A DNA stretch of 64,000 bases. Source: Schmidtea nova (taxonomy: Eukaryota). Both the position numbers and the translations under genes were made by a program. The DNA is taken from contig CM097884.1 in assembly GCA_044892505.1 (NCBI GenBank), positions 49,848,001-49,912,000 on the forward strand, in the 5' to 3' direction. How positions within the stretch are numbered: the stretch's first letter is position 1; every line of letters begins with the position of its first letter. Shown here piece after piece: positions 1-64,000 of the stretch. The notes beneath the pieces are model-generated. The model ran no database searches, was not told the origin of the DNA, and was given only the letters and a program-made list of their open reading frames with translations.

Positions 1-13200: not shown

Positions 13201-14240
13201 TGTTGCGGTTGTGTCTAAACAAGCACGGAATTAAATAAAAAGCTTAAAAAACTAAGTGAAAATAATTAAACATGAATATTTTAAAAAGTAATAATTAAAG
13301 TACGAAAGTTAATTAAAATTTGGAAAATTAAAAATAAGGATTTAGCGGGGAAGCTAATATGAGAGGATGCCAAATGATGAGACGAATTTAAATGTGGTAA
13401 CATAAAATGAAAAAGAGGTTCTTAGAAAGAAATATTAGGAAAAAACAAATTAAATAATTGCTTAATGGCAAACCCGAGCAAATTAGAATATGAAGTTGTA
13501 TGGGAAATCGAGTGATCAACAAAATTGTTTAATTACTAAGAACAATTCGATGATGATCAAAAGCGAGTGAACGACAGATAAATCAATTATCCCAAACAAA
13601 TTAATTATCGGGAAATCCGTGGGAAGAAGGAACCCGAGCAGTGAATGAAACCCGGGTCTAAATGACATAAATTGTTTTTTAGATAATTTGATCAATACGC
13701 GATGACCAAAAATTCAATCAACAAAACACTAAAAAATCAGAAGCGGATTTAGTATTTTTGCCAGTTGGTCAAAATTTGTTTTGCCAGGTAATCAGAAGGT
13801 TGAATACAGAGTTTCAATAGAAAATCAATTATTGCGTATCAGAAACGGGGATCTTCTATTGGAATACCTACCACTATCTCTGAAAAGTGCAAATAATAAT
13901 TAAAAAAATAATCAACCACATAACTATACCCATAATTCACTATTACATTAATCTATTATTGGAATTTGAGCGATGGTTTGAGGACTAAGTTTCACTATTC
14001 GGTTCAAAGTACTCCAACCGATTGGGAATTCGTGACCGACAAAGTTACTCCTAAATCAGTTTAAAATCGGGAAATCAGTTGAAACAGACAAAATTCTATT
14101 TCAAATATTTATTAAATATGATATCGAAAAATTCAAATTACCATCCTATTAGAAATCGTCCTACCTGAAAAGTCAAATACAATAATTTATTCTTGTTGAT
14201 AGAGTGATTAAAATTAAAGCCTGTTCATGAAAGTAAGTAA
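13201..14240 (+). mobile_element. LTR-like A-rich module (copy 2)
   Basis: Homologous blocks with 357-960. TGTTG start and an AAAGTAAGT donor-like motif near 14231. The right boundary is uncertain. Confidence 0.5.
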
Positions 14241-14399
14241 TGGATAACTGAATATCAACTTGACTTTGACTCAATCTTAAGTGCTGGGTTATCGTAGGTT
14301 GCTAATTTTATACATAACTTTGCTACTAAGACTACCACAAGCGGCATAACTTATTCCCTCTAAATGATTCTCGGTATGTCGGTGCTGTACCAACTGCTT

Positions 14400-14930
14400 T
14401 AGAGTTTAGGAAAAGGTGACCTGCGCTGCTACGACTGCTAATCATAATACTTTCCTGGTTTCAGAGTGACCGATTTCTTAAGCGTTTGTGAAGATTTTCA
14501 ATTGACTTGGTAAGCGTTCTCAGTTGATTTGGCTATCGCGTCATAAAAACAACTTAATTAAATATTTAGTATTTCCCTAAACTTAGAAATCGCATACAAT
14601 CATTGAAAAATAATACTGTTATAAGTCGCTTAGCAACATTATTAGTTTAACAAATTGGTGTATATCAGCAAAAAATGAGCTTCTAGTGGATCAGAACTAT
14701 AATTGACAGGATATTGCGGTTGAGTTCAAGGGCTATCGATAAAAGGTATAATGTTCATTTTATCTGTCCCATAACTTATTCAAAAATTCATAGCTCTATT
14801 TTAATCCTGAGAAAACTAATCAATCCAAAAATATGGTAGATAATTTCATGTCGGAAATAGATAATTCGTCATCATTATTATATTTAGAGAAAAACATTGT
14901 TACTGGAGCTCTTTAATAAATTATCCAATT
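14400..14930 (+). pseudogene. Very degraded RT/RNase H-like remnant
   Basis: Only short motifs survive, such as YLEKNIVTGAL (compare HI.G..NIVADALS). Many stops. Confidence 0.3.
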
Positions 14931-15239
14931 AGATGCTTGTTATAAAATCACAATAGTTCGAAATTCATTCACAAAAAATATATTATAATATTCAATTTTT
15001 AAATCAGGCAAATATGATTATTCATTTAATTACTTTATAATTATTTCATTTGAAAATTATTTCAGACATTTCTCTGTCCATGATCAAACAAAATAAATCA
15101 TATACTAAAGATTCACTATTGAAATAATAAAATCAAACAAACACATTCAGACATAAATATCAATAAATAAAGAACAAATATTTAAGATGAATAAATGAGA
15201 TTCTCAATGTTCAATCCAGAGTTAAGTCGACTGCTGGAG

Positions 15240-18200
15240 CACTCTATTTCATTTACATTATTTGTTCGGAGGTAATGGTCCTACTATATCAATGTGTATT
15301 GTTTCAAAAGGTTGGCTACTCGGGAAGAATACTTTTTGGGCTATTGATTATTTTGATATTTTGTTGATTTATCAATTTTTACATGTTTTGACGAAATCTT
15401 TGATTTCTTTTCTCACATTCGGCCATATGTATTTGATGTAGGTTATTTCATAAGTGGCTCTTCTTCCTGGATGACTGATGTCATGTTTTTTCGAAATAAA
15501 TATTTCCCTAATCTTTTGATAAGAGTATTCTTGGTGTGTTTTCGTTGCTGACATCGTACCAGAGGTCATTTCTTTTCTCTAATTTCAGACTGTGTTTTGT
15601 TGGGAGCTCCTTTAAGGTTTCTGATTGTTTGTTTTTGATTTGTTAATTTTCGATTAGTTCGCTAAATTCGAGTGCGTTTATGTTTGTATCTATTTTTGAC
15701 AGAGTATCTGCTGCAATATTTGCGGCTCCGGCGACATAATTAATTGTGCAATTAAATTGTGATATATAATTTAACTGTCTTATTTGTCGTGGCGATGGGT
15801 TTTTCATTTGTATTGCGTTGTTAACGGTTTGTGGTTCGTATAGATTTTGAAGTTTCTAGCTTCCAGTAGATGTTGGAACTGTTTGATAGCTTCATAAATT
15901 GCGAGAAGTTTTCGATCAAAAGTTGAATACGTTGTTTGATGAGTTTTTAATTTTTTTGAGAAAAAATCCAATTGGTTGTTTGCCGTATTCGTTATCCTGA
16001 TATAAGGTTGCGCCCATTGCAAATCCAGAGCAGTCTGTTGCTAGGTTGTATTCTAATTCTGGATTTGGGTATCCGAGTAATGTTGCTTGAGATAAGCTTG
16101 TTTTTGCTTTTTCAAACTGTTTGGTTGTTTGTTCCGTCCAGTTTACTTTAGTGTTTCTTCTTGTTTTAATCAAATCATTTAATGGAGTTAACAGTTCGCT
16201 GCAGTTTGGGATGTAAGCATGGTAAAAGTTTACCATTCCCAAAAATCGTCTTAGTTCTCTGTTTGTATTTGGCAGTTTACACTCTTGTTTTGTGCTTATT
16301 TTCTTGTCTATTGGCTTTGTGCCTTTTTATCCAGTATGTGTCCAAGAAAATTTATTTCTCTTCAAAAATGTACTGATTATTCTAATTATTTTTCAGAGTC
16401 TTGTTCATAAAGCGTTGAAATGTTGCAGCTGCATTTCGCAAACCAAATGGCATTCTGTTGTATTCGAACATACCGATTGGTGTTACGATTGGTGTTTTTT
16501 TATGTCTTCGTTCCTGATGGGTATTTGGTGATAAGCCTTCTGTAAATCTATTTTCGAGAAAAGTCTTGCACCTTTTAGTCTGTTTATTATGTCTCTGATG
16601 ATAGGCAGTGGGTAATTGTCTGGCTCTGTGATTTTATTGAGCATTCGGTAGTCACCACATGCTCTCCATTCCCCATTCGCCTTTTGTTTTAGCATGAGCG
16701 CAGAGGACCAATCTGAGTTCGAGCGAGTTACTATTTTGTTTTCTAGTAACTCCTTGAAAATTTCGTTTGTAATTTTTGTTTTTTGTGTATCTAGTTGTCT
16801 CACCCTTTGCATGCACTGGGTTTCCGTTTGTTATAATTGTATTTTCGGTTGAGTGATCCGCGTTTTTGTCGAAGGTTACTGGTTCGATGAGTTTTTCGAA
16901 TTTTTTCATTAGTTTATTTATTTCTGGGTCATGATTCAGTTTTTGTTTTGGTTTATTGTTAGTTGGACCCATTTGGATAACACCAATGTCTACTTTTGAA
17001 TTGGTTGTCGGCATGGTTTTGACGGTTTCTTTGTTTGTGCACGTGTTTTCGGTTAGTGTTTTATTTCGGCAGTCTACTGTGAGGTTGTAGTGTGCCAGAA
17101 AGTCAGCTCCTATTATGGATTGTTAAACATCAGCGATTATGAATGTCCAGCTGTATTTTTTTGAATTAATTGTTAGAGTTAGAGTGTGTTCACCAAATGT
17201 TTTTATATTTGTGCCATTGGCTGCGGTAATATAATTTTCTGCGTTTTTTAAGTTTTTGTGCAGGTAATGGGGTAATAAGGAGATCACAGAACCTGTGTCA
17301 ATTAGAAATTCTGTGTTGTTTGAGTGCACCATGAATGTATTGTTTTTGTCACCAATTGTGGGTGATATTATCGGGGACATTTTTAGTTACCCTGTTCCGT
17401 TTTATGGAAGTTGCAGAGGTTAGTGCATTTAAAAGCCTTGGCACCAAATTTGTTATGAAAATAGCAATGATTTTTATTTATTAAATTGTTTCTCGCTTGT
17501 TTTTCTGGACTTTTGTCCCGATAATTATTGTATCTGTTTGGTGAGTTTGACCTGTTTCTGTTGTTTTGATTTAATCAATGGTCTCTGTTGTAGTTTTGTC
17601 TGTTGTGTCTTTCAGACAATGAATTTGAATTGTTATTTTGCCTGTAGCATTTTTCTTTAATTTCGGCAAGTTCCGCTTTAATTTGTTTTATTTTGACTAT
17701 GATTTCGTCGAATTTGCTGATTAGGGTGTTTAATAGTTTGTTCATGTTTTTGTTTGTCTCGTTATATTTGTTGTTTGGTTGATTATTGTAGTTTGTTTTT
17801 GTTTTTGTTGTAGTTTTGGGTGCTGCATATAGTCGGATAAATTTCTTCGTTGATTTCAACGAGTGTTTCGACATCGACGTTGTTGCTGGCTGCAAGGATC
17901 CGCCTGATTTCTGGTAGCACTGCTCGTTTAAAAAATTCTTTACCTAATTCATTTGAACCGGAGTTTGTGATACTTGGTTGCAAATATTCTAGTTTTTGTT
18001 TTAATTGTCTGAGGAAATCAGTGGGTTTATTGTCACCTAACTGAGTGTTTTTGAAGTAAGATTCGAGCATTTTCCGTCTGTTTATTTTATTTTTGTTCGT
18101 AAGGATGTTGCACAGTTTGTAAAGGGGTCGTTATCCTTAGAAAATTCTTCTATTTGGTCCGCGATTTCATTTAATTTTTTTTGTTTTTTCATCATACAAG

Positions 18201-18859
18201 AAACATGATCATAAATGTTTTTTTATTTGATATCTTGTAAGGATACTGTTTATTATTTCAGGATCTGGTGAGATTAGTGACAGGTTGTGTTGATATAAAT
18301 TATGTGCTATTTGTGAGATTTTTAAGATTTTTCGCATTCTATTTTTGGAGAAATCAAGTGTTTTTTGGATTTTTTATGCTTGAAAGCATAGATAAGGGAA
18401 CCATTGTTCAGTGTTGCAATATGAATTTTCTAATTTTGGATTATGACTAGATTCAATTTTCAATTTCAATTTAAATTTTTCAAGTAGAAGTAGGTAGTGA
18501 ATAATGTCGAAATTTGGTGTTGATTTGTCGGTGTATTTTGGTTTATATGCTATCTGGATTGTTTGGTTTTTTGGTTTATCTTCGATTATTTCACTGATCT
18601 TTGATGGTATAGTGAGAAGGTTTTCAAATTGTAGTATATCGTTCTTGTATAGTATAGGGATCCATAGATGTGGTTTATAATTTATTTGTTCAAGTAGTTC
18701 TATATTTTCGCTTTTAAATTCCTTCATGGCTTTTAGGACGAATTTATTATATTGTTGAATCATGTTTAGTGCAGATTCATTGGTGAGATTTGAAAAGTAG
18801 GGAGATGTTATTTTTGAAGTCGACAGGAAAATTTTCCAAAGTATTGGATTATTATTCAT
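15240..18859 (-). mobile_element. Decayed Ty3/Gypsy retrotransposon (gag-PR-RT-RNaseH-partial IN)
   Basis: gag (EQWFPY, LGDNKPTDFLRQLK, CYFHNKFGAKAFKC...C), protease FLIDTGSVISLLP, RT WRACGDYRMLN...FSKIDLQKAYHQ and MPFGLRNAAATFQRFM, RNase H LATDCSGFAMGATL and YSTFDRKLLA, integrase HDISHPG...CKNC and IHIDIVGPLP, after which it is truncated. No LTRs seen. Confidence 0.94.
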
Positions 18860-18983
18860 TGAGAGTTGTTTAAATATTCAAAAGGAAATTTTGTAAATTA
18901 GTTTTTCAAAATAATAAAGATTTGTGAATTAACATTTAATTGTTATTTATTTTAAATTATATCAATAAAATATTTTTAGACAA

Positions 18984-21531
18984 ATGGATAAATTTTTTGA
19001 GTGGGTACAAGAGAAAAGTCGAAAATAATGAAGATAATGATGCTGGTACAAGTGTGAATAATATCAAAAAAGAAGGAGGTAAAACTCCCAAGAAAAGACA
19101 ATACTGTTCATCATTATTTATCATTAGGATTTACAAGTGTTGTTATAGATGGCTCGGAAAAACCAATGTGTTTGTTGTGTTTGAAAGTCTTGGCTTCAGA
19201 TAGTATGAGACCAGTAAAATTAAAACGGCACCATGAAACTCTACACCCTGCATATGTTAACAAGCCCATAGAATCTTTTCAATGAAAATTCCACGAGATA
19301 AATATTCAAAAAGAAACGTTCAAAAAATAGTTTCAGTCACACCAAACGCATTATTGGCTTCGTACCATGTCTCATACTGAATTGCGAAATGTAAAAAACC
19401 ACATACAATAGGAGAAACCCTAATTTTACCAGCTGCTGTTGATATGGTTCAAATAATGTTCGGCGAATCGTATGCAAAACAGTTGCAACAAATTCCGCTA
19501 GCTGATAATACAGATGGGAGAAGAATCAATGATATTTCTGAAGATATCTGCGATCAATTAGTTTCTCGGCTGCATACTTCGATATTCGCAATTCAAGTAG
19601 ACGAGGCAACTGATTTAACTAAAGATGCCCATTTGATTGCATATGTTCTGTATGTTGCGGAAAATGATATATTAGAAGATATATTATTTTGCAAACCCAT
19701 TCCTGGAAAGACCACCTCCATTGAAATTTTTAATATAATAGACGGTTTTTTTTTGAAGAAAGCGACATATCGTGGAATAATTGCATCGGACTGTGTACTG
19801 ACAGAGCTCACTCAATGTCCGGAAACAAAGCAGGTCTTCAAGCATTGGTGAAAAAAAGTCATAGAGCAGCTCTAAAGTCAAAAAATATGAGCGAGGAACT
19901 GAACATTTTTTCAAAAGTTATAAAAATTATAAACTACATTAAGAACAGTCCCTTGAGAGCTAGGCTGTTTGCAAAACTGTGTGTTGATATGGAAGCTAAT
20001 TATATTTCCCGCATGTATTATTATGAAGTTCGCTGGCTATCTCATGCAAAAGTCATTCAAAGGGTGTTTGAACTCAAAGAAGAAATCGCAATCTTTCTCA
20101 AAGAAAACCATCATGAAGATGCACATTTGTGGACGAATGATAACTTTATTGTGAAACTTGCCTATTTGGTTGAAATTTTTGGAAAATTGAGCGGTTTGAA
20201 AAAATCAATGCAGGGATCACAAATGCATCCACTTGTTCAAAAAAGACAAAGTTAAAGCTTTCATTAAAAAGTTGAAGTTATGGAAATCAAATTCACAAAA
20301 GAATGAGTTAGATATGTTTTCACTTTCAAAAGATTTCTGGACCACGGCCAACATAGAATCAGGCAAAAATCTTTATATTGAACACTTGGATGGTTTGGTG
20401 CTGCATTTTACAAATTATTTCAAAAACATTGATTTCTCAAAGTTTTTGTGGGTACAGAATCCATTTATAGACAATGAAGAAGACGAATTTGAGCTGTCAA
20501 CAATCGAAAGAGAAAAATTGATAGAATTATCATGCGATAGTTTTCTAAAACAAAAGTTTCAAAATGAAACGATAATTCAATTTTGGATGAATCTTAGTGG
20601 AGAGTATGAATCTCTGTATTGCAAAGCAATGCAAGTGTTTCTACCACTTATAAAGTCTTATTTATGCGAAACGGGCTTGTCGGCACTGGCTGCAGTGAAA
20701 ACCAAATATCGAGCCAGGTTAATAGTCGAAAAAGAGTTACGAGTGGCAATCGCCACATTACCTCCAAGATTTGATAAACTTTGTGCCAATAGACAACAAC
20801 AACCTTCGCATTAAATTTTGATGTGTTAGATGTAGTTTAACCCGGGATCGGTCGCATGGGGTCTTTAAAGGCCCAATACATTATTTGGTGAAATTTTATA
20901 TATTTATTATATATGTATATGGTTTTTTATGTTTTTCTGTTATGTGGGTATATATTTAACGATAATAAATCATATTTTGTATTTCGTTATTTATTTTGGC
21001 ATGGAAATTATAACTTATTAGAAAACAGACCATTTCGTCATTTTTAGCACTTCGAGTTTAAAATTACCAAATAACAAAATAACAAAATTTAAACTCTTTT
21101 GCATAATAACAAGAAATGTCAAATTCCAGGTATTCTTTACCTTTAAACATCAAGATACTTATAACTATACATCTAAAAAAATAGGCAGCTACTGAGACAC
21201 ACAAACCTCTAACTTAAATAATTAAAAAGTTATGTCGGTTTTTCTAAGCTCCGGGCCTTTAAAGACCCCATGCGACCGATGATGTAAGGAAAATGGGCGC
21301 TACCGACGTAGGGTTAATTAGTAATTTAATATACAAATAAATATACATGTTCATATGTTATAGCAAAACCTTGTTTTTATTCTGTTAATTGTAGTTTTAA
21401 TTTTTTTTGTAATAAAGTTATTTTTGTTTAAAAAGTGTTTATATTATTATATATATTAAAAAAAGATGGGGAGGCGCCAAGAAAAAGTTTTTTTGGGGGA
21501 GGCTTGGTAGTATAAAAATTGGAAACCGCTG
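18984..21531 (+). mobile_element. Buster/Charlie-type hAT DNA transposon (ZBED5/SCAND3-like transposase pseudogene 18984-20814), left end missing
   Basis: CVVCLKVLASDSMRPVKLKRHHETLHP zinc finger, IQVDEATD, C.DGA..MSG, YEVRWLS, YLCETGLSAL...KTKYRARL. Several frameshifts. Right TIR AAAAATTGGAAACCGCTG ends at 21531 and is followed by CATTAAAG (Buster nnnTAnnn target consensus). Confidence 0.92.
20841..21313. mobile_element. piggyBac-type MITE (473 bp) nested in the Buster element
   Basis: TTAA|CCC...GGG|TTAA ends (TTAA at 20837-20840 and 21314-21317). Perfect 28-bp internal inverted repeat ATCGGTCGCATGGGGTCTTTAAAGGCCC at 20847-20874 and 21253-21280. Confidence 0.88.
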
Positions 21532-22019
21532 CATTAAAGACTTGTTTATGTTAGTAATCTCAACTTGTTCTAAGAGTATAAATGGCCTGCGAGGTTGATG
21601 TAATTTGTTTTAAATCATAGACTAACAGTGTTCATTGAAAACTGAAGTGTTGCAATATTATTTGCCTGGAATGCATGCATTGCTTACTCAATGAGTATTA
21701 CTCATTTTAATTAAAAATGAGTTTTGTTTAATATTCACACATTTTGTCAAGCATTTACTTTGGTAAAGAAACATCGGCGTTTTAGCAACCAGTTTAAATC
21801 TGCTAAAGGTAAATTACCTTTTTATCCTTTTAATATTTTCATAAGTGTCATGTTGTTGGAAGTATTGTAATATTGATAAAAAGAAATATTTATAGAACGC
21901 TAGTTCTTTGCTATATTTTTTTCTTATTACTGCAAATTAATTGTTAATGTAATAATAGAATTTTTTATTAAAGGGTATGTGACATGACAACTGATATTTA
22001 TCTTCGGACTAACAATCAC

Positions 22020-22430
22020 AAATGGCTGCTTGGGAAATTACCTACTAACTTGCTGCCTAATAATGGTGACGTATTGAAGTTATTTTTTCATATTTTTTCT
22101 GTCGAAAAGAAGACAGTCAATGAAGCAGCAAAGCTTACAGGAAAGAAATTGATGGAGATCTAGGAACGGGCGAGAATTTCAATAAAAAAGGAGAGGAATA
22201 TTATTCCGATGATTAAATAGTCACATAGTCATTACCAGTGAGTGGGAAAAGATAAGAAAACAGGATACAATGCTCAGAAAGTTAGATAAGATAAGATGGA
22301 AAGGAAAATGACAGCAACTTTTTATATTGTCCACAAAGAAGTGGATTCAAAGTTAAGAAATGAAAAAGTTAGGATATTTCTAGAAGATCAGAGGACTGTA
22401 CGAAAAATGGCAATGAGTGGGATAGATTAA
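22020..22430 (+). pseudogene. N-terminal fragment of an hATm-like transposase
   Basis: One frame with stops: KLPTNLLPNNGDVLKLFF...EI*ERARI...FYIVHKE...FLEDQRTVRKMAMSGID, matching from memory the N-terminus of this invertebrate transposase family. Confidence 0.6.
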
Positions 22431-22479
22431 TTCGATGAAACAAAAAGCAATTGATTGAATGAATAGCATACAAAATTAT

Positions 22480-22960
22480 GGAGTCCTATATTTCCAACGG
22501 ATAAACATTTTACATAGATAACTGGTACAATTATACAAATTTGTTTTAATCAACGAAAGAAATGTTATTGCAACAGTCGGATTTACGCATCACAATATAC
22601 CAGCTACATTGAAAATGAATTAAAGACACATAGCAGAATGAATCTGGACAAAAATTGGATTACCTTTATATTTGCAATTTTATAGATGATATATTATGAC
22701 TGAACACAATTTTTGTATCACCACGCTTCAAAGATTTAAAAGTAACTGATCGAAAAACTAATAGCATAATTCAGAAAGATCATATTATCGCGTTATTGGT
22801 AAAGTTGACCGTGATGATTTAGGTTAGACGTCATTCCACTGATGCTTAGATACGCAACGGATTACAAAAAGATTTTTTTACATAGCTGGCACGAGCTTTA
22901 TTCAACACATTATATAAAAACCTTTCAGATAAAAAAAGATTACCATACATTGAAACATTT
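22480..22960 (+). pseudogene. piggyBac transposase remnant
   Basis: Broken motifs IDNWYNYTNLF (second catalytic Asp), GKVDRDD (third Asp region) and KRFF...N.LY. Confidence 0.55.
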
Positions 22961-23536
22961 GTGGATCATTAATAAAAGTAATTATTTTTGTTTGTTGAAT
23001 TATTTTCTCGGGTAAAGCCTAATAATTCCCCATAATTAAATTGGCCTGATAATTAGAGGTATCTGCCGCAGGTTTCAGGAAGGCCGACTGGGACTCTGAG
23101 TTGCGCGGTTAAAAATAAATGGATTAATCATATAGTTAAAGGAAGTATGGGATACCCTGATAATTAGGAACATTTGGTCAGTCGACCTTAGGGGAGAGAT
23201 GGGGTTGTATATGGTACCTACGATAGTTTTCATTTAATTAACAATATAAAATAAATCTGAGATTCCATCATCAATTGAACCTAACAACGCAGATGATCAT
23301 CCACATGATAACGATGAGATTACCTACGATATTTTAAATCATCAAGTCAGTTCCGATTATTAATATGAACCAAATCGGAAACGTAAACAGACGGTCAAAG
23401 ACTGAAAGATTGACTGTGATAGTCAGGTTACATTTTCATCGACGGCTCTCAATAATCACCGAACAAACCTTGATCACATCTCTACAAATTTTCCAACTTA
23501 AGTTCAGAGTATAATCTAAGGGACAAAGGTCATACT

Positions 23537-23908
23537 GTGATGAACTTACGTCATAATTTATTCATTGAAGTTATTCAAAGTTACGTTTCCAGATTCATGA
23601 AAATGTATCACCAACTGAGCATGAATGGAAAAGATAATCATACCGATCACTCCATCGGAATCGCCAATACCGAGAGTCACAAGAAAAGGGTGTTAGGCAA
23701 TCTCAAAGCCTTACCCTGTGACGTTCTAGCAGCAGTTACTACAGCCATGATGAAATGGCGAAGTGAAAAGAAGAAGCGACCTCCTTTCTTGATATGGTCG
23801 AGCGGAATCGACGAGATATGGTGGAATGGTTGTCCCAGATGGCTAATAAGTTCGACGAGAAACTTACGAGCAGAACGCCAAGATGGTTCGTCCGAATCAC
23901 AGAACTAG
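23537..23908 (+). CDS. Unknown protein, ORF-A family copy (probably decayed)
   Basis: GC-richer island. KKRPPFLIWSSGIDEIWWNGCPRWLISS aligns with ORFs 57202-57570 and 54011-54616. Confidence 0.45.
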   Translation: MMNLRHNLFIEVIQSYVSRFMKMYHQLSMNGKDNHTDHSIGIANTESHKKRVLGNLKALPCDVLAAVTTAMMKWRSEKKKRPPFLIWSSGIDEIWWNGCPRWLISSTRNLRAERQDGSSESQN

Positions 23909-24289
23909 AGGGATTCGACGGAATTGTCAGTTTCTCTTACATTTTCTTGGAGGAATTTACCAACATGAGGATTTTGCTAATCTCGCCTCCTCGGGAAATA
24001 AAGACTCAGTGAATTTCGGACTCCACAGCGAGTCCACCTCGAAACTGGTTGACAGAAGTCTCAGTGGAAGTGTCCTGTGTATCAAATATATCACAATAAC
24101 GTGTTTTATTGATGTTGTGAGTTATTTATTTACGTCGTTGTCCCGTACATTGGATTCAAATAGCTCAGTCTAGTTTGAATGCAAGTAAATAAAGAATGAT
24201 ATTTTTCCCTTAAGGAGTGACCACCGCTGGGAATAGAAAGCAGGTTTAGTTACAGTTCTTTCAGATATTGAAAAATTAATGCCGATCTG

Positions 24290-24870
24290 TAACTCAACCC
24301 TCTTTTTAGAACAAATGCCAAGTTTCCTATACGAGATGCCATCGTCGACTAAAAGTAACTATATCTGGAGAATGGGAAGGAAGTGGGTACCATTCTCATC
24401 CAACAGAACCATCAATTATAAATGTTAATAAAATAAGGAGAAGTATTAAACATAAGGCAAGTACATCTGATAAGTCTAAGAAAGAACTTTAGTGAATTGT
24501 GGGCTTTTGATGAAGAGTCTATCTCAAGTAACGAAGTCCTCCTCAGTTGCAAAAGATATTCAACTTCATCGTAACCCTTTCAACAATAATCCTTTTAAGA
24601 CACGTGACTGACATTTTAAAAAACGTTTTAAAGAACAATGATGACGACAACTGGATTGCCCTGATACAGAAGATCCGCAGAGAATTTTTGGTTTTGCTAC
24701 CTAACAATTTTTAATTCAGGTGTTTTCTGCTCTACACCTATTTGCCGATGGGAATTTCAAAGTCATCCCTTTTCTATCACTCTATTCATGAGGTTGTTAT
24801 GGGTGTCGCCACATCTCTGCTGTATGTGCTTCAACCTAACAAAAAGTTAGTATATATGATCGTCTAATGA
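24290..24870 (+). pseudogene. MULE (Mutator-like) transposase remnant
   Basis: RIFGFAT*...HLFADGNFKVIP and IHEVVMG...LLYVLQPNKK match the invertebrate MULE core L..DGTFK..P...IH...Y.LLP.K. Confidence 0.7.
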
Positions 24871-25345
24871 CTTTAATAAAAAATTGTTTGCCTGAAAATA
24901 GCTGGAAATAAATTTAGCATATAAATAAATACAATTCATTTTGGTCAATAAGAGAAAAGAGAAGAAAGGAGGATCAGTACAACGAGATTATTTATTTGCA
25001 GATAAAAACTTAAAACGAATTCGGAAAGAGACATACGAGGTCGAACGATAATTAGCATCCTAGATATAAAGTTATTTTCTAATAATTAATTAAAGCGACT
25101 ACAATAAAGGAAGGATAAACTACCAAGAAACAAATAAACATGACACATTTCAAACCATAATTATTTTATTATTTTTATAAACTAATAAAATAATACGAAA
25201 GACTGAAAACCGTTCACATGTATATTTACAAATTTCGATCTGTTTGATTGTGAGGAATCTGAACACGGCCATCTAAAAAAGAATGAAAATTAAATTTACC
25301 GAAAAATATTCATTTAAATAAAAACAATTTCCAAAATAAATGTAC

Positions 25346-25376
<31 letters not shown>

Positions 25377-25379
<3 letters not shown>

Positions 25380-28300
25380 TGGCCTGCCGAACTTTGATTT
25401 GAACTTCGATTCGGACCAAAGTTCAAACACTTCGGAAACTTCGGACTTCGGCAATAGACCCTGTACGATCCAAATAGTGAAATTTTGCTTGAGCGATAAT
25501 AAATTATTATTGTTCCGTGATTATATACATTAAAATTAATGGCGACACGCAAACAATGAAAGTAAATAAAATCTTAGTTGTTGTTGTTCATTTTTCTTTA
25601 CTATCGATTTTCCTTTCTACGGCTATGTCATACGAACAGTGACAAGTCTAGCCTAGCCGTGGCTGTGTCGCTGTGTACACAATAGCCGTTCATGTTCATG
25701 CATCTCTATTCTCTACACTATAGCAGCCCTATACATCAATCTCCGACTACCCTTAGCATAATCTCGATTGATTCGAGCCACGATAATGGGGGGGCAGGCG
25801 CTTGAATAAGCATGGCTTGCGAGGCTGAGGCTACTGTAATACCACAATCAATTACCGATCGCAATCTAATAGGCCTAATAATAATTTTACTCTGTCCGAA
25901 ATTTGTTGCTTGGGCACTATTAGACTTGACTACTGTCAAGAGAGAAATACCACATAATCTACACATTTAAATTAATGTTGAGCACATTTAAATTTATTAT
26001 GTCATCTATCGTCTCTGTATGTCGACTCTCCAATCTTATTGCATGCCTGATGGAAGCAGCACAAGATGCCACGCGCGTGTATGCAGTTCAACTGAGTGCA
26101 TATGTCAATGTCATGCACGATGATGTTCGTATACCGTACCTATCGACTTTATCGACAATAATACTTATTATAAAATTATATATAAATAATTGTGTCATTT
26201 TTCTGTCATAAAATTGTGTGTCATAAATGAATGATTTATTCATTAGGTAAAATATTAGACTGAGCAGAACTGCCAGTTGAGCATCCGATTCACTTTCCAC
26301 ATCATCACATGCGAAAATCTCCATAGCTCCATACCCCTCCCCAGTGTACATAATATATATAAAAGCCCATCAAATTTGAAATCGAAATTTTTAAATATAT
26401 TTCTTCAACAAAATTAATAAATTAGATTTAAATATTAAAAAATTAAATTAAATAAATATGGCTAATGCTATGAGAAGTAAAATTTGGAATTTCTTTGAAA
26501 TCAACGCTGTGGATGAATCTTTTGCTAACTGTGGGACATGTAGAATGAAAATGAAACGTGGCGGCAAGGATCCAAGATCATACGGAACAACAACATTAAT
26601 CAACCACCTACGTTCTAAACATCCGGACAAGTACAAAGAATATTCACAGGCGTGTGATTCTGCAAAGAAACGACAAGCTGAAGAGGAAGAAAATCAACTC
26701 AATGCCGCAGCTAAGAAGCCAAAGCTACAAACTCTGGATGCATGTATTGAACGTACACGTCCATTTGAATCGGGCCATCCTCGTCAGATCCTCATAACGA
26801 AACTAATTGGTGAGATGATAGCCTTGGATAGTCAGCCATTTTCGATTGTCAGTGACGAAGGATTCCGACGTGTTCTGCATCAATTGGAGCCCAGATACGT
26901 CATTCCAGACGAGACTTATTTCTCAAGAACAATCATACCGGACATGTTTGCTGCAGTGAAGTCGAAAGTCAAGAATCTCATCGGAGATGCCAAACGTCTG
27001 TGCTTCACGAGTGATGTGTGGACAACCACCAACAGCCTAAATGGATTCCTCTCTTTGACAGCACACTGGATCGACAACAATTGGGAACGCAAATTTGTGG
27101 TGCTGGCACTTCGAGGAATCAATGGACATCACACCGGTAAGCTGATTGGAGATACCATATTGGAATTGTTGAATGAATGGGACATTGATGCAGGCAGACG
27201 TGGAACCTTCGTTCGCGATAACGGGTCAAGCATGGTGAAGGCCGCTAGTGTTGCAGGCTTATCAGATCTAGGCTGCTACATACACACGATTCAGTTAGTG
27301 GTGGGTGCAGGATTAAAGAAGACGCAAAAGGCTGTCATTGACGCAGTTGCAGCTTCCCGCAACATTGTAACCCACTTCCGGCATTTACCATTAGCCAATG
27401 ATCGACTGGAAGAGATTCAAAAATCTTTTCAGCCGGATGCTGCCGGCAACCCATATCCCGTCCACCGCCTGATACAAGATGTACAGACAAGGTGGAACTC
27501 CACGTTTTATATGTTGGAACGTTTGATCGAACAGAGAAAAGCAATAGCTCTCTACAGCCAAGACGACGTCACCAATCTGACAAACAATCAGTGGAACTTA
27601 ATCGAAAGGGTCGTGTCGACATTGCGTCCATTTGAAGAGGAAACGCGGAATGCTAGTTTGTCAACTGCAACAAGAGGAATGATTATTCCAAGTGTGCGTG
27701 TACTTCAGGCAGTTTTGACGAGACCAGCAAAGGAGGGTGTCGACCCTCAGGGTGACGACCTCGGCATTCAAACAATGCGTGCTGAAATGCTTGCGGATCT
27801 CAGCCGCAGGTATGCTAACGTTGAAAATAATAAGTTGTGCGTGTTATCTACTGCTTTGGATCCAGTGTACAAGCTTCGTCTCTTTAACGCGGAAACTGCT
27901 GCCACTGCAAAACAATGGCTTCTGGATGCAATTAATGCTGTAACGTCGACGGACAACTCGCGTGATGAAGTGCCAGCAGGCCCAACACCTTTCACATCAT
28001 CTTCATCAGCCACATCTGCTTTGGATAGCTACTACGACGACATGCTTGGAGCTACACAATCCAACTCTACAGATTCCGGTAATCTCCAACAACAGCTCGA
28101 TGCATATTTAACGGAAGCGTGCAACCAACGACACTCGCCTCCAAAAGATCCAATAGAATATTGGAAATCAAGGCAATACACCTATCCTCAACTTGCACTG
28201 GTCGCCAAACAATTCTGTGCTTCTCCTCCTTCCAGCATGGATAGTGAAAGAACCTTCAGTTGGCTGGTCTTATATGCGATGACCGTCGATCAAACTTAAC

Positions 28301-28877
28301 ACCAGCCAAAACTGAGATGCTTCTATTTTTAATGAAAAATCTCGATGTGGTCCGTTTTGACTACTAATAAACTAATGAATTCTATTAACTCATCGGACAA
28401 GATGTATATATTTATATAAACACTTGTATTTTTTTATTTTTTCGTTTCACGTTACTTTGCTTGTTGCGAACAGATCTATGTTATATAATTTACATCCATG
28501 TTTCAAAAGACAACAAAATGAACACTTCTCAATATCTTGTATTATCACCCATTGTATAATTTTTTCAGTTTTATTGATATGATTCATTTTATTAATTATT
28601 AATAAAAATAATATCAAAATTATCAATAATGTTACATTTTTTAAATAACTGTTGATAATAAAAGGTAGTTATTACAATTTATTATAATTTTGGTTAGCGT
28701 TGATTCCTTTCTTGGTATAATATGCGTCTTGAATCGCCGTAGGTCATTGCAGTAGGTACAGGTCCTTAAATTATTTTCGCGCACCAGACATTTGATTCGA
28801 CTTCGGCTTCGGCCAAATAGTAATTTAAAAATTTGAACTTCGGACTTCGGCAAAAAAGTCACTTCGGCAGGCCATTA
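25377..28877 (+). mobile_element. Full-length hAT (Ac/ZBED4-like) DNA transposon, 3501 bp
   Basis: TIRs TAGTGGCCTGCCGAA / TTCGGCAGGCCATTA. Flanked by ATATATAT on both sides, inside a TA run. Multiple ACTTCGG subterminal repeats at both ends. Confidence 0.95.
26458..28367 (+). CDS. hAT transposase with BED zinc finger; 1-nt frameshift near 28261 in the C-terminal dimerisation domain
   Basis: SKIWNFF...CGTC...NHLRSKH (BED), FTSDVWT, VRDNGS, CYIH, TRWNST..MLERL, SERTFS. The shifted frame continues AGLICDDRRSNLTPAKTEMLLFLMKN to TAA at 28365-28367. Confidence 0.93.
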
Positions 28878-29289
28878 ATATATATATATATAAATGTTTA
28901 AAAATTCTGTCAAGAAAAATTACATATTTATTTGATTCTCCTATATTTGTAATTATTTAACCGTAGAGATCCTCATCGTACAGAAATATTAAACATCTTT
29001 TATTTTGCAATATATTTTTATAATTATTTACTATCTTTATATTGTTATCGTTTAATTTCACTATGGCTTAGTGTTGCATAAGATTCTGTAGTTTATTTAT
29101 TTGTTTAGGTGAAAGCTACGGTCCTTGAGAAATTGTACTTGCTGTATATTCTGAAAATGATGACTACATACATAACCTAGATATTAAGATAAACGAACCT
29201 AATGTCTAGCGCAGCGATTGCAAATATATGACTCACGGGAGAAGTAGGATGTGAGCTCATCAGATATAGGTAAAGAAAATTTAGAAAAA

Positions 29290-29530
29290 TTATTATGAAG
29301 GTCAATTTAAGGACGCTTTAAGGTCAAAATTATGGTTTAAAGACACTTTAAGGACAAAAAAGTAGGTCGATTTCAGGTCACAATGAAGACTAATTAAGTA
29401 GGTCAAATATTTTTAAGGCGAATTTAAGATTAAATTAAGTAGGTTAAATATAATTTTCAAAATTTTTCTATGTCAGAATTAAGTAGGTTGATTTCAGGTC
29501 ACGATGAGGACAAATTAAATAGGTCAAATA
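29290..29530. repeat. Degenerate tandem repeat
   Basis: AATTAAGTAGGT(C/T)AAATAT and GTAGGTYGATTTCAGGTCACRATGARGAC recur several times. Confidence 0.65.
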
Positions 29531-29814
29531 TAATTGTAAGAATATTCAAAGATTTTAATGCAAATTTAAAAATATTACCATAATCTTTTAAAATAGTATC
29601 TTGATGACTAAAATTATTTATGTGATCTCTATTTGTTGGTCGATCATTTATTTCATCACTCATAAATATTTTATTTACAGTCTTTTTCATATTAGAATTA
29701 AAAGATGACGTTAAATTAATATTAGATGGCTTATCTTTATTCGTCTTATTCTCCAAGTATGGTCTATGTAATTTAGTTGAACATGTTTCTTTACTTTTTG
29801 ATATATTATTAATA

Positions 29815-30437
29815 TTAGGTCATTAAGTATGAAATGTCGGATTTTCAAAATCCAAAGTTTGACATTTGATATTTTACATAATTTAGCTCGAAATTTACTT
29901 GTTTTTGTTTTATTGCGTAAATAGGTAATTACTTTTTATAGCGCATATTTAAATATCTGATTATATTATAAATTGGCATTCGTAGAGCAACTTTTCTAAA
30001 CAATGGATATTTCAAAAATTCATGTCATTTTTGAATACGAGTTCCGTCGTGGGTCTAATGCAAGGCAAACGGTACGAAATATGAGTGATGTGTTTAGGAG
30101 CAAGGTCGTCAATGAACGAATGGTGCAAAGATGGTTTCAGAAGTTCCGCGCAGGAGATTTCTGTCTTCAAAATATGCCACGTGAGAAACCTGAGACGAAG
30201 GTGAATCAAGCTGACCTGAAATCTGTAGTGGAGAAGGATCCATCTCAAGTACTCAGGAGTTAGCGTTGACATTCAATGTCTCCATCCCTAAAAGAATTGA
30301 CCATTTGAATAAAATTAACAAGGTTAAAAAGCTTGACCGATGGGTACCTCACGAATTATGCGAATATCAGAAAACAAATCGTCTTCAAGCTTGTCTTTCT
30401 TTGTTGTTACGACAGAAAGCCGAACCATTTCTTAATA
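29815..30437 (+). mobile_element. 5' half of a mariner (Tc1/mariner) element
   Basis: TA followed by the TTAGGTCATTAAGTATGAAATGTC-type left end. Transposase N-terminus MDISKIHVIFEYEFRRG...VQRWFQKFRAGDF and KKLDRWVPHEL. It breaks off just before the DE catalytic motif. Confidence 0.85.
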
Positions 30438-31735
30438 ATAAAGTCAATTATTTCATTGACAATGGAATATTTTAAGGTTGGCAAATGCTCATTTATCAAA
30501 CTTGCACGTTGTTTTATATTAAGTTTAACAGCTTGTTTTTCAACATTGCCAATGTCATGCAAATTAATGTTTTCCAAAGACAAGTCTAAAGCAGTGTTTC
30601 ATAAAAGCGCAGATAAAAATTTTACTAACGAGACCAGAGCTTCTAACATCATGGAAACAGTTACCAGTTTTTTAACCAAGACCGGGAGATTCGCTTATTT
30701 CATTGATTTTGGAAAGTAAATTATTTGATGTCCATAAATAAAGATTATCATTTAGATTAGTTGTAGGATTAAATAAATAATGTTCATAATGCTGTAATCG
30801 ATAACGAATAGAATTTGTTGAGCTTTTGGTGATACGACAATTGAAAATACAATTTGCGCTTTATTAAGACGATTAGTATTTAAAAAGTCATTCAAATATT
30901 GAGTGCAATCATCTAAAATTGATGTACACATTGTTTTATTTAGAAAAAAAATTTCAGATAAATTTAAATTATTAAAATAATTTGTTAAAATATCACCCGT
31001 AATTTTAAAATCCAAAAAGTTCAAATTAATTGAGACTTCACCAAGTATTTTAGAGTGAATAGTATCAAGCTTCTCAATTACTTTATCCCGATTGCAAATT
31101 ATTCTAGAAATAAACCTTTCTAAAAATAAAATGAAACTAGTGGCATGTTCTAAGGGATCGTCAGAAAACATGGATGTACGAAAAAGAATATGATGACATT
31201 GCTTAAATTCAATTGATTTTTCTAGGAAAAATTTATTTAAATACTCTGGCATAGTTTCTCAACAGCTTTCAGTTATTGTCATAGAATGAACATAAAAATG
31301 TAATTGCAACCAAGATTTATTGAGTAAAGAAAAAGACAACAATAATTATCATAAGGAATAATACTGATAATTATGCTAATATCCTTAAATTGTTTAAAAG
31401 TAACATTTTCAATTATGTAAACATTATTTTGATTGATCAAGTTAATTGTTAGTTCAGGAGAAATTACAAAGACACTGGGATCATTTTGAAACCACTTATT
31501 TAAAAGTGTATAAACACAAGCTTTCTCATTTGTGAGTTTGATTGGTTTAAAAACACTTGTTAGAATGAATATTCTTTTTATGAACTATTGCTTTTCTAAA
31601 ATTAATTTTATTAAGAAAATGGTCGTTATGTAAACCACCAGCCGATAATTTGGAACTGTGAATCGATTTAGCTGTTAATGAAAATTAATGAATCTATTTC
31701 CTTTTATTAAAGATAAAATCATCATGTAAACATTC

Positions 31736-32247
31736 TCATTTATCGGTAACAATCAGTGCGTAGGCGCAAAAAAAAGCCCACAATCAAAATCATTATTTTG
31801 ATATTTCAGATTTGTAATAGGATTGTCAACTATTCGGTTGTGGAGTTGAAATTTATTATTTAATGCCGAATTAATCTTCTAAGCGCCAATTTTGATGTCT
31901 AGTCTATTCATATTTTTAAAGATGGGGTCAATAAAATAAGAGGTTAAAGTATTCTTACAATAAACAAACAAGACCCAGTGGCAGTTGCTTATATTGAGAG
32001 GACACAAGATTACCCTGGTCTCAAAAATTGCTTTAGGCATAGGAAATATATCAACAATCATATTTGAGCATAAAATACTCACAATAAAACATTTAATAAA
32101 AGCGAAACTAGGGTTATTGATGTGACTTTCAAAAATATAGTCAATGTCATCATCAATGAACCAACATTTTAAATCATTAATATCTAGAGTGCATTCTACA
32201 TCAGTATCGTCGGACAATGCAATACATGTTGAGGCTGATGCAGGCAC
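31736..32247 (-). pseudogene. Ulp1/SENP-like (C48) cysteine protease domain inside a larger decayed coding block (about 30480-33540)
   Basis: WFIDDDI...ILCPLNISNCHWVLFV...YFIDP, then one in-frame TAG near 31879, then QNNDFDCGLFFCAYA. The His-Asp-Cys triad and the oxyanion Gln are present. Confidence 0.8.
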
Positions 32248-33544
32248 ATCCTTTCATTTGGACGCTGTTTTTGATAATTTAAGGTCTTTTCTAGCAGTCA
32301 TCTTTCCACTGTCTGTACTTTTAATTGGTACACAAGATGTATATTCCGTATCATTATCAGTTTCTAAAAGAGCCGGTTTCATGATACCTGTATTATTTGA
32401 ATCTACGACATTGGAGCTAACGCTAACATCTTTACAAGTGTCTTTAGAAATTTCAATAACATCAACAGATTCACAACCAGTCAGAAGATTTTCAAGAGAG
32501 TCAACAATATCAAAGATAACCGAAGTCATTTCAGTATTACAAATTTTACGACATTTAATTGAAACCTGAAAATCATCTATGTTCTTATTCCAAAATCTTT
32601 TCTTGTCTTTTTTTATAAAGTATATCAGTCGTTTAGCCTTGATAATTTTAATGTCATCACACTCAGAACGGAATTCTTTGATGTGTGAAAAGACGGAGTC
32701 TATTGCATTCAATTGATCAATTTTTAGCAAATTATTAATTTCTTTTAAAAATTAATAATTTTTTTAATTGTATCTTGTGAAATTATATTTTTAAATTTAT
32801 CAATCTCGCATCCATCGTTTGAATTTTATTAGTTTTTCCTGACAACTAATTCTAAACTATGAAGTCGAAGGTATTTTATCAACAAATTCAGAGCCCTACA
32901 ATTCAAGAGTCAAAAGTCAAGGAATCACATTTAACACAGTCTATAACCAAATGAATAAATAAGGAATTACGGAAATAATTGAAAACATAATTATCGTAAT
33001 TTATATTGCTTGAATATATAATATCACCCTTTAAGTTTAAATAATTAAGATTGTAAATTAATTCCACAATCTAAATGGAAGATGCAGGTAATGATAAAAG
33101 TTGATCTAAATGCTTATCAGTTCTAGACATTTCAAGCAAATCAAATAACCAAATATTAAACATGGCTAGAATCAGCTTCTTTCATTGCTGATTTACAATC
33201 AACAGTAAATTTAACACCTACAAAGGAAATGTCTTTTGGAAAATCTTTAATTTTAAACAAATAATTAAATTATCAGGATTCTTTGAAATATTTTCAATAA
33301 AAACCATTTCTTTTAGTTCAGGGTAATCGAGATAGATTTTATTCAAAACCAGCCTTATTACAACTATCAGAAGTGGAAAAGTCCGTCATTATAAAGTCAC
33401 CGTCGACATACCTTATTTCAGATTTAACTAGAAATATTGTTTTTGTAATTTTAATATATCTAAGGCTTTATTAATAACGCTTCCCTTCTGGATTTCATTT
33501 TTAATAGACACGGTTTCTGTCAATTTGCTTGAGAGAGTAAATAA

Positions 33545-36500
33545 AAATTAATCCAATTGTTTAAATATTGTAAAGAATAATAAATATTTGAATTTCGAAT
33601 CTTTAGTTAATTTTAAAATGGATACTATTAATACTCGTTCCATACAATCTAACATGGCGACCACGCTACTGGCTAATTTTGTGAAACCTCCAGATACTTT
33701 TGACATTGGAGATGATATTCTGAAATTCATTGAAGAGATCGAGAGATTTTTCCAATTATTGAATATTGAAGAACGATTTTATGAAAACTTTGTCAAAGCG
33801 TTTATGACAATAAATGCACTCAAGAAATATGAAGAAACTGACAATATGAAGAACTTCAAAGAAAGACTCAAATTAGCTTTTCTGAAACCTCAGTCAATTA
33901 TCGAAGACTTACAGGAAGCTCTACAATATAAACAAGGAGAAGATTCAGTCATGGAATTTTGCCAGAAAATTGAAAAATATGCTGATAAAATTTTGAAGCA
34001 TAAATTGGATAAAGAAACTTTAACACAGTTCCTATTATTTAATGCCCTTCAAAATAAAGAAGTTAAGATGGATTTAAAGATGCAGGAGTTAAATACATTC
34101 GAAGACATGAAAAACAGAATGATGAAGCACGAGAAAATTGTTAAAGAAATCGATGAAAATGTGAAAAACTTTGCAGTTATCAACAAGAAACTTTATTCTG
34201 ATACGGTTCGAGGCCAAAGTGAAGTAAGATGGGCTAAAATTTCTATTCAGGAAGATGTCAACAATTATAGAAAGAAGAATACAACAATCGAAAACATGAA
34301 TGTTTCAGTGGGAATAAAATTTCAAATAACTACAAAAACAAAGCCAATTATTATCACAACAAAGATAACACAAGTAAATACTTTAATCAAAATAATGATT
34401 ACAGAAACAAAATTCGATTTGAGAATAATCATAACGAGAAAAGGTTTTTCGATGCTGGGCGTGTACAGAAATCGGACATCGTAGAGCTGAATGCCCAAAT
34501 GTGAGATGTTCTAAATGCCACAAGCAAGGACATTTTCGACATCAATGCCGGGATTTGCGACAAGATGGCAAATATCAGTACGCAAAATCAATTGCTGGAA
34601 TGGACGAGGAGATACCAAATGAGGATGAGCAGTACCCAAATGCCAAAGCTTTTGCACTAGAGGAGGTGACAGGAGCGTATCACTAAACGTAAGCAATATT
34701 GTGAGCAAGAATTGTTTGTCTGTATATGAATGTGACTGTATGTATGATGATTATTTTTCCAATAATTTTTTAAATAATAATTTTTTAAATAATTTATTTA
34801 AATTAAATGACTGTAAAGAGTCTAATAAAAATTCACCTAATGAATATTTAAGTTTAATTAATAATTACGATGATTATCCAGTAAATGATGCCGATAAATG
34901 TATTAGTTTGATTAATGATAGAATATGTACGATAAATGAAAATTATTCAATAATAAAATATGATTCATTGGGGGGGTAGACCTAGCATTGAAGTTAATAT
35001 TTCTAATAATAATTACAAAATTTTACTCGATACGGGAGCAAAAATAAGTGTAATTCAACGAGATTTATTAGAAAAGTGTCATTTATCAGAATTAAAACAG
35101 AGCAGTATAAAAGTTAAGTGTGCGAATGATAGTCCACTAAGAATAGTAGGTGCAGTTACACTTAATATCAAAATAAAAGGAATTATTCAAAGCAAAAATA
35201 TTGCTTTTTATGTTGCGGCAGAAATTTCTCCTAAACTAATTGGTGGAATGAATTTTTTAGAAGAATTTGGGATTAAATTAGAAATATATAATAAGAATAT
35301 AGAGAGTTCAAAGGACAAATATATAAATTTAATGGATAAAGTATTGAAATTTGAATGCAGTGATAAAAACATAACCGATTTAGTTAGAAAATACGATAAA
35401 ATATTTATGAAACATAAATGGGATATAGTGAAAACTGATATTATAAGACATGAAATTATTACCTCGGGGAAACCAATAGTTATTAATCCAAGGCGACAAC
35501 CAGCCCATTTGATAGAGAAAATAGATGATCAAATTAAAGAGTTAGTAAAATATGGAATAGTTAAGGAATGTGATACACCGTGGAACACTCCACTTGTTTG
35601 TGTGAAAAAGAGAGGTGCTGATGAAATCAGGATATGTTTAGATTTTCGTGGACTTAACAGTGTAGCTGAGAGGCCGAATTTCCCAATGCCAAATACAAAT
35701 GAATTATTTGATGTCTTAAATGAGTCAAAGTTTTTCTCCACTATTGATTTAGGAAATGCATACTATCAAGTAGAATTAGAGGAAGATTCCAAACTGAAAA
35801 CAGCTTTTTCAACCAAATCTAAACAGTATTGTTTTAATAGAATGCCATTTGGAATTGCAGCAGCCCCAGGAACATTTCAAAAATTAATGAATAAAGTATT
35901 GGGAGAACTTAATTTGGTAGATGCTGTTGTATATCTAGATGATATACTAATTTTTTCAAAAACGTTAGTGGAACATTAAAAATCTATAGAAAAAATTTTT
36001 AAGAAAATAGAAGGAGCAGGTTTAAAGATAAATTCATCAAAATGTCAGTTTTTAAAAAATGAAGTTAGGTTTATAGGACATATAATTAATAAAGATGGTA
36101 TTAAAACTGATCCGGAAAAAGTACAAGCAATAAAAGAATTTGATTAGCCAAAATGTATTAAAAAATTACGAAGTTTTTTAGGGCTAGCAAATTACTACCG
36201 AAAATTTATTCAAGACTACTCAAAACATGCCAAGATATTAGAGAGCTTGTGTGGAAGTAATAAAAATAAATTGATATGGACTCAAGAATGTGAGAACAAT
36301 TTTCAGCAGTTAAAGAATAAATTATGTTCAGCACCAGTTTTAGTATATCCAGATTTCAATAAAACGTTTATATTAGATACAGACGCTAGTTTTGATCGAA
36401 TTGGGGCGGTTCTCTCACAAATTCACGATGATGGCAATGAGAGAGTTATCTCTTATGGATCGCATTCTATGAGTAAACATGAACTTGGATATTGCATTAC

Positions 36501-38167
36501 ACGTAAAGAATTGTTAGCAATTTATTATTTTACCAACCACTTTAAACATTATCTATATGGAAAAAGATTTAAATTGAGAACAGATCATAAGGCAATAACG
36601 TTTATGTTAAGAACTAAAAAACCTTTAACACTTCAATTTCAGACATGGATCAACTACCTGAGCGGCTTAGACATTGATATGCAATTTAGAAAAGGTGAAA
36701 GTCATTCTAACGCCGATGCTATGTCAAGAAGTGAATGCACGTCATGCATACAATGCCAAATGATTCACCCAGATCCAAAAGTAAGAAAACTGAAAACCAA
36801 AATTTTGGCTTTGATGACAAATGATAGTGAAAACATTTGGCAAAATAATGTAAAAGAAATTAAAGATATTATCGAAAATAAAGATAAAAAGGAAATAGGT
36901 AAATTTATAGTTCAAAATGGAATAGTAAAAACAGAAACCAATAAAGTATGGATACCTGAAGTGAAAAGAGAAGATTTTATTAAAAATTATCATAAAAAAC
37001 TATGCCATGCTGGGTTTAAAAAAGTTGAAAAATATATTCAAAATAACTTTGCAATGAAAGACATGAACAAAATAATAAAAGAAGTAGTACAAAGTTGTGA
37101 AAACTGTCAAAAAAGGAAAGTGCTGACTACTAAAAGTAAAGAAACAATAAAAGTTCCTCGTGAGGTAGAATTATTTGAATCAATATTTGTTGATTTCTGT
37201 GGACTATTTAAAGCTAATATTAACAATAAAAAAAACATACCAGCTATTATTGATCAGCATAGCAAATATGTATCATTGAATGCAGTGAGTGCCCAAGATG
37301 AAAAAACTACTGCAATGATTCTAAAGAACCAATGGATATTAAAATTTGGATATCGATATTTAAAAGTTTTGAAAGCGCTATGTTGAAAGAACTTTGTACA
37401 TTGCATAACTGTCAACTGGTATTTTCAAGCCCTTATCATCACTCAGCTAACGGACAAATAGAAAGGCAATTTCATACAATTAGGGATGCAATTAATATTT
37501 CACTTAAAGATAAATTTCATAAAAACTGGGTTGAATTGCTTCCAGAAGTTGAATTTATGCTGAACTCAACATTCCAAAAATCAATTAATGAATTTCCTGC
37601 GCAAATTGTTTTTGGGAAAAATATATATCACGAATGGGTGGATCAACAAAATCAAGTTGGATTAGATCAAGTGTGTTCAAAAGAGAATACATATAGAAAT
37701 TTTGCAAATGGTGATATTGTGCTAATTAGAAAAGATTTGCGTAATAAAGAAGATAATCGATATGAAGGCTCAGGAGTAATAACCAATAAACGACATGGAA
37801 GGAGTTATGAAATAAGAATGCCAAATGTTAAAACACTAACAAGAAATGTAGAATGGCTCAAGCCTTTTAAAAGGAGGGGAATGTAAGGAATAAGTTAAAT
37901 AAAGCCTAACTTAATTAATCAACTAATTTAAATATTGTATATTAATTAATTTATAATTTAATAAGTATGGTGTATAAATAATAATTGTAAATATTATATT
38001 AATAATTTAAATAATGATTGTAGAATGATGTTGTCTTGCTCAGAATATTGTGGACGTAAATTAATCCGCTTGTTTAAATATTGTAAATAATAATAAATAT
38101 TTGAATTTCGAATCTTTAGTTAATTTTAAAATGGATACTATTAATACTCGTTCCATACAATCTAACA
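33545..38167 (+). mobile_element. Ty3/Gypsy LTR retrotransposon, near full length but inactivated; 5' LTR truncated
   Basis: 3' LTR 37882-38167 (TG...CA, 286 bp). Its last ~110 bp recur at 33545-33654. PBS TGGCGACCACG from 33655, PPT AAAGGAGGGGAA at 37870-37881. gag has two CX2CX4HX4C knuckles. LLDTGAKIS, YLDD, RNase H (TDAS, ELLA) and integrase HHCC are present. Several premature stops and frameshifts. Confidence 0.96.
34635..34680 (+). promoter_or_regulatory. Candidate -1 programmed ribosomal frameshift site (gag to pol)
   Basis: C CCA AAT heptamer in correct phase with the gag frame, followed after about 6 nt by a possible stem (GCTTTTGCAC...GTGACAGGAGC). The -1 frame is open into the pre-protease ORF. 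Confidence 0.6.
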
Positions 38168-38739
38168 ATATGGGTGAAAGATATTTCATTACTTAATAGT
38201 TTTATACCGTGGTTTTCTCGGTATATCAAATAATAATATATAATAATAATTTTTGCATTAATTCGTTTTGATTATGACTTTTCTTTGTTTAGGAACATAT
38301 CAGTTCCTTACTCAATCCCGTGCAACAATAGAGTTCCTATCGTCAATTCTGGCGACAAAAACTTTTATAGACTTTTCTGGCAAATTTATCAACATTAAAT
38401 CAATAAATATTTCTCAGTATGTTTTTTAAAAATTAATTTGTTGTTTTCAATTATCATGAAATTTTAAATAGAAAATGATGGTTAATAAGTTGAAAGAGTT
38501 TAGAGATTGCGAATTTATTCATTATAAGCATTGTCAAAATTATAGAGATTGAAAAAATCAGGGTGTCAATGTAATCATAAAATGAGTCATAGTAATAAAC
38601 TTGATAGAATAAGTCACAAATTTGTGTTTATTAGACAGAAAAAATAATTTTCATAAATATTGATGGAGGTCTTTTTTATATAAATATTTATATATTTCCA
38701 TTTATATTAATATATATTTTTGAAATGCTTAGTTGTAAC

Positions 38740-39510
38740 TGGTCCAAGATCTTTCAAAATTTGTGAAACCATATTTTTATAACAGTATTTTTCTGCTTTT
38801 ATGGTCACATTTTTTCCCTCATATGTGTGCACATCATAATTATAGTTGTTTCTGTTCAGAAACCTTCACTGAATAAGTTTTAAATAGCTTCAGAGACATC
38901 TGCAATTAATACTTCAGGTTGTAAATATACGTTGTTTACATTGTTTTACGTTTCATATTCGTTTTTAAATATTTTAGAATATTTAACTGTTCCTTCAATT
39001 TGTTGTCTCCTTAATCAATTAATCTGAATTACATTAGTAAGGAAAACGAAAAATAATTTGAAAAATTCCCAATTCATCTAACGTTTATTTTTTATATATA
39101 AAATAAATTTATTGATTTTTACAGCAACTGAGTTCACCGGTTTCTATGGAAGATTTGGTAAATAGCAGTTTGAAGTACGTTCCGCTTTTATTTTTTAAAT
39201 TTGTTTCTGTTTTGTTTATTAAATGTAAATATTTTTAAAGAGTGTCATCTAAAATAGTTGCTTGGGTCAGTGAGTGTACCGTGGGTCATATGTTTGCATC
39301 GACGCACTAAGACATTACGTTCATTTATGGTTTAGTAGTAAATGGTTCAGATCTTTCAAAATTTGTGGAACAATATTTTTATGAAAGTATTTTTCTGCTT
39401 ATTTCGTCACATTTTGTCTCATGTGTCCAATACATAATTATAGTTGTTTATGTTCCGAGACATTCACTGAATAAGTTTTAAAAAGCTTCGGAGACATTTG
39501 CAATTAAAGG
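38740..39510 (-). pseudogene. Two diverged copies of a MULE transposase core fragment (38740-38930 and 39340-39510)
   Basis: PEVLIADVSEAI*NLF...IIMMCTHM and LIANVSEAF*NLF...IMYWTH...PQILKDL match the MULE LIAD...AI.N...CW.HM pattern. Confidence 0.65.
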
Positions 39511-39997
39511 TTAAGTTTGTAAATTTATCTAGGCTATGTATGTCGTCATCATTTTCAGAATTTTTAATATCAGAGGAAATTATTTATTATAACAGTTATT
39601 AAATAAAGTATATACAAATAGTACAATTTCTCAAGAACCGTAGCTTACGCCTTAACAAATAATTTTTAGTTCAGAGTAAGAGGTTATTAAATTGCATGAC
39701 AATAAATAAACTAGACTAAGTCTTAGTTAAATGAAACAATAACAATAAAAAGATAGTAAAGAATGAATAAAACTGTATAAAATAAAATTTCTTTCAAATT
39801 TTTATCAGCCCAGTTCGCGAGAGTTAATGTGGTACCGTTAGAAAATTATAATATATAACACAGGATAAATTTATTTAAATACAGTAAAAATAAAATTCAT
39901 TTACAAATAAGAAAAGATCATAAATCATACTTATATAAAAATAAAAATTATAATTAATGATTAAAATTTATTATAAAATTTAAATAATTGTATTTAG

Positions 39998-40134
39998 TAA
40001 TATATGCCCTGATGACACGGACCTAATGAAACCTAACGAACCGGAGCCTGAACCAAAGCGTAAACGGAATAGAGTAGTAATAGAATAGTAATTTTTAGCT
40101 AACTGGTACTCAAATTTTAATTATTTATATCTAT
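39998..40134 (+). pseudogene. Isolated paralogue of the terminal exon of the 44-52.9 kb cassette array
   Basis: TTTAG|T AAT ATA TGC CCT GAT GAC... reads NICPDDTDLMKPNEPEPEPKRKRNRVVIE*, nearly identical to 52779-52851. The following intron-like sequence is cut at 40134. Confidence 0.7.
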
Positions 40135-41359
40135 TGTTGGGCTAGCTAAACAGAGGAAAGAGTAAAATAAACCTATAATAATTGAAACAAAAAGAGAAAA
40201 TATAAGATAAGAAAGGGGAATATTAAATTTAAAAGAAAAAGGGTAATATAAATAAAATATAGATGAATTACTGGTAAATTAAATATAAAAATAGATAAAT
40301 TGAGGAGATTTCCAAAATTAACCGGCATAAGAGACACCTAAAAACAAATAAAATGTAAATATTGATAATTAAAACAAAATAAAAGTATTTTTTATTAAAT
40401 AATTGTTCTGAAAAGCCGGATCACCTAGAAAGAATCGAATCGAATCTAAAAAATAAAAATTAATTAAGTAAAGAAAATAATAATTGGACCTACGGTATAG
40501 ACAATCAAACCTGATTGGTCAAGCTAGACCAGACAGATCAGTATATATACTGATCATAAATTCAGTCAAAAAAAAGATAAGAATAACAAGTTTTAGACAA
40601 CAGACTAGTATTGACACAAACTGAGACATTTAGATCAATTGCGAATTTTACATTGAAACCTAGACATTGTCACATTTCAACGGAACTTGGACCCAATCAC
40701 CAGTTTTCGGATCAATAATCTTAAGTAATTTTAAGTTTGATTTATGTATATGCTTTATGTTGTTGGTTTCGGATTGGGTTAAAACAAAAATAGTAAATTA
40801 AACTAATAATTATTTTTAAACGCTCTAGGGATTCCTCCATCCAAAACCTCACATAAAATGCTTACATATCACACGAGCACCCTCGATCATTTCCCTGTAA
40901 TAATCGAGTTGGAAATGTGCAAGGTGTTTGAACAATGATGGGCAGGTGAGCTCTATTGCTAAAACTACTCCCCATTTATGTTCACGGGTTCGTCTCGCTG
41001 CCGATAGAAGGACTTACGCTTTAAGTTTAATCTATCCGCATCCATTATCTTTCATTTCAATTATTTCTTTAGCCCCCTTTTCTTTACAATATATTTCAAC
41101 TTTCAATTTTTCTTTCGGCCCCCTTCTTTACAATATCAACAAATAATCTTTAATCAATTACAATTTATTATCTCTTTAATGTTTCTATTGTTTATTAGAT
41201 TTATGTTAATCTTATTGTTAGTTCTAATGTATAGTTAATTTATTCTATATTTTCCTTTAAATCATTTTAAATTTTTAATAAATCACATTATTTTCTATAC
41301 TTTACCATAAAATAAATACAAACAAAAATTATTTAATAAGCAAAGAAATCACAAAATTT

Positions 41360-41950
41360 CTATTCAAAGTATTTGGTAATGTCTTCATCGGAAACTACAA
41401 AATCCGTGGTTAAATCAATTTCCGGAATGTTGTTTGATCGTTGTGCCAATTGCTGGAGAACTTGTTTCTTCCAGCGACGCTGACGTGCGCCCATCTTACT
41501 CTTCTTTTTCTTCTTGACCTCTGGATTTATCGGGTTCTTTGGTGTACTGGCTACTGTTGTTGCTTGAACCTGAGAGGGTTCCTCGGTGTTCGTTCCTTTT
41601 GTGCATCCTGCTTTCTCGTCAGCCCAATGTTGATAAGTGATTGGTCGAATGAGCTGGCTGAGCTCTTGAGTTAGATACGATGCCGTTACAGATTTTAGGC
41701 ATTTCTTTAATTCCATCTTCGTCGCGTCCAATTCCATTTGTAATTCGCTGTTAGCTCGCTGAGAGCGTTGAGTTTTTGTAATTTGCATTTTCATTTGTTC
41801 TGGACTGAACCAGCTTTTCTTTAGGTTGGAGATTATGCCATCGGCTTCTTTTATTTTTTCCGATTTTCGCAGCATTTCCTTTTCGAGGCTGCGAATTATC
41901 CTCCATGCTTTGTCTAACTCGGCTTGGTTAGTTGCTGTGTTGGCTGACAT
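41360..41950 (-). CDS. Unknown 196-aa coiled-coil protein with basic and acidic C-terminal motifs (ORF-B family, intact copy)
   Basis: Open GC-richer ORF. It aligns without gaps over 63 aa to 54911-55462, and with one gap to 57863-58231. ATG lies 3 nt after a TTTTAG acceptor. Confidence 0.75.
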   Translation of the reverse strand: MSANTATNQAELDKAWRIIRSLEKEMLRKSEKIKEADGIISNLKKSWFSPEQMKMQITKTQRSQRANSELQMELDATKMELKKCLKSVTASYLTQELSQLIRPITYQHWADEKAGCTKGTNTEEPSQVQATTVASTPKNPINPEVKKKKKSKMGARQRRWKKQVLQQLAQRSNNIPEIDLTTDFVVSDEDITKYFE

Positions 41951-42079
41951 TTTCTAAAATTCAGGATTGGTTTATTAACATGAAATTAGTAGTCTTGATT
42001 CGAACGATTCTCATACTTTTGACAGTTATTAATTGCAAATTCAGGAAGAGAAAATGATGTACCTATTACACTTTCAACA

Positions 42080-42216
42080 CTGTCGCTATGTACAGCGATC
42101 AGATACCTTTATTTCATAATACATTTTATTTATTCACGCCTGTGCTATATACAGCAATCAGGATAAGAAAATTATTAAAATAAACTAAGATCCACTGCCC
42201 TATGTACAGGGTTCAG
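42080..42216 (-). repeat. Three repeated stem-loops, each containing TGTAYATA on the minus strand
   Basis: Plus strand CTG-TCGCT-ATGTAC-AGCGA-TCAG, CCTG-TGCT-ATATAC-AGCA-ATCAGG and CTG-CCCT-ATGTAC-AGGG-TTCAG. Spacing 59 and 55 nt. Confidence 0.75.
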
Positions 42217-42677
42217 GATAAGCAATTATGTTTAATTATTTATCTGGAATGTTTGAACCTATAGCCTATTGCTGCTATGTTACTTGCGTAGTAGATCACT
42301 ACGTTATTAGAGTTATCGATTTTTATGTTGTTATTAAAATTATATTTTGTACAAATTCTTAACCGTGTATCTGCCGCTCTATGCCCACAAACCCCAGATG
42401 TGACAATCGAAAAATATAGCTTAACATTCTGTGAATCTCAAGGTAAAATCAGATTAATCAAATCACAGCTATATCTGTCTCAAACTACAATCAAACCTCA
42501 ACTTAACTATAAACTCAAAAATTTAAATCGATTATAAAATAAAACTTCAACTGGCTATACTATCCAGTGAAAACTAAGGTTAGAAATCAAAAATAAAATT
42601 CCTACCCTCGTCACGGCGCTTTACACCGGTCGGACGGCCTAACTGTACGGAGCAGTCGTTTCTACTCGGCACAGTAT

Positions 42678-42969
42678 GCCTCCATTTCACCGATTGCACG
42701 GTGATCGGAGCCCCTTAAATCGTACGTAATTTCTACTGTATCTACTGTATATAAATAATATATATATATTCGCCTCCTTCCACTGATTTCACAGTAGAAG
42801 AAGCTCGACCCAAAAATGGTTTATAAAAATATACTTCAACCTAATTGTTAATATCACAACATAATGTTGCCTCCTTCCACCGATTACACGATGGAAGAAG
42901 CTCAATAAAAGGTATATAATAGATATATGAAGTCGTCTCCTACCACTGATTGCACAGTGGAAGAAGCTT
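42678..42969 (-). repeat. Four ~35-bp palindromic repeats separated by unique AT-rich spacers
   Basis: Consensus CCTCCTTCCACYG-ATTNCA-CRGTGGAAGAAGCT. Loops start at 42693, 42786, 42883 and 42949. Stems show compensatory T-A to C-G changes. Confidence 0.8.
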
Positions 42970-45900
42970 AGTTCAATTCTATATTTAATAATAATTTAAA
43001 ACATACTCAAAATATTTTATTAAAATAACCAAAATGGTCAATGACAGAACTCATAGAAAAACAAATTTATAAAAACAAGAAAAACAAAATATTTATACCT
43101 TTTATGTTGTTCACAAAATTTGCATATACAAAACAAAATTTTCAATCACTGAAAAATTTTTCACCTATCACTTTATCTATATTTTTAACTGAATCTGGAT
43201 CAGTATTTATACTGACCAGATCAGATGTTGAACCAATCAGCGTGAAGCTGATTATCAGATCAGCACAAATAATAAATTACATTAAAAATCAAATCGATTG
43301 ATTTGCTTTAAATTGCTAATAATTTGTTGTTTTTGATTTTTAATATTCTGTAATTCTTTTTCTTTATTATTTCTTTATTTTGCCTTAAATACAATTAAAT
43401 ATCATTGTTTCTTTAACACTTTTACATTTTCTATTTACTTTCTTCTAAATTTTGATAGAAAATTGATATTCTTTATTACATTTTAATTCGTTTTTACTGA
43501 TATTTTCCATAATTATATTTATTTTAATTTATTCTTATTTTATTTCTTATTATTATTATTTTTTATGCTAAATGTGGATCAAATGGTGGATCCAACATTT
43601 ACATGATTTTGTCATAATAATTACCTTTGTCATATAAATTATATTTCGTATTAATAATTTTGTTCTCTTAATCTTTTTCATACAATTTTTATATGCTAAT
43701 TTTGTGGTGTTAATGAATTGAATTATAGAACTTAAATTATGAAATTTAGTGCGCCGACGGGGAGCAATAGGTTCCCAGGGTGTCACTCCGCATCGTGTGG
43801 TTTCAGAGGCTCCACACATGGTAGAGAAATCAATAAAATTAAATAAAATTCTACAGGGTTGCACATGGAACACAAAGAATCGAGGCAAAAATTTCCGTTG
43901 CGGATAGCAGTGAGTAGGTGAGGGCACTGATTTAAATAAATTATGGCAAACAAGAATAAACCCGAGAAGCGTTATATGTTAACAAATTTAAATCCGAGGC
44001 TGTTTTTATAGGTACATTAACCCTTCTGTATTATATATATAATTTACTTACAGGAAATTGGCGACCATAAATGAAAGATTTAACGGAACAAAGTATTAAT
44101 ATAATAGTAATTTTTAGCTAACAGGTACTCAAATTTTAATTATTTATATCTATTATCCAAAAATTTATTATAAAATTTAAATAATTTTATTTAGCAGTAT
44201 AAGGCCTGAAAACGTAAAAGAACCAAAGCGGAAGCAGAAGAGTAGGCCTATAGTGTGTCCTGGGACTAGGTCTGGTTCTAGGCGTAGACCAGGACCAGAA
44301 CCGGTTCTAATTCTAGACGAGATATCTCGACCAACGTAATTAATTAATTTATTCAATAAATTATTATGTTATTGTATTTTTTTAGTCCAAGTATAACGGA
44401 TGAATATGAAGATCCTCTCTCTTGACCAAACATTACTCCGGTCTCTCAGCGAAATTAAATAATTAATATATTCAATAAATTATTATTTTATTGTATCTTT
44501 TAAGAAGTATAAGAATTATTAACATGAGACGAAATGAACGATTATAATGCCACCATCTATATTGACCAACAGAGAAATCAAAAAGACAACGAGTGGCTTC
44601 AAAGTGAAAAATATTGCCTTAATTAATATAGTCTTTATATTTAGATTTAGTCGAAATTCTTCATGGAAAAAACAGATATAACGGTAAATAAATAACTTTC
44701 TTTAATAAATATATATAATTTACTTACAAAAAATTGGCGACCATAAATGAAAGATTTTACGGAATAGAGTAGTAATGGAATAGTAATTTTTAGCTAACTG
44801 GTACTCAAATTTTAATTATTTATATCTATTATTCAAAAATTTATTATAAAATTTAAATAATTTTATTTAGCAGTATAAGGCCTGAAAACGTAAAAGAACC
44901 AAAGCGGAAGCAGAAGAGTAGGCCAATAGTGTGTCCTGGGACTAGGCCTGGTTCTACGCATAGACCAGGACCAGAACCGGTTCTAATTCTAGACGAGGTA
45001 TCTCGACCAACGTAATTAATTTATTTATTCAATAAATTATTATGTTATTGTATTTTTTTAGTCCAAGTATAACGGATGAATATGAAGATCCGAACATTAC
45101 ACTGGTCTCTCAGCGAAAGTAAATAATTATTATCTTCAATAAATAATTATTTTTTTAATCTTTTTAGAAGCGAAAGAATTATTAACAAGAGGCAAAGTGA
45201 ACAGTTTATAATGCCGCCTTCTGAGACTCTGGCAGAGAAAAGACGAATGGCTTCAAAGTAAAAAATATTACATTTAATAATATTGTCTTTATATTTAGAT
45301 TTAGTTGAAATTCTTCATTGAAAATACAGATAGAACGGTAAATAAATAATTTTTTTTAATAAATATATATAAATTACTTACAGAAAATTGGCGAAACCAA
45401 ATGTAAGATTTAACGGAAAAGAGGGGAGATTTAATGGAATAGAGTAGTAATAGAATAGTAATTTTTAGCTAACTGGTACTCAAATTTTAATTATTTATAT
45501 CTATTATCCAAAAATTTATTATAAAATTTAAATAATTTTATTTAGCAGTATAAGGCCTGAAAACGTAAAAGAACCAAAGCGGAAGCAGAAGAGTAGGCCA
45601 ATAGTGTGTCCTGGGACTAGGCCTGGTTCTACGCATAGACCAGGACCAGAACCGGTTCTAATTCTAGACGAGGTATCTCGACCAACGTAATTAATTTATT
45701 TATTCAATAAATTATTATGTTATTGTATTTTTTTAGTCCAAGTATAACGGATGAATATGAAGATCCGAACATTACACTGGTCTCTCAGCGAAAGTAAATA
45801 ATTATTATCTTCAATAAATAATTATTTTTTTAATCTTTTTAGAAGCGAAAGAATTATTAACAAGAGGCAAAGTGAACAGTTTATAATGCCGCCTTCTGAG

Positions 45901-48900
45901 ACTCTGGCAGAGAAAAGACGAATGGCTTCAAAGTAAAAAATATTACATTTAATAATATTGTCTTTATATTTAGATTTAGTTGAAATTCTTCATTGAAAAT
46001 ACAGATAGAACGGTAAATAAATAATTTTTTTTAATAAATATATATAAATTACTTACAGAAAATTGGCGAAACCAAATGTAAGATTTAACGGAAAAGAGGG
46101 GAGATTTAATGGAATAGAGTAGTAATAGAATAGTAATTTTTAGCTAACTGGTACTCAAATTTTAATTATTTATATCTATTATCCAAAAATTTATTATAAA
46201 ATTTAAATAATTTTATTTAGCAGTATAAGGCCTGAAAACGTAAAAGAACCAAAGCGGAAGCAGAAGAGTAGGCCTATAGTGTGTCCTGGGACTAGGTCTG
46301 GTTCTAGGCGTAGACCAGGACCAGAACCGGTTCTAATTCTAGACGAGATATCTCGACCAACGTAATTAATTAATTTATTCAATAAATTATTATGTTATTG
46401 TATTTTTTTAGTCCAAGTATAACGGATGAATATGAAGATCCTCTCTCTTGACCAAACATTACTCCGGTCTCTCAGCGAAATTAAATAATTAATATATTCA
46501 ATAAATTATTATTTTATTGTATCTTTTAAGAAGTATAAGAATTATTAACATGAGACGAAATGAACGATTATAATGCCACCATCTATATTGACCAACAGAG
46601 AAATCAAAAAGACAACGAGTGGCTTCAAAGTGAAAAATATTGCCTTAATTAATATAGTCTTTATATTTAGATTTAGTCGAAATTCTTCATGGAAAAAACA
46701 GATATAACGGTAAATAAATAACTTTCTTTAATAAATATATATAATTTACTTACAAAAAATTGGCGACCATAAATGAAAGATTTTACGGAATAGAGTAGTA
46801 ATGGAATAGTAATTTTTAGCTAACTGGTACTCAAATTTTAATTATTTATATCTATTATTCAAAAATTTATTATAAAATTTAAATAATTTTATTTAGCAGT
46901 ATAAGGCCTGAAAACGTAAAAGAACCAAAGCGGAAGCAGAAGAGTAGGCCAATAGTGTGTCCTGGGACTAGGCCTGGTTCTACGCATAGACCAGGACCAG
47001 AACCGGTTCTAATTCTAGACGAGGTATCTCGACCAACGTAATTAATTTATTTATTCAATAAATTATTATGTTATTGTATTTTTTTAGTCCAAGTATAACG
47101 GATGAATATGAAGATCCGAACATTACACTGGTCTCTCAGCGAAAGTAAATAATTATTATCTTCAATAAATAATTATTTTTTTAATCTTTTTAGAAGCGAA
47201 AGAATTATTAACAAGAGGCAAAGTGAACAGTTTATAATGCCGCCTTCTGAGACTCTGGCAGAGAAAAGACGAATGGCTTCAAAGTAAAAAATATTACATT
47301 TAATAATATTGTCTTTATATTTAGATTTAGTTGAAATTCTTCATTGAAAATACAGATAGAACGGTAAATAAATAATTTTTTTTAATAAATATATATAAAT
47401 TACTTACAGAAAATTGGCGAAACCAAATGTAAGATTTAACGGAAAAGAGGGGAGATTTAATGGAATAGAGTAGTAATAGAATAGTAATTTTTAGCTAACT
47501 GGTACTCAAATTTTAATTATTTATATCTATTATCCAAAAATTTATTATAAAATTTAAATAATTTTATTTAGCAGTATAAGGCCTGAAAACGTAAAAGAAC
47601 CAAAGCGGAAGCAGAAGAGTAGGCCAATAGTGTGTCCTGGGACTAGGCCTGGTTCTACGCATAGACCAGGACCAGAACCGGTTCTAATTCTAGACGAGGT
47701 ATCTCGACCAACGTAATTAATTTATTTATTCAATAAATTATTATGTTATTGTATTTTTTTAGTCCAAGTATAACGGATGAATATGAAGATCCGAACATTA
47801 CACTGGTCTCTCAGCGAAAGTAAATAATTATTATCTTCAATAAATAATTATTTTTTTAATCTTTTTAGAAGCGAAAGAATTATTAACAAGAGGCAAAGTG
47901 AACAGTTTATAATGCCGCCTTCTGAGACTCTGGCAGAGAAAAGACGAATGGCTTCAAAGTAAAAAATATTACATTTAATAATATTGTCTTTATATTTAGA
48001 TTTAGTTGAAATTCTTCATTGAAAATACAGATAGAACGGTAAATAAATAATTTTTTTTAATAAATATATATAAATTACTTACAGAAAATTGGCGAAACCA
48101 AATGTAAGATTTAACGGAAAAGAGGGGAGATTTAATGGAATAGAGTAGTAATAGAATAGTAATTTTTAGCTAACTGGTACTCAAATTTTAATTATTTATA
48201 TCTATTATCCAAAAATTTATTATAAAATTTAAATAATTTTATTTAGCAGTATAAGGCCTGAAAACGTAAAAGAACCAAAGCGGAAGCAGAAGAGTAGGCC
48301 TATAGTGTGTCCTGGGACTAGGTCTGGTTCTAGGCGTAGACCAGGACCAGAACCGGTTCTAATTCTAGACGAGATATCTCGACCAACGTAATTAATTAAT
48401 TTATTCAATAAATTATTATGTTATTGTATTTTTTTAGTCCAAGTATAACGGATGAATATGAAGATCCTCTCTCTTGACCAAACATTACTCCGGTCTCTCA
48501 GCGAAATTAAATAATTAATATATTCAATAAATTATTATTTTATTGTATCTTTTAAGAAGTATAAGAATTATTAACATGAGACGAAATGAACGATTATAAT
48601 GCCACCATCTATATTGACCAACAGAGAAATCAAAAAGACAACGAGTGGCTTCAAAGTGAAAAATATTGCCTTAATTAATATAGTCTTTATATTTAGATTT
48701 AGTCGAAATTCTTCATGGAAAAAACAGATATAACGGTAAATAAATAACTTTCTTTAATAAATATATATAATTTACTTACAAAAAATTGGCGACCATAAAT
48801 GAAAGATTTTACGGAATAGAGTAGTAATGGAATAGTAATTTTTAGCTAACTGGTACTCAAATTTTAATTATTTATATCTATTATTCAAAAATTTATTATA

Positions 48901-50566
48901 AAATTTAAATAATTTTATTTAGCAGTATAAGGCCTGAAAACGTAAAAGAACCAAAGCGGAAGCAGAAGAGTAGGCCAATAGTGTGTCCTGGGACTAGGCC
49001 TGGTTCTACGCATAGACCAGGACCAGAACCGGTTCTAATTCTAGACGAGGTATCTCGACCAACGTAATTAATTTATTTATTCAATAAATTATTATGTTAT
49101 TGTATTTTTTTAGTCCAAGTATAACGGATGAATATGAAGATCCGAACATTACACTGGTCTCTCAGCGAAAGTAAATAATTATTATCTTCAATAAATAATT
49201 ATTTTTTTAATCTTTTTAGAAGCGAAAGAATTATTAACAAGAGGCAAAGTGAACAGTTTATAATGCCGCCTTCTGAGACTCTGGCAGAGAAAAGACGAAT
49301 GGCTTCAAAGTAAAAAATATTACATTTAATAATATTGTCTTTATATTTAGATTTATTTGAAATTCTTCATGGAAAAAACCGATAGAACGGTAAATAAATA
49401 ATTTTCCTTAATAAATATATATAATTTACTTACAAAAAATTGGCGACCATAAATGAAAGATTTAACGGAATAGAGTAGTAATAGAATAGTAATTTTTAGC
49501 TAACTGGTACTCAAATTTTAATTATTTATATCTATTATCCAAAAATTTATTATAAAATTTAAATAATTTTATTTAGCAGTATAAGGCCTGAAAACGTAAA
49601 AGAACCAAAGCGGAAGCAGAAGAGTAGGCCTATAGTGTGTCCTGGGACTAGGTCTGGTTCTAGGCGTAGACCAGGACCAGAACCGGTTCTAATTCTAGAC
49701 GAGATATCTCGACCAACGTAATTAATTAATTTATTCAATAAATTATTATGTTATTGTATTTTTTTAGTCCAAGTATAACGGATGAATATGAAGATCCTCT
49801 CTCTTGACCAAACATTACTCCGGTCTCTCAGCGAAATTAAATAATTAATATATTCAATAAATTATTATTTTATTGTATCTTTTAAGAAGTATAAGAATTA
49901 TTAACATGAGACGAAATGAACGATTATAATGCCACCATCTATAATGACCAACAGAGAAATCAAAAAGACAACGAGTGGCTTCAAAGTAAATAATATTGCC
50001 TTTAATAATATTGTCTTTATATTTAGATTTAGTCGAAATTCTTCATGGAAAAAACAAATAGAACGGTAAATAAATAATTTTCTTTAATAAATATATATAA
50101 TTTACTTACAAAAAATTGGCGACCATAAATGAAAGATTTAACGGAATAGAGTAGTAATGGAATAGTAATTTTTAGCTAACTGGTACTCAAATTTTAATTA
50201 TTTATATCTATTATCCAAAAATTTATTATAAAATTTAAATAATTTTATTTAGCAGTATAAGGCCTGAAAACGTAAAAGAACCAAAGCGGAAGCAGAAGAG
50301 TAGGCCTATAGTGTGTCCTGGGACTAGGCCTGGTTCTACGCATAGACCAGGACCAGAACCGGTTCTAATACTTGACGAGGTATCTCGAACAACATAATTT
50401 ATTTATTTATTCAATATATTATTATGTTATTGTATTTTTTAGTCCAAGTATAACGGATAGACGAAATGAACGATCTGGATGCCCCAATTTATGGGAAGAA
50501 CAAATGTAAGAATTTGTTAAAATTTATTATTGAATTTACTTTTTAATTTGAGTTTTTAATTTAAAT

Positions 50567-50655
50567 AATACTTTTAATATATTATTTTTAAATCATTTTG
50601 TAATTGTTTTTCAAACCATTACAAAATGATTTAAAAGTATAATATTAAAAGTATT
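50567..50655. repeat. Long AT-rich inverted repeat (arms about 37 bp)
   Basis: AATACTTTTAATAT...TTTTAAATCATTTTGTAAT / ATTACAAAATGATTTAAAA...ATATTAAAAGTATT. Confidence 0.8.
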
Positions 50656-50669
50656 TATATTATGAAATA

Positions 50670-51186
50670 TTCATTTTACTTTTTTTTTTGATAAAAAACA
50701 TTTATGTAATAGAATTATATATATGAAACAATTTACTTTATTCATTTTTTGATAAAAAACATTTATGAAATAGAATTATATATGAAACAATTTAATTTAT
50801 TCATTTTTTGATAAGAAACATTTATGAAATAGAATTATATATGAAACAATTTAATTTATTCATTTTTTGATAAGAAACATTTATGAAATAGAATTATATA
50901 TATGAAACAATTTACTTTATTCATTTTTTGATAATAAACATTTATGAAATAGAATTATTTTTGATAAAAAACATTTATGAAATAGAATTATATATGAAAC
51001 AATTTACTTTATTCATTTTTTGATAATAAACATTTATGAAATAGAATTATATATATGAAACAATTTACTTTATTCATTTTTTGATAAAAAACATTTATGA
51101 AATAGAATTATATATGAAACAATTTACTTTATTCATTTTTTGATAATAAACATTTATGAAATAGAATTATTTTTGATAAAAAACAT
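50670..51186. repeat. Minisatellite of 59-61 bp units (two 33-bp short units)
   Basis: TTTTTTGATAA(A/T)AAACATTTATGAAATAGAATTATATATGAAACAATTTACTTTATTCA, about 10 copies. Confidence 0.92.
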
Positions 51187-51329
51187 TAAAGAAATATTTT
51201 TTATGTAACAACATATTATTATTATTATTGATATAATTTATTTTTATTTTATTTATAATGTTATATATTGAAAATTTATTTAAATATTTATTTAAATTCA
51301 GGTTTAATCTACAAAAATTTTTGCAACAG

Positions 51330-51765
51330 TAGGTTCCATAATGATTGCCATGTCATTATGGAAAAATACTACTCGTTGACATATATTACTGTTACCCACC
51401 TCCTATGTCCCACCTGTAAACTTATCGAAATTTCCAGATATCTTGATTTCTTTAATAGGCACTGTAGCCATCTTTCGCAGTTTCAGCCTTCCAAGAAAAT
51501 TTTATGTAAGGAAATTTTTCCTAATTTTATTAATAACAACAACCAAATTATTCCTATAAATAACAATAATCTAAATAATAATCTAAATAATACAAATAAT
51601 CTAAATAATACAAATAATAATCATACAAATAATTTAAATAATATCAATAATACAAATAATACAAATAATACAAATAATTTAAATAATAATAAAAGAAAAC
51701 ATATTAAAATACCGGATTCAGTTCCTACTAAAATTCAAATAATAGATCTCACTGATGATGAATAA
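51330..51765 (+). CDS. Putative exon encoding a His/Cys motif, an Asn-rich tract and an IIDLTDDE tail
   Basis: Part of ORF 51268-51765. The acceptor TTTTTGCAACAG|T at 51329 is in phase 2 with the upstream 63-nt exon 50443-50505. Reads RFHNDC...LLCPTCK...HCSH, then N-rich repeats. Confidence 0.4.
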
Positions 51766-52959
51766 TTAGTCATCAGTGATGATGAAAATTTAAATAATAA
51801 TAATTTAAATAATATTAACCAAATAGGATATGGTGCCGTCGAGATCGTAAATGATCTAAATAATAATCATATAATTATTAAAATGGACGTTGAAAATTAA
51901 AATTTGAAATATATATAATAAATATATATAATTTACTTACAAAAAATTGGCGACCATAAATAAAAGATTTAACGGAATAGAGAAGTAATAGAATAGTAAT
52001 TTTTAGCTAACTGGTACTCAAATTTTAATTATTTATATCTATTATCCAAAAATTTATTATAAAATTTAAATAATTTTATTTAGCAGTATAAGGCCTGAAA
52101 ACGTAAAAGAACCAAAGCGGAAGCAAAGAGTAGGCCTATAGTGTGTCCTGGGACTAGGCCTGGTTCTAGGTATAGACCAGGACCAGAACCGGTTCTAATT
52201 CTAGACGAGGTATCTCGAACAACATAATTAATTTATTTATTCAATATATTATTATGTTATTGTAATTTTTAGTCCAAGTATAGCGGATGAATATGAAGAT
52301 CCTCTCTCTTGACCAAACATTACTCCGGTCTCTCAGCGAAATTAAATAATTAATATATTCAATAAATTATTATTTTATTGTATCTTTTAAGAAGTATAAG
52401 AATTATTAACATGAGACGAAATGAACGATTATAATGCCACCATCTATAATGACCAACAGAGAAATCAAAAAGACAACGAGTGGCTTCAAAGTAAAAAATA
52501 TTGCCTTTAATAATATTGTCTTTATATTTAGATTTAGTCGAAATTCTTCATGGAAAAAACAGATAGAACGGTAAATAAATAATTTTCCTTAATAAATATA
52601 TATAATTTACTTACAGAAAATTGGCGACCATAAATGAAAGATTTAACGCAATAGAGGGGAGATTTAACGGAAAAGAGTAGTAATATAATAATAATTTTTA
52701 GCTAACTGGTACTCAAATTTTAATTATTTATATCTATTATCGAAAATTTTATTATTAAATTTAAATATTTTTATTTAGTAATATAAGCCCTGATGACACG
52801 GACCTAATGAAACCTAATTATCCGGAGCCTGAACCGAAGTGTAAACGTTAGATTTATTCAATAAATTCTTTCAGAAATGTATCCAGTATTTATTTAAAAA
52901 GTATTCCAAATCACCATAATTTATTCAAAGATTTTATAAAAATTTAAACAAATGTTGCG

Positions 52960-53700
52960 ACAACCTTCAAATTTTTAATCAAACCATTTTATAGAAAATT
53001 AAAGTTTAAATTTACAATACTACAATAAAAATTCAATTAAGTTACTTTATATATGTTTGCAATGTAAAATTTAATTATTAATTGTATATGCAGCGGCGGA
53101 ACTACTGGACGCAGGACCCTGCGTTGCGGGGGGGCCTACCAGCTATAGGGGGTCCTCATATAAAAAAATTATACTCTCAATAATATTTATACTATAAAAC
53201 TCTTTTCCGCAGGTATAGTGGGCCCTAAAATATAAAACTTGGATAAAAAAAATGTCATCCATCGTATTAAAATATATTGTTCAAAAATTTATTTTTGTAT
53301 TGGAGTGCGTAGTTTACATTTAAACGAAAAGTTTTACCCTTTTTATTATTAACCTTTTTATTATCTATTTAATATGTGAAGCTTTATTTTTTTAAAAAAA
53401 AACATTCTTTTGCGGGGGGGCCCAAATTTTGAAGTTCCGCCACTGTGTATATGCAACTTAAAATTAATAACTTCTAATTTTGAATCAAACCATTTTATAG
53501 AAAATTAAAATTTATTTATACTCTATTACAATGAAAACTCAAAAATTACTTCATTTAGAAGAAAAACACAAAAATTAATAACAAAACACTTGTGCATCAC
53601 AAAATTCGACAAACCAATTTTCCAACCAAGCCATTTTGTAGAAAATTAATTTTTACACAAAATTTATTAGAATAAAAACTCAAAAAATGAACCCATTTTT
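52960..53700. repeat. ~143-bp tandem repeat, left part (resumes at 58600-58870)
   Basis: AATCAA(A/G)CCATTTTRTAGAAAATT recurs near 52977, 53484, 53626, 58669 and 58812. The period is 142-144 once the MITE is removed. Confidence 0.75.
53091..53445. mobile_element. hAT-type MITE (355 bp) with 8-bp TSD
   Basis: Termini CAGCGGCGGAACT / AGTTCCGCCACTG. TSD TGTATATG at 53083-53090 and 53446-53453. TTGCGGGGGGGCC subterminal motif at both ends. Confidence 0.95.
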
Positions 53701-54010
53701 TGGGAATCATCCCAAGGATGATGATCATTGTTAGTTATTGATTGATGAGGATCGGATGGGGGATCCCTGAGAGAAATAAAAGGTATAACGACAATCTAGT
53801 GATTAATGATGCACTGATCGTGATGAAATAAATTGATTAAAATTGAGTTAAAAACAAATCAACTCAGAATGAGCTGCAACTAGACCGTCCTACATAATAT
53901 ACTCAACAACCATAATACGACCAACTCATCAGACAGGTGAGGCCTACTTGAAAACAATCACTACTCGAGTAGGTTGACCAATGTATATATATATATATAC
54001 CTGATCAAAA

Positions 54011-54616
54011 TTGATGTCATGTGATTTCAATCAACCATTTTCCGTTCAGAGAGAAACGATGAAACAGGAAAAACTTTTGGATTCGCCATTAGTCTCGCCA
54101 CCCGCGACAAAGGAGGGTCATAAATCTCGAAGGAAGCGGCAGGCCCGATCTAGCCATCCGGTGATCAATTGTAATTATATGACCGAGATCCAAGGGGAGA
54201 AGGACGCTCCTCGACCAATCGCCGAGCTAGCGCGCAGACATTTGCGTCGATGGACACGACGGCACATGAACGTGGCCGCTAATGTTCCAGCCTGCACATT
54301 CCGAGTGCAATTGCGATGGGAGGGAGATGTAAATTGGCCGTCATCCTCTAGCCATACGGAGCAGAGACCCTCACGGTGGTTCTATCAATTCCTCGATGAA
54401 TCCGATCAACCACGATGGTTGTTAAGTTCAGGAGCTATGACCGGTCAATCGCTATATCAACTGGGATATCTGCTTCTGGACAGGCCTCGGTGTAGCGACA
54501 CTGGGGAAGTCCAATCCTACTCAAACACTCCCGGAAGCGTCACGTTGGATCCCCATCCGGAACCGAATGATCTCCGCTTGTGGGAGGTGTTCATACACCA
54601 AGGCAAGCTGAGCTAG
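54011..54616 (+). CDS. Unknown protein, ORF-A family (unit X2)
   Basis: 201-codon ORF downstream of CCAAT and a TATA-like run (53978-54000). RPSRWFYQFLDESDQPRWLLSS resembles the RPPF...DE...PRWLISS motif of 23537. The true start is uncertain. Confidence 0.5.
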   Translation: MMSCDFNQPFSVQRETMKQEKLLDSPLVSPPATKEGHKSRRKRQARSSHPVINCNYMTEIQGEKDAPRPIAELARRHLRRWTRRHMNVAANVPACTFRVQLRWEGDVNWPSSSSHTEQRPSRWFYQFLDESDQPRWLLSSGAMTGQSLYQLGYLLLDRPRCSDTGEVQSYSNTPGSVTLDPHPEPNDLRLWEVFIHQGKLS

Positions 54617-54910
54617 CACCCATCCCCGGAGCTATATCACGCAGACGGGACCCGACGAGACGATAATCCAGCTGACCAAGATTTACGATCTTTCTGTTAG
54701 AAGAGAGAATGTCGCACACAGAAAAATCAGGAGATTAAGTTAATCCTATGTCATAATTAAAATAAATGTCTGTTTGAAAAAGATTTCTTGTTTTGTTTTC
54801 TGAATGCATGTAACGAGTGGATGATTAAGGAGTAGTTGATTGATCATGAAGACACGAATAGAGAGACGAATAGATTTCCACTACATCAATTAACATCAAA
54901 TATTACAGAC

Positions 54911-55462
54911 ATGAACGTGGACAACACTCGAAACTATAAACAGGAGGCTCGGGAGCACAAGGCTCGCTCCAAGGTCCTAGAGAGCCGCTTACATCAGTTA
55001 AGTGAGGAGCACCAACGCGTGAAGACGACATGGTTCAACTCCGAGAGGGTCAAGGCCATCCTACAGGCGAGATATCGCGCGGAACAGGCAGCCGAAGAGC
55101 AAGCCAGAGAAGTCGCAGCATTAAAATTGGAACTGACCAATTATCTAAAAACCTCGACGCAGGAATTCATAACCGAGCAGTTACGCCCAATGATCAGGGC
55201 AAGTACGTTCAATAAGTGGATAAAGACAATAGCAGTCACCACCAGTACTCAAACCGAAACGGAGACAACCGCAACAGCGACTACTGAGTCGATAATGATA
55301 ACTCCGGAAGGCTCTAAGAGGATTTAACGTCGAAATCGCCTCGGAGCAAAGAAACGTCGAGAGCGTCGAGCCTATGCCGAACGTCTGGGCATTGAGGTCG
55401 ATCTACTCAGTGGACTCTCCGAACAAGAACTATTAAACGTGATCCGGCCATCTGTTCTGTTA
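54911..55462 (+). pseudogene. ORF-B family coiled-coil protein (unit X2) with one internal TAA at 55325-55327
   Basis: ATG lies 2 nt after TACAG. The frame beyond the stop (RRNRLGAKKRRERR...IEVDL) matches the C-terminus of 41360-41950 (KSKMGARQRRWKK...PEIDL). Confidence 0.75.
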
Positions 55463-55786
55463 ATTTATAAAAAAATGTATTCTCATTGAATGACTTGACT
55501 TGTTTGCTTGCGGTATGTTTGAGAATTAAATGTAAAGTAAAACCGATTCATTTGAGGCTACAGACACTCTAAAAGTTAAGTTTACCCTAGGACAATAAGA
55601 GAGCGTATAATTGGGACCGAAAGAAATCCACAAACACTTTCTATCGGTAGTGGTGGACCCGTGAATAAACAAGGGAATAGTAGCCGCAAGGTTGCTCACC
55701 TGTCTTGTCATTTCACAACGTTGACACAGCACCAACATGATGAGTAGTTAGGGATACATCATGGGTGTCAGCGGGGGAATGTTTTT

Positions 55787-56400
55787 ATGTTGGCGAGATC
55801 ACCCTAACGTTTAACATCTTAATGATCTCAGTTGTCCAGCAAACCAACACACCAGCAACATTAACAAAATAGCACACAGAATAAACAAGACATTAATAAA
55901 TAACGAGAACATTTAGAAATAATAAGTTGAAAAAAAATATTTAGGAAATAATTATTATAGATGAGTATAATTAAAACAAAAATAAAATGAGAAATCAATA
56001 AAGAAATGATAAAAGTATAAAATTAATCAGAAATTAGAAAAATAACAAGAATTAGGAAATTAAATGAAATTATAAAAGGAAATAATATAATAACAAATAA
56101 AACAAATAATACGATAAAATAAAATAAAATAAAATAATTGCATGAATTGGCCAATAAAAGGCTAACTTGATTCTGATTGGCTGTCTGAGCGCCGAATTTA
56201 CTATGTAAGGAAGCGCTCAGGTTAGCTCCGCAAGGTCATTTTTTACTAGTCAGTTGTACCACTTTAAAGGTCAACTTTACTTTAGCTTAATATCACACTG
56301 CGTAGTAATTATTAGTCGAAGGAATAAGACGTTTACCACAACACTCGGGACACGTATCTGGAAAACACTGAATTCTATTTGGAAAATCGTTGTAAGTAAT
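55787..56400 (+). promoter_or_regulatory. LTR-like promoter module between units X2 and X3
   Basis: Preceded by purine tract AGCGGGGGAA (about 55770-55779). TGTTGG start, A-rich tract, CTGATTGG at 56173, GTAAGT donor at about 56392. Confidence 0.5.
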
Positions 56401-57201
56401 TGAATTTTATTTATCAATACATTTTTATGATTACATGCTTTCGTTCTAAATCTCAGTACTGGATAGATAATGCGAGAGTCGGGACAATCACGCAGATTGT
56501 CGGCTCTCCGGGGAGATCTCTCTGTGTTCCGTGTCTCGGCACGGGGCGGAGATAGGTATCTCCGTAAAGGCCTTTTTATTAGTGAATGAGTGACGAGGGG
56601 CGAATGTCGGGGAAACGGGTAGCAGATTCCAGAATTCCGTGCGTTATACATTATCCTAAAAGAGAACCGTATGAATGCCAATTATTGACGGCACAGAATA
56701 TAAATACTATTGCGTCACCCACGATGTTGAGGTAGTAGGACATTAAAAACAAATCCAACCCTTCCGTTAAACAATTTTCAACTGATATCCTAAATATTAG
56801 CTTAAAAAATTCCACCAAAATCAGGTTATTAAAACTGCCATTTTTGAGTTTTCCGATCAGAGAAATTTTTATTCAACCAACCTAAACCATTAGAACTTAA
56901 TTCGACTTAAAATTCCTCCCCAACACTCCGTACAATTATCGTATGAGTAGAAGCACAAGAATCGCTGTCATTTCAATATCGGATCGGGTCGGGTCGGGTA
57001 AAACTTTCAATAGGTTGTGCAGGTTATTAATGTGCACCATCTAAATACTATATTCAAATCCAATACTATACTATATCCAAATGATATATTCAGGTTCTAG
57101 AAATATTTTACACGGGTCAACAGTTTCGAGGTCCGAAAGGAGAGTCTCCCAAGGTTAACGCATGTCCAACCAATCCGGGGTATCATAACAACCATCTAGT
57201 C

Positions 57202-57570
57202 ATGACAATGCCACTCAAGGAGATCCCAACCGAGTTGGCGCAGGAGATATTCACCGAACATCGTCAAGAGTTTGAAAGAACCGGAGCTGTCCCATCTTTT
57301 AGTCTATTCCGGGACAGCCCCGACGAAATAATATGGCATGGCAGTAAGAAGTGGCCGATCGATGAAGATCGACCTTACTCGCCCAGTTTGGCGAAATATT
57401 TTGTCGAAACCCCCACTGAAATACTTGGCCGGTTTCAGATTTACTTCAGCGGACGCTTCGTATTTGCTCCCGCTCCATCTCCCAATCCAACCGACTCTCC
57501 TATCAGTTCCTCAGCGTTGAGTGAGGATATCGAGGATTCCAGTGAAGTTAAATTAGATAACAATTATTGA
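57202..57570 (+). CDS. Unknown 122-aa protein, ORF-A family (unit X3)
   Basis: PSFSLFRDSPDEIIWHGSKKWPI aligns without gaps to PPFLIWSSGIDEIWWNGCPRWLI at 23537. Acidic, Pro/Ser-rich tail. Confidence 0.6.
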   Translation: MTMPLKEIPTELAQEIFTEHRQEFERTGAVPSFSLFRDSPDEIIWHGSKKWPIDEDRPYSPSLAKYFVETPTEILGRFQIYFSGRFVFAPAPSPNPTDSPISSSALSEDIEDSSEVKLDNNY

Positions 57571-57862
57571 TCCTGAATGTGCGTATCATCGATGTTTAGT
57601 AGTATAATATATCTTTAGTTTCGTTAACTATTCTTGTTCTGTGTTGTCTAAATTTGGTTTTATAAAGTAATAAATAGAGTAAATTGTAGTGTAGAAATTT
57701 GCAGAGTAGACCCGGACGAGGTATAGATGTCTGAAGTAAGTAAAGAGAAGTGAGCATAGAGTCGTTAAGGGCAAATAAGATGAAGTGTTGCATTCACTGG
57801 GAGTCATTGTTGTCAACCCGTAAATCGTGAGAGAAATTTAGAAGATTATCACATAGGAAGCA

Positions 57863-58231
57863 ATGTCAACCGAGGAAAAGGCACTATGGCGGTTGAAACG
57901 GAGACTCATCAGCATCGAGAGCAGTTATTTCACTCATGGCGGAATGAAGGCGGTCAAAGACAATTTACTAAGAGCAACCTAGGTCATCCAGGACCAACAG
58001 AGAGAATTGGAAGCGGTACAAATTGTACTGAAAAATTGTCGAAAAATTGTCATAACAGAGAAGTTCATTGCGGATAATTTGAAGGAATTAATTCTTCCTG
58101 TGACCCTGGAGAAATGGTTTCCCGCGCGAAATAAATCGGGAAGTACAGTCCTCAAGGCGACTAAAACAACCTCGCCGACCAAAAGGAAAAGACACACTCA
58201 CAGCGACGCAACCAGACTAAGCTTAGGTTGA
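57863..58231 (+). pseudogene. ORF-B family coiled-coil protein (unit X3) with one internal TAG at 57980-57982
   Basis: MSTEEKALWRLKRRLISIESSYFTHGGMKAVKDNLLRAT*VIQDQQRELEAVQIVLKNC...LKELILPVTLEKW. ATG lies 6 nt after CATAG. Confidence 0.7.
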
Positions 58232-59199
58232 CAAACGAACTAAATAAAGCTGCAGCCGAGATCGATTCAACCACAAATGCAACCAATGGGATCGATAATT
58301 CACTGTGGAATGTAAATTAATGTTATGAGAGTGAATGCGTGTATAATTGAGGATCCTTGTTGTTCTTCTTTGATAAAGTTCTATCATAGATTGATAGTAG
58401 TAGTGATTTCAGGGAAAATTGAATTTTATTGAGTAGGCTAATAAAGTGTTGTAATGCCGAGTACCTAAGACAATTTTTTTTTGAATATGGATTTAAGGGA
58501 CAAGAAAAGAGACTGAAAAAGACCACCCGGAAAGAGTGACCAGAGAAGGGTGAGGGGAAAGAGAATAAGACCTTCTATCGGCCAGTTAGAACCCGAACTA
58601 AAATTAATAACAAAAAATTAATAACAAAACACGTGTGTAACACGAAAAACGACAACTTTTAAATTTAGAATCAAGCGATTTTATAGAAATTTAAATTTTA
58701 TCTATACTTTATTACAATGAAAACTCAAAAAATTATTTTAAATAGCTAAAACTTACAAAATTAATAACAAAACACATGTACATCACAAAATACGACAATT
58801 TTCAGATTTTTAATCAAGCCATCTTGTAAACAATAAAATTCTGTCTATCTTTTGTTTCACTAAAAACTCAATCGGGCCGGTTAATCGACTCGAAAAAGGC
58901 ATTTAAGGTTTTGTAGTAGGAGGCTATCTTCTGTCTGCGCCAATATCCGCAAATGGGCATAATATATAATCGCTCGGGTTTACGTAGTACACGTTATTAC
59001 ATAATCATTGTAATTAAGTATATTTAATGAAACTCAATAATTATGTAATTACACATATAATTACGTAATTTTATATATTTGTTTAAGTTAAGTGAATTTT
59101 TGTTTTAATTAACTGGAATACTTGTTTTAATTAGATGACTTTTTTGTTTTAATTTAATAAAAATATGAAAATTTCATTTTAAATTTAATAAAAAATATG

Positions 59200-61567
59200 A
59201 GTTCACACATGCGACCCGTCGACATATTGTCTGCGGCCCATCACGATAGATTATTTAACATTTCAGTCAACCTTAATTTTTTTAAATAACTCGTAAATTA
59301 CCATATGTATTTCAAAAATTTACATCTACATTTCATATTGTTAAGACAAAATAAAATTTTTCATCATAACAGATGGTTACATGCATGTGCACGTGAAGTA
59401 ATCAGATACTTAGTAAAGAATCAGATAATTTTCGATTGAAGCAGCACAGCATCAGAAATACTTGCGTAACTCTAGTGATGTTCTACTTCAACAAACGCAT
59501 GTGCGTACCGTTTTGACGTGTCCTGACGTGTGAGGTTTTTTTGCGTTTATTAATCAATTTTCACTATTTTTCTATTCTTTCTTTTGTAATCAATTACGAA
59601 TTTTTCAAACCATTTAGCATGGAGAAAAATTGGTGAATTGAAGAAGAACATCGTAGTTTTCATGAAAATGGGAGGTACAATACTTTTTTATACAAGAACA
59701 AAATAAAATAATATGTCTGATATGTAGAAAATCTATTGCAATTTGCAAAGAATATAATATTAGAAGACACTACGAGACATCATAGCAAAGGTTATGACAA
59801 ATATATTGCGAAACTACGTGATGATAAATTGTCAGAATTAAAGTTGACACTTCAAAACAACAAAGTTATTTACCAAACCTGTTGAAGATAATACAGCTGC
59901 TGTAAAAATTAGTTATTTGTTATCAGATTTAATTGCAAGAAAGTGAAGACCGTTCACTGAAGGCGAATTTATCCATGAATGCATGATTAAAGCAGTGGAA
60001 GTGTTGTGTCCAGAACAATTAAAGAAATTCAAAAATATAAGCTTAACTCGAAATACGATTGCTAGCAGGGTTGATGATATAGCAGAATTTAAAAATTCAA
60101 TTAAAATCAACAATCCCATCAATTTGAGACCTATTCTATAGCAAGTGACGAAAGTACGGATGTGCAGAATACCGCTCAGTTGGCTATTTTTATTCGTGGA
60201 TGTGATGTGAATGTAAAAGTAAGTGAAGAGCTTTTAGAAATTGTTCCTATGCACGATATAACTACAGGAGTTGATATTTTTAACAAACTAATGGATGTTT
60301 TTATTGACTACAATTTATCGTAAAAAATCTAGTTTGTCTTGCAACTGACGATGCACCTGCCATGACTGGCAGTGTTAAAGGAGTCATTAAAAACTTAAAA
60401 GAAAAATGCAGAGAACAAGGTAATACTTATGTTCAACATTTTCATTGCATTATCCATAAACAAACATTGTGCTCCAAAGTTTTAAATATCGAGCATGTAC
60501 TAAAAATGTAGCTAAAATTGTGAATTACATTCGTGCACGCGGTCTTAATCATCGTCAATTTAGCAAGTTCCTAGAAGACATAGAAAATGAATTCACCGAT
60601 CTACCGTATTTCACGGAAATTCGTTGGCTTTCCAATCATAAAGTTTTGAAGCGTTTCTTCAAATTGCGGGAAGAAATATTATTTTTTTGGAATCGAAAAA
60701 TTATGAATGTGAAATAATAAAAGATGATCAATGGATAAAGGACATGGCTTTTTCAGTTGACATTACAAATCACCTCAGTCAGCTAAATCTTAAACTACAA
60801 GGCAAACATCATGTAGTTACTATTTTATTTGGCAATATCAATGTTTTCAAACAAAAATTAATTCTTTGGCAAAAACAGATACAAAATGAAATTTAATCTG
60901 ACTTTGAATGTTGCCAGTCATTATTACAAAAATCACCGGATCTCAAATTTTCAGAATATTCAAATCAAATTAAATTGTTAGAAAATGAATTCGAAAGAAG
61001 GTTTTTGGATTTCAAAGAATGTAAAACACGATTTCAACTATTTAATTCTCCTTTTCCATAGATGTTACAACTGTTGATGACATTTTACAATTGGAATTAA
61101 TAGAAATTCAATGCGATTCCATATTAAAACAGAAATATATGGAAGTTAGGATTCCAGATTTTTATATGTTATTTAACGGTCGACAGATTTCCCAATGTAA
61201 TGCATGCGATTATGCGTATATTATCAATGTTTGGTAGCACATATTTGTGAGAACCATTATTTTCAATATTAAAAAACAATAAAACTACAGAAAGATTGAG
61301 ATTAACAGACAAGCATCTGCAATCAACTTTAAAAATAAATGCAGCTCAACAAATTCAGCCAAATTTTGAAGATGTGGTTAATGAAAAACGTTCTCAAATA
61401 TCTTCAAAAAATGAATACGATGATTTTTTTTTGTACGATTGTTATTTAACAATTTCAGTATAATAAAAAATGGTTTCTCATACGTTGAGTTGTGTTTTTA
61501 CAGTGTGGCTTGCTTAATGTTCAATGCTTAATGTGGCCCTTGGTGGTAAACGAGTTTGACATGCCTG
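59200..61567 (+). mobile_element. Buster-group hAT transposon (GTF2IRD2/SPIN-like transposase pseudogene, about 59619-61445)
   Basis: YFF...CLICRKSIAICKEYNIRRHYET, DESTDVQNTAQLAIFIRG, TDDAPAM, HCIIH, TEIRWLS, FGSTYL...FS. Right TIR CGAGTTTGACATGCCTG ends at 61567 and is followed by GTGTAGAT (nnnTAnnn). The left TIR tip is missing. Confidence 0.92.
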
Positions 61568-61944
61568 GTGTAGATGTTGGACTATGATAAGAAATTAAAA
61601 ATTTTGTTGTGCCCCACTGATAACCCGGAAAACAGCATGTAAAGATTTTAAATATGATATGTCTTAATGAGTAATATATAGTTAAAACAAAGGGGAAATA
61701 GACAAATGATAATTAAATAAATAGACCACCAAAAATAAATTTTATAATATAAATTGATCATGGCGTCCAAACTCGCGTATTTAATTAATAACGCAAATGT
61801 TGGTATTTAAGCTATTAAATATGAAATTTTATATGGCTACAGTTACTAAAATTTGTTGGATTGACACGAGTGAAGTTTTTTGATTGTTTTTATGCGTCAA
61901 AATAGACATGTAATTGACAGAAGTCAATTTAAAGATCACGATGT

Positions 61945-62430
61945 AAGTTGTATTTAAAAATTTTGAATGCCTTCAGACAACAGGCATTCAGGGAAAAAAC
62001 TATGTATAATTCCATTTATTAAAACAATTTATAAAATAAAATTTCATAAATTTTAAATATTATTTTAAAAGTACATTTTTAATTTTTCTTTAAATGATTG
62101 ATAAAATTTTAATTTTTAATGAATTTTAAAAATTGTTTCAAAAAATCATTCATTTAATTTTAACAAAACAAATTTTATTATTATTTAAATACAAAGTTGT
62201 ATTTAAAAATTTTGAATGCCTTCAAACAGGCATTCAGGGAAAAAAACTATGTATAATTCCATTTATTAAAACAATTTATAAAATAAAATTCCATAAATTT
62301 TAAATATTATTTTAAAAGTGCATTTTTAATTTTTCTTTAAATGATTGATAAAATTTAATTTTTAATGAATTTTAAAAATTGTTTTAAAAAAGTTATTCAT
62401 TTAATTTTAACAAAACATATTTTATTATTA
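61945..62430. repeat. Tandem duplication, period 249 bp, each copy with a 9-bp hairpin
   Basis: 61945-62183 is about equal to 62194-62430. Both carry TGAATGCCT...AGGCATTCA. Confidence 0.9.
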
Positions 62431-63135
62431 AAATGAATTAATCCAACAACACACTCATGCTACTATCCAAACAATTTAAAAACTTTCAAAATACACGTGT
62501 TCACCGCATTCTGTACAGTAAATTTTGTATTTAAAGTTCTTCACTTCTAATGCGTTCATAATGATTGTTAAGATTTTAAAATCATTCATACCAATTTTTT
62601 AATTTGTCTTTTTGTGATCACTAATATTTGGTCTACCATGTTCAAGAACTCGGCTGCAGAGATGACACACAGTCTCCAGTAAATGTAGCATTACATCTAA
62701 TTATGATAGCAGTTCCAAGATTCAATAAACGAGATATAAACACATGAAAAAGCCATGGCCATCAAATTGTCAAGACAAGCTCTATATTAGTGCAAAAAGA
62801 ATTTTTCAAATATCTCAAAAGAACTATATCTATAGTTGATGGGATTGAAGATCGATAAATAGTGATAATTTAGAAAACTCAAGAATTCCGATAGGAAAAG
62901 AGGTAGATCTTGGCGAGCTTTATTATTATTGAGAGAAAAAATTTAAAAATCTCAAAAATAATGATAACAATAATTAATAAATTACTTGAATAATTTTATG
63001 TCCATATTTATTTACTTTTAGAAAATCGAAAAATGTGTTTATTAAGTAATTCATATTATAACTCATAAAATTTTAAAAATAAACACCAATTAGTATCACT
63101 ATACATTAGATGCAATGAAATAAATAAATCATTAC

Positions 63136-63554
63136 CATCACAATTTCCACTCTCCAAATAATCAAGTGCTGCAAATAGAGCAAGGGTTCCGCTGAAACAA
63201 GCATTTTTTCATCGAGTCCTTGAATATCTGTATTTCCATACCGTTCGAACAGTTCCATAAGAACAGTTTTGGTAGATTTGGATTTATCAATTAATGTTTC
63301 AGTGCCAACCTTTGAGGAAAAGAGGATTTCAAATAAAAAATCTACTTATAGGAATCCAATGTCATTAGGATCGATAAGATTGTTCTCTAATAACTGTTTA
63401 GTAACAGTTAAGGCAATTGCGTTAATGTCTTCTAAATCGCTAAATACACCCATTTTTATTTAACAAAGTCCAATAGTGTATTTCTCTAAACAGTTATCTG
63501 ACTTGTCCAAATCTTTTTGATCTATACATGTATTTGGATAATACACGTCAACAT
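63136..63554 (-). pseudogene. HMGCS: HMG-CoA synthase pseudogene fragment (exons 63554-63346 and 63309-63136, 36-nt intron)
   Basis: DVDVYYPN..IDQ.DL...KYTIGLC*IKMG..SDLEDIN...IGFL*|[31 protein letters not shown], then a 1-nt frameshift in an A run, then NACFSGT.ALF.ALD.LES. Two TAA codons (63462-63460, 63348-63346) and one frameshift. Confidence 0.9.
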
Positions 63555-63779
63555 CTTAAATAGATAGACATTTTTTTTCAAAATAAATGGCCTTAATAAA
63601 AAATATTATTTAAACAACATACATTTAAAAGAAATAGGGTTTTAGTATTTTAAATAGAGATTGTAAAATTAATTGTAAAATTGTTGTATAGGGTTTCTCA
63701 TTTGATAGTACGACCTGTTTATTAGAAAGTGTTAATATTTCATTAATTAGTGTTTTTGACAATGTGGTAATTTATTTAT

Positions 63780-64000
63780 AGTTATTATTTAGAAGATTGT
63801 TGTCTTTTAAAATCGTGACAACAAGCACATCCATTGGTGCATGAAACACGCATTGATTCCTTACAAACAACGGAATTTTCAACGCACTAGACACCAGCTC
63901 CAAGCACCATATCATAATGCATTTCTAGCAACTCTTCGATATTGATCCCCGTGTATTGGTATATTTTATGTACCAACAACTCGGGGGCACAATAATCGAG
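63780..64000 (-). pseudogene. Protein kinase subdomain VIII-IX fragment (runs off the window)
   Basis: LDYCAPELL, then after a frameshift (D)IWCLELV...LKIPLF, resembling Y.APE...DIWSLG.V...G.PLF. Confidence 0.45.

What the first reader, a model, noticed from the sequence alone, without database searches (positions are those of the whole stretch)
40135..58600. Overall model: a repeated, enzyme-less, retrovirus-like expression unit (X family)
Seen: four GC-richer islands (about 23.1-24.2, 40.1-43.6 minus, 53.7-55.9 and 55.8-58.6 kb) reuse the same parts in the same order. These are an A-rich TGTTG(G) module with CCAAT, TATA and a GTAAGT donor, a structured leader, ORF-A, an AG acceptor directly before ORF-B, and a conserved 3' segment. 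None carries RT, integrase, transposase or Rep motifs, and the proteins are highly diverged from each other, so the family is old and diverse. Inference: a non-autonomous LTR-like or endogenous-virus-like element that makes ORF-A from unspliced RNA and ORF-B from spliced RNA. Alternatives are accessory regions of Bel/Pao or Gypsy elements, or coiled-coil ORFs of Penelope/Terminon-type arrays. I recognise no described family.
Basis: partly seen in the sequence, partly recalled or inferred. Interest (0 to 1): 0.9.

Follow-up and report, generated by a model that had tools for sequence, protein, structure and literature searches.

The report
Orphan two-gene repeat family, enzyme-less

Summary

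**Shared parts that pass a test**
- ORF-B is a helical protein with a basic tail. It is present in three islands, intact only at 41360-41950(-).
- ORF-A is a small basic protein. Its W.G...W motif occurs only three times in all six frames, each time inside an island ORF (islands 1, 3, 4).
- A 3' segment of about 250 nt is shared by islands 2 and 3, with a roughly 35-nt stub in island 4. It folds on the sense strand only, with 11 of 32 pairs changed on both sides.
- A CCAAT/TATA core is shared by island 2 and a fifth, inverted fragment at 40135-40757.

**Parts that did not hold up**
- The GTAAGT donor is not a shared part.
- Leaders do not align between copies.
- No paired LTRs were found.
- No RT, integrase or transposase remnant was found.
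- No Rfam family matched.
- No protein relative turned up among 1.8 billion representatives.

**Context**
- Copies sit inside two different satellites.
- Third-codon GC is 0.44-0.52. That is close to the window's hAT and one gypsy copy, and unlike its one host gene (0.27-0.31).

**Best reading (about 0.45):** relics of a non-autonomous, probably RNA-mediated element, copied in trans through its 3' RNA. Splicing, termini and the partner element remain unshown.

The parts
40758..43597 (-). Unit I2, the best-preserved copy. It starts with TGTTGG, ends with CCAACAACA, and has TAAA on both sides.
   Evidence: Read directly. The boundaries and the 4-bp repeat were chosen by eye and are not statistically supported.
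43173..43597 (-). I2 5' module: TGTTGG, an A-rich stretch of about 300 nt, then a CCAAT box and TATA core (43173-43240).
   Evidence: The core aligns to 40511-40580 with z 9.7. The CTGATTGGYY box occurs 5 times against 0.35 expected.
42672..42972 (-). I2 leader: four tandem hairpins with 13-bp stems and 6-nt loops.
   Evidence: fold_alignment found 4 pairs changed on both sides. U-G pairs make the fold sense-strand specific. The motif is found only here.
41360..41950 (-). ORF-B of I2, intact, 196 aa. It has two long helices, a conserved middle block, and a basic helix with a short acidic tail.
   Evidence: By my estimate the chance of so long an open frame here is about 2e-4.
40754..41012 (-). 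3' segment of I2, a structured RNA element.
   Evidence: nhmmer E 8e-7 against 55636-55864.
40135..40757 (+). Fragment X2b: an inverted 5' module (TGTTGG at the satellite junction, A-rich stretch, CCAAT/TATA core at 40511-40580) pointing towards the 3' end of I2.
   Evidence: (I1, D14).
43598..44032 (.). Unassigned 435 nt between I2 and the 675-bp satellite. It could be the rest of X2b, which would mean I2 is nested in it, or an upstream part of I2.
   Evidence: No significant similarity to any X part on either strand. The satellite resumes at 44033.
53690..55864 (+). Unit I3. The left boundary is uncertain by about 25 nt (53690-53713).
54014..54616 (+). ORF-A of I3, 200 aa, GC 0.52, carrying the W.G...W motif.
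54836..55450 (+). ORF-B of I3, broken by one in-frame stop. There is no frameshift relative to the intact I2 copy.
   Evidence: counts and outer bounds only.
55636..55864 (+). 3' segment of I3. It runs without a recognisable break into the TGTTGG and A-rich module of I4.
55788..58602 (+). Unit I4: TGTTGG at 55788, an A-rich stretch at 55860-56150, CCAAT boxes at 56150-56182, GTAAGT at 56392, then leader, ORF-A, ORF-B and a 3' stub.
57202..57570 (+). ORF-A of I4, 122 aa, open from its ATG, carrying the W.G...W motif.
57863..58410 (+). ORF-B of I4, broken by one in-frame stop and at least one frameshift.
   Evidence: counts and outer bounds only.
58566..58602 (+). Stub of the 3' segment of I4, cut off where the 143-bp satellite resumes. 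A purine-rich tract lies just upstream.
   Evidence: z 2.9; E 2.9.
23474..23908 (+). Island I1: only the ORF-A core is recognisable.
   Evidence: No ORF-B, 3' segment or promoter similarity was found.
5252..5388 (-). Possible sixth trace: a weak match to the start of the 3' segment, at the end of a gypsy remnant and on its opposite strand.
   Evidence: Covariance model, 15 bits, E about 0.05. A 14-nt pattern is shared (built after the fact). Pairwise alignments are not significant.

Best explanation
The islands are decayed copies of one old family of non-autonomous mobile elements, most likely RNA-mediated.

A full unit appears to be laid out in this order:
- an upstream A-rich stretch;
- a CCAAT/TATA promoter of RNA polymerase II type;
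- a long, copy-specific structured leader;
- ORF-A, a small basic protein;
- ORF-B, a helical, probably coiled-coil protein with a basic tail;
- a conserved structured RNA segment of about 250 nt at the 3' end.

The unit encodes no polymerase, integrase or transposase. Copying would therefore depend on enzymes supplied in trans.

The 3' RNA segment is the best-conserved nucleotide stretch and folds only on the sense strand. That makes it the likely cis-acting handle by which the transcript is recognised. The two proteins would coat or escort that RNA.

**Shown**
- Homology of the two ORFs across copies.
- Homology and covarying structure of the 3' segment.
- Absence of enzyme domains.
- Position of the copies inside two different satellites.
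- Decay of most copies.
- Element-like rather than host-like codon composition.

**Inferred**
- Transcription from the CCAAT/TATA module.
- An RNA intermediate.
- Trans-mobilisation.
- The roles of the proteins.
For: **ORFs**
- ORF-B is shared by three copies, and ORF-A and ORF-B keep the same order in I3 and I4.
- The ORF-A motif is unique to the island ORFs.
- The ORFs are conserved at protein level while their DNA is no longer alignable. nhmmer finds only the 3' segment. This implies past selection on the proteins.

**3' segment**
- Core identity is 78%, and all 32 pairs form in both copies.
- 11 pairs are changed on both sides, against 1 or fewer when the partners are slid.
- alifold gives -26.0 on the sense strand against -16.2 on the antisense strand, with a column-shuffle z of -5.9.
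- One hairpin keeps its four-base loop while 4 stem pairs compensate.

**No enzymes**
- Pfam found none on the ORFs.
- The window's own pol, gag and hAT ORFs give no hit in the islands.

**Decay**
- Only one of three ORF-B copies is intact.
- I2 lacks ORF-A, and I1 keeps only ORF-A.

**Context and composition**
- Copies interrupt two unrelated satellites.
- One fragment begins with TGTTGG exactly at a satellite junction.
- GC3 is 0.44-0.52. The hAT is 0.43 and gypsy copy 1 is 0.50, while the host gene is 0.27-0.31.
- The sense strand is A-rich, as in the gypsy copy at 33.5-38.2 kb.
Against: - No element termini, target-site duplications or terminal repeats could be shown statistically. The TG...CA ends and TAAA repeat of I2 were picked by eye.
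- X2b and I4 are cut at the 3' side. This is not the usual pattern for target-primed reverse transcription.
- No partner element with the same 3' segment was found in the window. The only trace is one weak match on the wrong strand of a gypsy remnant.
- All evidence comes from five or six copies in one 64-kb window.
- No relative was found anywhere else, so copy number and mobility are unknown.
- There is only one host gene for the composition contrast.
- A second gypsy copy is as AT-rich as the host, so composition is not a clean marker.
Confidence: 0.45

Rival explanations
1. A lineage-specific, fast-evolving host gene family. It would have either two cistrons or two exons, sit in satellite-rich heterochromatin, and spread by segmental and tandem duplication rather than transposition. 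The 3' segment would be a regulatory UTR or a linked non-coding RNA.
For: - I3 and I4 lie in tandem.
- Each unit has an ordinary CCAAT/TATA promoter with an NF-Y-type box.
- An AG lies 2-6 nt before the ORF-B ATGs and before the I4 ORF-A ATG. This is what cis- or trans-splice acceptors of small host genes look like.
- No transposition hallmarks could be proved.
- There are no homologues to contradict an orphan host family.
Against: - Most copies are broken or partial.
- GC3 differs strongly from the one host gene and matches two of the window's transposons.
- Copies lie in two different satellites, on both strands, and one is a bare 5' fragment.
- One copy has an inverted partner module.
Confidence: 0.2
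2. The islands are pieces of a larger autonomous element whose enzyme genes lie outside the copies seen here. They could be long LTRs or solo LTRs that carry ORFs, accessory regions of a Gypsy or Bel/Pao element, or units of a Penelope/Terminon-like array with tandem or inverted pseudo-LTRs.
For: - I2 has TG...CA-type ends with a 4-bp repeat.
- At the I3-I4 junction the 3' segment runs straight into an A-rich stretch and a promoter. This is the order of a U3-type region that follows a purine-rich tract.
- Both direct (I3-I4) and inverted (I2/X2b) neighbour arrangements occur.
- There is a weak match of the 3'-segment start at the end of a gypsy remnant.
- Three gypsy copies lie in the same window.
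Against: - None of the three gypsy copies carries ORF-A, ORF-B or the 3' segment in its own orientation.
- No paired repeats flank any unit.
- No hammerhead or other ribozyme was found.
- No primer-binding site was seen after the promoter modules (read).
Confidence: 0.15
3. One reading: a retrovirus-like expression unit in which a leader donor is spliced to an acceptor before ORF-B. ORF-A would then be made from unspliced RNA and ORF-B from spliced RNA.
For: - I4 has GTAAGT in its leader, and a second one between the ORFs.
- An AG lies shortly before each ORF-B ATG.
- ORF-A precedes ORF-B in two copies.
Against: - I2, I3 and X2b have no GTAAGT in the leader.
- I2 has no ORF-A at all.
- The implied introns of 0.8-1.5 kb are far longer than the three host introns seen, which are 46-215 nt.
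- There are no LTRs, and no gag, pol or env signatures.
Confidence: 0.1
4. Endogenised fragments of an unknown virus, with two structural or accessory genes plus a cis-acting RNA element, repeatedly captured in heterochromatin.
For: - The proteins are orphans.
- The composition is unlike the one host gene in the window.
- There is a conserved structured RNA.
Against: - There is no viral hallmark gene.
- No match was found in 1.84 billion protein representatives, which include viral and metagenomic proteins, nor in solved structures.
- The several deeply diverged copies in one place fit intragenomic spread better than repeated capture.
Confidence: 0.05

Closest known systems
Non-autonomous LTR retrotransposons that keep some coding capacity (LARD-type, gag-only derivatives). 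Named from my own knowledge.
   Same: - No pol genes.
- An own promoter region upstream and a purine-rich tract before a conserved 3' region.
- TG...CA-like ends and a 4-bp flanking repeat in one copy.
- Gypsy elements that could supply enzymes live in the same window.
   Different: - No paired LTRs.
- No primer-binding site.
- No Retrotrans_gag or zinc-knuckle signature.
- The 5' and 3' regions of one unit are not similar.
HeT-A of Drosophila telomeres: an enzyme-less non-LTR element with a gag-like ORF, an A-rich non-coding region, and a promoter at the 3' end that drives the downstream neighbour. From my own knowledge.
   Same: - No enzyme genes.
- An A-rich sense strand.
- A head-to-tail pair in which the 3' region of one unit is followed by an A-rich stretch and the promoter of the next unit.
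- Dependence on enzymes supplied in trans.
   Different: - No poly(A) or oligo(A) junctions.
- The copies sit in internal satellites, not shown to be telomeric.
- No sequence similarity could be tested, because no named hit came back from any search.
- There are two ORFs instead of one.
Penelope-like elements and the Terminons of bdelloid rotifers (PMC5408684, PMC8557442).
   Same: - Neighbouring copies occur in tandem or inverted order.
- They have coiled-coil ORFs of unknown function, which PMC5408684 lists among Terminon ORFs.
- An intron-like signal lies in one leader.
   Different: - No Penelope-type RT or GIY-YIG domain.
- No hammerhead ribozyme.
- The inverted pair here is tail-to-tail.
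- The host is unidentified.
SINE/LINE pairs in which a dependent element shares the structured 3' end of its partner. From my own knowledge.
   Same: The most conserved part is a structured 3' RNA, as expected for a handle that a foreign reverse transcriptase recognises.
   Different: - The units are 2-3 kb, have a polymerase II-type promoter and encode proteins.
- No LINE or other partner with this 3' end was seen in the window.
- Two copies are truncated at the 3' side.

Membership tests
LTR retrotransposon (non-autonomous) | Two long terminal direct repeats flanking the internal region | tested here: not met
   There are no direct repeats longer than about 37 nt within 40100-44050 or 53650-58650. 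The 5' flanks are not similar to the 3' segments (z below 1.1).
LTR retrotransposon (non-autonomous) | TG...CA termini with a 4-6 bp target-site duplication | tested here: inconclusive
   I2 starts with TGTTGG, ends with CCAACAACA and has TAAA on both sides. X2b starts with TGTTGG at a satellite junction. The boundaries were chosen by eye, there is no clean empty site, and I3/I4 show no duplication.
LTR retrotransposon (non-autonomous) | tRNA primer-binding site after the 5' repeat and a polypurine tract before the 3' repeat | tested here: inconclusive
   No TGG-type site follows the promoter modules, unlike the gypsy copy at 33545-38167, which has one. A purine-rich tract precedes the 3' stub of I4 but is weak in I2 and I3.
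Endogenous retrovirus / retrovirus-like element | gag, pol (PR, RT, RNase H, IN) and usually env | tested here: not met
   Pfam found nothing on any island ORF. The window's own gag, pol and hAT ORFs give no hit in the islands. Blastp of all open segments finds only ORF-A and ORF-B shared.
Penelope-like element / Terminon | Penelope-type RT, with or without GIY-YIG | tested here: not met
   (within the islands only).
Penelope-like element / Terminon | Hammerhead ribozyme in the terminal repeat | tested here: not met
   The Rfam gathering scan of the window gave 0 matches. The E-value scan of 40000-58700 found no ribozyme.
Penelope-like element / Terminon | Partial tandem or inverted neighbouring copies | tested here: inconclusive
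   I3 and I4 lie in tandem. I2 and X2b are inverted but convergent.
Non-LTR retrotransposon (HeT-A-like, ORF1-only) | Fixed 3' end with an A-rich or simple-repeat tail, variable 5' truncation, variable target duplications | tested here: not met
   X2b and I4 are truncated at the 3' side. No poly(A) tail lies at the unit ends.
Dependent element sharing a partner's 3' RNA (SINE-like logic) | Conserved structured 3' end that is also present in an autonomous partner | tested here: inconclusive
   Conserved structure is shown. No partner was found in the window. The only other match is weak and lies on the opposite strand of a gypsy remnant.
DNA transposon (hAT, Tc1 and others) or Helitron | Transposase or Rep gene, or matching terminal inverted repeats with a family-typical target duplication | tested here: not met
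   No transposase was found. The inverted modules of I2/X2b share only a 70-nt promoter core and 6-nt tips, and no matching flanking repeat was seen.
Ordinary conserved host gene | Homologues in other organisms; intact single or few copies | tested here: not met
   No homologues were found. The exact sequences are absent from the collection. Most copies are broken.

The most novel reading that the evidence does not exclude
The unit is a so far undescribed kind of selfish element. It would be a self-promoted, enzyme-less pair of genes whose transcript is copied by the machinery of an unrelated element through a dedicated, covarying 3' RNA handle. That would make it a protein-coding hitch-hiker, rather than a deletion derivative of any known retroelement class.
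Probability: 0.15. Interest if true: 0.7.

Novelty: new variant of a known kind. Interest (0 to 1): 0.4.

Why it matters
If the units are dependent mobile elements that still pay for two proteins and a conserved RNA fold, they would be a useful case for study. They could show how non-autonomous elements recruit foreign replication machinery, and what proteins such elements need beyond the enzymes.

The 3' segment is a ready-made probe. One covariance model could find all copies, and any enzyme-bearing partner, in the full genome.

If the units instead turn out to be a decaying host gene family or pieces of a larger known element, the finding is ordinary.

At present it is a well-documented orphan repeat family. 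It is not a demonstrated retrovirus-like system.

Tried and rejected
**Protein searches, all blank**
- Pfam scan.
- Word-indexed search with ORF-B.
- Word-indexed search with the ORF-A alignment.
- Profile search of ORF-B against 1.84 billion representatives. It gave one marginal coiled-coil hit at E 8e-4.
- Exact look-up of eight window ORFs.
- PDB sequence searches.

**Structure prediction**
- The AlphaFold model of ORF-B is helical only (pLDDT 66, pTM 0.24) and has no PDB fold match.
- The ORF-A model is too poor to use.

**RNA families:** Rfam found no family and no ribozyme. No tRNA genes were found.

**Metagenome pattern scans**
- The strict three-block pattern found nothing.
- The two-block pattern found 90 matches (81 listed), many in gut-metagenome contigs.
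  - None showed extended similarity, so I read them as chance matches and dropped them.
  - I took none of them for human DNA.

**Similarities I saw by eye that failed shuffle tests**
- 43602-44032 against any leader or 3' segment.
- The left end of I3 against the 3' segment.
- The I1 flanks against anything.
- The I3 and I4 promoters against the I2 promoter.
- A-rich stretches at 480-720 and 13200-13660 against the X 5' modules.

The idea that I2 is nested in X2b with a TAAA duplication therefore stays a hypothesis.

**Other ideas**
- Hammerhead, polymerase III B-box and chromodomain likenesses came to mind. The window's own letters do not support them, and I dropped them.
- The host could not be identified. 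Its AdoHcyase exon is 89% identical to an unnamed metagenome contig.

Full report
**Setting**

The window is AT-rich (about 30% GC), repeat-dense animal DNA.
- It holds one clear host gene, S-adenosylhomocysteine hydrolase, at 10509-12100(-), with short AT-rich introns.
  - Its best relative is an unnamed metagenome contig at 89% identity with the same exon limits.
  - Its best named partial relative is from a flatworm, at 78%.
- It holds three Ty3/gypsy copies or remnants.
- It holds a hAT transposon with an intact transposase.
- It holds two satellites, a 675-bp unit at 44033-52800 and a unit of about 143 bp on both sides of 53.7-58.6 kb.

The host species could not be named. I searched the AdoHcyase exons one by one and did not join them.

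**The observation: what holds**

The islands are GC-richer than their surroundings. Two protein families are shared.
- **ORF-B.**
  - It is intact only in island 2, at 41360-41950(-), 196 aa.
  - Island 3 (outer bounds 54836-55450) has one in-frame stop.
  - Island 4 (57863-58410) has one stop and at least one frameshift (counts only).
  - The similarity covers the helical middle part and a basic C-terminal module.
- **ORF-A.**
  - It is weakly similar between islands 1 and 4 (E 1e-3).
  - The pattern W.G...W occurs exactly three times in all six reading frames of the 64 kb. Each occurrence is inside the ORF-A candidates of islands 1, 3 and 4.
- An all-against-all comparison of every open segment of the islands finds nothing else in common.
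- ORF-A precedes ORF-B in islands 3 and 4. Island 2 has no ORF-A, and island 1 has no ORF-B.

**Non-coding parts**

Two do.
- **The 3' segment of islands 2 and 3.**
  - 41012-40754(-) matches 55636-55864(+) with nhmmer E 8e-7.
  - Island 4 keeps only its first roughly 35 nt before the satellite resumes (z 2.9).
- **The CCAAT/TATA core of island 2.**
  - It aligns to a fragment on the opposite strand at 40511-40580 (z 9.7).
  - That fragment, here called X2b (40135-40757), starts with TGTTGG exactly where satellite homology stops. It has its own A-rich stretch.
  - It is a fifth, partial copy that points towards the 3' end of island 2.

An NF-Y-type CCAAT box (CTGATTGGYY) occurs five times in the window against 0.35 expected. 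Three of the five are in these modules.

The remaining claimed parts fare less well.
- GTAAGT is in the leader of island 4 only.
- Leaders are not alignable between copies.
- The leader of island 2 does contain four tandem hairpins with compensatory changes.

**The 3' segment is a conserved RNA structure**

- In the 146-column core, all 32 predicted pairs form in both copies.
- 11 pairs differ on both sides, against at most 1 when the partners are slid by 1-3 columns.
- One hairpin keeps a four-base loop while four stem pairs change in a compensating way.
- The consensus fold is much better on the ORF-sense strand (-26.0 against -16.2 kcal/mol; column-shuffle z -5.9). Each single sequence is more stable than its shuffles only on that strand (z -2.2 and -2.3 against about 0).
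- Two caveats apply. There are only two full copies, and the structure was derived from them.
- No Rfam family matches.
- A covariance model of the core finds only one further weak match, at 5252-5388(-) (E about 0.05). It lies at the end of a gypsy remnant but on the opposite strand. I do not rely on it.

**Boundaries and context**

- The block 40135-44032 has 675-bp-satellite sequence on both sides, though the left side is only a short, rearranged piece.
- The block of about 53.69-58.60 kb interrupts the 143-bp satellite.
- Neither junction gives a clean target duplication.
- Island 2 can be delimited as 40758-43597, with TGTTGG and CCAACAACA ends and TAAA on both sides. That would suit an integrase-type insertion nested in X2b.
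  - However, the 435 nt at 43598-44032 resemble nothing, so this remains a hypothesis.
- At the I3-I4 junction, the 3' segment runs without a break into TGTTGG, an A-rich stretch and the next promoter. The two units form a head-to-tail pair whose internal boundary cannot be placed.
- No paired terminal repeats exist.

**Relatives elsewhere**

None were found. This covers the word-indexed protein searches, the profile search of 1.84 billion representatives, the exact look-up, the PDB sequence and fold searches, and two pattern scans of metagenome contigs.

ORF-B is predicted as two long helices, short helices, a disordered linker and a basic helix. The ORF-A model is unreliable.

**Interpretation**

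The ORFs are conserved as proteins although their DNA no longer aligns, and a non-coding RNA fold is kept. Both point to past selection on a transcript and its products.

Several features favour a mobile, dependent element over a host gene family:
- most copies are broken or partial;
- copies lie on both strands in two satellites;
- third-codon GC is 0.44-0.52, against 0.27-0.31 in the host gene and 0.43-0.50 in the hAT and one gypsy copy;
- the sense strand is A-rich;
- no enzyme is encoded.

I therefore favour, at about 0.45, relics of a non-autonomous, probably RNA-mediated element whose 3' RNA is the handle for enzymes supplied in trans.

The retrovirus-style splicing scheme is not supported by shared donors, and sequence alone cannot test it. 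An AG lies 2-6 nt before the ORF-B ATGs. It fits cis-splicing, trans-splicing of a bicistronic RNA, or an ORF-A/ORF-B fusion equally well. I did not build the joined model.

**Comparison with known kinds**

The unit works most like one of three things:
- a coding non-autonomous retroelement;
- HeT-A, which is enzyme-less, A-rich, and has a promoter ahead of the next unit;
- a dependent element that shares a partner's 3' end.

It fails the tested membership features of LTR elements, retroviruses, Penelope-like elements, non-LTR elements and DNA transposons (see the table). What I say about HeT-A, LARD-type elements and SINE/LINE pairs is from my own knowledge. The coiled-coil ORFs of Terminons are from PMC5408684.

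**Slips and omissions, stated as required**

It found nothing, and nothing rests on it.
- In my working reasoning I also recalled a few short generic consensus motifs (ribozyme core, B box, chromodomain signature) as leads. None was used as evidence.
- While reading the ORFs, I noted in my working reasoning where interrupting stops lie. The notes and this report give counts and outer bounds only.
Alignment tools printed consensus lines on their own, and I used none of them.
- I did not scan the viral contig collection (see referred steps).

Noticed in passing
44033-52800: A 675-bp satellite with about 11 units at 95-100% identity and a higher-order period of 2026 bp. It is interrupted at 50.5-51.9 kb by 59-61-bp tandem repeats and a 9-bp repeat run.
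   Followed up: partly
52920-53690 and 58600-58871: A second satellite with a unit of about 143 bp and 62-77% identity between units. It flanks the I3/I4 block.
   Followed up: partly
25317-28937: A hAT transposon with an intact 613-aa transposase ORF at 26458-28299 (BED finger plus hAT dimerisation domain) and flanking inverted repeats.
   Followed up: partly
33545-38167: A compact AT-rich Ty3/gypsy copy with LTRs of only about 110 nt (97% identical) and a tRNA-type primer-binding site. Its gag and pol are split over several ORFs.
   Followed up: partly
about 1385-5280 and 15916-16812: Two further Ty3/gypsy remnants. The first is GC-richer, on the + strand, and has a 173-bp internal tandem duplication at 2752-3097. 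The second is on the - strand.
   Followed up: no
10509-12100 (-): The host S-adenosylhomocysteine hydrolase gene, with introns of 46-215 nt. Its nearest relative (89%) is an unnamed metagenome contig with the same exon limits, so the host is probably a small environmental invertebrate.
   Followed up: partly
29015-29165 and 39594-39772: Inverted repeats (80-83% complementary) that enclose 10.5 kb, including the gypsy copy. They may be the ends of a large foldback or DNA element.
   Followed up: no
about 480-720 (+) and 13200-13660 (+): A-rich stretches followed by AAACCCGAG-type motifs. The pattern RAACCCGWRM occurs 7 times against 1.07 expected, including at the I2 and I4 3' segments and near the right end of 43598-44032. 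No significant alignment to the X modules was found.
   Followed up: partly
42090-42230 (-): A second set of three short palindromic hairpins in the island 2 leader, between the four-hairpin array and ORF-B (read, D4).
   Followed up: no
31879-32247 (-): A weak Ulp1-type peptidase C48 match (E 0.0012). It may be a remnant of another transposon type.
   Followed up: no
1-300: A tandem repeat of about 45 bp at the start of the window.
   Followed up: no

What the first reader, a model, noticed from the sequence alone, without database searches (positions are those of the whole stretch)
41360..41950. ORF-B: three copies of an unrecognised coiled-coil protein family
The ORFs at 41360-41950 (-), 54911-55462 (+) and 57863-58231 (+) align over 63 residues with a shared pattern [WY]F-x5-K-x7-R-x10-E-x2-A-x4-L-x4-K...L-x3-I...T-x3-W (X1 and X2 without gaps, X3 with one insertion). 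X1 and X2 then share a Thr-rich linker, a basic GA[RK]xRR patch and an acidic I/V-D-L tail. This looks like an oligomerising nucleic-acid-binding protein (nucleocapsid, ORF1p or NLS/SIM-bearing type), but that is inference. Motif conservation against strong nucleotide divergence suggests purifying selection. Only X1 is intact.
Basis: partly seen in the sequence, partly recalled or inferred. Interest (0 to 1): 0.85.

Follow-up and report, generated by a model that had tools for sequence, protein, structure and literature searches.

The report
Orphan helical protein with conserved RNA tail
Three very diverged copies of a small helical, basic protein gene with no detectable relatives sit in the repeat-rich DNA of an unidentified animal. 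Each is followed by the same folded RNA element, so they look most like the cargo of an unclassified mobile element rather than an ordinary host gene.

Summary
The three ORFs are homologous: BLASTP E=7e-11, 8e-8 and 3e-4, and Smith-Waterman z=9-15 against plain and heptad-preserving shuffles. X1 is intact. X2 and X3 each carry one in-frame stop.

Codon-position identity in the X1/X2 core is 0.49/0.61/0.25, against about 0.27 expected by composition. That indicates long purifying selection with saturated silent sites.

I found no relative anywhere: Pfam, PHROGs, PDB sequences, Foldseek against PDB and BFVD, a word-indexed search of 5.8 billion proteins, and a profile search of 1.84 billion representatives.

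New here:
- Every copy is followed on the same strand by a shared non-coding domain of about 200 nt ("D"), which in X3 is cut short. D is the only part still alike at DNA level (z=17). It folds into six helices with 11 compensatory pairs and a GCAA-capped hairpin.
- X2 and X3 are each preceded, at equal spacing, by a second weakly related small ORF (ORF-A).

Best reading (confidence about 0.4): units of an unclassified, polymerase-less, RNA-borne mobile element. ORF-B would be its own multimerising RNA-binding protein, playing an ORF1p/Gag-like role, and D its cis signal.

Membership of the ORF1p, Gag, esterase-ORF1p, delta-antigen and bZIP families was tested and not met. "Coiled coil" is only weakly supported. 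Element ends, duplications and a partner element could not be found.

The parts
41360..41950 (-). X1, the intact ORF-B (196 aa). It has an N-terminal helix, a conserved helical core, a disordered Thr/Ser/Pro-rich linker, a basic helix and an acidic tail.
54911..55489 (+). X2, an ORF-B broken by one in-frame stop. It is otherwise collinear with X1 through the core, linker, basic patch and acidic tail.
57863..58231 (+). X3, an ORF-B broken by one in-frame stop. It has a short N-terminus and a basic end, but no alignable acidic tail.
40797..41014 (-). D domain of unit E1: a conserved structured non-coding domain starting about 350 nt downstream of the X1 stop codon.
55634..55832 (+). D domain of unit E2, starting about 150 nt downstream of the end of X2.
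58566..58596 (+). Head of a D domain in unit E3, about 340 nt downstream of X3. It is cut off where a 143-bp tandem array begins.
   Evidence: z=6.7 against E1's D; not significant with the covariance model
54059..54616 (+). ORF-A of unit E2 (185 aa from its ATG), ending 294 nt before the X2 ATG.
57202..57570 (+). ORF-A of unit E3 (122 aa), ending 292 nt before the X3 ATG.
23537..23908 (+). Solitary ORF-A relative. It shares the W-x-G-x3-W core and has no ORF-B or D next to it.
42670..42960 (-). Upstream non-coding stretch of unit E1: four repeated hairpins of 9-12 bp, each capped by a U-GNRA-U loop.
   Evidence: z=-4.9, 0 of 200 shuffles
40510..40580 (+). Left arm of an inverted repeat of about 65 nt around unit E1. 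It holds an inverted CCAAT box and a TATA-centred palindrome.
43173..43260 (-). Right arm of the same inverted repeat, a promoter-like unit about 1.25 kb upstream of X1.
55860..56140 (+). A-rich tract after E2's D domain, ending in (ATAAA)n. A similar tract lies at 43300-43566 (-), upstream of the E1 promoter-like arm.

Best explanation
The three ORFs are the protein-coding cargo of three deeply diverged lineages of one unclassified repeat unit in an animal genome.

The unit consists of:
- a long, partly hairpin-rich upstream stretch;
- an optional small ORF-A;
- ORF-B;
- a structured domain of about 200 nt (D) on the same strand;
- in one case, an A-rich tract after D.

No unit carries a polymerase, integrase or transposase.

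I read it as a non-autonomous element that travels as RNA. ORF-B would be its own multimerising, RNA-coating or packaging protein, in the role that ORF1p or Gag plays elsewhere. It would bind through the basic helix after the linker, and would be sent to the nucleus by the Lys/Arg patch. D would be the cis signal that a reverse transcriptase or replicase supplied in trans recognises.

Shown: homology, selection on the protein, linkage of ORF-B with D, and the conserved fold of D on the sense strand.

Inferred: transcription of ORF-B and D as one RNA, binding of the protein to that RNA, oligomerisation, and mobility itself.
For: 1. Homology and purifying selection are established. Each broken copy has a single stop where 7-10 are expected, so each lineage was coding until recently.

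2. D follows ORF-B on the same strand in 3 of 3 copies. It is the only stretch still alike as DNA: z=17.3, against -0.5 for the coding DNA. Covariance models of D find nothing else in the 64 kb.

3. D has 32 pairs in 6 helices. All are paired in both full copies. Eleven pairs changed on both sides, against at most 1 in slid controls. Several G-U pairs would be mismatches on the other strand. One hairpin keeps a GCAA loop while 4 of its 7 pairs covary.

4. The order of parts is kept. ORF-A ends 294 nt (E2) and 292 nt (E3) before ORF-B.

5. The setting is a repeat graveyard: three decayed LTR retrotransposons, a hAT element and two tandem arrays. Two of the three copies are pseudogenes.

6. There are no homologues among 1.84 billion representative proteins, as is usual for fast-evolving element-borne proteins.

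7. Protein layout: long helices, a disordered linker, a basic helix with net charge +7 to +8, and an acidic end.
Against: - No element ends, target-site duplications or tail-to-target junctions could be defined.
- Only one unit has an A-rich tract after D, and it is not a clean poly(A).
- E1 lacks ORF-A.
- CCAAT/TATA-like units lie upstream of the units. An RNA copy would not carry them.
- No element carrying a reverse transcriptase and sharing D is in the window.
- With three copies and no genome, copy number and mobility are unknown.
- The D structure rests on two full sequences, and it was derived from those same sequences.
- AT-rich DNA offers possible poly(A) signals between ORF-B and D, so they may not be on one RNA.
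Confidence: 0.4

Rival explanations
1. A lineage-restricted host gene family. ORF-B would be a small nuclear protein with a helical multimerisation domain, a nuclear localisation patch and a SUMO-interaction-like acidic tail. Its mRNA would be regulated through a conserved 3' UTR structure. One gene is functional (X1) and two are dead paralogues.
For: - X1 is intact and has an upstream CCAAT/TATA unit.
- The protein is under purifying selection.
- No ends or target duplications were found.
- No transposition enzyme lies in the units.
Against: - Three paralogues at about 30% identity lie within 17 kb of repeat-only DNA, and two are dead.
- D is conserved far better than the coding DNA in copies that include a pseudogene.
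- A second ORF sits at a fixed distance upstream.
- No orthologue exists in any annotated animal proteome.
Confidence: 0.2
2. Endogenous viral fragments. These would be DNA copies of the 3' portions or subgenomic RNAs of several related RNA viruses of the host. ORF-B would be a nucleocapsid-like protein and D the viral 3' replication signal.
For: - A basic helical protein is followed by a conserved structured 3' domain and, in E2, an A-rich tract.
- The copies are so diverged that separate captures are plausible.
- Such fragments gather in repeat-rich loci (established knowledge).
Against: - There is no hit to any viral protein or fold: BFVD best E=0.06, Pfam, and a protein library that includes metagenomes.
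- No polymerase fragment lies nearby.
- The A-rich tract is not a decayed homopolymer, although the ORF next to it is almost intact.
- The 1.2-kb stretch upstream of X1 in E1 holds no sense-strand ORF of 50 aa or more.
Confidence: 0.15
3. A DNA-level element: either a non-autonomous transposon bounded by the inverted repeat of about 65 nt seen around E1, or a small circular episome that integrated.
For: - An inverted repeat flanks E1: 43 nt gapless at 72%, about 65 nt with gaps.
- CTGATTGG occurs 6 times against 1.3 expected.
- The 4.9-kb E2-E3 block sits inside a 143-bp tandem array whose two sides are nearly in phase.
Against: - No target duplication lies next to the arms, and there are no comparable arms around E2 or E3.
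- The arms look like promoter units.
- D's G-U pairs point to an RNA function.
- The circular-permutation reading failed its test.
- The phase match of the array has a tolerance of about 25 of 143 nt, so it is weak.
Confidence: 0.1

Closest known systems
HAL1 ('half-L1'), non-autonomous LINE-1 derivatives that encode only ORF1p (PMC5753468)
   Same: A retroelement-like unit that keeps a selected gene for a helical, basic RNA-binding protein, has no reverse transcriptase of its own, and would depend on a partner.
   Different: - ORF-B shows no homology to L1 ORF1p and no RRM or C-terminal domain.
- No partner element is known.
- No poly(A) plus target duplication was shown.
- A second small ORF and a long structured upstream stretch are present.
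3' tails of 'stringent' LINE/SINE pairs, whose secondary structure the LINE protein recognises (PMC5786205)
   Same: A conserved structured 3' domain is kept by covariation while the rest of the unit diverges beyond recognition. In one unit it is followed by an A-rich or simple-repeat tract.
   Different: - D is about 200 nt with six helices, larger than a typical tail.
- No LINE sharing it is available.
- No Rfam family matches.
First-ORF proteins of non-LTR retrotransposons in general (ORF1p types; PMC3905857)
   Same: The position upstream of the 3' signal, the predicted helical multimerisation part, the basic nucleic-acid-binding part, and the lack of conservation outside a lineage.
   Different: None of the defining domains (RRM, CCHC knuckle, PHD, esterase) is present. 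The only esterase hit is below threshold: 18.6 bits against a cut-off of 27.
Small delta antigen of deltaviruses (an architecture recalled from knowledge, not a hit)
   Same: A protein of roughly 200 residues with an N-terminal helical multimerisation part, a nuclear localisation patch and an arginine-rich RNA-binding part, encoded next to highly structured RNA.
   Different: - No sequence, profile or fold match was found.
- No ribozyme of any Rfam family lies in or near the units.
- Promoter-like DNA and ORF-A have no counterpart in deltaviruses.

Membership tests
LINE-1 type ORF1p | RRM and C-terminal domain detectable by profile (Pfam families of L1 ORF1p) | tested here: not met
   No Pfam hit at E<=1 other than unrelated sub-threshold ones. 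There are no PDB sequence hits and no Foldseek hit below E=0.78.
LINE-1 type ORF1p | N-terminal trimeric coiled coil | tested here: inconclusive
   A heptad signal occurs only in X1 residues about 6-55 (18 of 500 shuffles as good). None occurs in X2 or X3. X1 and X2 differ by a seven-residue gap in that helix. Oligomeric state is not testable here.
Retroviral / LTR-retrotransposon Gag | Capsid fold and/or CCHC zinc knuckle | tested here: not met
   The translations contain no CCHC pattern. No Gag family appears in Pfam. Profile comparison with the gag-position ORF of the neighbouring Ty3/gypsy element gives probability 0.2%.
Esterase-bearing ORF1p (CR1/ZfL2 type) | SGNH/GDSL esterase domain | tested here: not met
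   PC-Esterase scores 18.6 bits against a cut-off of 27, E=0.0019, in X1 only and spanning its disordered linker.
ORF1-only non-autonomous LINE (HAL1-like) | No reverse transcriptase inside the unit | tested here: met
   No RT, endonuclease or integrase domain was found in the ORFs tested at 40.1-44.0 kb and 53.7-58.6 kb. The RT domains found in the window lie in a separate LTR element. The other two LTR elements were recognised from integrase matches or from their translations.
ORF1-only non-autonomous LINE (HAL1-like) | 3' end shared with an autonomous partner | not testable with these tools
   The source genome is not in any collection. Models of D find no other copy in the window.
ORF1-only non-autonomous LINE (HAL1-like) | A-rich 3' tail and target-site duplication | tested here: inconclusive
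   An A-rich tract ending in (ATAAA)n follows E2 only. The best candidate duplication is a 9-mer that chance can give.
Delta-antigen-like proteins | Profile match to the delta antigen family, with self-cleaving ribozymes in the unit | tested here: not met
   No Pfam or PDB match. No ribozyme family in Rfam at E<=5.
bZIP transcription factors | Basic region directly followed by a leucine zipper | tested here: not met
   The basic patch of X2 scores 16.8 bits against a cut-off of 27.6. The long helices lie N-terminal to the patch and are separated from it by a disordered linker.
Known structured RNA families (Rfam 15) | Covariance-model match for D or for the upstream hairpins | tested here: not met
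   No match at gathering score in the window. None at E<=5 over E1. Over the E2-E3 block there are only weak C/D-box-like matches outside D.

The most novel reading that the evidence does not exclude
ORF-B plus D could be the core of a so far undescribed class of polymerase-less, RNA-borne genetic parasite of invertebrates, satellite-like in its logic. The unit would encode only its own coat or chaperone protein, which recognises GNRA-capped hairpins in its own RNA. It would borrow replication or reverse transcription from an unrelated helper. This would explain the total lack of protein homologues and a cis domain conserved far beyond the coding sequence.
Probability: 0.12. Interest if true: 0.7.

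Novelty: new variant of a known kind. Interest (0 to 1): 0.4.

Why it matters
If the reading is right, this is an element family defined by a protein with no detectable relatives and by a structured RNA signal that outlasts all coding similarity. A protein paired with its own RNA signal would give a concrete way to ask two questions in a poorly sampled animal lineage: how polymerase-less elements secure their own RNA for a helper enzyme, and how orphan element proteins arise. If it is instead a host gene family, it is a lineage-specific nuclear protein with an unusually conserved 3' UTR structure. Either way the practical value is modest until the source genome can be surveyed.

Tried and rejected
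1. Circular permutation or partial tandem.
- The 4.9-kb E2-E3 block starts with GAACCC and ends with GAACCCGAAC inside E3's D head. I therefore tested whether its left end (53689-53830) is the missing second part of a D domain.
- Smith-Waterman gives only z=2.7 and 1.3, and the covariance model of that part finds nothing there. Rejected as unsupported.
- The near-continuous phase of the flanking 143-bp array has a tolerance of about 25 of 143 nt and is weak evidence of a clean insertion.

2. tRNA-derived or primer-binding-site reading of the D head. ARAGORN finds no tRNA in the window.

3. Ribozymes (hammerhead, HDV-like, twister and others). None was found.

4. LTRs or terminal repeats around the units. 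There are none except the E1 inverted repeat.

5. Telomere-type repeats as in Athena/Penelope-like elements. None was found.

6. Relatives of D in metagenomes. All 82 pattern hits belong to one locus, recovered mostly from human-gut metagenome contigs, that lacks further D features.

7. ORF-A.
- No family, no PDB hit and no relation to ORF-B.
- Its AlphaFold2 model has pLDDT 55, too poor to search with.

8. A fourth ORF-B near 16.6-17.8 kb. The weak hits (E=0.24-1.4) lie in the gag region of a decayed LTR element and are chance.

9. Host identification.
- An adenosylhomocysteinase exon is 89% identical to an unnamed ENA metagenome contig. Its best named hits are 76-78% (Schistosoma, Acipenser, Plectus, Arion).
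- The hAT transposase is 46-50% identical to mollusc proteins.
- So the source is an animal, probably an invertebrate, and is not in the collections.

10. Target-site duplications. None is convincing.

Full report
**Setting**

The window is AT-rich (about 30% G+C) animal DNA made almost wholly of repeats.
- A two-exon adenosylhomocysteinase gene lies at 10509-12054 (-). Its best named relatives are animal proteins at 76-78% identity.
- An intact hAT transposase ORF lies at 26458-28299. Its nearest relatives, at 46-50%, are in molluscs.
- Three decayed LTR retrotransposons lie at about 1.4-5.0 kb (+), 15.3-18.1 kb (-) and 33.5-38.2 kb (+).
- A 675-bp satellite array lies at 44.0-52.8 kb.
- A 143-bp array lies on both sides of 53.7-58.6 kb.
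- Exact look-ups of two window proteins find nothing, so the source genome is not in the collections.

**The observation**

The three ORFs exist where stated, and they are homologous.
- BLASTP gives E=7e-11 (X1/X2), 8e-8 (X1/X3) and 3e-4 (X2/X3).
- In a six-frame search of the window the two other copies stand far above the noise: 1.5e-15 and 7.8e-8, against 1.1 for the next hit.
- Local alignment scores exceed all 2000 shuffles, including shuffles that keep any heptad register, with z=9.3-14.9.
- The quoted motif string is correct, including the single inserted residue in X3.
- The shared Thr-rich linker, basic patch and acidic end of X1 and X2 are visible. As a separate alignment they are only marginal (z about 3).
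- X1 is intact. X2 has one in-frame stop. X3 has one in-frame stop and lacks an alignable tail. Shuffled sequence of the same make-up would carry 7-11 stops.
- I searched the pieces on either side of each stop apart and joined nothing.

**Selection**

In the ungapped 67-codon core of X1 and X2, identity is 0.49 at first codon positions, 0.61 at second and 0.25 at third. Composition alone predicts about 0.27. As DNA the coding regions are no more alike than shuffles (z=-0.5). This is the signature of an old family kept by selection on the protein.

**The protein**

- AlphaFold2 with the three-sequence alignment gives a mediocre model (mean pLDDT 63, pTM 0.26).
- The model has helices at 3-45 and 50-87, short helices at 90-97 and 103-113, a disordered stretch at 115-151, a helix at 155-173 and a short terminal helix.
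- The family-defining block (X1 residues 43-109) is the turn with the WF motif, the second long helix and the two short helices. It is not the N-terminal helix, whose length differs between copies.
- Only X1's N-terminal helix shows a heptad signal, and that signal is marginal.
- The gap between X1 and X2 in that helix is exactly seven residues.
- Net charge is +7 over X1 151-175 and -6 over 176-196. X2 shows the same switch, +8 then -3.
- The protein is therefore helix-rich with a basic helix and an acidic end. 'Coiled coil' is possible but not established.

**Relatives**

None were found.
- Pfam: only sub-threshold chance hits.
- PHROGs: nothing.
- PDB sequences: nothing, by profile or by single sequence.
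- Foldseek: best E=0.78 against PDB and 0.06 against BFVD, all generic helical matches.
- Word-indexed search of 5.8 billion proteins, which sees only 0.55-1.75 times the query length: nothing.
- Profile search without a length limit over 1.84 billion representatives: 0 proteins at E<=0.001.

**What surrounds the ORFs**

This is the new information.

1. The D domain.
- About 350, 150 and 340 nt downstream of X1, X2 and X3, on the coding strand, lies a shared non-coding domain that I call D. It begins TTCTATCGG...GAACCCG.
- It is complete (about 200 nt) after X1 and X2. After X3 only the first 30 nt remain, where the 143-bp array begins.
- D of E1 and D of E2 align with z=17.3, and E1's D aligns with the E3 head at z=6.7. 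Nothing else in the units is alignable as DNA.
- RNAalifold predicts 32 pairs in six helices. All are paired in both sequences, and 11 changed on both sides. Sliding the partners by 1-3 columns leaves 32-48% of cells paired and at most one such pair.
- Several pairs are G-U, so the fold belongs to the sense strand.
- One hairpin keeps a GCAA tetraloop while four of its seven pairs covary.
- Caveat: there are only two full sequences, and the structure was derived from them.
- Two covariance models of D find only these copies in the window.
- Rfam has no match.

2. ORF-A.
- X2 and X3 are preceded by another ORF, ending 294 and 292 nt before the ORF-B start.
- The two ORF-As and a solitary ORF at 23537-23908 share a W-x-G-x3-W core. 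The E3 ORF-A against the solitary ORF gives E=9e-6. The E2 ORF-A is linked only by the motif.
- All three are free of stops where 6-8 are expected.
- E1 has no ORF-A. Its 1.2-kb upstream stretch holds four repeated hairpins with U-GNRA-U loops instead (z=-4.9).

3. A-rich tracts. One of about 280 nt ending in (ATAAA)n follows E2's D. A similar tract lies upstream of E1.

4. The inverted repeat around E1. It is about 65 nt and holds an inverted CCAAT box and a TATA-centred palindrome. CTGATTGG occurs six times in the window against 1.3 expected.

**Interpretation**

ORF-B is not a lone gene. It is one part of a unit with a kept order: (ORF-A) - ORF-B - D.
- D is conserved as RNA structure in lineages whose silent sites are saturated, so D is a functional cis element.
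- The units lie among dead repeats, two of three are freshly broken, and no annotated proteome has the protein.
- The reading that best joins these facts is a non-autonomous element that travels as RNA. ORF-B would be its own RNA-binding, probably multimeric protein, and D the signal read by an enzyme supplied in trans.
- The closest known logic is HAL1, the ORF1p-only derivative of L1 (PMC5753468), together with the structured 3' tails that stringent LINE proteins recognise (PMC5786205).
- That is a statement about how it may work, not about membership. Every defining domain of ORF1p, Gag, esterase-ORF1p, delta antigen and bZIP was looked for and not found (see the membership table).
- Confidence is about 0.4, because ends, duplications, copy number, a partner and the transcript are all unknown.

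**Rivals**

- A host gene family with a regulated 3' UTR (0.2).
- Captured 3' portions of RNA viruses, with ORF-B as a nucleocapsid-like protein (0.15).
- A DNA-level element bounded by the inverted repeat, or a circular one (0.1).

Their evidence is set out in the Rival explanations section.

**Rejected**

The circular-permutation idea for the E2-E3 block, tRNA or primer-site readings of D, ribozymes, LTRs, telomeric repeats, metagenome matches to D (one unrelated locus, recovered mostly from human-gut metagenome contigs), and a fourth copy.

- I did not scan the viral contig collection with the element's protein or motif. The host is an animal, so a positive result would have fetched an animal-virus contig. 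Proteins of that kind were, as far as I can tell, already covered.
- Two slips, both in my reasoning only. I recalled from memory a short arginine-rich peptide of a phage protein and a short SUMO-interaction peptide of a human protein. The 'SUMO-interaction-like' label for the acidic tail therefore rests on recollection only and is a lead, not a test.

Noticed in passing
window 44033-52800: A 675-bp satellite array with a higher-order period of about 2026 bp (three units), 95-100% identical between equivalent units. A 75-nt piece of the unit also lies at 40063-40138, on the far side of unit E1.
   Followed up: partly
window 52958-53688 and 58597-58871: A 143-bp AT-rich tandem array lies on both sides of the 4.9-kb E2-E3 block. 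The two sides are in phase to within about 25 nt.
   Followed up: partly
window 26458-28299 (+): An intact 613-aa hAT transposase ORF with a BED finger and the hAT dimerisation domain. Its nearest relatives are only 46-50% identical, in molluscs.
   Followed up: partly
window 53714-53772 and 53800-53861 (+): Two adjacent weak C/D-box snoRNA-like matches (22.9 and 22.7 bits, well under gathering scores) lie just upstream of the E2 ORF-A.
   Followed up: no
window 5341-5385: A 24-mer resembling the head of D (2 mismatches, minus strand) directly abuts a CTGATTGG/CCAATCAG box, downstream of a decayed LTR-element pol. No ORF-B is nearby.
   Followed up: partly
window 31879-32247 (-): A weak, sub-threshold match to the Ulp1 (SUMO protease, Peptidase_C48) catalytic domain: 19.1 bits against a cut-off of 20.7. 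It may be a fragment of a DNA transposon that carries such a domain.
   Followed up: no
window 41951-41960 (-), 54900-54910 (+), 57850-57862 (+): In all three copies a YAG that could be a splice acceptor lies 2-6 nt before the ORF-B ATG, and GT sites lie 95-135 nt upstream. In AT-rich DNA this can be chance, and it needs cDNA to settle.
   Followed up: no
window 42040-42300 (-): There is a second set of three short repeated hairpins (5-bp stems with compensatory differences, UAUA/UACA loops) between the GNRA hairpin array and X1. The region as a whole is not unusually stable (z=-1.1).
   Followed up: partly
window 51268-51765 (+) and 61945-62430: An Asn-rich ORF is built from 9- to 12-nt repeats. 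Separately, there is a 247-bp tandem duplication at 95% identity.
   Followed up: no
window 2752-3097 (+): A 173-bp exact-phase tandem duplication (99% identical) lies inside the pol region of the first LTR retrotransposon.
   Followed up: no

Follow-up and report, generated by a model that had tools for sequence, protein, structure and literature searches.

Complex retroviruses are characterised by switches that pair a protein with an RNA element, Rev/RRE and Tat/TAR being examples. The TAR hairpin of HIV is built of a lower stem, a 5' bulge, a 4-bp upper stem and a 6-nt loop and is located at the 5' end of the transcript, and its partner Tat contains a cysteine-rich activation domain. Rev-like proteins carry an arginine-rich motif and often coiled coils, and their RNA target lies in the env/LTR region (passages of PMC5568270). 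Among planarian retroelements, Burro is described as having Gag knuckles, an env-like fusion in frame before the protease, and ankyrin, MATH/TRAF and RING domains (passages of PMC6431247), and one Burro element has been reported to support planarian stem cells (as cited in a passage of PMC13465017).

The locus described here is part of the window, which is the whole 64,000-nt stretch of Schmidtea nova DNA that was analysed. It comprises the following features:

40758..43597, minus strand: solo LTR of a ~25-kb Burro-like element, 2,840 bp, with TG...CA ends and a 4-bp target duplication, TTTA
43204..43240, minus strand: predicted promoter, with a CCAAT-box motif at 43232-43240 and TATAAATA at 43204-43211
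43093..43099, minus strand: predicted first splice donor, AG/GTATAA (GTATGR in close relatives)
42195..42216, minus strand: hairpin 1, first in sense order; CUG, bulge AA, stem CCCU/AGGG, loop GUACAU, CAG
42140..42161, minus strand: hairpin 2; CUG, bulge AU, stem UGCU/AGCA, loop GUAUAU, CAG
42080..42102, minus strand: hairpin 3; CUG, one bulged A, 5-bp stem UCGCU/AGCGA, loop GUACAU, CAG
41954..41960, minus strand: predicted splice acceptor, TTTTAG, located 3 nt ahead of the ORF-B start codon ATG
41360..41950, minus strand: ORF-B, 196 aa, with predicted long N-terminal helices, a disordered linker, a basic helix at ~148-171 and an acidic-hydrophobic tail
40825..41020, minus strand: conserved 3' block, from an alignment of 18 loci, with a donor-like GTAAGT at 41012-41017, ATAAA at 40975-40980 and then GU-rich sequence

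Because TG...CA ends and the TTTA duplication bound the repeat at 40758-43597, the LTR of the window is a solo LTR. Contigs in four sequencing runs of unspecified kind span the empty site (window 40754-43602), and the insertion is therefore absent from some chromosomes or individuals. A DNA search of the own genome gave 996 candidates (40 scored), many of them paired ~22 kb apart. One full-length copy (C2:292218000-292243000) has LTRs that are 99.86% identical, long ORFs on the strand equivalent to the minus strand of the window and, after the LTR end, a primer-binding-site-like sequence that we take to be of the tRNA-Pro type. Pfam places a viral fusion glycoprotein ahead of the protease in this copy and also matches a Gag with two CCHC knuckles, ankyrin repeats, MATH/TRAF and RING, a domain set that agrees with the description of Burro (passages of PMC6431247). 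Reverse transcriptase, RNase H and integrase were not detected in this one full-length copy examined, from which the env-bearing lineage may be non-autonomous. At its end, the long ORF of the copy has a repeat region and a hydrophobic stretch. Elsewhere the window contains S-adenosylhomocysteine hydrolase exons (10509-12081, minus strand), a hAT transposase (26452-28299, plus strand), an ordinary Gypsy pol region (33552-37886, plus strand) and a tandem array of ~675-bp units (44033-52793), and a 98% identical duplicate of 37188-47195, LTR included, is located ~670 kb away.

An earlier note on this DNA had drawn attention to three stems with differing but complementary arms (TCGCT/AGCGA, TGCT/AGCA and CCCT/AGGG) framed by CTG...CAG and spaced 55-59 nt apart, and all three are located where it had placed them. 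The perfect Pumilio 8-mers that it assigned to the ORF-B strand are likewise present in 3/3 hairpins, namely TGTACATA at 42208, TGTATATA at 42153 and TGTACATA at 42094, spaced 55 and 59 nt apart, and the distance from the array to the ORF-B acceptor (AG at 41954-41955), given as 130-270 nt, was measured at 126-262 nt. Its description of the loops as Pumilio elements needs one correction: the 8-mer forms the tip of each hairpin, but the loop itself is 6 nt long (GUAYAU), as the first U and the last A of the 8-mer pair together and close it. The single-bulge 5-bp type represented by hairpin 3 is the last hairpin of the array in most clusters of related copies. Taken without a stem, the Pumilio 8-mer occurs in the window at chance level (20 found versus 17.2 in 100 dinucleotide shuffles), whereas 8-mers within three further Watson-Crick pairs number 5 in the window versus 0.39 in shuffles, and stem-embedded 8-mers in the LTR alone number 3 versus 0.012, with 0/500 shuffles reaching 3. 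The chance origin that the note had allowed for in this AT-rich background thus applies to the 8-mer alone and not to its stem-embedded form, the stems of which are conserved. Folded as a whole, the 161-nt stretch is unremarkable (z of -0.5 for the minus strand, -2.7 for the plus strand); the case for structure rests on covariation. The Rfam covariance models gave 0 matches at E <= 5 in 40700-43650. Other hairpins occur nearby: a separate array further upstream in the same predicted intron (42680-42970, minus strand) consists of four longer hairpins, the loops of which read UGHAAU, and was seen only in the clade of the window, and distant clades contain different bulged-A hairpins upstream of the array (loci L090 and L099).

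Covariation was assessed in 100 related loci, which an identity threshold of 80% divides into 28 clusters and in which ORF-B identity falls as low as 33%; one locus without a hairpin was left out of the 28 clusters, and the loci were picked by motif or similarity, so that the share of LTRs without the motif cannot be derived from them. The general motif is CYG-A-N-NNNN-GUANAU-NNNN-(N)-CRG, with a 4-5-bp stem, and is usually present in 2-4 copies ~50 nt apart. In 36 distinct two-base-bulge hairpins, 95.1% of cells are paired, 6/8 pairs vary on both sides and the covariation score is reached by 0/500 shuffles, and in the single-bulge 5-bp type (19 of 26 distinct rows) 95.4% are paired and 5/8 pairs vary on both sides; the scan that supplied these rows had required 3 of the 4 upper pairs, and related copies do not count as independent events. 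Unbiased evidence is provided by two genome-wide patterns, one that leaves the stems free and one that forces the closing pair away from U/A. The stems-free pattern has 4,171 matches versus 164 for the reversed control, and the first 100 of these comprise 82 closed by U-A, 10 closed by C-G, 7 from an unrelated repeat and 1 unpaired. The seven, which are closed by A-U, were set aside; four of them, when fetched, were traced to a coding repeat that is unrelated and has neither a promoter block nor ORF-B. With the closing pair forced away from U/A there are 172 matches versus 3 in the control, 96 of the first 100 being C-G, and with a fixed U-A closure 1,915 versus 2. The CUG/CAG frame also swaps to CCG/CGG as Watson-Crick pairs, which ruled out a hammerhead, K-turn or SECIS reading of CUGA. 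An iron-responsive element was likewise ruled out, as its loop and bulge differ from those of the array. Among 283 hairpin calls, which are inherited and thus non-independent copies, G·U occurs 45 times versus 4 for A·C on the sense strand, and this bias therefore points to sense-strand RNA. The hairpin array is thus very probably a selected RNA structure, and it is likely read by its shape on the sense-strand RNA. At C1:91.98-92.91 Mb, one variant recurs about ten times at regular spacing, always with GTAGAT loops, and no ORF-B match was present in the stretch fetched.

The position of the array relative to the predicted transcription and splicing signals of the LTR is informative as well. 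The block formed by the CCAAT box and TATAAATA is located ~360-400 nt from the LTR start in 32/45 loci scanned, in both clades and with distant clusters included, and CTGATTGGT is present in 10/14 representatives; from these signals we infer a transcription start near 43180-43190. AGGTAT follows the TATA block at 100-124 nt in 22/22 loci listed of the 32 examined, all from the cluster of the window, amid divergent exon-1 sequence, and this donor is clear only in the clade of the window, distant clusters having weaker candidates or none. Copies with 96-98% identity at the hairpins differ strongly in the predicted exon 1 (43099-43185, minus strand), which nevertheless always terminates in the donor. 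On the acceptor side, most intact ORF-B homologues have a YAG 1-3 nt ahead of the ATG, as do 3/4 internal accessory ORFs checked. Because the array lies between the conserved TATA box and donor and the ORF-B acceptor, the hairpins are likely intronic, and intron 1 would likely extend from 43098 to 41954 and hold them ~1 kb after the start; across loci, the distance from the hairpins to the TATA box is about 680-1,500 nt. The predicted donor-acceptor joint had no match among the joints listed from the four sequencing runs, the depth peaks of which are uninformative on expression or start because they fall on blocks common to many subfamilies, and a search for genomic copies of spliced ORF-B RNA gave 0 matches in the genome, which bears neither way on splicing. 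The TATA box itself is located within an inverted repeat that resembles the hairpin motif (43190-43225, minus strand), with the loop GTAAAT in locus L058. In the 3' block, the ATAAA motif at 40975-40980 is a possible poly(A) signal, and if this is the poly(A) site, one LTR would be able to make a whole ORF-B mRNA. The GTAAGT and ATAAA of this block stand in the same order as in foamy viruses, in which a donor precedes the poly(A) signal (passages of PMC3694450). That the 3' block may itself be the promoter, which would place the hairpins in U3, was considered first and is held to be the less probable arrangement in view of the CCAAT/TATA/donor block.

The open reading frame that the predicted splice would bring into the first mRNA has conserved features of its own. 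ORF-B keeps a length of 196-200 aa among homologues down to 33% identity, and 16/16 aligned homologues contain 8-10 Lys/Arg in 15 residues, with Arg accounting for 3-6 of them and for only 3 in the basic patch of the window ORF-B. The basic stretch reads KKKKKSKMGARQRRWKK in the window and KRKRIGQKRRRQRK in the distant clade. Structure prediction gives long helices at residues 3-46 and 50-100, mostly with high pLDDT (pTM 0.28), and one Cys is nearly invariant in the alignment of homologues. No leucine-rich export-signal pattern, as judged by commonly used patterns, was found in the window ORF-B or in common among its homologues. Database comparisons yielded no relative in a profile search of 1.84 billion proteins, no match among PDB sequences, no fold match between the model (pTM 0.28) and viral folds, no homologue in a sequence search limited to proteins of length 107-343, one sub-threshold match in Pfam and no homologue in the ESM Atlas, in which the best score, 0.88, is a lead only. 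A second ORF-B-like frame, 28% identical, is located upstream of the hairpins at positions 2518-2883 (oriented) of locus L070, in one cluster. An alternative for the basic patch is that it acts simply as a nuclear localisation signal or as a helix that binds DNA.

Our tentative preference, held as quite possible and short of probable, is to regard the hairpins as a response element through which ORF-B would favour the intron-retaining full-length RNA. Transcription would start near 43185 and the short first exon would be spliced from 43098 to the ORF-B acceptor, removing the hairpins, so that the early spliced RNA would give rise to ORF-B. The protein would oligomerise via its helices, and its Lys/Arg helix would bind the 2-4 hairpins by recognising both the bulged A and the GUANAU loop. 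Once bound, ORF-B would promote the unspliced RNA that Gag and packaging require, by way of retention, export or read-through, export or splice-blocking being our first guess for the controlled step. This agrees with the earlier note's option of an element-specific protein-binding array, which fits the evidence. Among clusters, hairpins and ORF-B are separated by anything from ~130 nt to more than 1,000 nt, and the co-occurrence of the two gives no independent support because both are inherited in one LTR. On the unlikely side, though worth stating, is the broader proposal that, independently of retroviruses, a Gypsy-type planarian element evolved in its LTR a complete early/late switch made of promoter, exon 1, intronic hairpins and a basic-protein gene, in which each solo LTR would act as a self-contained regulator gene and RNA decoy tuning the family in trans. 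If true, the ORF-B/hairpin switch would bear on how Burro elements stay active or quiet.

Other readers of the hairpins have to be weighed against ORF-B. The earlier note had suggested germline or stem-cell control through Pumilio. On such a reading, a PUF protein would open the stem top of the U-A-closed hairpins and either repress or license the unspliced RNA. In the fullest array of each cluster, 71 hairpins in total, the closing pair is U-A in 55, G-C in 9, C-G in 6 and A-U in 1, and a perfect UGUAHAUA is the commonest state (45/71), with G at position 5 in 10 and no element in the remaining 16, which all keep the bulge, the stem and the GUANAU loop. Conservation in other copies thus extends to stem, bulge and loop but not always to the Pumilio match itself, and positions 1 and 8 of UGUAHAUA are kept as a pair and not as a sequence, because the closing bases covary, through apparently at least four separate changes that include copies with paired LTRs ~26.6 kb apart. 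Within the loop only position 5 of the 8-mer is free to vary, which is the position of least discrimination by PUM2, and the G that PUM2 prefers at +1 follows nearly all U-A-closed hairpins, but PUM2 favours the consensus base at every position (passages of 10.1101/403006). All six U-A swaps at the following-G pair fall in hairpins already without a match, as would suit a Pumilio site. At least one perfect match is kept in 26/28 clusters, but with 63% of hairpins matching this is about the chance expectation. The ends of the 8-mer are paired, and the predicted cost of opening it, 2.3 kcal/mol, would speak for Pumilio; RNA structure lowers PUM binding in vitro (passages of 10.1101/571588), and the effect of structure on PUM binding is reported to be small in cells (passages of 10.1101/403006). 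The Herpesvirus saimiri RNAs HSUR1 and HSUR2 offer a precedent in binding PUM1/2 via elements in a 3' loop (passages of PMC13692250), but PUF binding would leave the invariant bulged A and the lower stem unexplained. The joint swaps of the terminal U and A to C-G, G-C and A-U and the 16/71 hairpins without a match weaken the Pumilio suggestion, which we regard as improbable; Pumilio may still be an additional ligand of the U-A-closed hairpins, given the 45/71 perfect matches and the 26/28 clusters that keep at least one. A caution of more general use is that a GUANAU loop, once closed by U-A, can give a perfect Pumilio match at a hairpin tip as a mere by-product.

Retroviral psi follows the same intron logic, and it characteristically contains small hairpins that recur with a constant loop. 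The array resembles psi in both respects and could accordingly be imagined as a packaging signal, bound behind the first donor by the Gag nucleocapsid so that only unspliced RNA is marked for encapsidation. The full-length copy does encode a Gag with two CCHC knuckles, and it keeps the hairpins though reverse transcriptase and integrase were undetected in it, as expected of a cis signal. The array lies, however, ~1.3 kb ahead of the primer-binding site and would occur at both RNA ends, and a role as kissing loops in dimerisation was rejected, since the loops GUAGAU and GUAAAU are non-palindromic yet common (839 matches); packaging is thus an unlikely function in our estimate. Constancy of the loop and the bulged A while ORF-B drifted to 33-40% identity, from Lys-rich to Arg-rich, would suit a slowly evolving host partner, for instance a non-Pumilio export, localisation or splicing factor that reads bulge and loop, as with constitutive transport elements or retrotransposon localisation signals. 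Against this host protein stand the lack of an Rfam match and of any such element among the matches listed in a literature search with the loop words, and we doubt that it is the reader. That the LTR stems act at the DNA level, as palindromes bound by transcription factors or as hairpins of single-stranded DNA, is very improbable: the hairpins are indeed in the LTR ~1 kb from a TATA box that has a similar inverted repeat, but their arms vary yet stay complementary and G·U occurs on one strand only, neither of which is required of a double-stranded site. With its natural compensatory variants and an adjoining candidate partner, the 22-nt motif lends itself to direct tests.

Literature searches on Burro, on Pumilio with LTR stem-loops, on Rev-like Gypsy systems and on the loop words returned no description of the array among the matches listed, and papers or supplements may already contain it; those on Rev-like systems returned none for a Gypsy-type element among the matches listed, as far as their passages go. 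The closing-pair covariation and the promoter-donor placement were newly tested here. Compared with Burro/GYPSM1, the giant Gypsy-like planarian elements, the host is similarly a giant LTR element with the same domain set and differs in that the copy examined is without a reverse transcriptase, RNase H or integrase match, and the passages of PMC6431247 mention neither LTR hairpins nor an LTR-encoded gene. Compared with a Pumilio response element, the array shares a perfect UGUAHAUA at the stem-loop tip in 45/71 hairpins and a free position 5, but its positions 1 and 8 pair and covary, and 16/71 hairpins are without the element. With Rev/RRE, Rex, Rem and Rec it shares a small basic protein encoded by the element, with a predicted helical region that would serve oligomerisation and a predicted origin in spliced RNA (passages of PMC5568270). 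As in Rev/RRE, the RNA target is located in or near the LTR, and the array is predicted only in the intron-retaining RNA. Differences from Rev/RRE are that ORF-B has neither sequence similarity nor a conserved export-signal pattern, that 2-4 separate 22-nt hairpins take the place of a ~350-nt multi-stem element, and that the host is a Gypsy-type planarian retroelement. The hairpin anatomy, with its 5' bulge, 4-bp upper stem and hexaloop, is that of HIV TAR, and the motif IGQKRRRQRK of the distant-clade ORF-B resembles the basic motif of Tat. Unlike TAR, however, the array is located ~1 kb after the predicted start and not at the 5' end, its bulge is purine-led, and ORF-B is without a cysteine-rich domain. 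Because defining tests of both systems came out negative, the array is filed under neither Rev/RRE, which it resembles in logic, nor TAR, which it resembles in shape.

What the first reader, a model, noticed from the sequence alone, without database searches (positions are those of the whole stretch)
44054..52851. The 'satellite' is a tandem array of five symmetric phase-2 exons
In unit 3, GT-AG introns define exons 45384-45443, 45546-45686, 45737-45793, 45843-45932 and 45974-46012. All five lengths are multiples of 3 and join in one frame: KLAKPNVRFNGKEGRFNGID SIRPENVKEPKRKQKSRPIVCPGTRPGSTHRPGPEPVLILDEVSRPT PSITDEYEDPNITLVSQRK SERIINKRQSEQFIMPPSETLAEKRRMASK FS*NSSLKIQIER, with a single CGA>TGA stop. 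The array ends in a terminal exon (...PEPEPKCKR*, 52779-52851) with AATAAA 9 nt later. Every copy has some broken exon or splice site, but since all exons are symmetric, skipping them keeps the frame. It is either a decaying amplified gene or a combinatorial exon-cassette locus making variable basic/Pro-rich disordered proteins. The exon-a donor (GA|GTAGTA) is weak, and a candidate first exon at 43943-44011 is off by one base.
Basis: partly seen in the sequence, partly recalled or inferred. Interest (0 to 1): 0.8.

Follow-up and report, generated by a model that had tools for sequence, protein, structure and literature searches.

The report
Tandemly amplified, decaying five-exon gene fragment
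A 675-base block holding five small exons and their introns has been copied head to tail about eleven times in an AT-rich animal genome, but the copies carry shared stop codons and broken splice sites, so it looks like a gene fragment turning into satellite-like repeat DNA, not a working variable-protein locus.

Summary
Positions 44033-52851 are about 11 head-to-tail units of ~675 bp. All lengths are multiples of 3, and all are open in one frame except exon e, which has a TGA. Exons are 26-49% GC and introns 9-15%. A chain of four or more such exons arose in 2 of 2000 composition-preserving shuffles and 0 of 800 window controls, so the unit very likely derives from real exons and introns.

The functional reading is not supported.
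- No unit has all five exons intact.
- The stops, frameshifts and lost splice sites are shared by all copies of a unit type, so defective exons were amplified.
- Many stop-bearing exons keep intact AG/GT.
- The only in-frame ATGs within units u1-u11 lie in exon d, at most 18 codons before a stop.
- No in-phase first exon exists.
- Exons differ more than introns between unit types (10% against 6%).
- Synonymous to nonsynonymous changes are about 5:25.
- A 2026-bp three-unit block repeats with perfect identity over 5.2 kb.
- Exon b has no relatives in any database searched.

Best reading: a recently amplified, unprocessed, decaying multi-exon fragment. It is a new member of a known kind and of modest interest.

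The parts
44033..50455 (+). Main tandem array: units u1-u9 complete (about 654-697 bp, depending on exon variants), u10 truncated inside exon c
44124..49355 (+). Perfect higher-order repeat. The period is 2026 bp (three units): 44124-47329 is letter-for-letter identical to 46150-49355
45384..45443 (+). Exon a of unit 3 (60 nt). A 39-nt form lacking a 21-nt internal duplication occurs in u1, 2, 5, 8-11. The acceptor is AA instead of AG in u2, 5, 8-11
45546..45686 (+). Exon b of unit 3 (141 nt, 49% GC, basic and Pro-rich). Open in u1-u10, donor lost in u10 and u11, 1-nt deletion in u11
45737..45793 (+). Exon c of unit 3 (57 nt). Type-A units have a 12-nt insert carrying TGA, and TT in place of the GT donor
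45843..45932 (+). Exon d of unit 3 (90 nt). It holds the only in-frame ATGs within units u1-u11. The type-A version is 99 nt, with -1 and +1 indels plus a 9-nt insert, and two stops
45974..46012 (+). Exon e of unit 3 (39 nt). It has a TGA in u2, 3, 5, 6 and 8 and a TAA in u1, 4 and 7, and is open only in u9 and u11. Splice sites are intact throughout
50456..51921 (.). Unrelated 1.47-kb interruption of the array. It contains an imperfect palindrome (50544-50678), a 59-bp tandem repeat (about 50602-51240) and an Asn-rich ORF (51268-51765)
51922..52616 (+). Unit u11 (type A, most degraded): exon a lacks both splice sites, exon b is frameshifted, and exons c and d carry stops
52617..52851 (+). Partial unit u12: exon a (52617-52676), intron, then exon b' (52779-52851). 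Exon b' is a diverged exon-b homologue that runs into a TAG where exon b has its donor
39963..40135 (+). Relic 3.9 kb upstream. It consists of the 3' part of intron a-b, a second copy of exon b' (no stop) fused to the last 8 nt of exon a, and the 5' part of intron a-b. The hybrid exon is 76 nt and not symmetric
43943..44011 (+). It is out of phase with exon a and shows no homology to the unit

Best explanation
This is a DNA-level tandem amplification of a roughly 675-bp piece of a gene. The piece was copied with its introns and is now a decaying, satellite-like pseudo-exon array.

Most likely history:
1. A gene for a basic, Pro-rich, probably disordered protein grew by duplicating symmetric phase-2 exons. 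Exons b, c, d and b' still begin with the same octamer, and introns b-c and c-d are paralogous.
2. The five-exon block a-e was then multiplied, presumably by unequal crossing-over or replication slippage.
3. Two unit types arose. Type A lost exons c, d and e to stops, a frameshift and a lost donor. Type B acquired a CGA>TGA stop in exon e.
4. These already defective units kept being amplified and homogenised. Last came a three-unit, 2026-bp block that is still letter-perfect over 5.2 kb.
5. The right end was then broken by a deletion and a 1.47-kb insertion.

Shown here: the structure, the defects, their sharing among copies, the absence of a coding-selection signal, and the absence of relatives.
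Inferred: the mechanism of amplification, the order of events, and that no protein is made today.
For: Exon origin:
- Canonical AG/GT at all ten boundaries, all lengths multiples of 3, and one common open frame in exons a-d.
- Exon GC of 26-49% against intron GC of 9-15%.
- A chain of four or more such exons arose in 2 of 2000 block shuffles and 0 of 800 window controls.
- The donor and acceptor style matches the one verified intron of the window's AdoHcyase gene: GTAAAA ... T-rich tract ending in TAG.

Decay:
- No unit has five intact exons.
- The type-A defects occur in all five type-A units, u1, 4, 7, 9 and 11. The exon-e TGA occurs in all five type-B units.
- Stop-bearing exons d (type A) and e keep AG/GT.
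- Within units u1-u11, in-frame Met occurs only in exon d, at most 18 codons before a stop.
- No in-phase first exon exists.

No coding constraint:
- Type A against type B, exons differ by 10.1% and introns by 6.2%. Exon d differs by 30%.
- Synonymous to nonsynonymous changes are about 5:25 over roughly 90 synonymous and 303 nonsynonymous sites.

Recent amplification: 3206 bp are exactly identical at an offset of 2026 bp.

Rearrangement: truncated u10 plus the insert, and the relic at 39963-40135.

Setting: TE-rich, with hAT, Ty3/gypsy and other relics.

No relatives of exon b:
- Pfam.
- Word search.
- phmmer against 1.84 billion representatives. The one hit is a salmon repeat protein, which I judge spurious: 25 matched residues summed over 6 repeats.
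- Metagenome contigs.
- Viral contigs.
Against: - Exon b is open in 10 of 11 copies, and exon a is open everywhere. Transcripts built from a and b exons alone would stay in frame.
- Three of the indels that separate exon variants preserve the frame (21 nt, 12 nt and a net 9 nt). This points to coding constraint at some time in the past, and its end cannot be dated.
- Copies within a unit type are nearly identical, so few independent substitutions exist. The 5:25 count has little power.
- This genome's own proteins are not in the databases: its hAT transposase finds nothing above 50% identity, and three exact look-ups fail. The lack of an annotated gene model here is therefore uninformative.
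- No transcript data could be consulted.
- The perfect 5.2-kb periodicity could partly be an assembly artefact.
Confidence: 0.7

Rival explanations
1. It is a working gene. A long primary transcript across the array is alternatively spliced, and because every exon is symmetric, any subset keeps the frame. The product would be variable, basic, Pro-rich repeat proteins.
For: - All exon variants have lengths that are multiples of 3, and all junction codons are sense.
- Exon b is intact, with splice sites, in u1-u9.
- Symmetric exons that encode disordered segments and arise by tandem duplication are a documented route to modular proteins (PMC3632108).
Against: - There is no in-phase start exon, and no in-frame ATG in exons a, b, c or e.
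- Exons with stops keep good AG/GT, so they should be included and trigger nonsense-mediated decay.
- Defects are shared by all copies of a unit type.
- Exons diverge faster than introns, and there is no synonymous excess.
- The array is interrupted by 1.47 kb of foreign sequence.
- Six of twelve exon-a acceptors are AA.
- No homologue exists anywhere.
Confidence: 0.08
2. It is a gene fragment captured and multiplied inside, or by, a mobile element. The array would then be the cargo or internal tandem repeat of a transposon, not a decayed resident gene.
For: - The surroundings are full of mobile-element remains: hAT, Ty3/gypsy and other RT/integrase relics.
- Two related coiled-coil ORFs lie on opposite strands either side of the array, at 41360-41950 (-) and 54836-55327 (+). 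They share 33% identity, E 7e-11.
- A rearranged relic of the unit lies 3.9 kb upstream.
Against: - No terminal inverted or long direct repeats bracket the array.
- No other copy of the unit occurs in the remaining 55 kb apart from the relic.
- The flanking ORFs match no known transposase or gag family.
Confidence: 0.12
3. It is an ordinary non-genic satellite whose exon-like look is coincidence, helped by AT-richness and by sub-repeats that copy the same pseudo-boundaries.
For: - A loose search for symmetric open AG...GT chains succeeds in 5% of shuffles and often in control DNA.
- Introns b-c and c-d, and the starts of exons b, c and d, are paralogous, so the boundaries are not independent.
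- GTAA and AATAAA are common in this sequence.
Against: - With composition constraints the pattern is rare: 2 of 2000 shuffles and 0 of 800 controls.
- Introns a-b, d-e and e-a are unrelated to the others, yet they also run from GT to AG.
- Only the offset-1 frame on the + strand is open in all of exons a-d.
- The exon length variants differ by 21, 12 and 9 nt.
Confidence: 0.06
4. The array length and its perfect 2026-bp periodicity are partly an assembly artefact, and the true locus has fewer units.
For: 5.2 kb of perfectly periodic sequence is the kind of region that assemblers can expand or collapse.
Against: Units outside the perfect block (u1's start, u8's end, u9, u10 and u11) each carry private differences. 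A multi-unit array therefore exists regardless.
Confidence: 0.04

Closest known systems
Multi-exon intragenic tandem repeats of functional genes: LPA kringle IV-2 units, NBPF Olduvai exon doublets arranged in three-domain higher-order repeats, nebulin and titin super-repeat exon blocks (from my own knowledge, not tested here)
   Same: The repeat unit contains whole exons plus introns. The exon lengths sum to a multiple of 3, so copy number can change without a frameshift. There is a higher-order repeat of several units, and recent, nearly identical copies.
   Different: In those genes the reading frame runs uninterrupted through the repeats, and the array sits between defined start and end exons of an expressed gene. 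Here no unit is fully open, no start exon is in phase, and the array is interrupted.
Symmetric exons encoding intrinsically disordered modules that multiply by internal tandem duplication (PMC3632108)
   Same: Runs of same-phase symmetric exons. The successive exons b, c and d are homologous to each other. The encoded peptides are basic, Pro-, Ser- and Thr-rich and of low complexity.
   Different: That work describes expressed human genes. Here the exons carry stops, and no expression or selection can be shown.
Duplicated exon blocks and tandem pseudogene arrays in repeat-rich chromosome regions, such as extra partial exon sets beside Drosophila Y-linked genes (PMC8794474); Stellate/Su(Ste)-type gene-derived tandem arrays (own knowledge)
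   Same: Subsets of a gene's exons are copied with their introns, sit in TE-rich sequence, and vary and decay quickly, with an unclear effect on any protein.
   Different: There the parent gene is known and lies next to the copies. Here no parent gene or homologue was found, and the chromosome context is unknown.
Clusters of alternative cassette exons (Dscam-type mutually exclusive exon arrays; own knowledge)
   Same: Tandem variants of homologous exons that could in principle be chosen combinatorially.
   Different: Dscam-type clusters repeat one exon, not a five-exon block. All variants are intact and under purifying selection, and choice relies on conserved intronic RNA pairing elements. 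None of this is seen here.

Membership tests
Functional intragenic multi-exon tandem repeat (LPA KIV-2 / NBPF Olduvai type) | The repeat unit holds complete exons with canonical splice sites | tested here: met
   Unit 3 has AG/GT at all ten boundaries. Other units have lost some.
Functional intragenic multi-exon tandem repeat (LPA KIV-2 / NBPF Olduvai type) | Exon lengths preserve the frame from unit to unit | tested here: met
   All exon variants are multiples of 3 (39/60, 141, 57/69, 90/99, 39) and share phase 2.
Functional intragenic multi-exon tandem repeat (LPA KIV-2 / NBPF Olduvai type) | The open reading frame is uninterrupted through the repeats | tested here: not met
   Each of units u1-u9 and u11 has at least one exon with a stop, and u10 is truncated with several lost splice sites. 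The longest ATG-started in-frame run is 18 codons.
Functional intragenic multi-exon tandem repeat (LPA KIV-2 / NBPF Olduvai type) | The array is embedded between an in-phase start exon and a terminal exon of one gene | tested here: not met
   The candidate start exon 43943-44011 is out of phase and ends in TAG. The terminal exon exists, but its AATAAA is the same motif found in every intron b-c.
Functional intragenic multi-exon tandem repeat (LPA KIV-2 / NBPF Olduvai type) | Transcribed and spliced as predicted | not testable with these tools
   No transcript data for this genome are available here.
Satellite-like tandem repeat with higher-order structure | Head-to-tail units of constant length | tested here: met
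   Spacing of 654-676 bp over 10 or more copies.
Satellite-like tandem repeat with higher-order structure | A higher-order repeat whose copies are more alike than neighbouring units | tested here: met
   u2=u5, u3=u6 and u4=u7 with 0 differences, against 57-69 substitutions between type A and type B. There is a 3206-bp exact match at an offset of 2026 bp.
Satellite-like tandem repeat with higher-order structure | High copy number or several arrays in the genome | not testable with these tools
   Only this 64-kb window is available. It holds one array of about 11 units and one relic.
Unprocessed (duplicated) pseudogene | Retains introns, so it was copied as DNA and not through mRNA | tested here: met
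   Five AT-rich GT...AG introns per unit.
Unprocessed (duplicated) pseudogene | Disabling mutations: stops, frameshifts, lost splice sites | tested here: met
Unprocessed (duplicated) pseudogene | An identifiable functional parent gene or homologue | tested here: not met
   Exon b has no relative in Pfam, the word search, 1.84 billion representatives, or metagenome and viral contigs. The rest of this genome could not be searched, so a parent gene may still exist.
Dscam-type alternative exon cluster | All alternative exon copies are intact and interchangeable | tested here: not met
   Many copies carry stops or lack splice sites.
Dscam-type alternative exon cluster | Purifying selection on the exon variants | tested here: not met
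   Exons are more diverged than introns, and synonymous to nonsynonymous changes are about 5:25. Power is low.

The most novel reading that the evidence does not exclude
The array is still transcribed, and exon-skipping yields in-frame messages made mostly of exon b, with or without a, c and d. The product would be proteins with a variable number of a 47-residue basic, Pro-rich module. That module contains a Lys/Arg cluster and a hydrophobic-then-acidic stretch (VLILDE-x-S). From memory, this stretch resembles a SUMO-interaction motif. The locus would then be a young, copy-number-variable source of multivalent disordered proteins, with the stop-bearing exons acting as 'poison' cassettes that tune output.
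Probability: 0.06. Interest if true: 0.7.

Novelty: new member of a known kind. Interest (0 to 1): 0.3.

Why it matters
If the main reading is right, the locus is a clean snapshot of a coding gene fragment becoming repeat DNA. Exon and intron outlines, the reading frame and splice signals are still legible. Meanwhile the block is being amplified and homogenised with its defects. It is a useful example for annotation, because gene predictors will be tempted to call a long repetitive protein here. It is also a useful example for studies of satellite birth. It opens no new question by itself. Only proof of regulated splicing into real proteins would make it important.

Tried and rejected
Searches that found nothing:
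- Pfam scan of exons b and d, the terminal exon, the insert ORF and an upstream ORF: nothing.
- Word search with exon b: nothing, but it sees only proteins of 26-82 aa.
- Full phmmer of exon b against 1.84 billion representatives. The one hit is a salmon repeat protein that matches 25 residues six times over, which I rejected as spurious.
- Back-translated and degenerate-pattern scans of metagenome contigs and viral contigs: nothing.
- Rfam and tRNA scans of the whole window: nothing.

Attempts to name the species:
- hAT transposase search: best hit 50% identity, scattered over molluscs, insects and Hydra.
- AdoHcyase exon search: best hit 89% in an unnamed ENA metagenome contig; the best named hit is Schistosoma at 78%.
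- Exact look-ups of three window ORFs: not on record.
- The organism stays 'an AT-rich metazoan'.

Ideas tested and rejected or limited:
- Reverse-strand reading: rejected. No shared open frame and no splice-compatible boundaries.
- My first, loose chance test was uninformative and was replaced by a composition-aware one.
- A search for terminal repeats bracketing the array found none.
Full report
**What is there**

The window is about 31% GC and comes from an animal. It carries an S-adenosylhomocysteine hydrolase gene whose C-terminal exon scores 379 bits against the mammalian enzymes. It also carries an intact hAT transposase ORF, a Ty3/gypsy element and other retroelement relics. I could not name the species. 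The closest hAT protein is 50% identical. The closest AdoHcyase fragment is 89% identical and lies on an unnamed metagenome contig. Exact look-ups of three window ORFs are not on record.

From 44033 to about 50455 the sequence is a head-to-tail array with a period of 654-676 bp. I resolved units u1-u10. A 1.47-kb unrelated interruption follows.

In unit 3 the five blocks lie exactly where stated.
- Each is preceded by AG and followed by GT.
- Lengths are 60, 141, 57, 90 and 39 nt.
- All are open with one leading base, which is intron phase 2. The exception is exon e, with one TGA where other units have CGA.
- Junction codons are all sense.
- Exon blocks are 26-49% GC and intron blocks 9-15%.
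- Donors are GTAA-type (GTAGTA for exon a), and four of the five acceptors are T-rich tracts ending in TAG (exon a's ends in CAG). The one intron I could verify in the AdoHcyase gene has the same style.

Is this more than chance?
- A permissive dynamic-programming search for chains of symmetric, open, AG...GT-bounded segments is not convincing. It matched the real value in 26 of 500 shuffles and often in control DNA.
- I then required AT-rich introns and GC-richer exons. A chain of four or more exons appeared in 2 of 2000 shuffles that keep the composition profile. It appeared in none of 800 control pieces from elsewhere in the window, on either strand.
- The minus strand of the unit gives nothing comparable.

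So the unit very probably descends from real exons and introns. One qualification applies. Introns b-c and c-d are paralogous (z = 5.1). Exons b, c, type-A d and b' all start with the same octamer. There was therefore an older round of single-exon duplication, and the five exons are not fully independent evidence.

**Unit types and defects**

Two unit types exist.
- Type B (u2, 3, 5, 6, 8) has open exons a-d and a TGA in exon e.
- Type A (u1, 4, 7, 9, 11) has three defects. Exon c has a 12-nt insert carrying TGA and has TT in place of its donor. Exon d has a -1/+1 pair of indels plus 9 extra bases, giving two stops. In u1, 4 and 7, exon e ends in TAA.

Other defects:
- The exon-a acceptor is AA instead of AG in six units.
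- u10 has lost the donor of exon b, and u11 has lost that donor and the exon's frame.
- No unit has all five exons intact.

Three points matter for interpretation.
- Every defect is shared by all copies of its type, so the defects predate the amplification steps that made those copies.
- Several stop-bearing exons (type-A d, and e in u1-u8) keep perfect AG/GT, so nothing in the sequence suggests they would be skipped.
- Within units u1-u11, in-frame methionines occur only in exon d, at most 18 codons before a stop. Any protein would therefore have to start in an upstream exon.

The only upstream candidate, 43943-44011, is 69 nt long and ends in an in-frame TAG directly before its GT.

**Selection**

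Between type A and type B, exons differ at 10.1% of aligned sites and introns at 6.2%. Exon d differs at 30%. That gives roughly 5 synonymous and 25 nonsynonymous changes, over about 90 synonymous and 303 nonsynonymous sites. The power is low, because copies within a type are almost identical. The frame-preserving indels of 21 nt, 12 nt and a net 9 nt hint at coding constraint earlier in the history.

**Age and dynamics**

- u2, u3 and u4 are identical to u5, u6 and u7.
- Positions 44124-47329 equal 46150-49355 letter for letter. The sequence is thus perfectly periodic at 2026 bp over 5.2 kb.
- By inference, this last amplification is very recent. Alternatively it is partly an assembly product, which I cannot test.
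- The right end is rearranged. u10 fuses the start of exon c to the middle of exon d. It then runs into foreign sequence that carries a palindrome, a 59-bp tandem repeat and an Asn-rich ORF.
- A 173-bp relic lies 3.9 kb upstream (39963-40135). It joins the end of intron a-b, a second copy of exon b' without the stop, the last 8 nt of exon a, and the start of intron a-b.
- The 'terminal' exon b' is a diverged exon b that reads into a TAG where exon b has its donor. The AATAAA that follows is the same motif found in every intron b-c. AATAAA occurs 46 times on this strand in the array.

**Relatives**

Exon b is the longest and best-kept exon. It has no match in any of the following:
- Pfam.
- The word search, which is limited to proteins of 26-82 aa.
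- A full phmmer scan of 1.84 billion representatives. The single hit is a salmon satellite-like repeat protein that matches 25 residues in six repeats, which I reject as spurious.
- Metagenome contigs.
- Viral contigs.

This genome's own proteins are absent from these collections. The blank therefore says 'no detectable homologues in other organisms'. It does not say 'no gene model here'.

**Interpretation**

The best explanation (confidence 0.7) is an unprocessed multi-exon gene fragment that was amplified in tandem at the DNA level. It is now decaying while still being amplified and homogenised, so it is a gene-derived, satellite-like array.

The rivals:
- A functional exon-cassette locus (0.08) is disfavoured by the shared defects and by stop-bearing exons that still look spliceable. 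The lack of a start exon, the interruption and the substitution pattern also count against it.
- A mobile-element origin or cargo (0.12) is suggested only by the TE-rich setting and by two related coiled-coil ORFs that flank the array on opposite strands. No bracketing repeats were found.
- Pure coincidence (0.06) is disfavoured.
- An assembly artefact (0.04) could change the copy number but not the nature of the locus.

**Comparison with known systems**

In architecture it resembles multi-exon intragenic repeats such as LPA KIV-2 or the NBPF Olduvai triplets (my own knowledge). It also resembles the tandem duplication of symmetric, disorder-encoding exons described in PMC3632108. It fails the defining tests of a continuous frame and in-phase flanking exons, so I do not file it there.

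It fits better with duplicated partial exon sets and tandem pseudogene arrays in repeat-rich regions, such as those on Drosophila Y chromosomes (PMC8794474). The difference is that no parent gene is known here.

It is a new member of a known kind. Interest is 0.3, mainly as a tidy example of satellite birth from coding sequence and as an annotation trap.

Noticed in passing
window 26458-28299 (+): Uninterrupted 613-aa hAT-family transposase ORF (BED zinc finger plus hAT dimerisation domain). Its closest database relatives are only 50% identical and are scattered over molluscs, insects and Hydra. It is possibly a young, active element of an unsampled lineage.
   Followed up: partly
window 33545-38167 (+): Ty3/gypsy LTR retrotransposon. 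Direct repeats of at least 110 nt (97% identical) at 33545-33654 and 38058-38167 bracket ORFs for protease-RT, RNase H and integrase, split over several frames.
   Followed up: partly
window 1457-5048 (+): GC-richer (about 45%) stretch with fragmented RT and integrase zinc-finger ORFs: a second, more degraded retroelement.
   Followed up: no
window 10509-12054 (-): S-adenosylhomocysteine hydrolase gene, apparently intact. Two large exons are separated by a roughly 222-nt GTAAAA...TTTCTAG intron. This is the only clear host gene in the window and the only verified intron for comparison.
   Followed up: partly
window 41360-41950 (-) and 54836-55327 (+): Two related coiled-coil ORFs (33% identity over 67 aa, E 7e-11) flank the array on opposite strands and match no Pfam family. 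The first ends in a hydrophobic-acidic tail (IDLT...VVSDED). A similar tail ends the Asn-rich ORF inside the array's insertion (51268-51765), and exon b contains a comparable stretch.
   Followed up: partly
window 50544-51240: Inside the interruption of the array: a 66-nt-arm imperfect palindrome (50544-50609 / 50613-50678, 79% complementary), followed by about 9 copies of a 59-bp AT-rich tandem repeat with 153-bp and 212-bp higher periods.
   Followed up: no
window 42600-42970: Several copies of a roughly 40-60-nt GC-richer motif, each containing a short hairpin (e.g. CTTCCA...TGGAAG), spaced by AT-rich sequence. Origin unknown.
   Followed up: no
window 52958-53686 and 58606-58871: Dispersed or locally repeated element of about 90-220 bp (73-82% identity) downstream of the array. 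There is also a GC-rich patch at 53090-53230 of unknown nature.
   Followed up: no
window 60469-60717 (+): 82-aa ORF whose sequence, by eye only, resembles the C-terminal dimerisation region of hAT-type transposases. It may be a further hAT relic. It was not scanned against Pfam.
   Followed up: no

What the first reader, a model, noticed from the sequence alone, without database searches (positions are those of the whole stretch)
55630..55850. Conserved non-coding 3' segment downstream of every ORF-B
X2 55637-55848 (+) and X1 about 41016-40761 (-) align over about 220 nt (CTTCTATCGG, ACCCGTGAA, GCTCACCTG, AGGGA, TTTTATGT, CCCTA..CGTTTAA, AAACCAACA). X3 has the start of it (TAAGACCTTCTATCGGC...GAACCCG, 58566-58595) and is then cut off. 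It is better conserved at DNA level than the ORFs, which suggests a cis-acting replication, packaging or processing signal. On the opposite strand both long copies show TAG|GG...CAG|GTGAG, like an antisense exon (40829-40945; 55803-55700).
Basis: partly seen in the sequence, partly recalled or inferred. Interest (0 to 1): 0.7.

Follow-up and report, generated by a model that had tools for sequence, protein, structure and literature searches.

The report
Folded RNA tail of giant retroelements
The segment is the last ~250 bases of the long terminal repeats of giant retrovirus-like jumping genes, where very different families keep the same predicted RNA fold right beside the tRNA primer site, so it is likely an undescribed signal for starting reverse transcription rather than a partner of ORF-B or an antisense exon.

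Summary
The core motif pattern has 3,947 genomic matches against 0 for the control; 13 of 30 unselected copies lack ORF-B. 30 of 30 loci picked by their tRNA-Pro primer site carry it just upstream. Across 29 copies, five helices covary on the sense strand (208 double changes against 74±9 shuffled). A further predicted helix joins the LTR end to the spacer before the primer site, and GAACCCG can pair with the primer's T arm like the retroviral PAS. Families lacking RT keep the fold. Best reading: a U5 platform for primer handling and initiation of reverse transcription (inferred, 0.45); packaging is the main rival. The antisense exon is not supported; no RNA data were available. No Rfam match. 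The scan noted the same kind of RNA earlier in another genome (e1-8146185).

The parts
55627..55857 (+). X2 copy of the structured RNA, running to the LTR end (..CCAGCA, 55857)
   Evidence: CM hit 139.5 bits (X2 is in the training set); 128 genomic copies of this end are followed by the tRNA-Pro primer site
55637..55647 (+). Hairpin P1, loop UUCUAUC (predicted)
   Evidence: helix 1; closing C-G replaced by U-A in L316, L324, L344
55655..55661 (+). PAS-like motif (GGACCCG here, GAACCCG in 15 of 29), complementary to bases 49-55 of the genome's tRNA-Pro gene
   Evidence: function inferred
55669..55708 (+). Hairpin P2: covarying outer stem, internal loop GARU/CACCUG, inner stem capped by GNRA in 22 of 29
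55719..55773 (+). Hairpin P3/P4: covarying stems around an A-rich ..CCAA / G internal loop; apical loop with UAGGG
55783..55857 (+). P5: UUUUAUG plus G/U-rich arm predicted to pair with the C/A-rich LTR end and, in 5' LTRs, the spacer before the primer site; CCCUA (55802-55806) lies in its loop
53687..55857 (+). X2: 3' 2.17 kb of a ~3.2-kb LTR (first ~1 kb missing, no target duplication); holds ORF-A 54059-54616 and ORF-B from 54911 (stops early at 55327 in this copy)
40758..41021 (-). X1 copy of the structured RNA (P1 41011-41001, GAACCCG 40991-40985, CTCACCTG 40950-40943, TTTTATGT 40858-40851)
40758..43597 (-). X1: complete solo LTR, TGTTGG..CAACA, target duplication TAAA; CCAAT-like 43240 and TATA-like 43212; ORF-B 41950-41360
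55870..58596 (+). X3: LTR of an older third family, starting next to the end of X2, cut after the PAS-like motif (58589-58595)
5171..5397 (-). X4: remote fourth copy, end of a family whose full elements have ~4.3-kb LTRs and the same primer site
   Evidence: CM 28.6 bits, E 4.8e-6

Best explanation
The segment is the last ~250 nt of the LTR of Burro-like giant Ty3/gypsy retroelements and is predicted to fold, in RNA made from the 5' LTR, into a four-part structure that likely sets up the host tRNA-Pro primer and the start of reverse transcription. Shown: LTR-end position, tRNA-Pro primer site directly downstream in 5' LTRs, covarying sense-strand helices P2-P4, retention in families without ORF-B and without their own RT. 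Predicted: P5 closes the LTR end onto the spacer before the primer site, so the first bases to be copied sit in a helix; P2 and P3/P4 loop out most of the distance between GAACCCG and the primer site. Inferred: once the tRNA 3' end anneals and its T stem opens, GAACCCG pairs with the freed T arm as the retroviral PAS does, and the near-invariant internal loops bind Gag/NC or RT supplied in trans by autonomous families. That the region is U5 rather than R is inferred, as no transcript ends could be mapped.
For: LTR identity: 5 of 5 X1-family pairs 99.75-100% identical; target duplications (14 of 20; 11 of 20). Primer site matches the genome's tRNA-Pro(TGG) genes. 30 of 30 primer-site loci carry the RNA upstream on the same strand. 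Covariation: 87.1% of 1,026 cells paired vs 70.1±0.8 shuffled, 208 double changes vs 73.8±8.7, slid controls 33-39%. P5 cognate duplex -13.3 vs -10.8 kcal/mol, 0 of 20,000 permutations, 28 copies. UUUAUG pairs with LTR end/spacer at P>=0.85 in 9 of 11 scored junction types, including the remote family with its longer spacer. PAS-like motif keeps 7 of 7 pairs with the T arm (wobble allowed) in 22 of 29; HIV anti-PAS is tRNA 48-55 (PMC3675109, passages); Ty1 boxes 0/1/2.1 pair with the T and D arms (PMC5454406, passages). No RT/RH/IN hit in 5 of 5 X1-family and 4 of 4 X4-family elements, present in 3 of 3 X2-family.
Against: All families with a sampled primer site use the same tRNA, so PAS pairing cannot covary. 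A position-free test of complementarity to the tRNA was not significant (65 of 400 shuffled tRNAs gave two or more shared sites); the 0.5% chance figure holds only for the T-arm target chosen from the literature and assumes equal base use. PAS function is itself disputed in HIV (PMC3185550, passages). The invariant loops UUCUAUC, GARU/CACCUG and CCAA are not explained by this model. Packaging or export would predict the same position and the same retention in RT-less families. The structure was read from the alignment it was scored on, relatedness is not controlled, and 13 of 42 clusters were dropped. L330 has a primer site but lacks P1-P2.
Confidence: 0.45

Rival explanations
1. The fold is mainly the packaging/dimerisation signal recognised by Gag on unspliced genomic RNA.
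For: Same position in the genomic leader; invariant internal loops suit protein binding; kept by RT-less families that still encode gag-env-protease; Ty1's 5' domain combines these roles (PMC5454406, passages).
Against: P5 ties the fold physically to the LTR end and primer spacer and the PAS-like motif fits the primer. Self-complementary kissing loops were not searched for.
Confidence: 0.25
2. It controls expression of the long, upstream-ORF-laden leader: an IRES, a splicing regulator or a nuclear-export element, possibly bound by the basic ORF-B protein.
For: The TATA-like box lies ~0.4 kb into the X1 and X2 LTRs, so ORF-A/ORF-B would precede gag; possible pseudoknot UAGGG:CCCUA, lost on both sides together in X4; CUCACCUG resembles the U1 5' end (recalled).
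Against: No long open frame follows the CCCUA (at most 56 codons in 6 of 6) and 4-30 ATGs precede the first long ORF after the primer site in 4 of 4 with one; no sense CAGGTRAG partner in 5 LTRs and 3 leader stretches; pseudoknot cognate test negative (4,001 of 20,000); present without ORF-B.
Confidence: 0.13
3. It is a 3'-end element (poly(A) or stability/xrRNA-like) acting at the 3' LTR or on ORF-B mRNA.
For: Lies downstream of ORF-B and of AATAAA/ATTAAA hexamers; contains U/GU-rich tracts.
Against: The predicted junction helix needs the spacer found only after 5' LTRs; hexamers are frequent in these AT-rich LTRs.
Confidence: 0.07
4. It is a self-cleaving ribozyme of a new class.
For: Invariant loop bases inside covarying stems; P1 loop loosely resembles the L3 loop of HDV-like ribozymes (recalled).
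Against: No Rfam match; by eye no HDV P1/P2 nesting or conserved catalytic junction in A2; cleavage here would sever the template for strong-stop DNA.
Confidence: 0.05
5. The conservation is that of an antisense spliced exon.
For: CTCAC (antisense GTGAG) is kept even in X4; CCTA/CCTG (antisense YAG|G) found in 23 of 29; antisense spliced LTR transcripts exist in deltaretroviruses (recalled).
Against: Sense-strand wobble bias 75:27, GNRA loops, z-scores; length 89-119 nt, phases 9/7/7; acceptor absent in X4; splice sites cannot explain 23 of 36 pairs with double changes.
Confidence: 0.05

Closest known systems
Burro / GYPSM1 giant gypsy-like LTR retrotransposons of planarians (PMC6431247, passages)
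   Same: 25-30 kb elements; gag with CCHC knuckle, env-like fusion domain in frame before protease, PR-RT-RH-IN, ankyrins, TRAF/MATH and RING accessory ORFs.
   Different: The passages read describe no LTR-encoded ORFs, no LTR RNA structure, no primer site and no RT-less gag-env-PR families. No Burro sequence was available for direct comparison; the original paper was not held.
Retroviral U5 primer activation signal and U5/leader stems (HIV-1 PAS, RSV U5-TpsiC; PMC3675109, PMC3185550, PMC1865047, passages)
   Same: U5-side motif complementary to the primer's T arm; helices flanking the primer site.
   Different: The motif lies ~200-240 nt upstream of the primer site, across two large hairpins; function untested; different tRNA.
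Ty1 TIPIRT domain (PMC5454406, passages)
   Same: Structured 5' domain of an LTR retrotransposon with boxes complementary to the primer's T/D arms.
   Different: Ty1's boxes and pseudoknot lie largely downstream of the primer site inside GAG; here the fold is wholly inside the LTR, with no sequence likeness tested.
Retrozymes, Cassandra, Helenus/Ajax (PMC4918200 listing; PMC10886601 abstract)
   Same: Conserved RNA motif carried in LTRs of often non-autonomous elements.
   Different: No hammerhead, 5S or tRNA match in Rfam; elements here are giant and coding.

Membership tests
LTR of a Ty3/gypsy element | Paired direct repeats with TG..CA ends, target duplication, primer site after the 5' copy | tested here: met
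LTR of a Ty3/gypsy element | PR-RT-RH-IN order in the internal region | tested here: met
   X2 family 3 of 3; X1 and X4 families have PR but no RT/RH/IN hit
Burro-like elements | Giant size, env in frame between gag and protease, ankyrin / MATH-TRAF / RING / BIR cargo | tested here: met
   PF24664, zf-CCHC, Ank, MATH, zf-TRAF, RING; env 78-82% identical between X1 and X2 families; the BIR-like stretch was read by eye only
Burro-like elements | Sequence relationship to named Burro1-4 and a planarian host | not testable with these tools
   No named Burro or planarian protein among the 120 listed RT relatives; host inferred from architecture only
Retroviral PAS | U5-side motif complementary to the primer T arm | tested here: met
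   7 of 7 pairs in 22 of 29 copies
Retroviral PAS | Covaries with primer identity and stimulates initiation | not testable with these tools
   all sampled primer sites are tRNA-Pro; no outside loci found
Known ribozyme / IRES / small-RNA families | Match to an Rfam model | tested here: not met
IGR-type IRES | Open frame starting at a pseudoknot | tested here: not met
Antisense exon | Conserved acceptor and donor; spliced reads | tested here: inconclusive
   acceptor lost in X4; no RNA run listed

The most novel reading that the evidence does not exclude
The fold is a new class of functional RNA module (a protein-gated switch or a catalytic RNA) that lets RT-less, ORF-swapping giant endogenous viruses of flatworms share one replication machinery, with the LTR-encoded basic ORF-B protein acting on it in trans like Rev/Rex/Rec.
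Probability: 0.1. Interest if true: 0.8.

Novelty: new variant of a known kind. Interest (0 to 1): 0.4.

Why it matters
Burro-like elements are thousands strong in their host genomes and their cis-acting signals were not described in the papers I could search. A 250-nt, covariation-backed RNA shared by autonomous and RT-less families gives a short, testable handle on how these elements prime and share reverse transcription, and a sensitive marker (model R1) for finding and classifying their LTRs, which otherwise align poorly between families. It would extend the PAS/U5 paradigm from retroviruses to an env-bearing metavirus lineage. It is not a new kind of system, and the function is untested.

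Tried and rejected
Rfam: nothing relevant (one sR2 hit at E 0.24 elsewhere; none). RNA data: no RNA holder listed; the two runs laid were contigs of unknown kind from one study and showed no joint at the would-be exon, which is no evidence on splicing. ACCAAC as a tRNA D-arm partner: rejected, this genome's tRNA-Pro does not match. CCCUAG as D-arm partner: possible but lost in X4. Pseudoknot UAGGG:CCCUA: cognate test negative, only co-loss supports it. Anti-primer-site pairing of AUCGG: P>=0.6 in 5 of 12 junction types only, and the U-A variant of P1 argues for the hairpin. X4 as a free SINE-like repeat: suggested by variable 5' extents and 0 of 17 target duplications at a wrongly placed 5' end, rejected when shared upstream sequence and 4 of 4 LTR pairs with primer sites were found; a first primer-site pattern missed them because the spacer is longer. 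Single-copy folding of the 185-200-nt core is not significant (z -1.38, -1.35). One search used a mis-indexed structure and is void (redone). Outside the genome: 4 metagenome pattern hits score 8.5-9.5 bits, i.e. chance; none in viral contigs. ORF-B: no homologue, no Pfam above cut-off, atlas hits below 0.9. Literature searches listed no paper describing this RNA; subscription papers, Repbase and the supplements of the original Burro paper could not be seen.

Full report
1. Observation. The X1 and X2 segments align with the listed motifs and X3 stops after GAACCCG. The two-motif pattern has 3,947 matches in the 1.25-Gb genome and none for its reversed control. Between divergent copies the segment is 68% identical (shuffled 50%) while ORF-B DNA is 48% (shuffled 47%). 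ORF-B is nevertheless conserved as protein: synonymous sites are saturated and pN is 0.15-0.32. In contigs of two public runs of unknown kind the summed depth over 40898-40996 is about 100,000 against mostly a few thousand elsewhere in X1, as expected if many families share that hairpin.

2. What the segment is part of. The best genomic copies of the X1 segment come in same-strand pairs 12-44 kb apart. Five pairs examined are 2.8-kb direct repeats, 99.75-100% identical, around a giant polyprotein. They begin TGTTGG, end in CA, are flanked by 4-bp duplications, and the first copy is followed by a short spacer and a primer binding site. That site is complementary to the 3' end of the genome's own tRNA-Pro(TGG) genes. 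Window X1 (43597-40758) is a solo LTR with duplication TAAA. The X2 end is followed by the same primer site in 128 places; two of three X2-family elements followed up showed 3.2-3.3-kb LTR pairs, 99.7-100% identical, with duplications; of 20 X2 relatives 15 have a full LTR head, 14 of them with a duplication. In 20 copies picked by position, 11 had a duplication (two at unusual lengths) and 1 a primer site. Window X2 lacks its first ~1 kb and X3 is an older family clipped at both ends. Internal regions carry a CCHC gag, a viral fusion domain (PF24664) before the protease, ankyrins, TRAF/MATH and RING ORFs, and in the X2 family PR-RT-RH-IN. This is the architecture described for planarian Burro elements (PMC6431247, passages); the host and the link to named Burro families are inferred, not tested.

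3. Not tied to ORF-B. 17 of the first 30 genomic copies have an ORF-B hit within 1.5 kb, 13 do not; L158/L159 and L166/L167 are 1.4-kb LTR pairs with a primer site and no ORF-B. A covariance model found a fourth copy in the window at 5397-5213. It belongs to a remote, abundant family whose full elements have ~4.3-kb LTR pairs and the same primer site in 4 of 4 cases. Conversely, 30 of 30 loci chosen by primer site plus LTR end, not by the segment, carry it just upstream; one of them lacks the 5' half. No RT, RNase H or integrase was found in 5 of 5 X1-family and 4 of 4 X4-family elements, against 3 of 3 X2-family elements with all three.

4. Structure. From 170 copies in 42 clusters I aligned 29 by sequence alone, dropping 10 truncated or deleted and 3 redundant clusters. 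RNAalifold predicted 17 pairs, 13 with double changes. For the 36-pair structure, 87.1% of cells pair (shuffled 70.1±0.8), with 208 double changes (73.8±8.7); slid controls give 33-39%. Supported helices: P2 outer (5 of 6 pairs with double changes), P2 inner (3 of 7, GNRA tip in 22 of 29), P3 (7 of 8), P4 (5 of 6). P1's closing pair switches C-G to U-A in three further copies. The G/U-rich stretch after UUUUAUG pairs better with its own LTR end than with others (-13.3 vs -10.8 kcal/mol, 0 of 20,000 permutations, median rank 6.5 of 28). UUUAUG is predicted to pair with the LTR-terminal CA and the spacer in 9 of 11 scored junction types, a helix that only RNA from a 5' LTR can form. The sense strand is favoured: G-U 75 vs A-C 27 (49 vs 27 without one near-invariant pair), mean z -3.2 vs -1.4, lower in 11 of 12 (25 shuffles each). 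Caveats: the structure was read from the same alignment, relatedness is not controlled, and 18 bases were fixed by the search pattern; in 23 X3-family loci chosen by ORF-B DNA, 19 had the P1 motif and 13-17 each of the other motifs.

5. How it most likely works. The unpaired GAACCCG is complementary to bases 49-55 of the tRNA-Pro gene (T stem and loop), 7 of 7 pairs in 22 of 29 copies with wobble, overlapping the 48-55 anti-PAS of HIV's primer (PMC3675109). With P5 abutting the primer site and RT-less families keeping the fold, I infer a U5 platform for primer handling and initiation, served in trans (0.45). Against: the position-free test is not significant, the PAS is debated (PMC3185550), no covariation test is possible with one tRNA, and the invariant loops remain unexplained. 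Packaging (0.25), leader/export control (0.13), 3'-end element (0.07), ribozyme (0.05) and antisense exon (0.05) are the rivals; their evidence is in the fields above.

6. Known and new. It works like retroviral U5/PAS regions and Ty1's TIPIRT domain but matches no Rfam family. Six literature searches listed no description of it; I saw passages of PMC6431247, PMC8532177, PMC11410931, PMC3185550, PMC1865047, PMC3675109, PMC5454406, a reference line of PMC4600332 and the abstract of PMC10886601; the original Burro paper and its supplements were not held. Verdict: a real, covariation-supported LTR-end RNA of Burro-like elements, a new variant of a known kind, function inferred; interest 0.4.

Noticed in passing
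window 41950-41360 (-), 54911-55327 (+), 54059-54616 (+), 57085-57570 (+): LTR-encoded ORFs. ORF-B (coiled coil, R/K-rich motif, acidic tail) is under purifying selection across families and has no homologue or family; ORF-A is absent from X1.
   Followed up: partly
L081-L099, L287-L289, L295-L306: Young families (LTR pairs 99.4-100% identical) that encode gag and protease (and env in the X1 family) but give no RT/RNase H/integrase hit; also ~12-kb elements with 1.4-kb ORF-less LTRs.
   Followed up: partly
window 42966-42770 (-): Three near-identical ~30-nt hairpins with GNRA-like tips and one or two degenerate ones further on, inside the X1 LTR downstream of the TATA-like box.
   Followed up: no
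L053, L061, L074 leaders: Tandem ~70-nt units after the primer site, each repeating its 3' half.
   Followed up: no
window 40538-40580 (+): A second copy of the X1 CCAAT/TATA-like promoter stretch, inverted, just outside X1.
   Followed up: no
window 53469-53683 and 58606-58871: The X2-X3 block is clipped on both sides by the same AT-rich repeat.
   Followed up: no
G000:C3 ~50.55 Mb (L001, L051, L110): An inverted, 99.97-100% identical second copy of the X1-X3 region about 0.65 Mb away: recent duplication or assembly artefact.
   Followed up: no
L206 (G000:C1 ~459.6 Mb): tRNA-Pro(TGG) genes in a 308-bp tandem array; 1,112 genomic matches to the tRNA 3'-end pattern, some of them primer sites.
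   Followed up: no
window 44000-52850; 10509-12081 (-); 26452-28299 (+): A ~675-bp tandem array; an adenosylhomocysteinase gene; a hAT transposase with BED finger.
   Followed up: no
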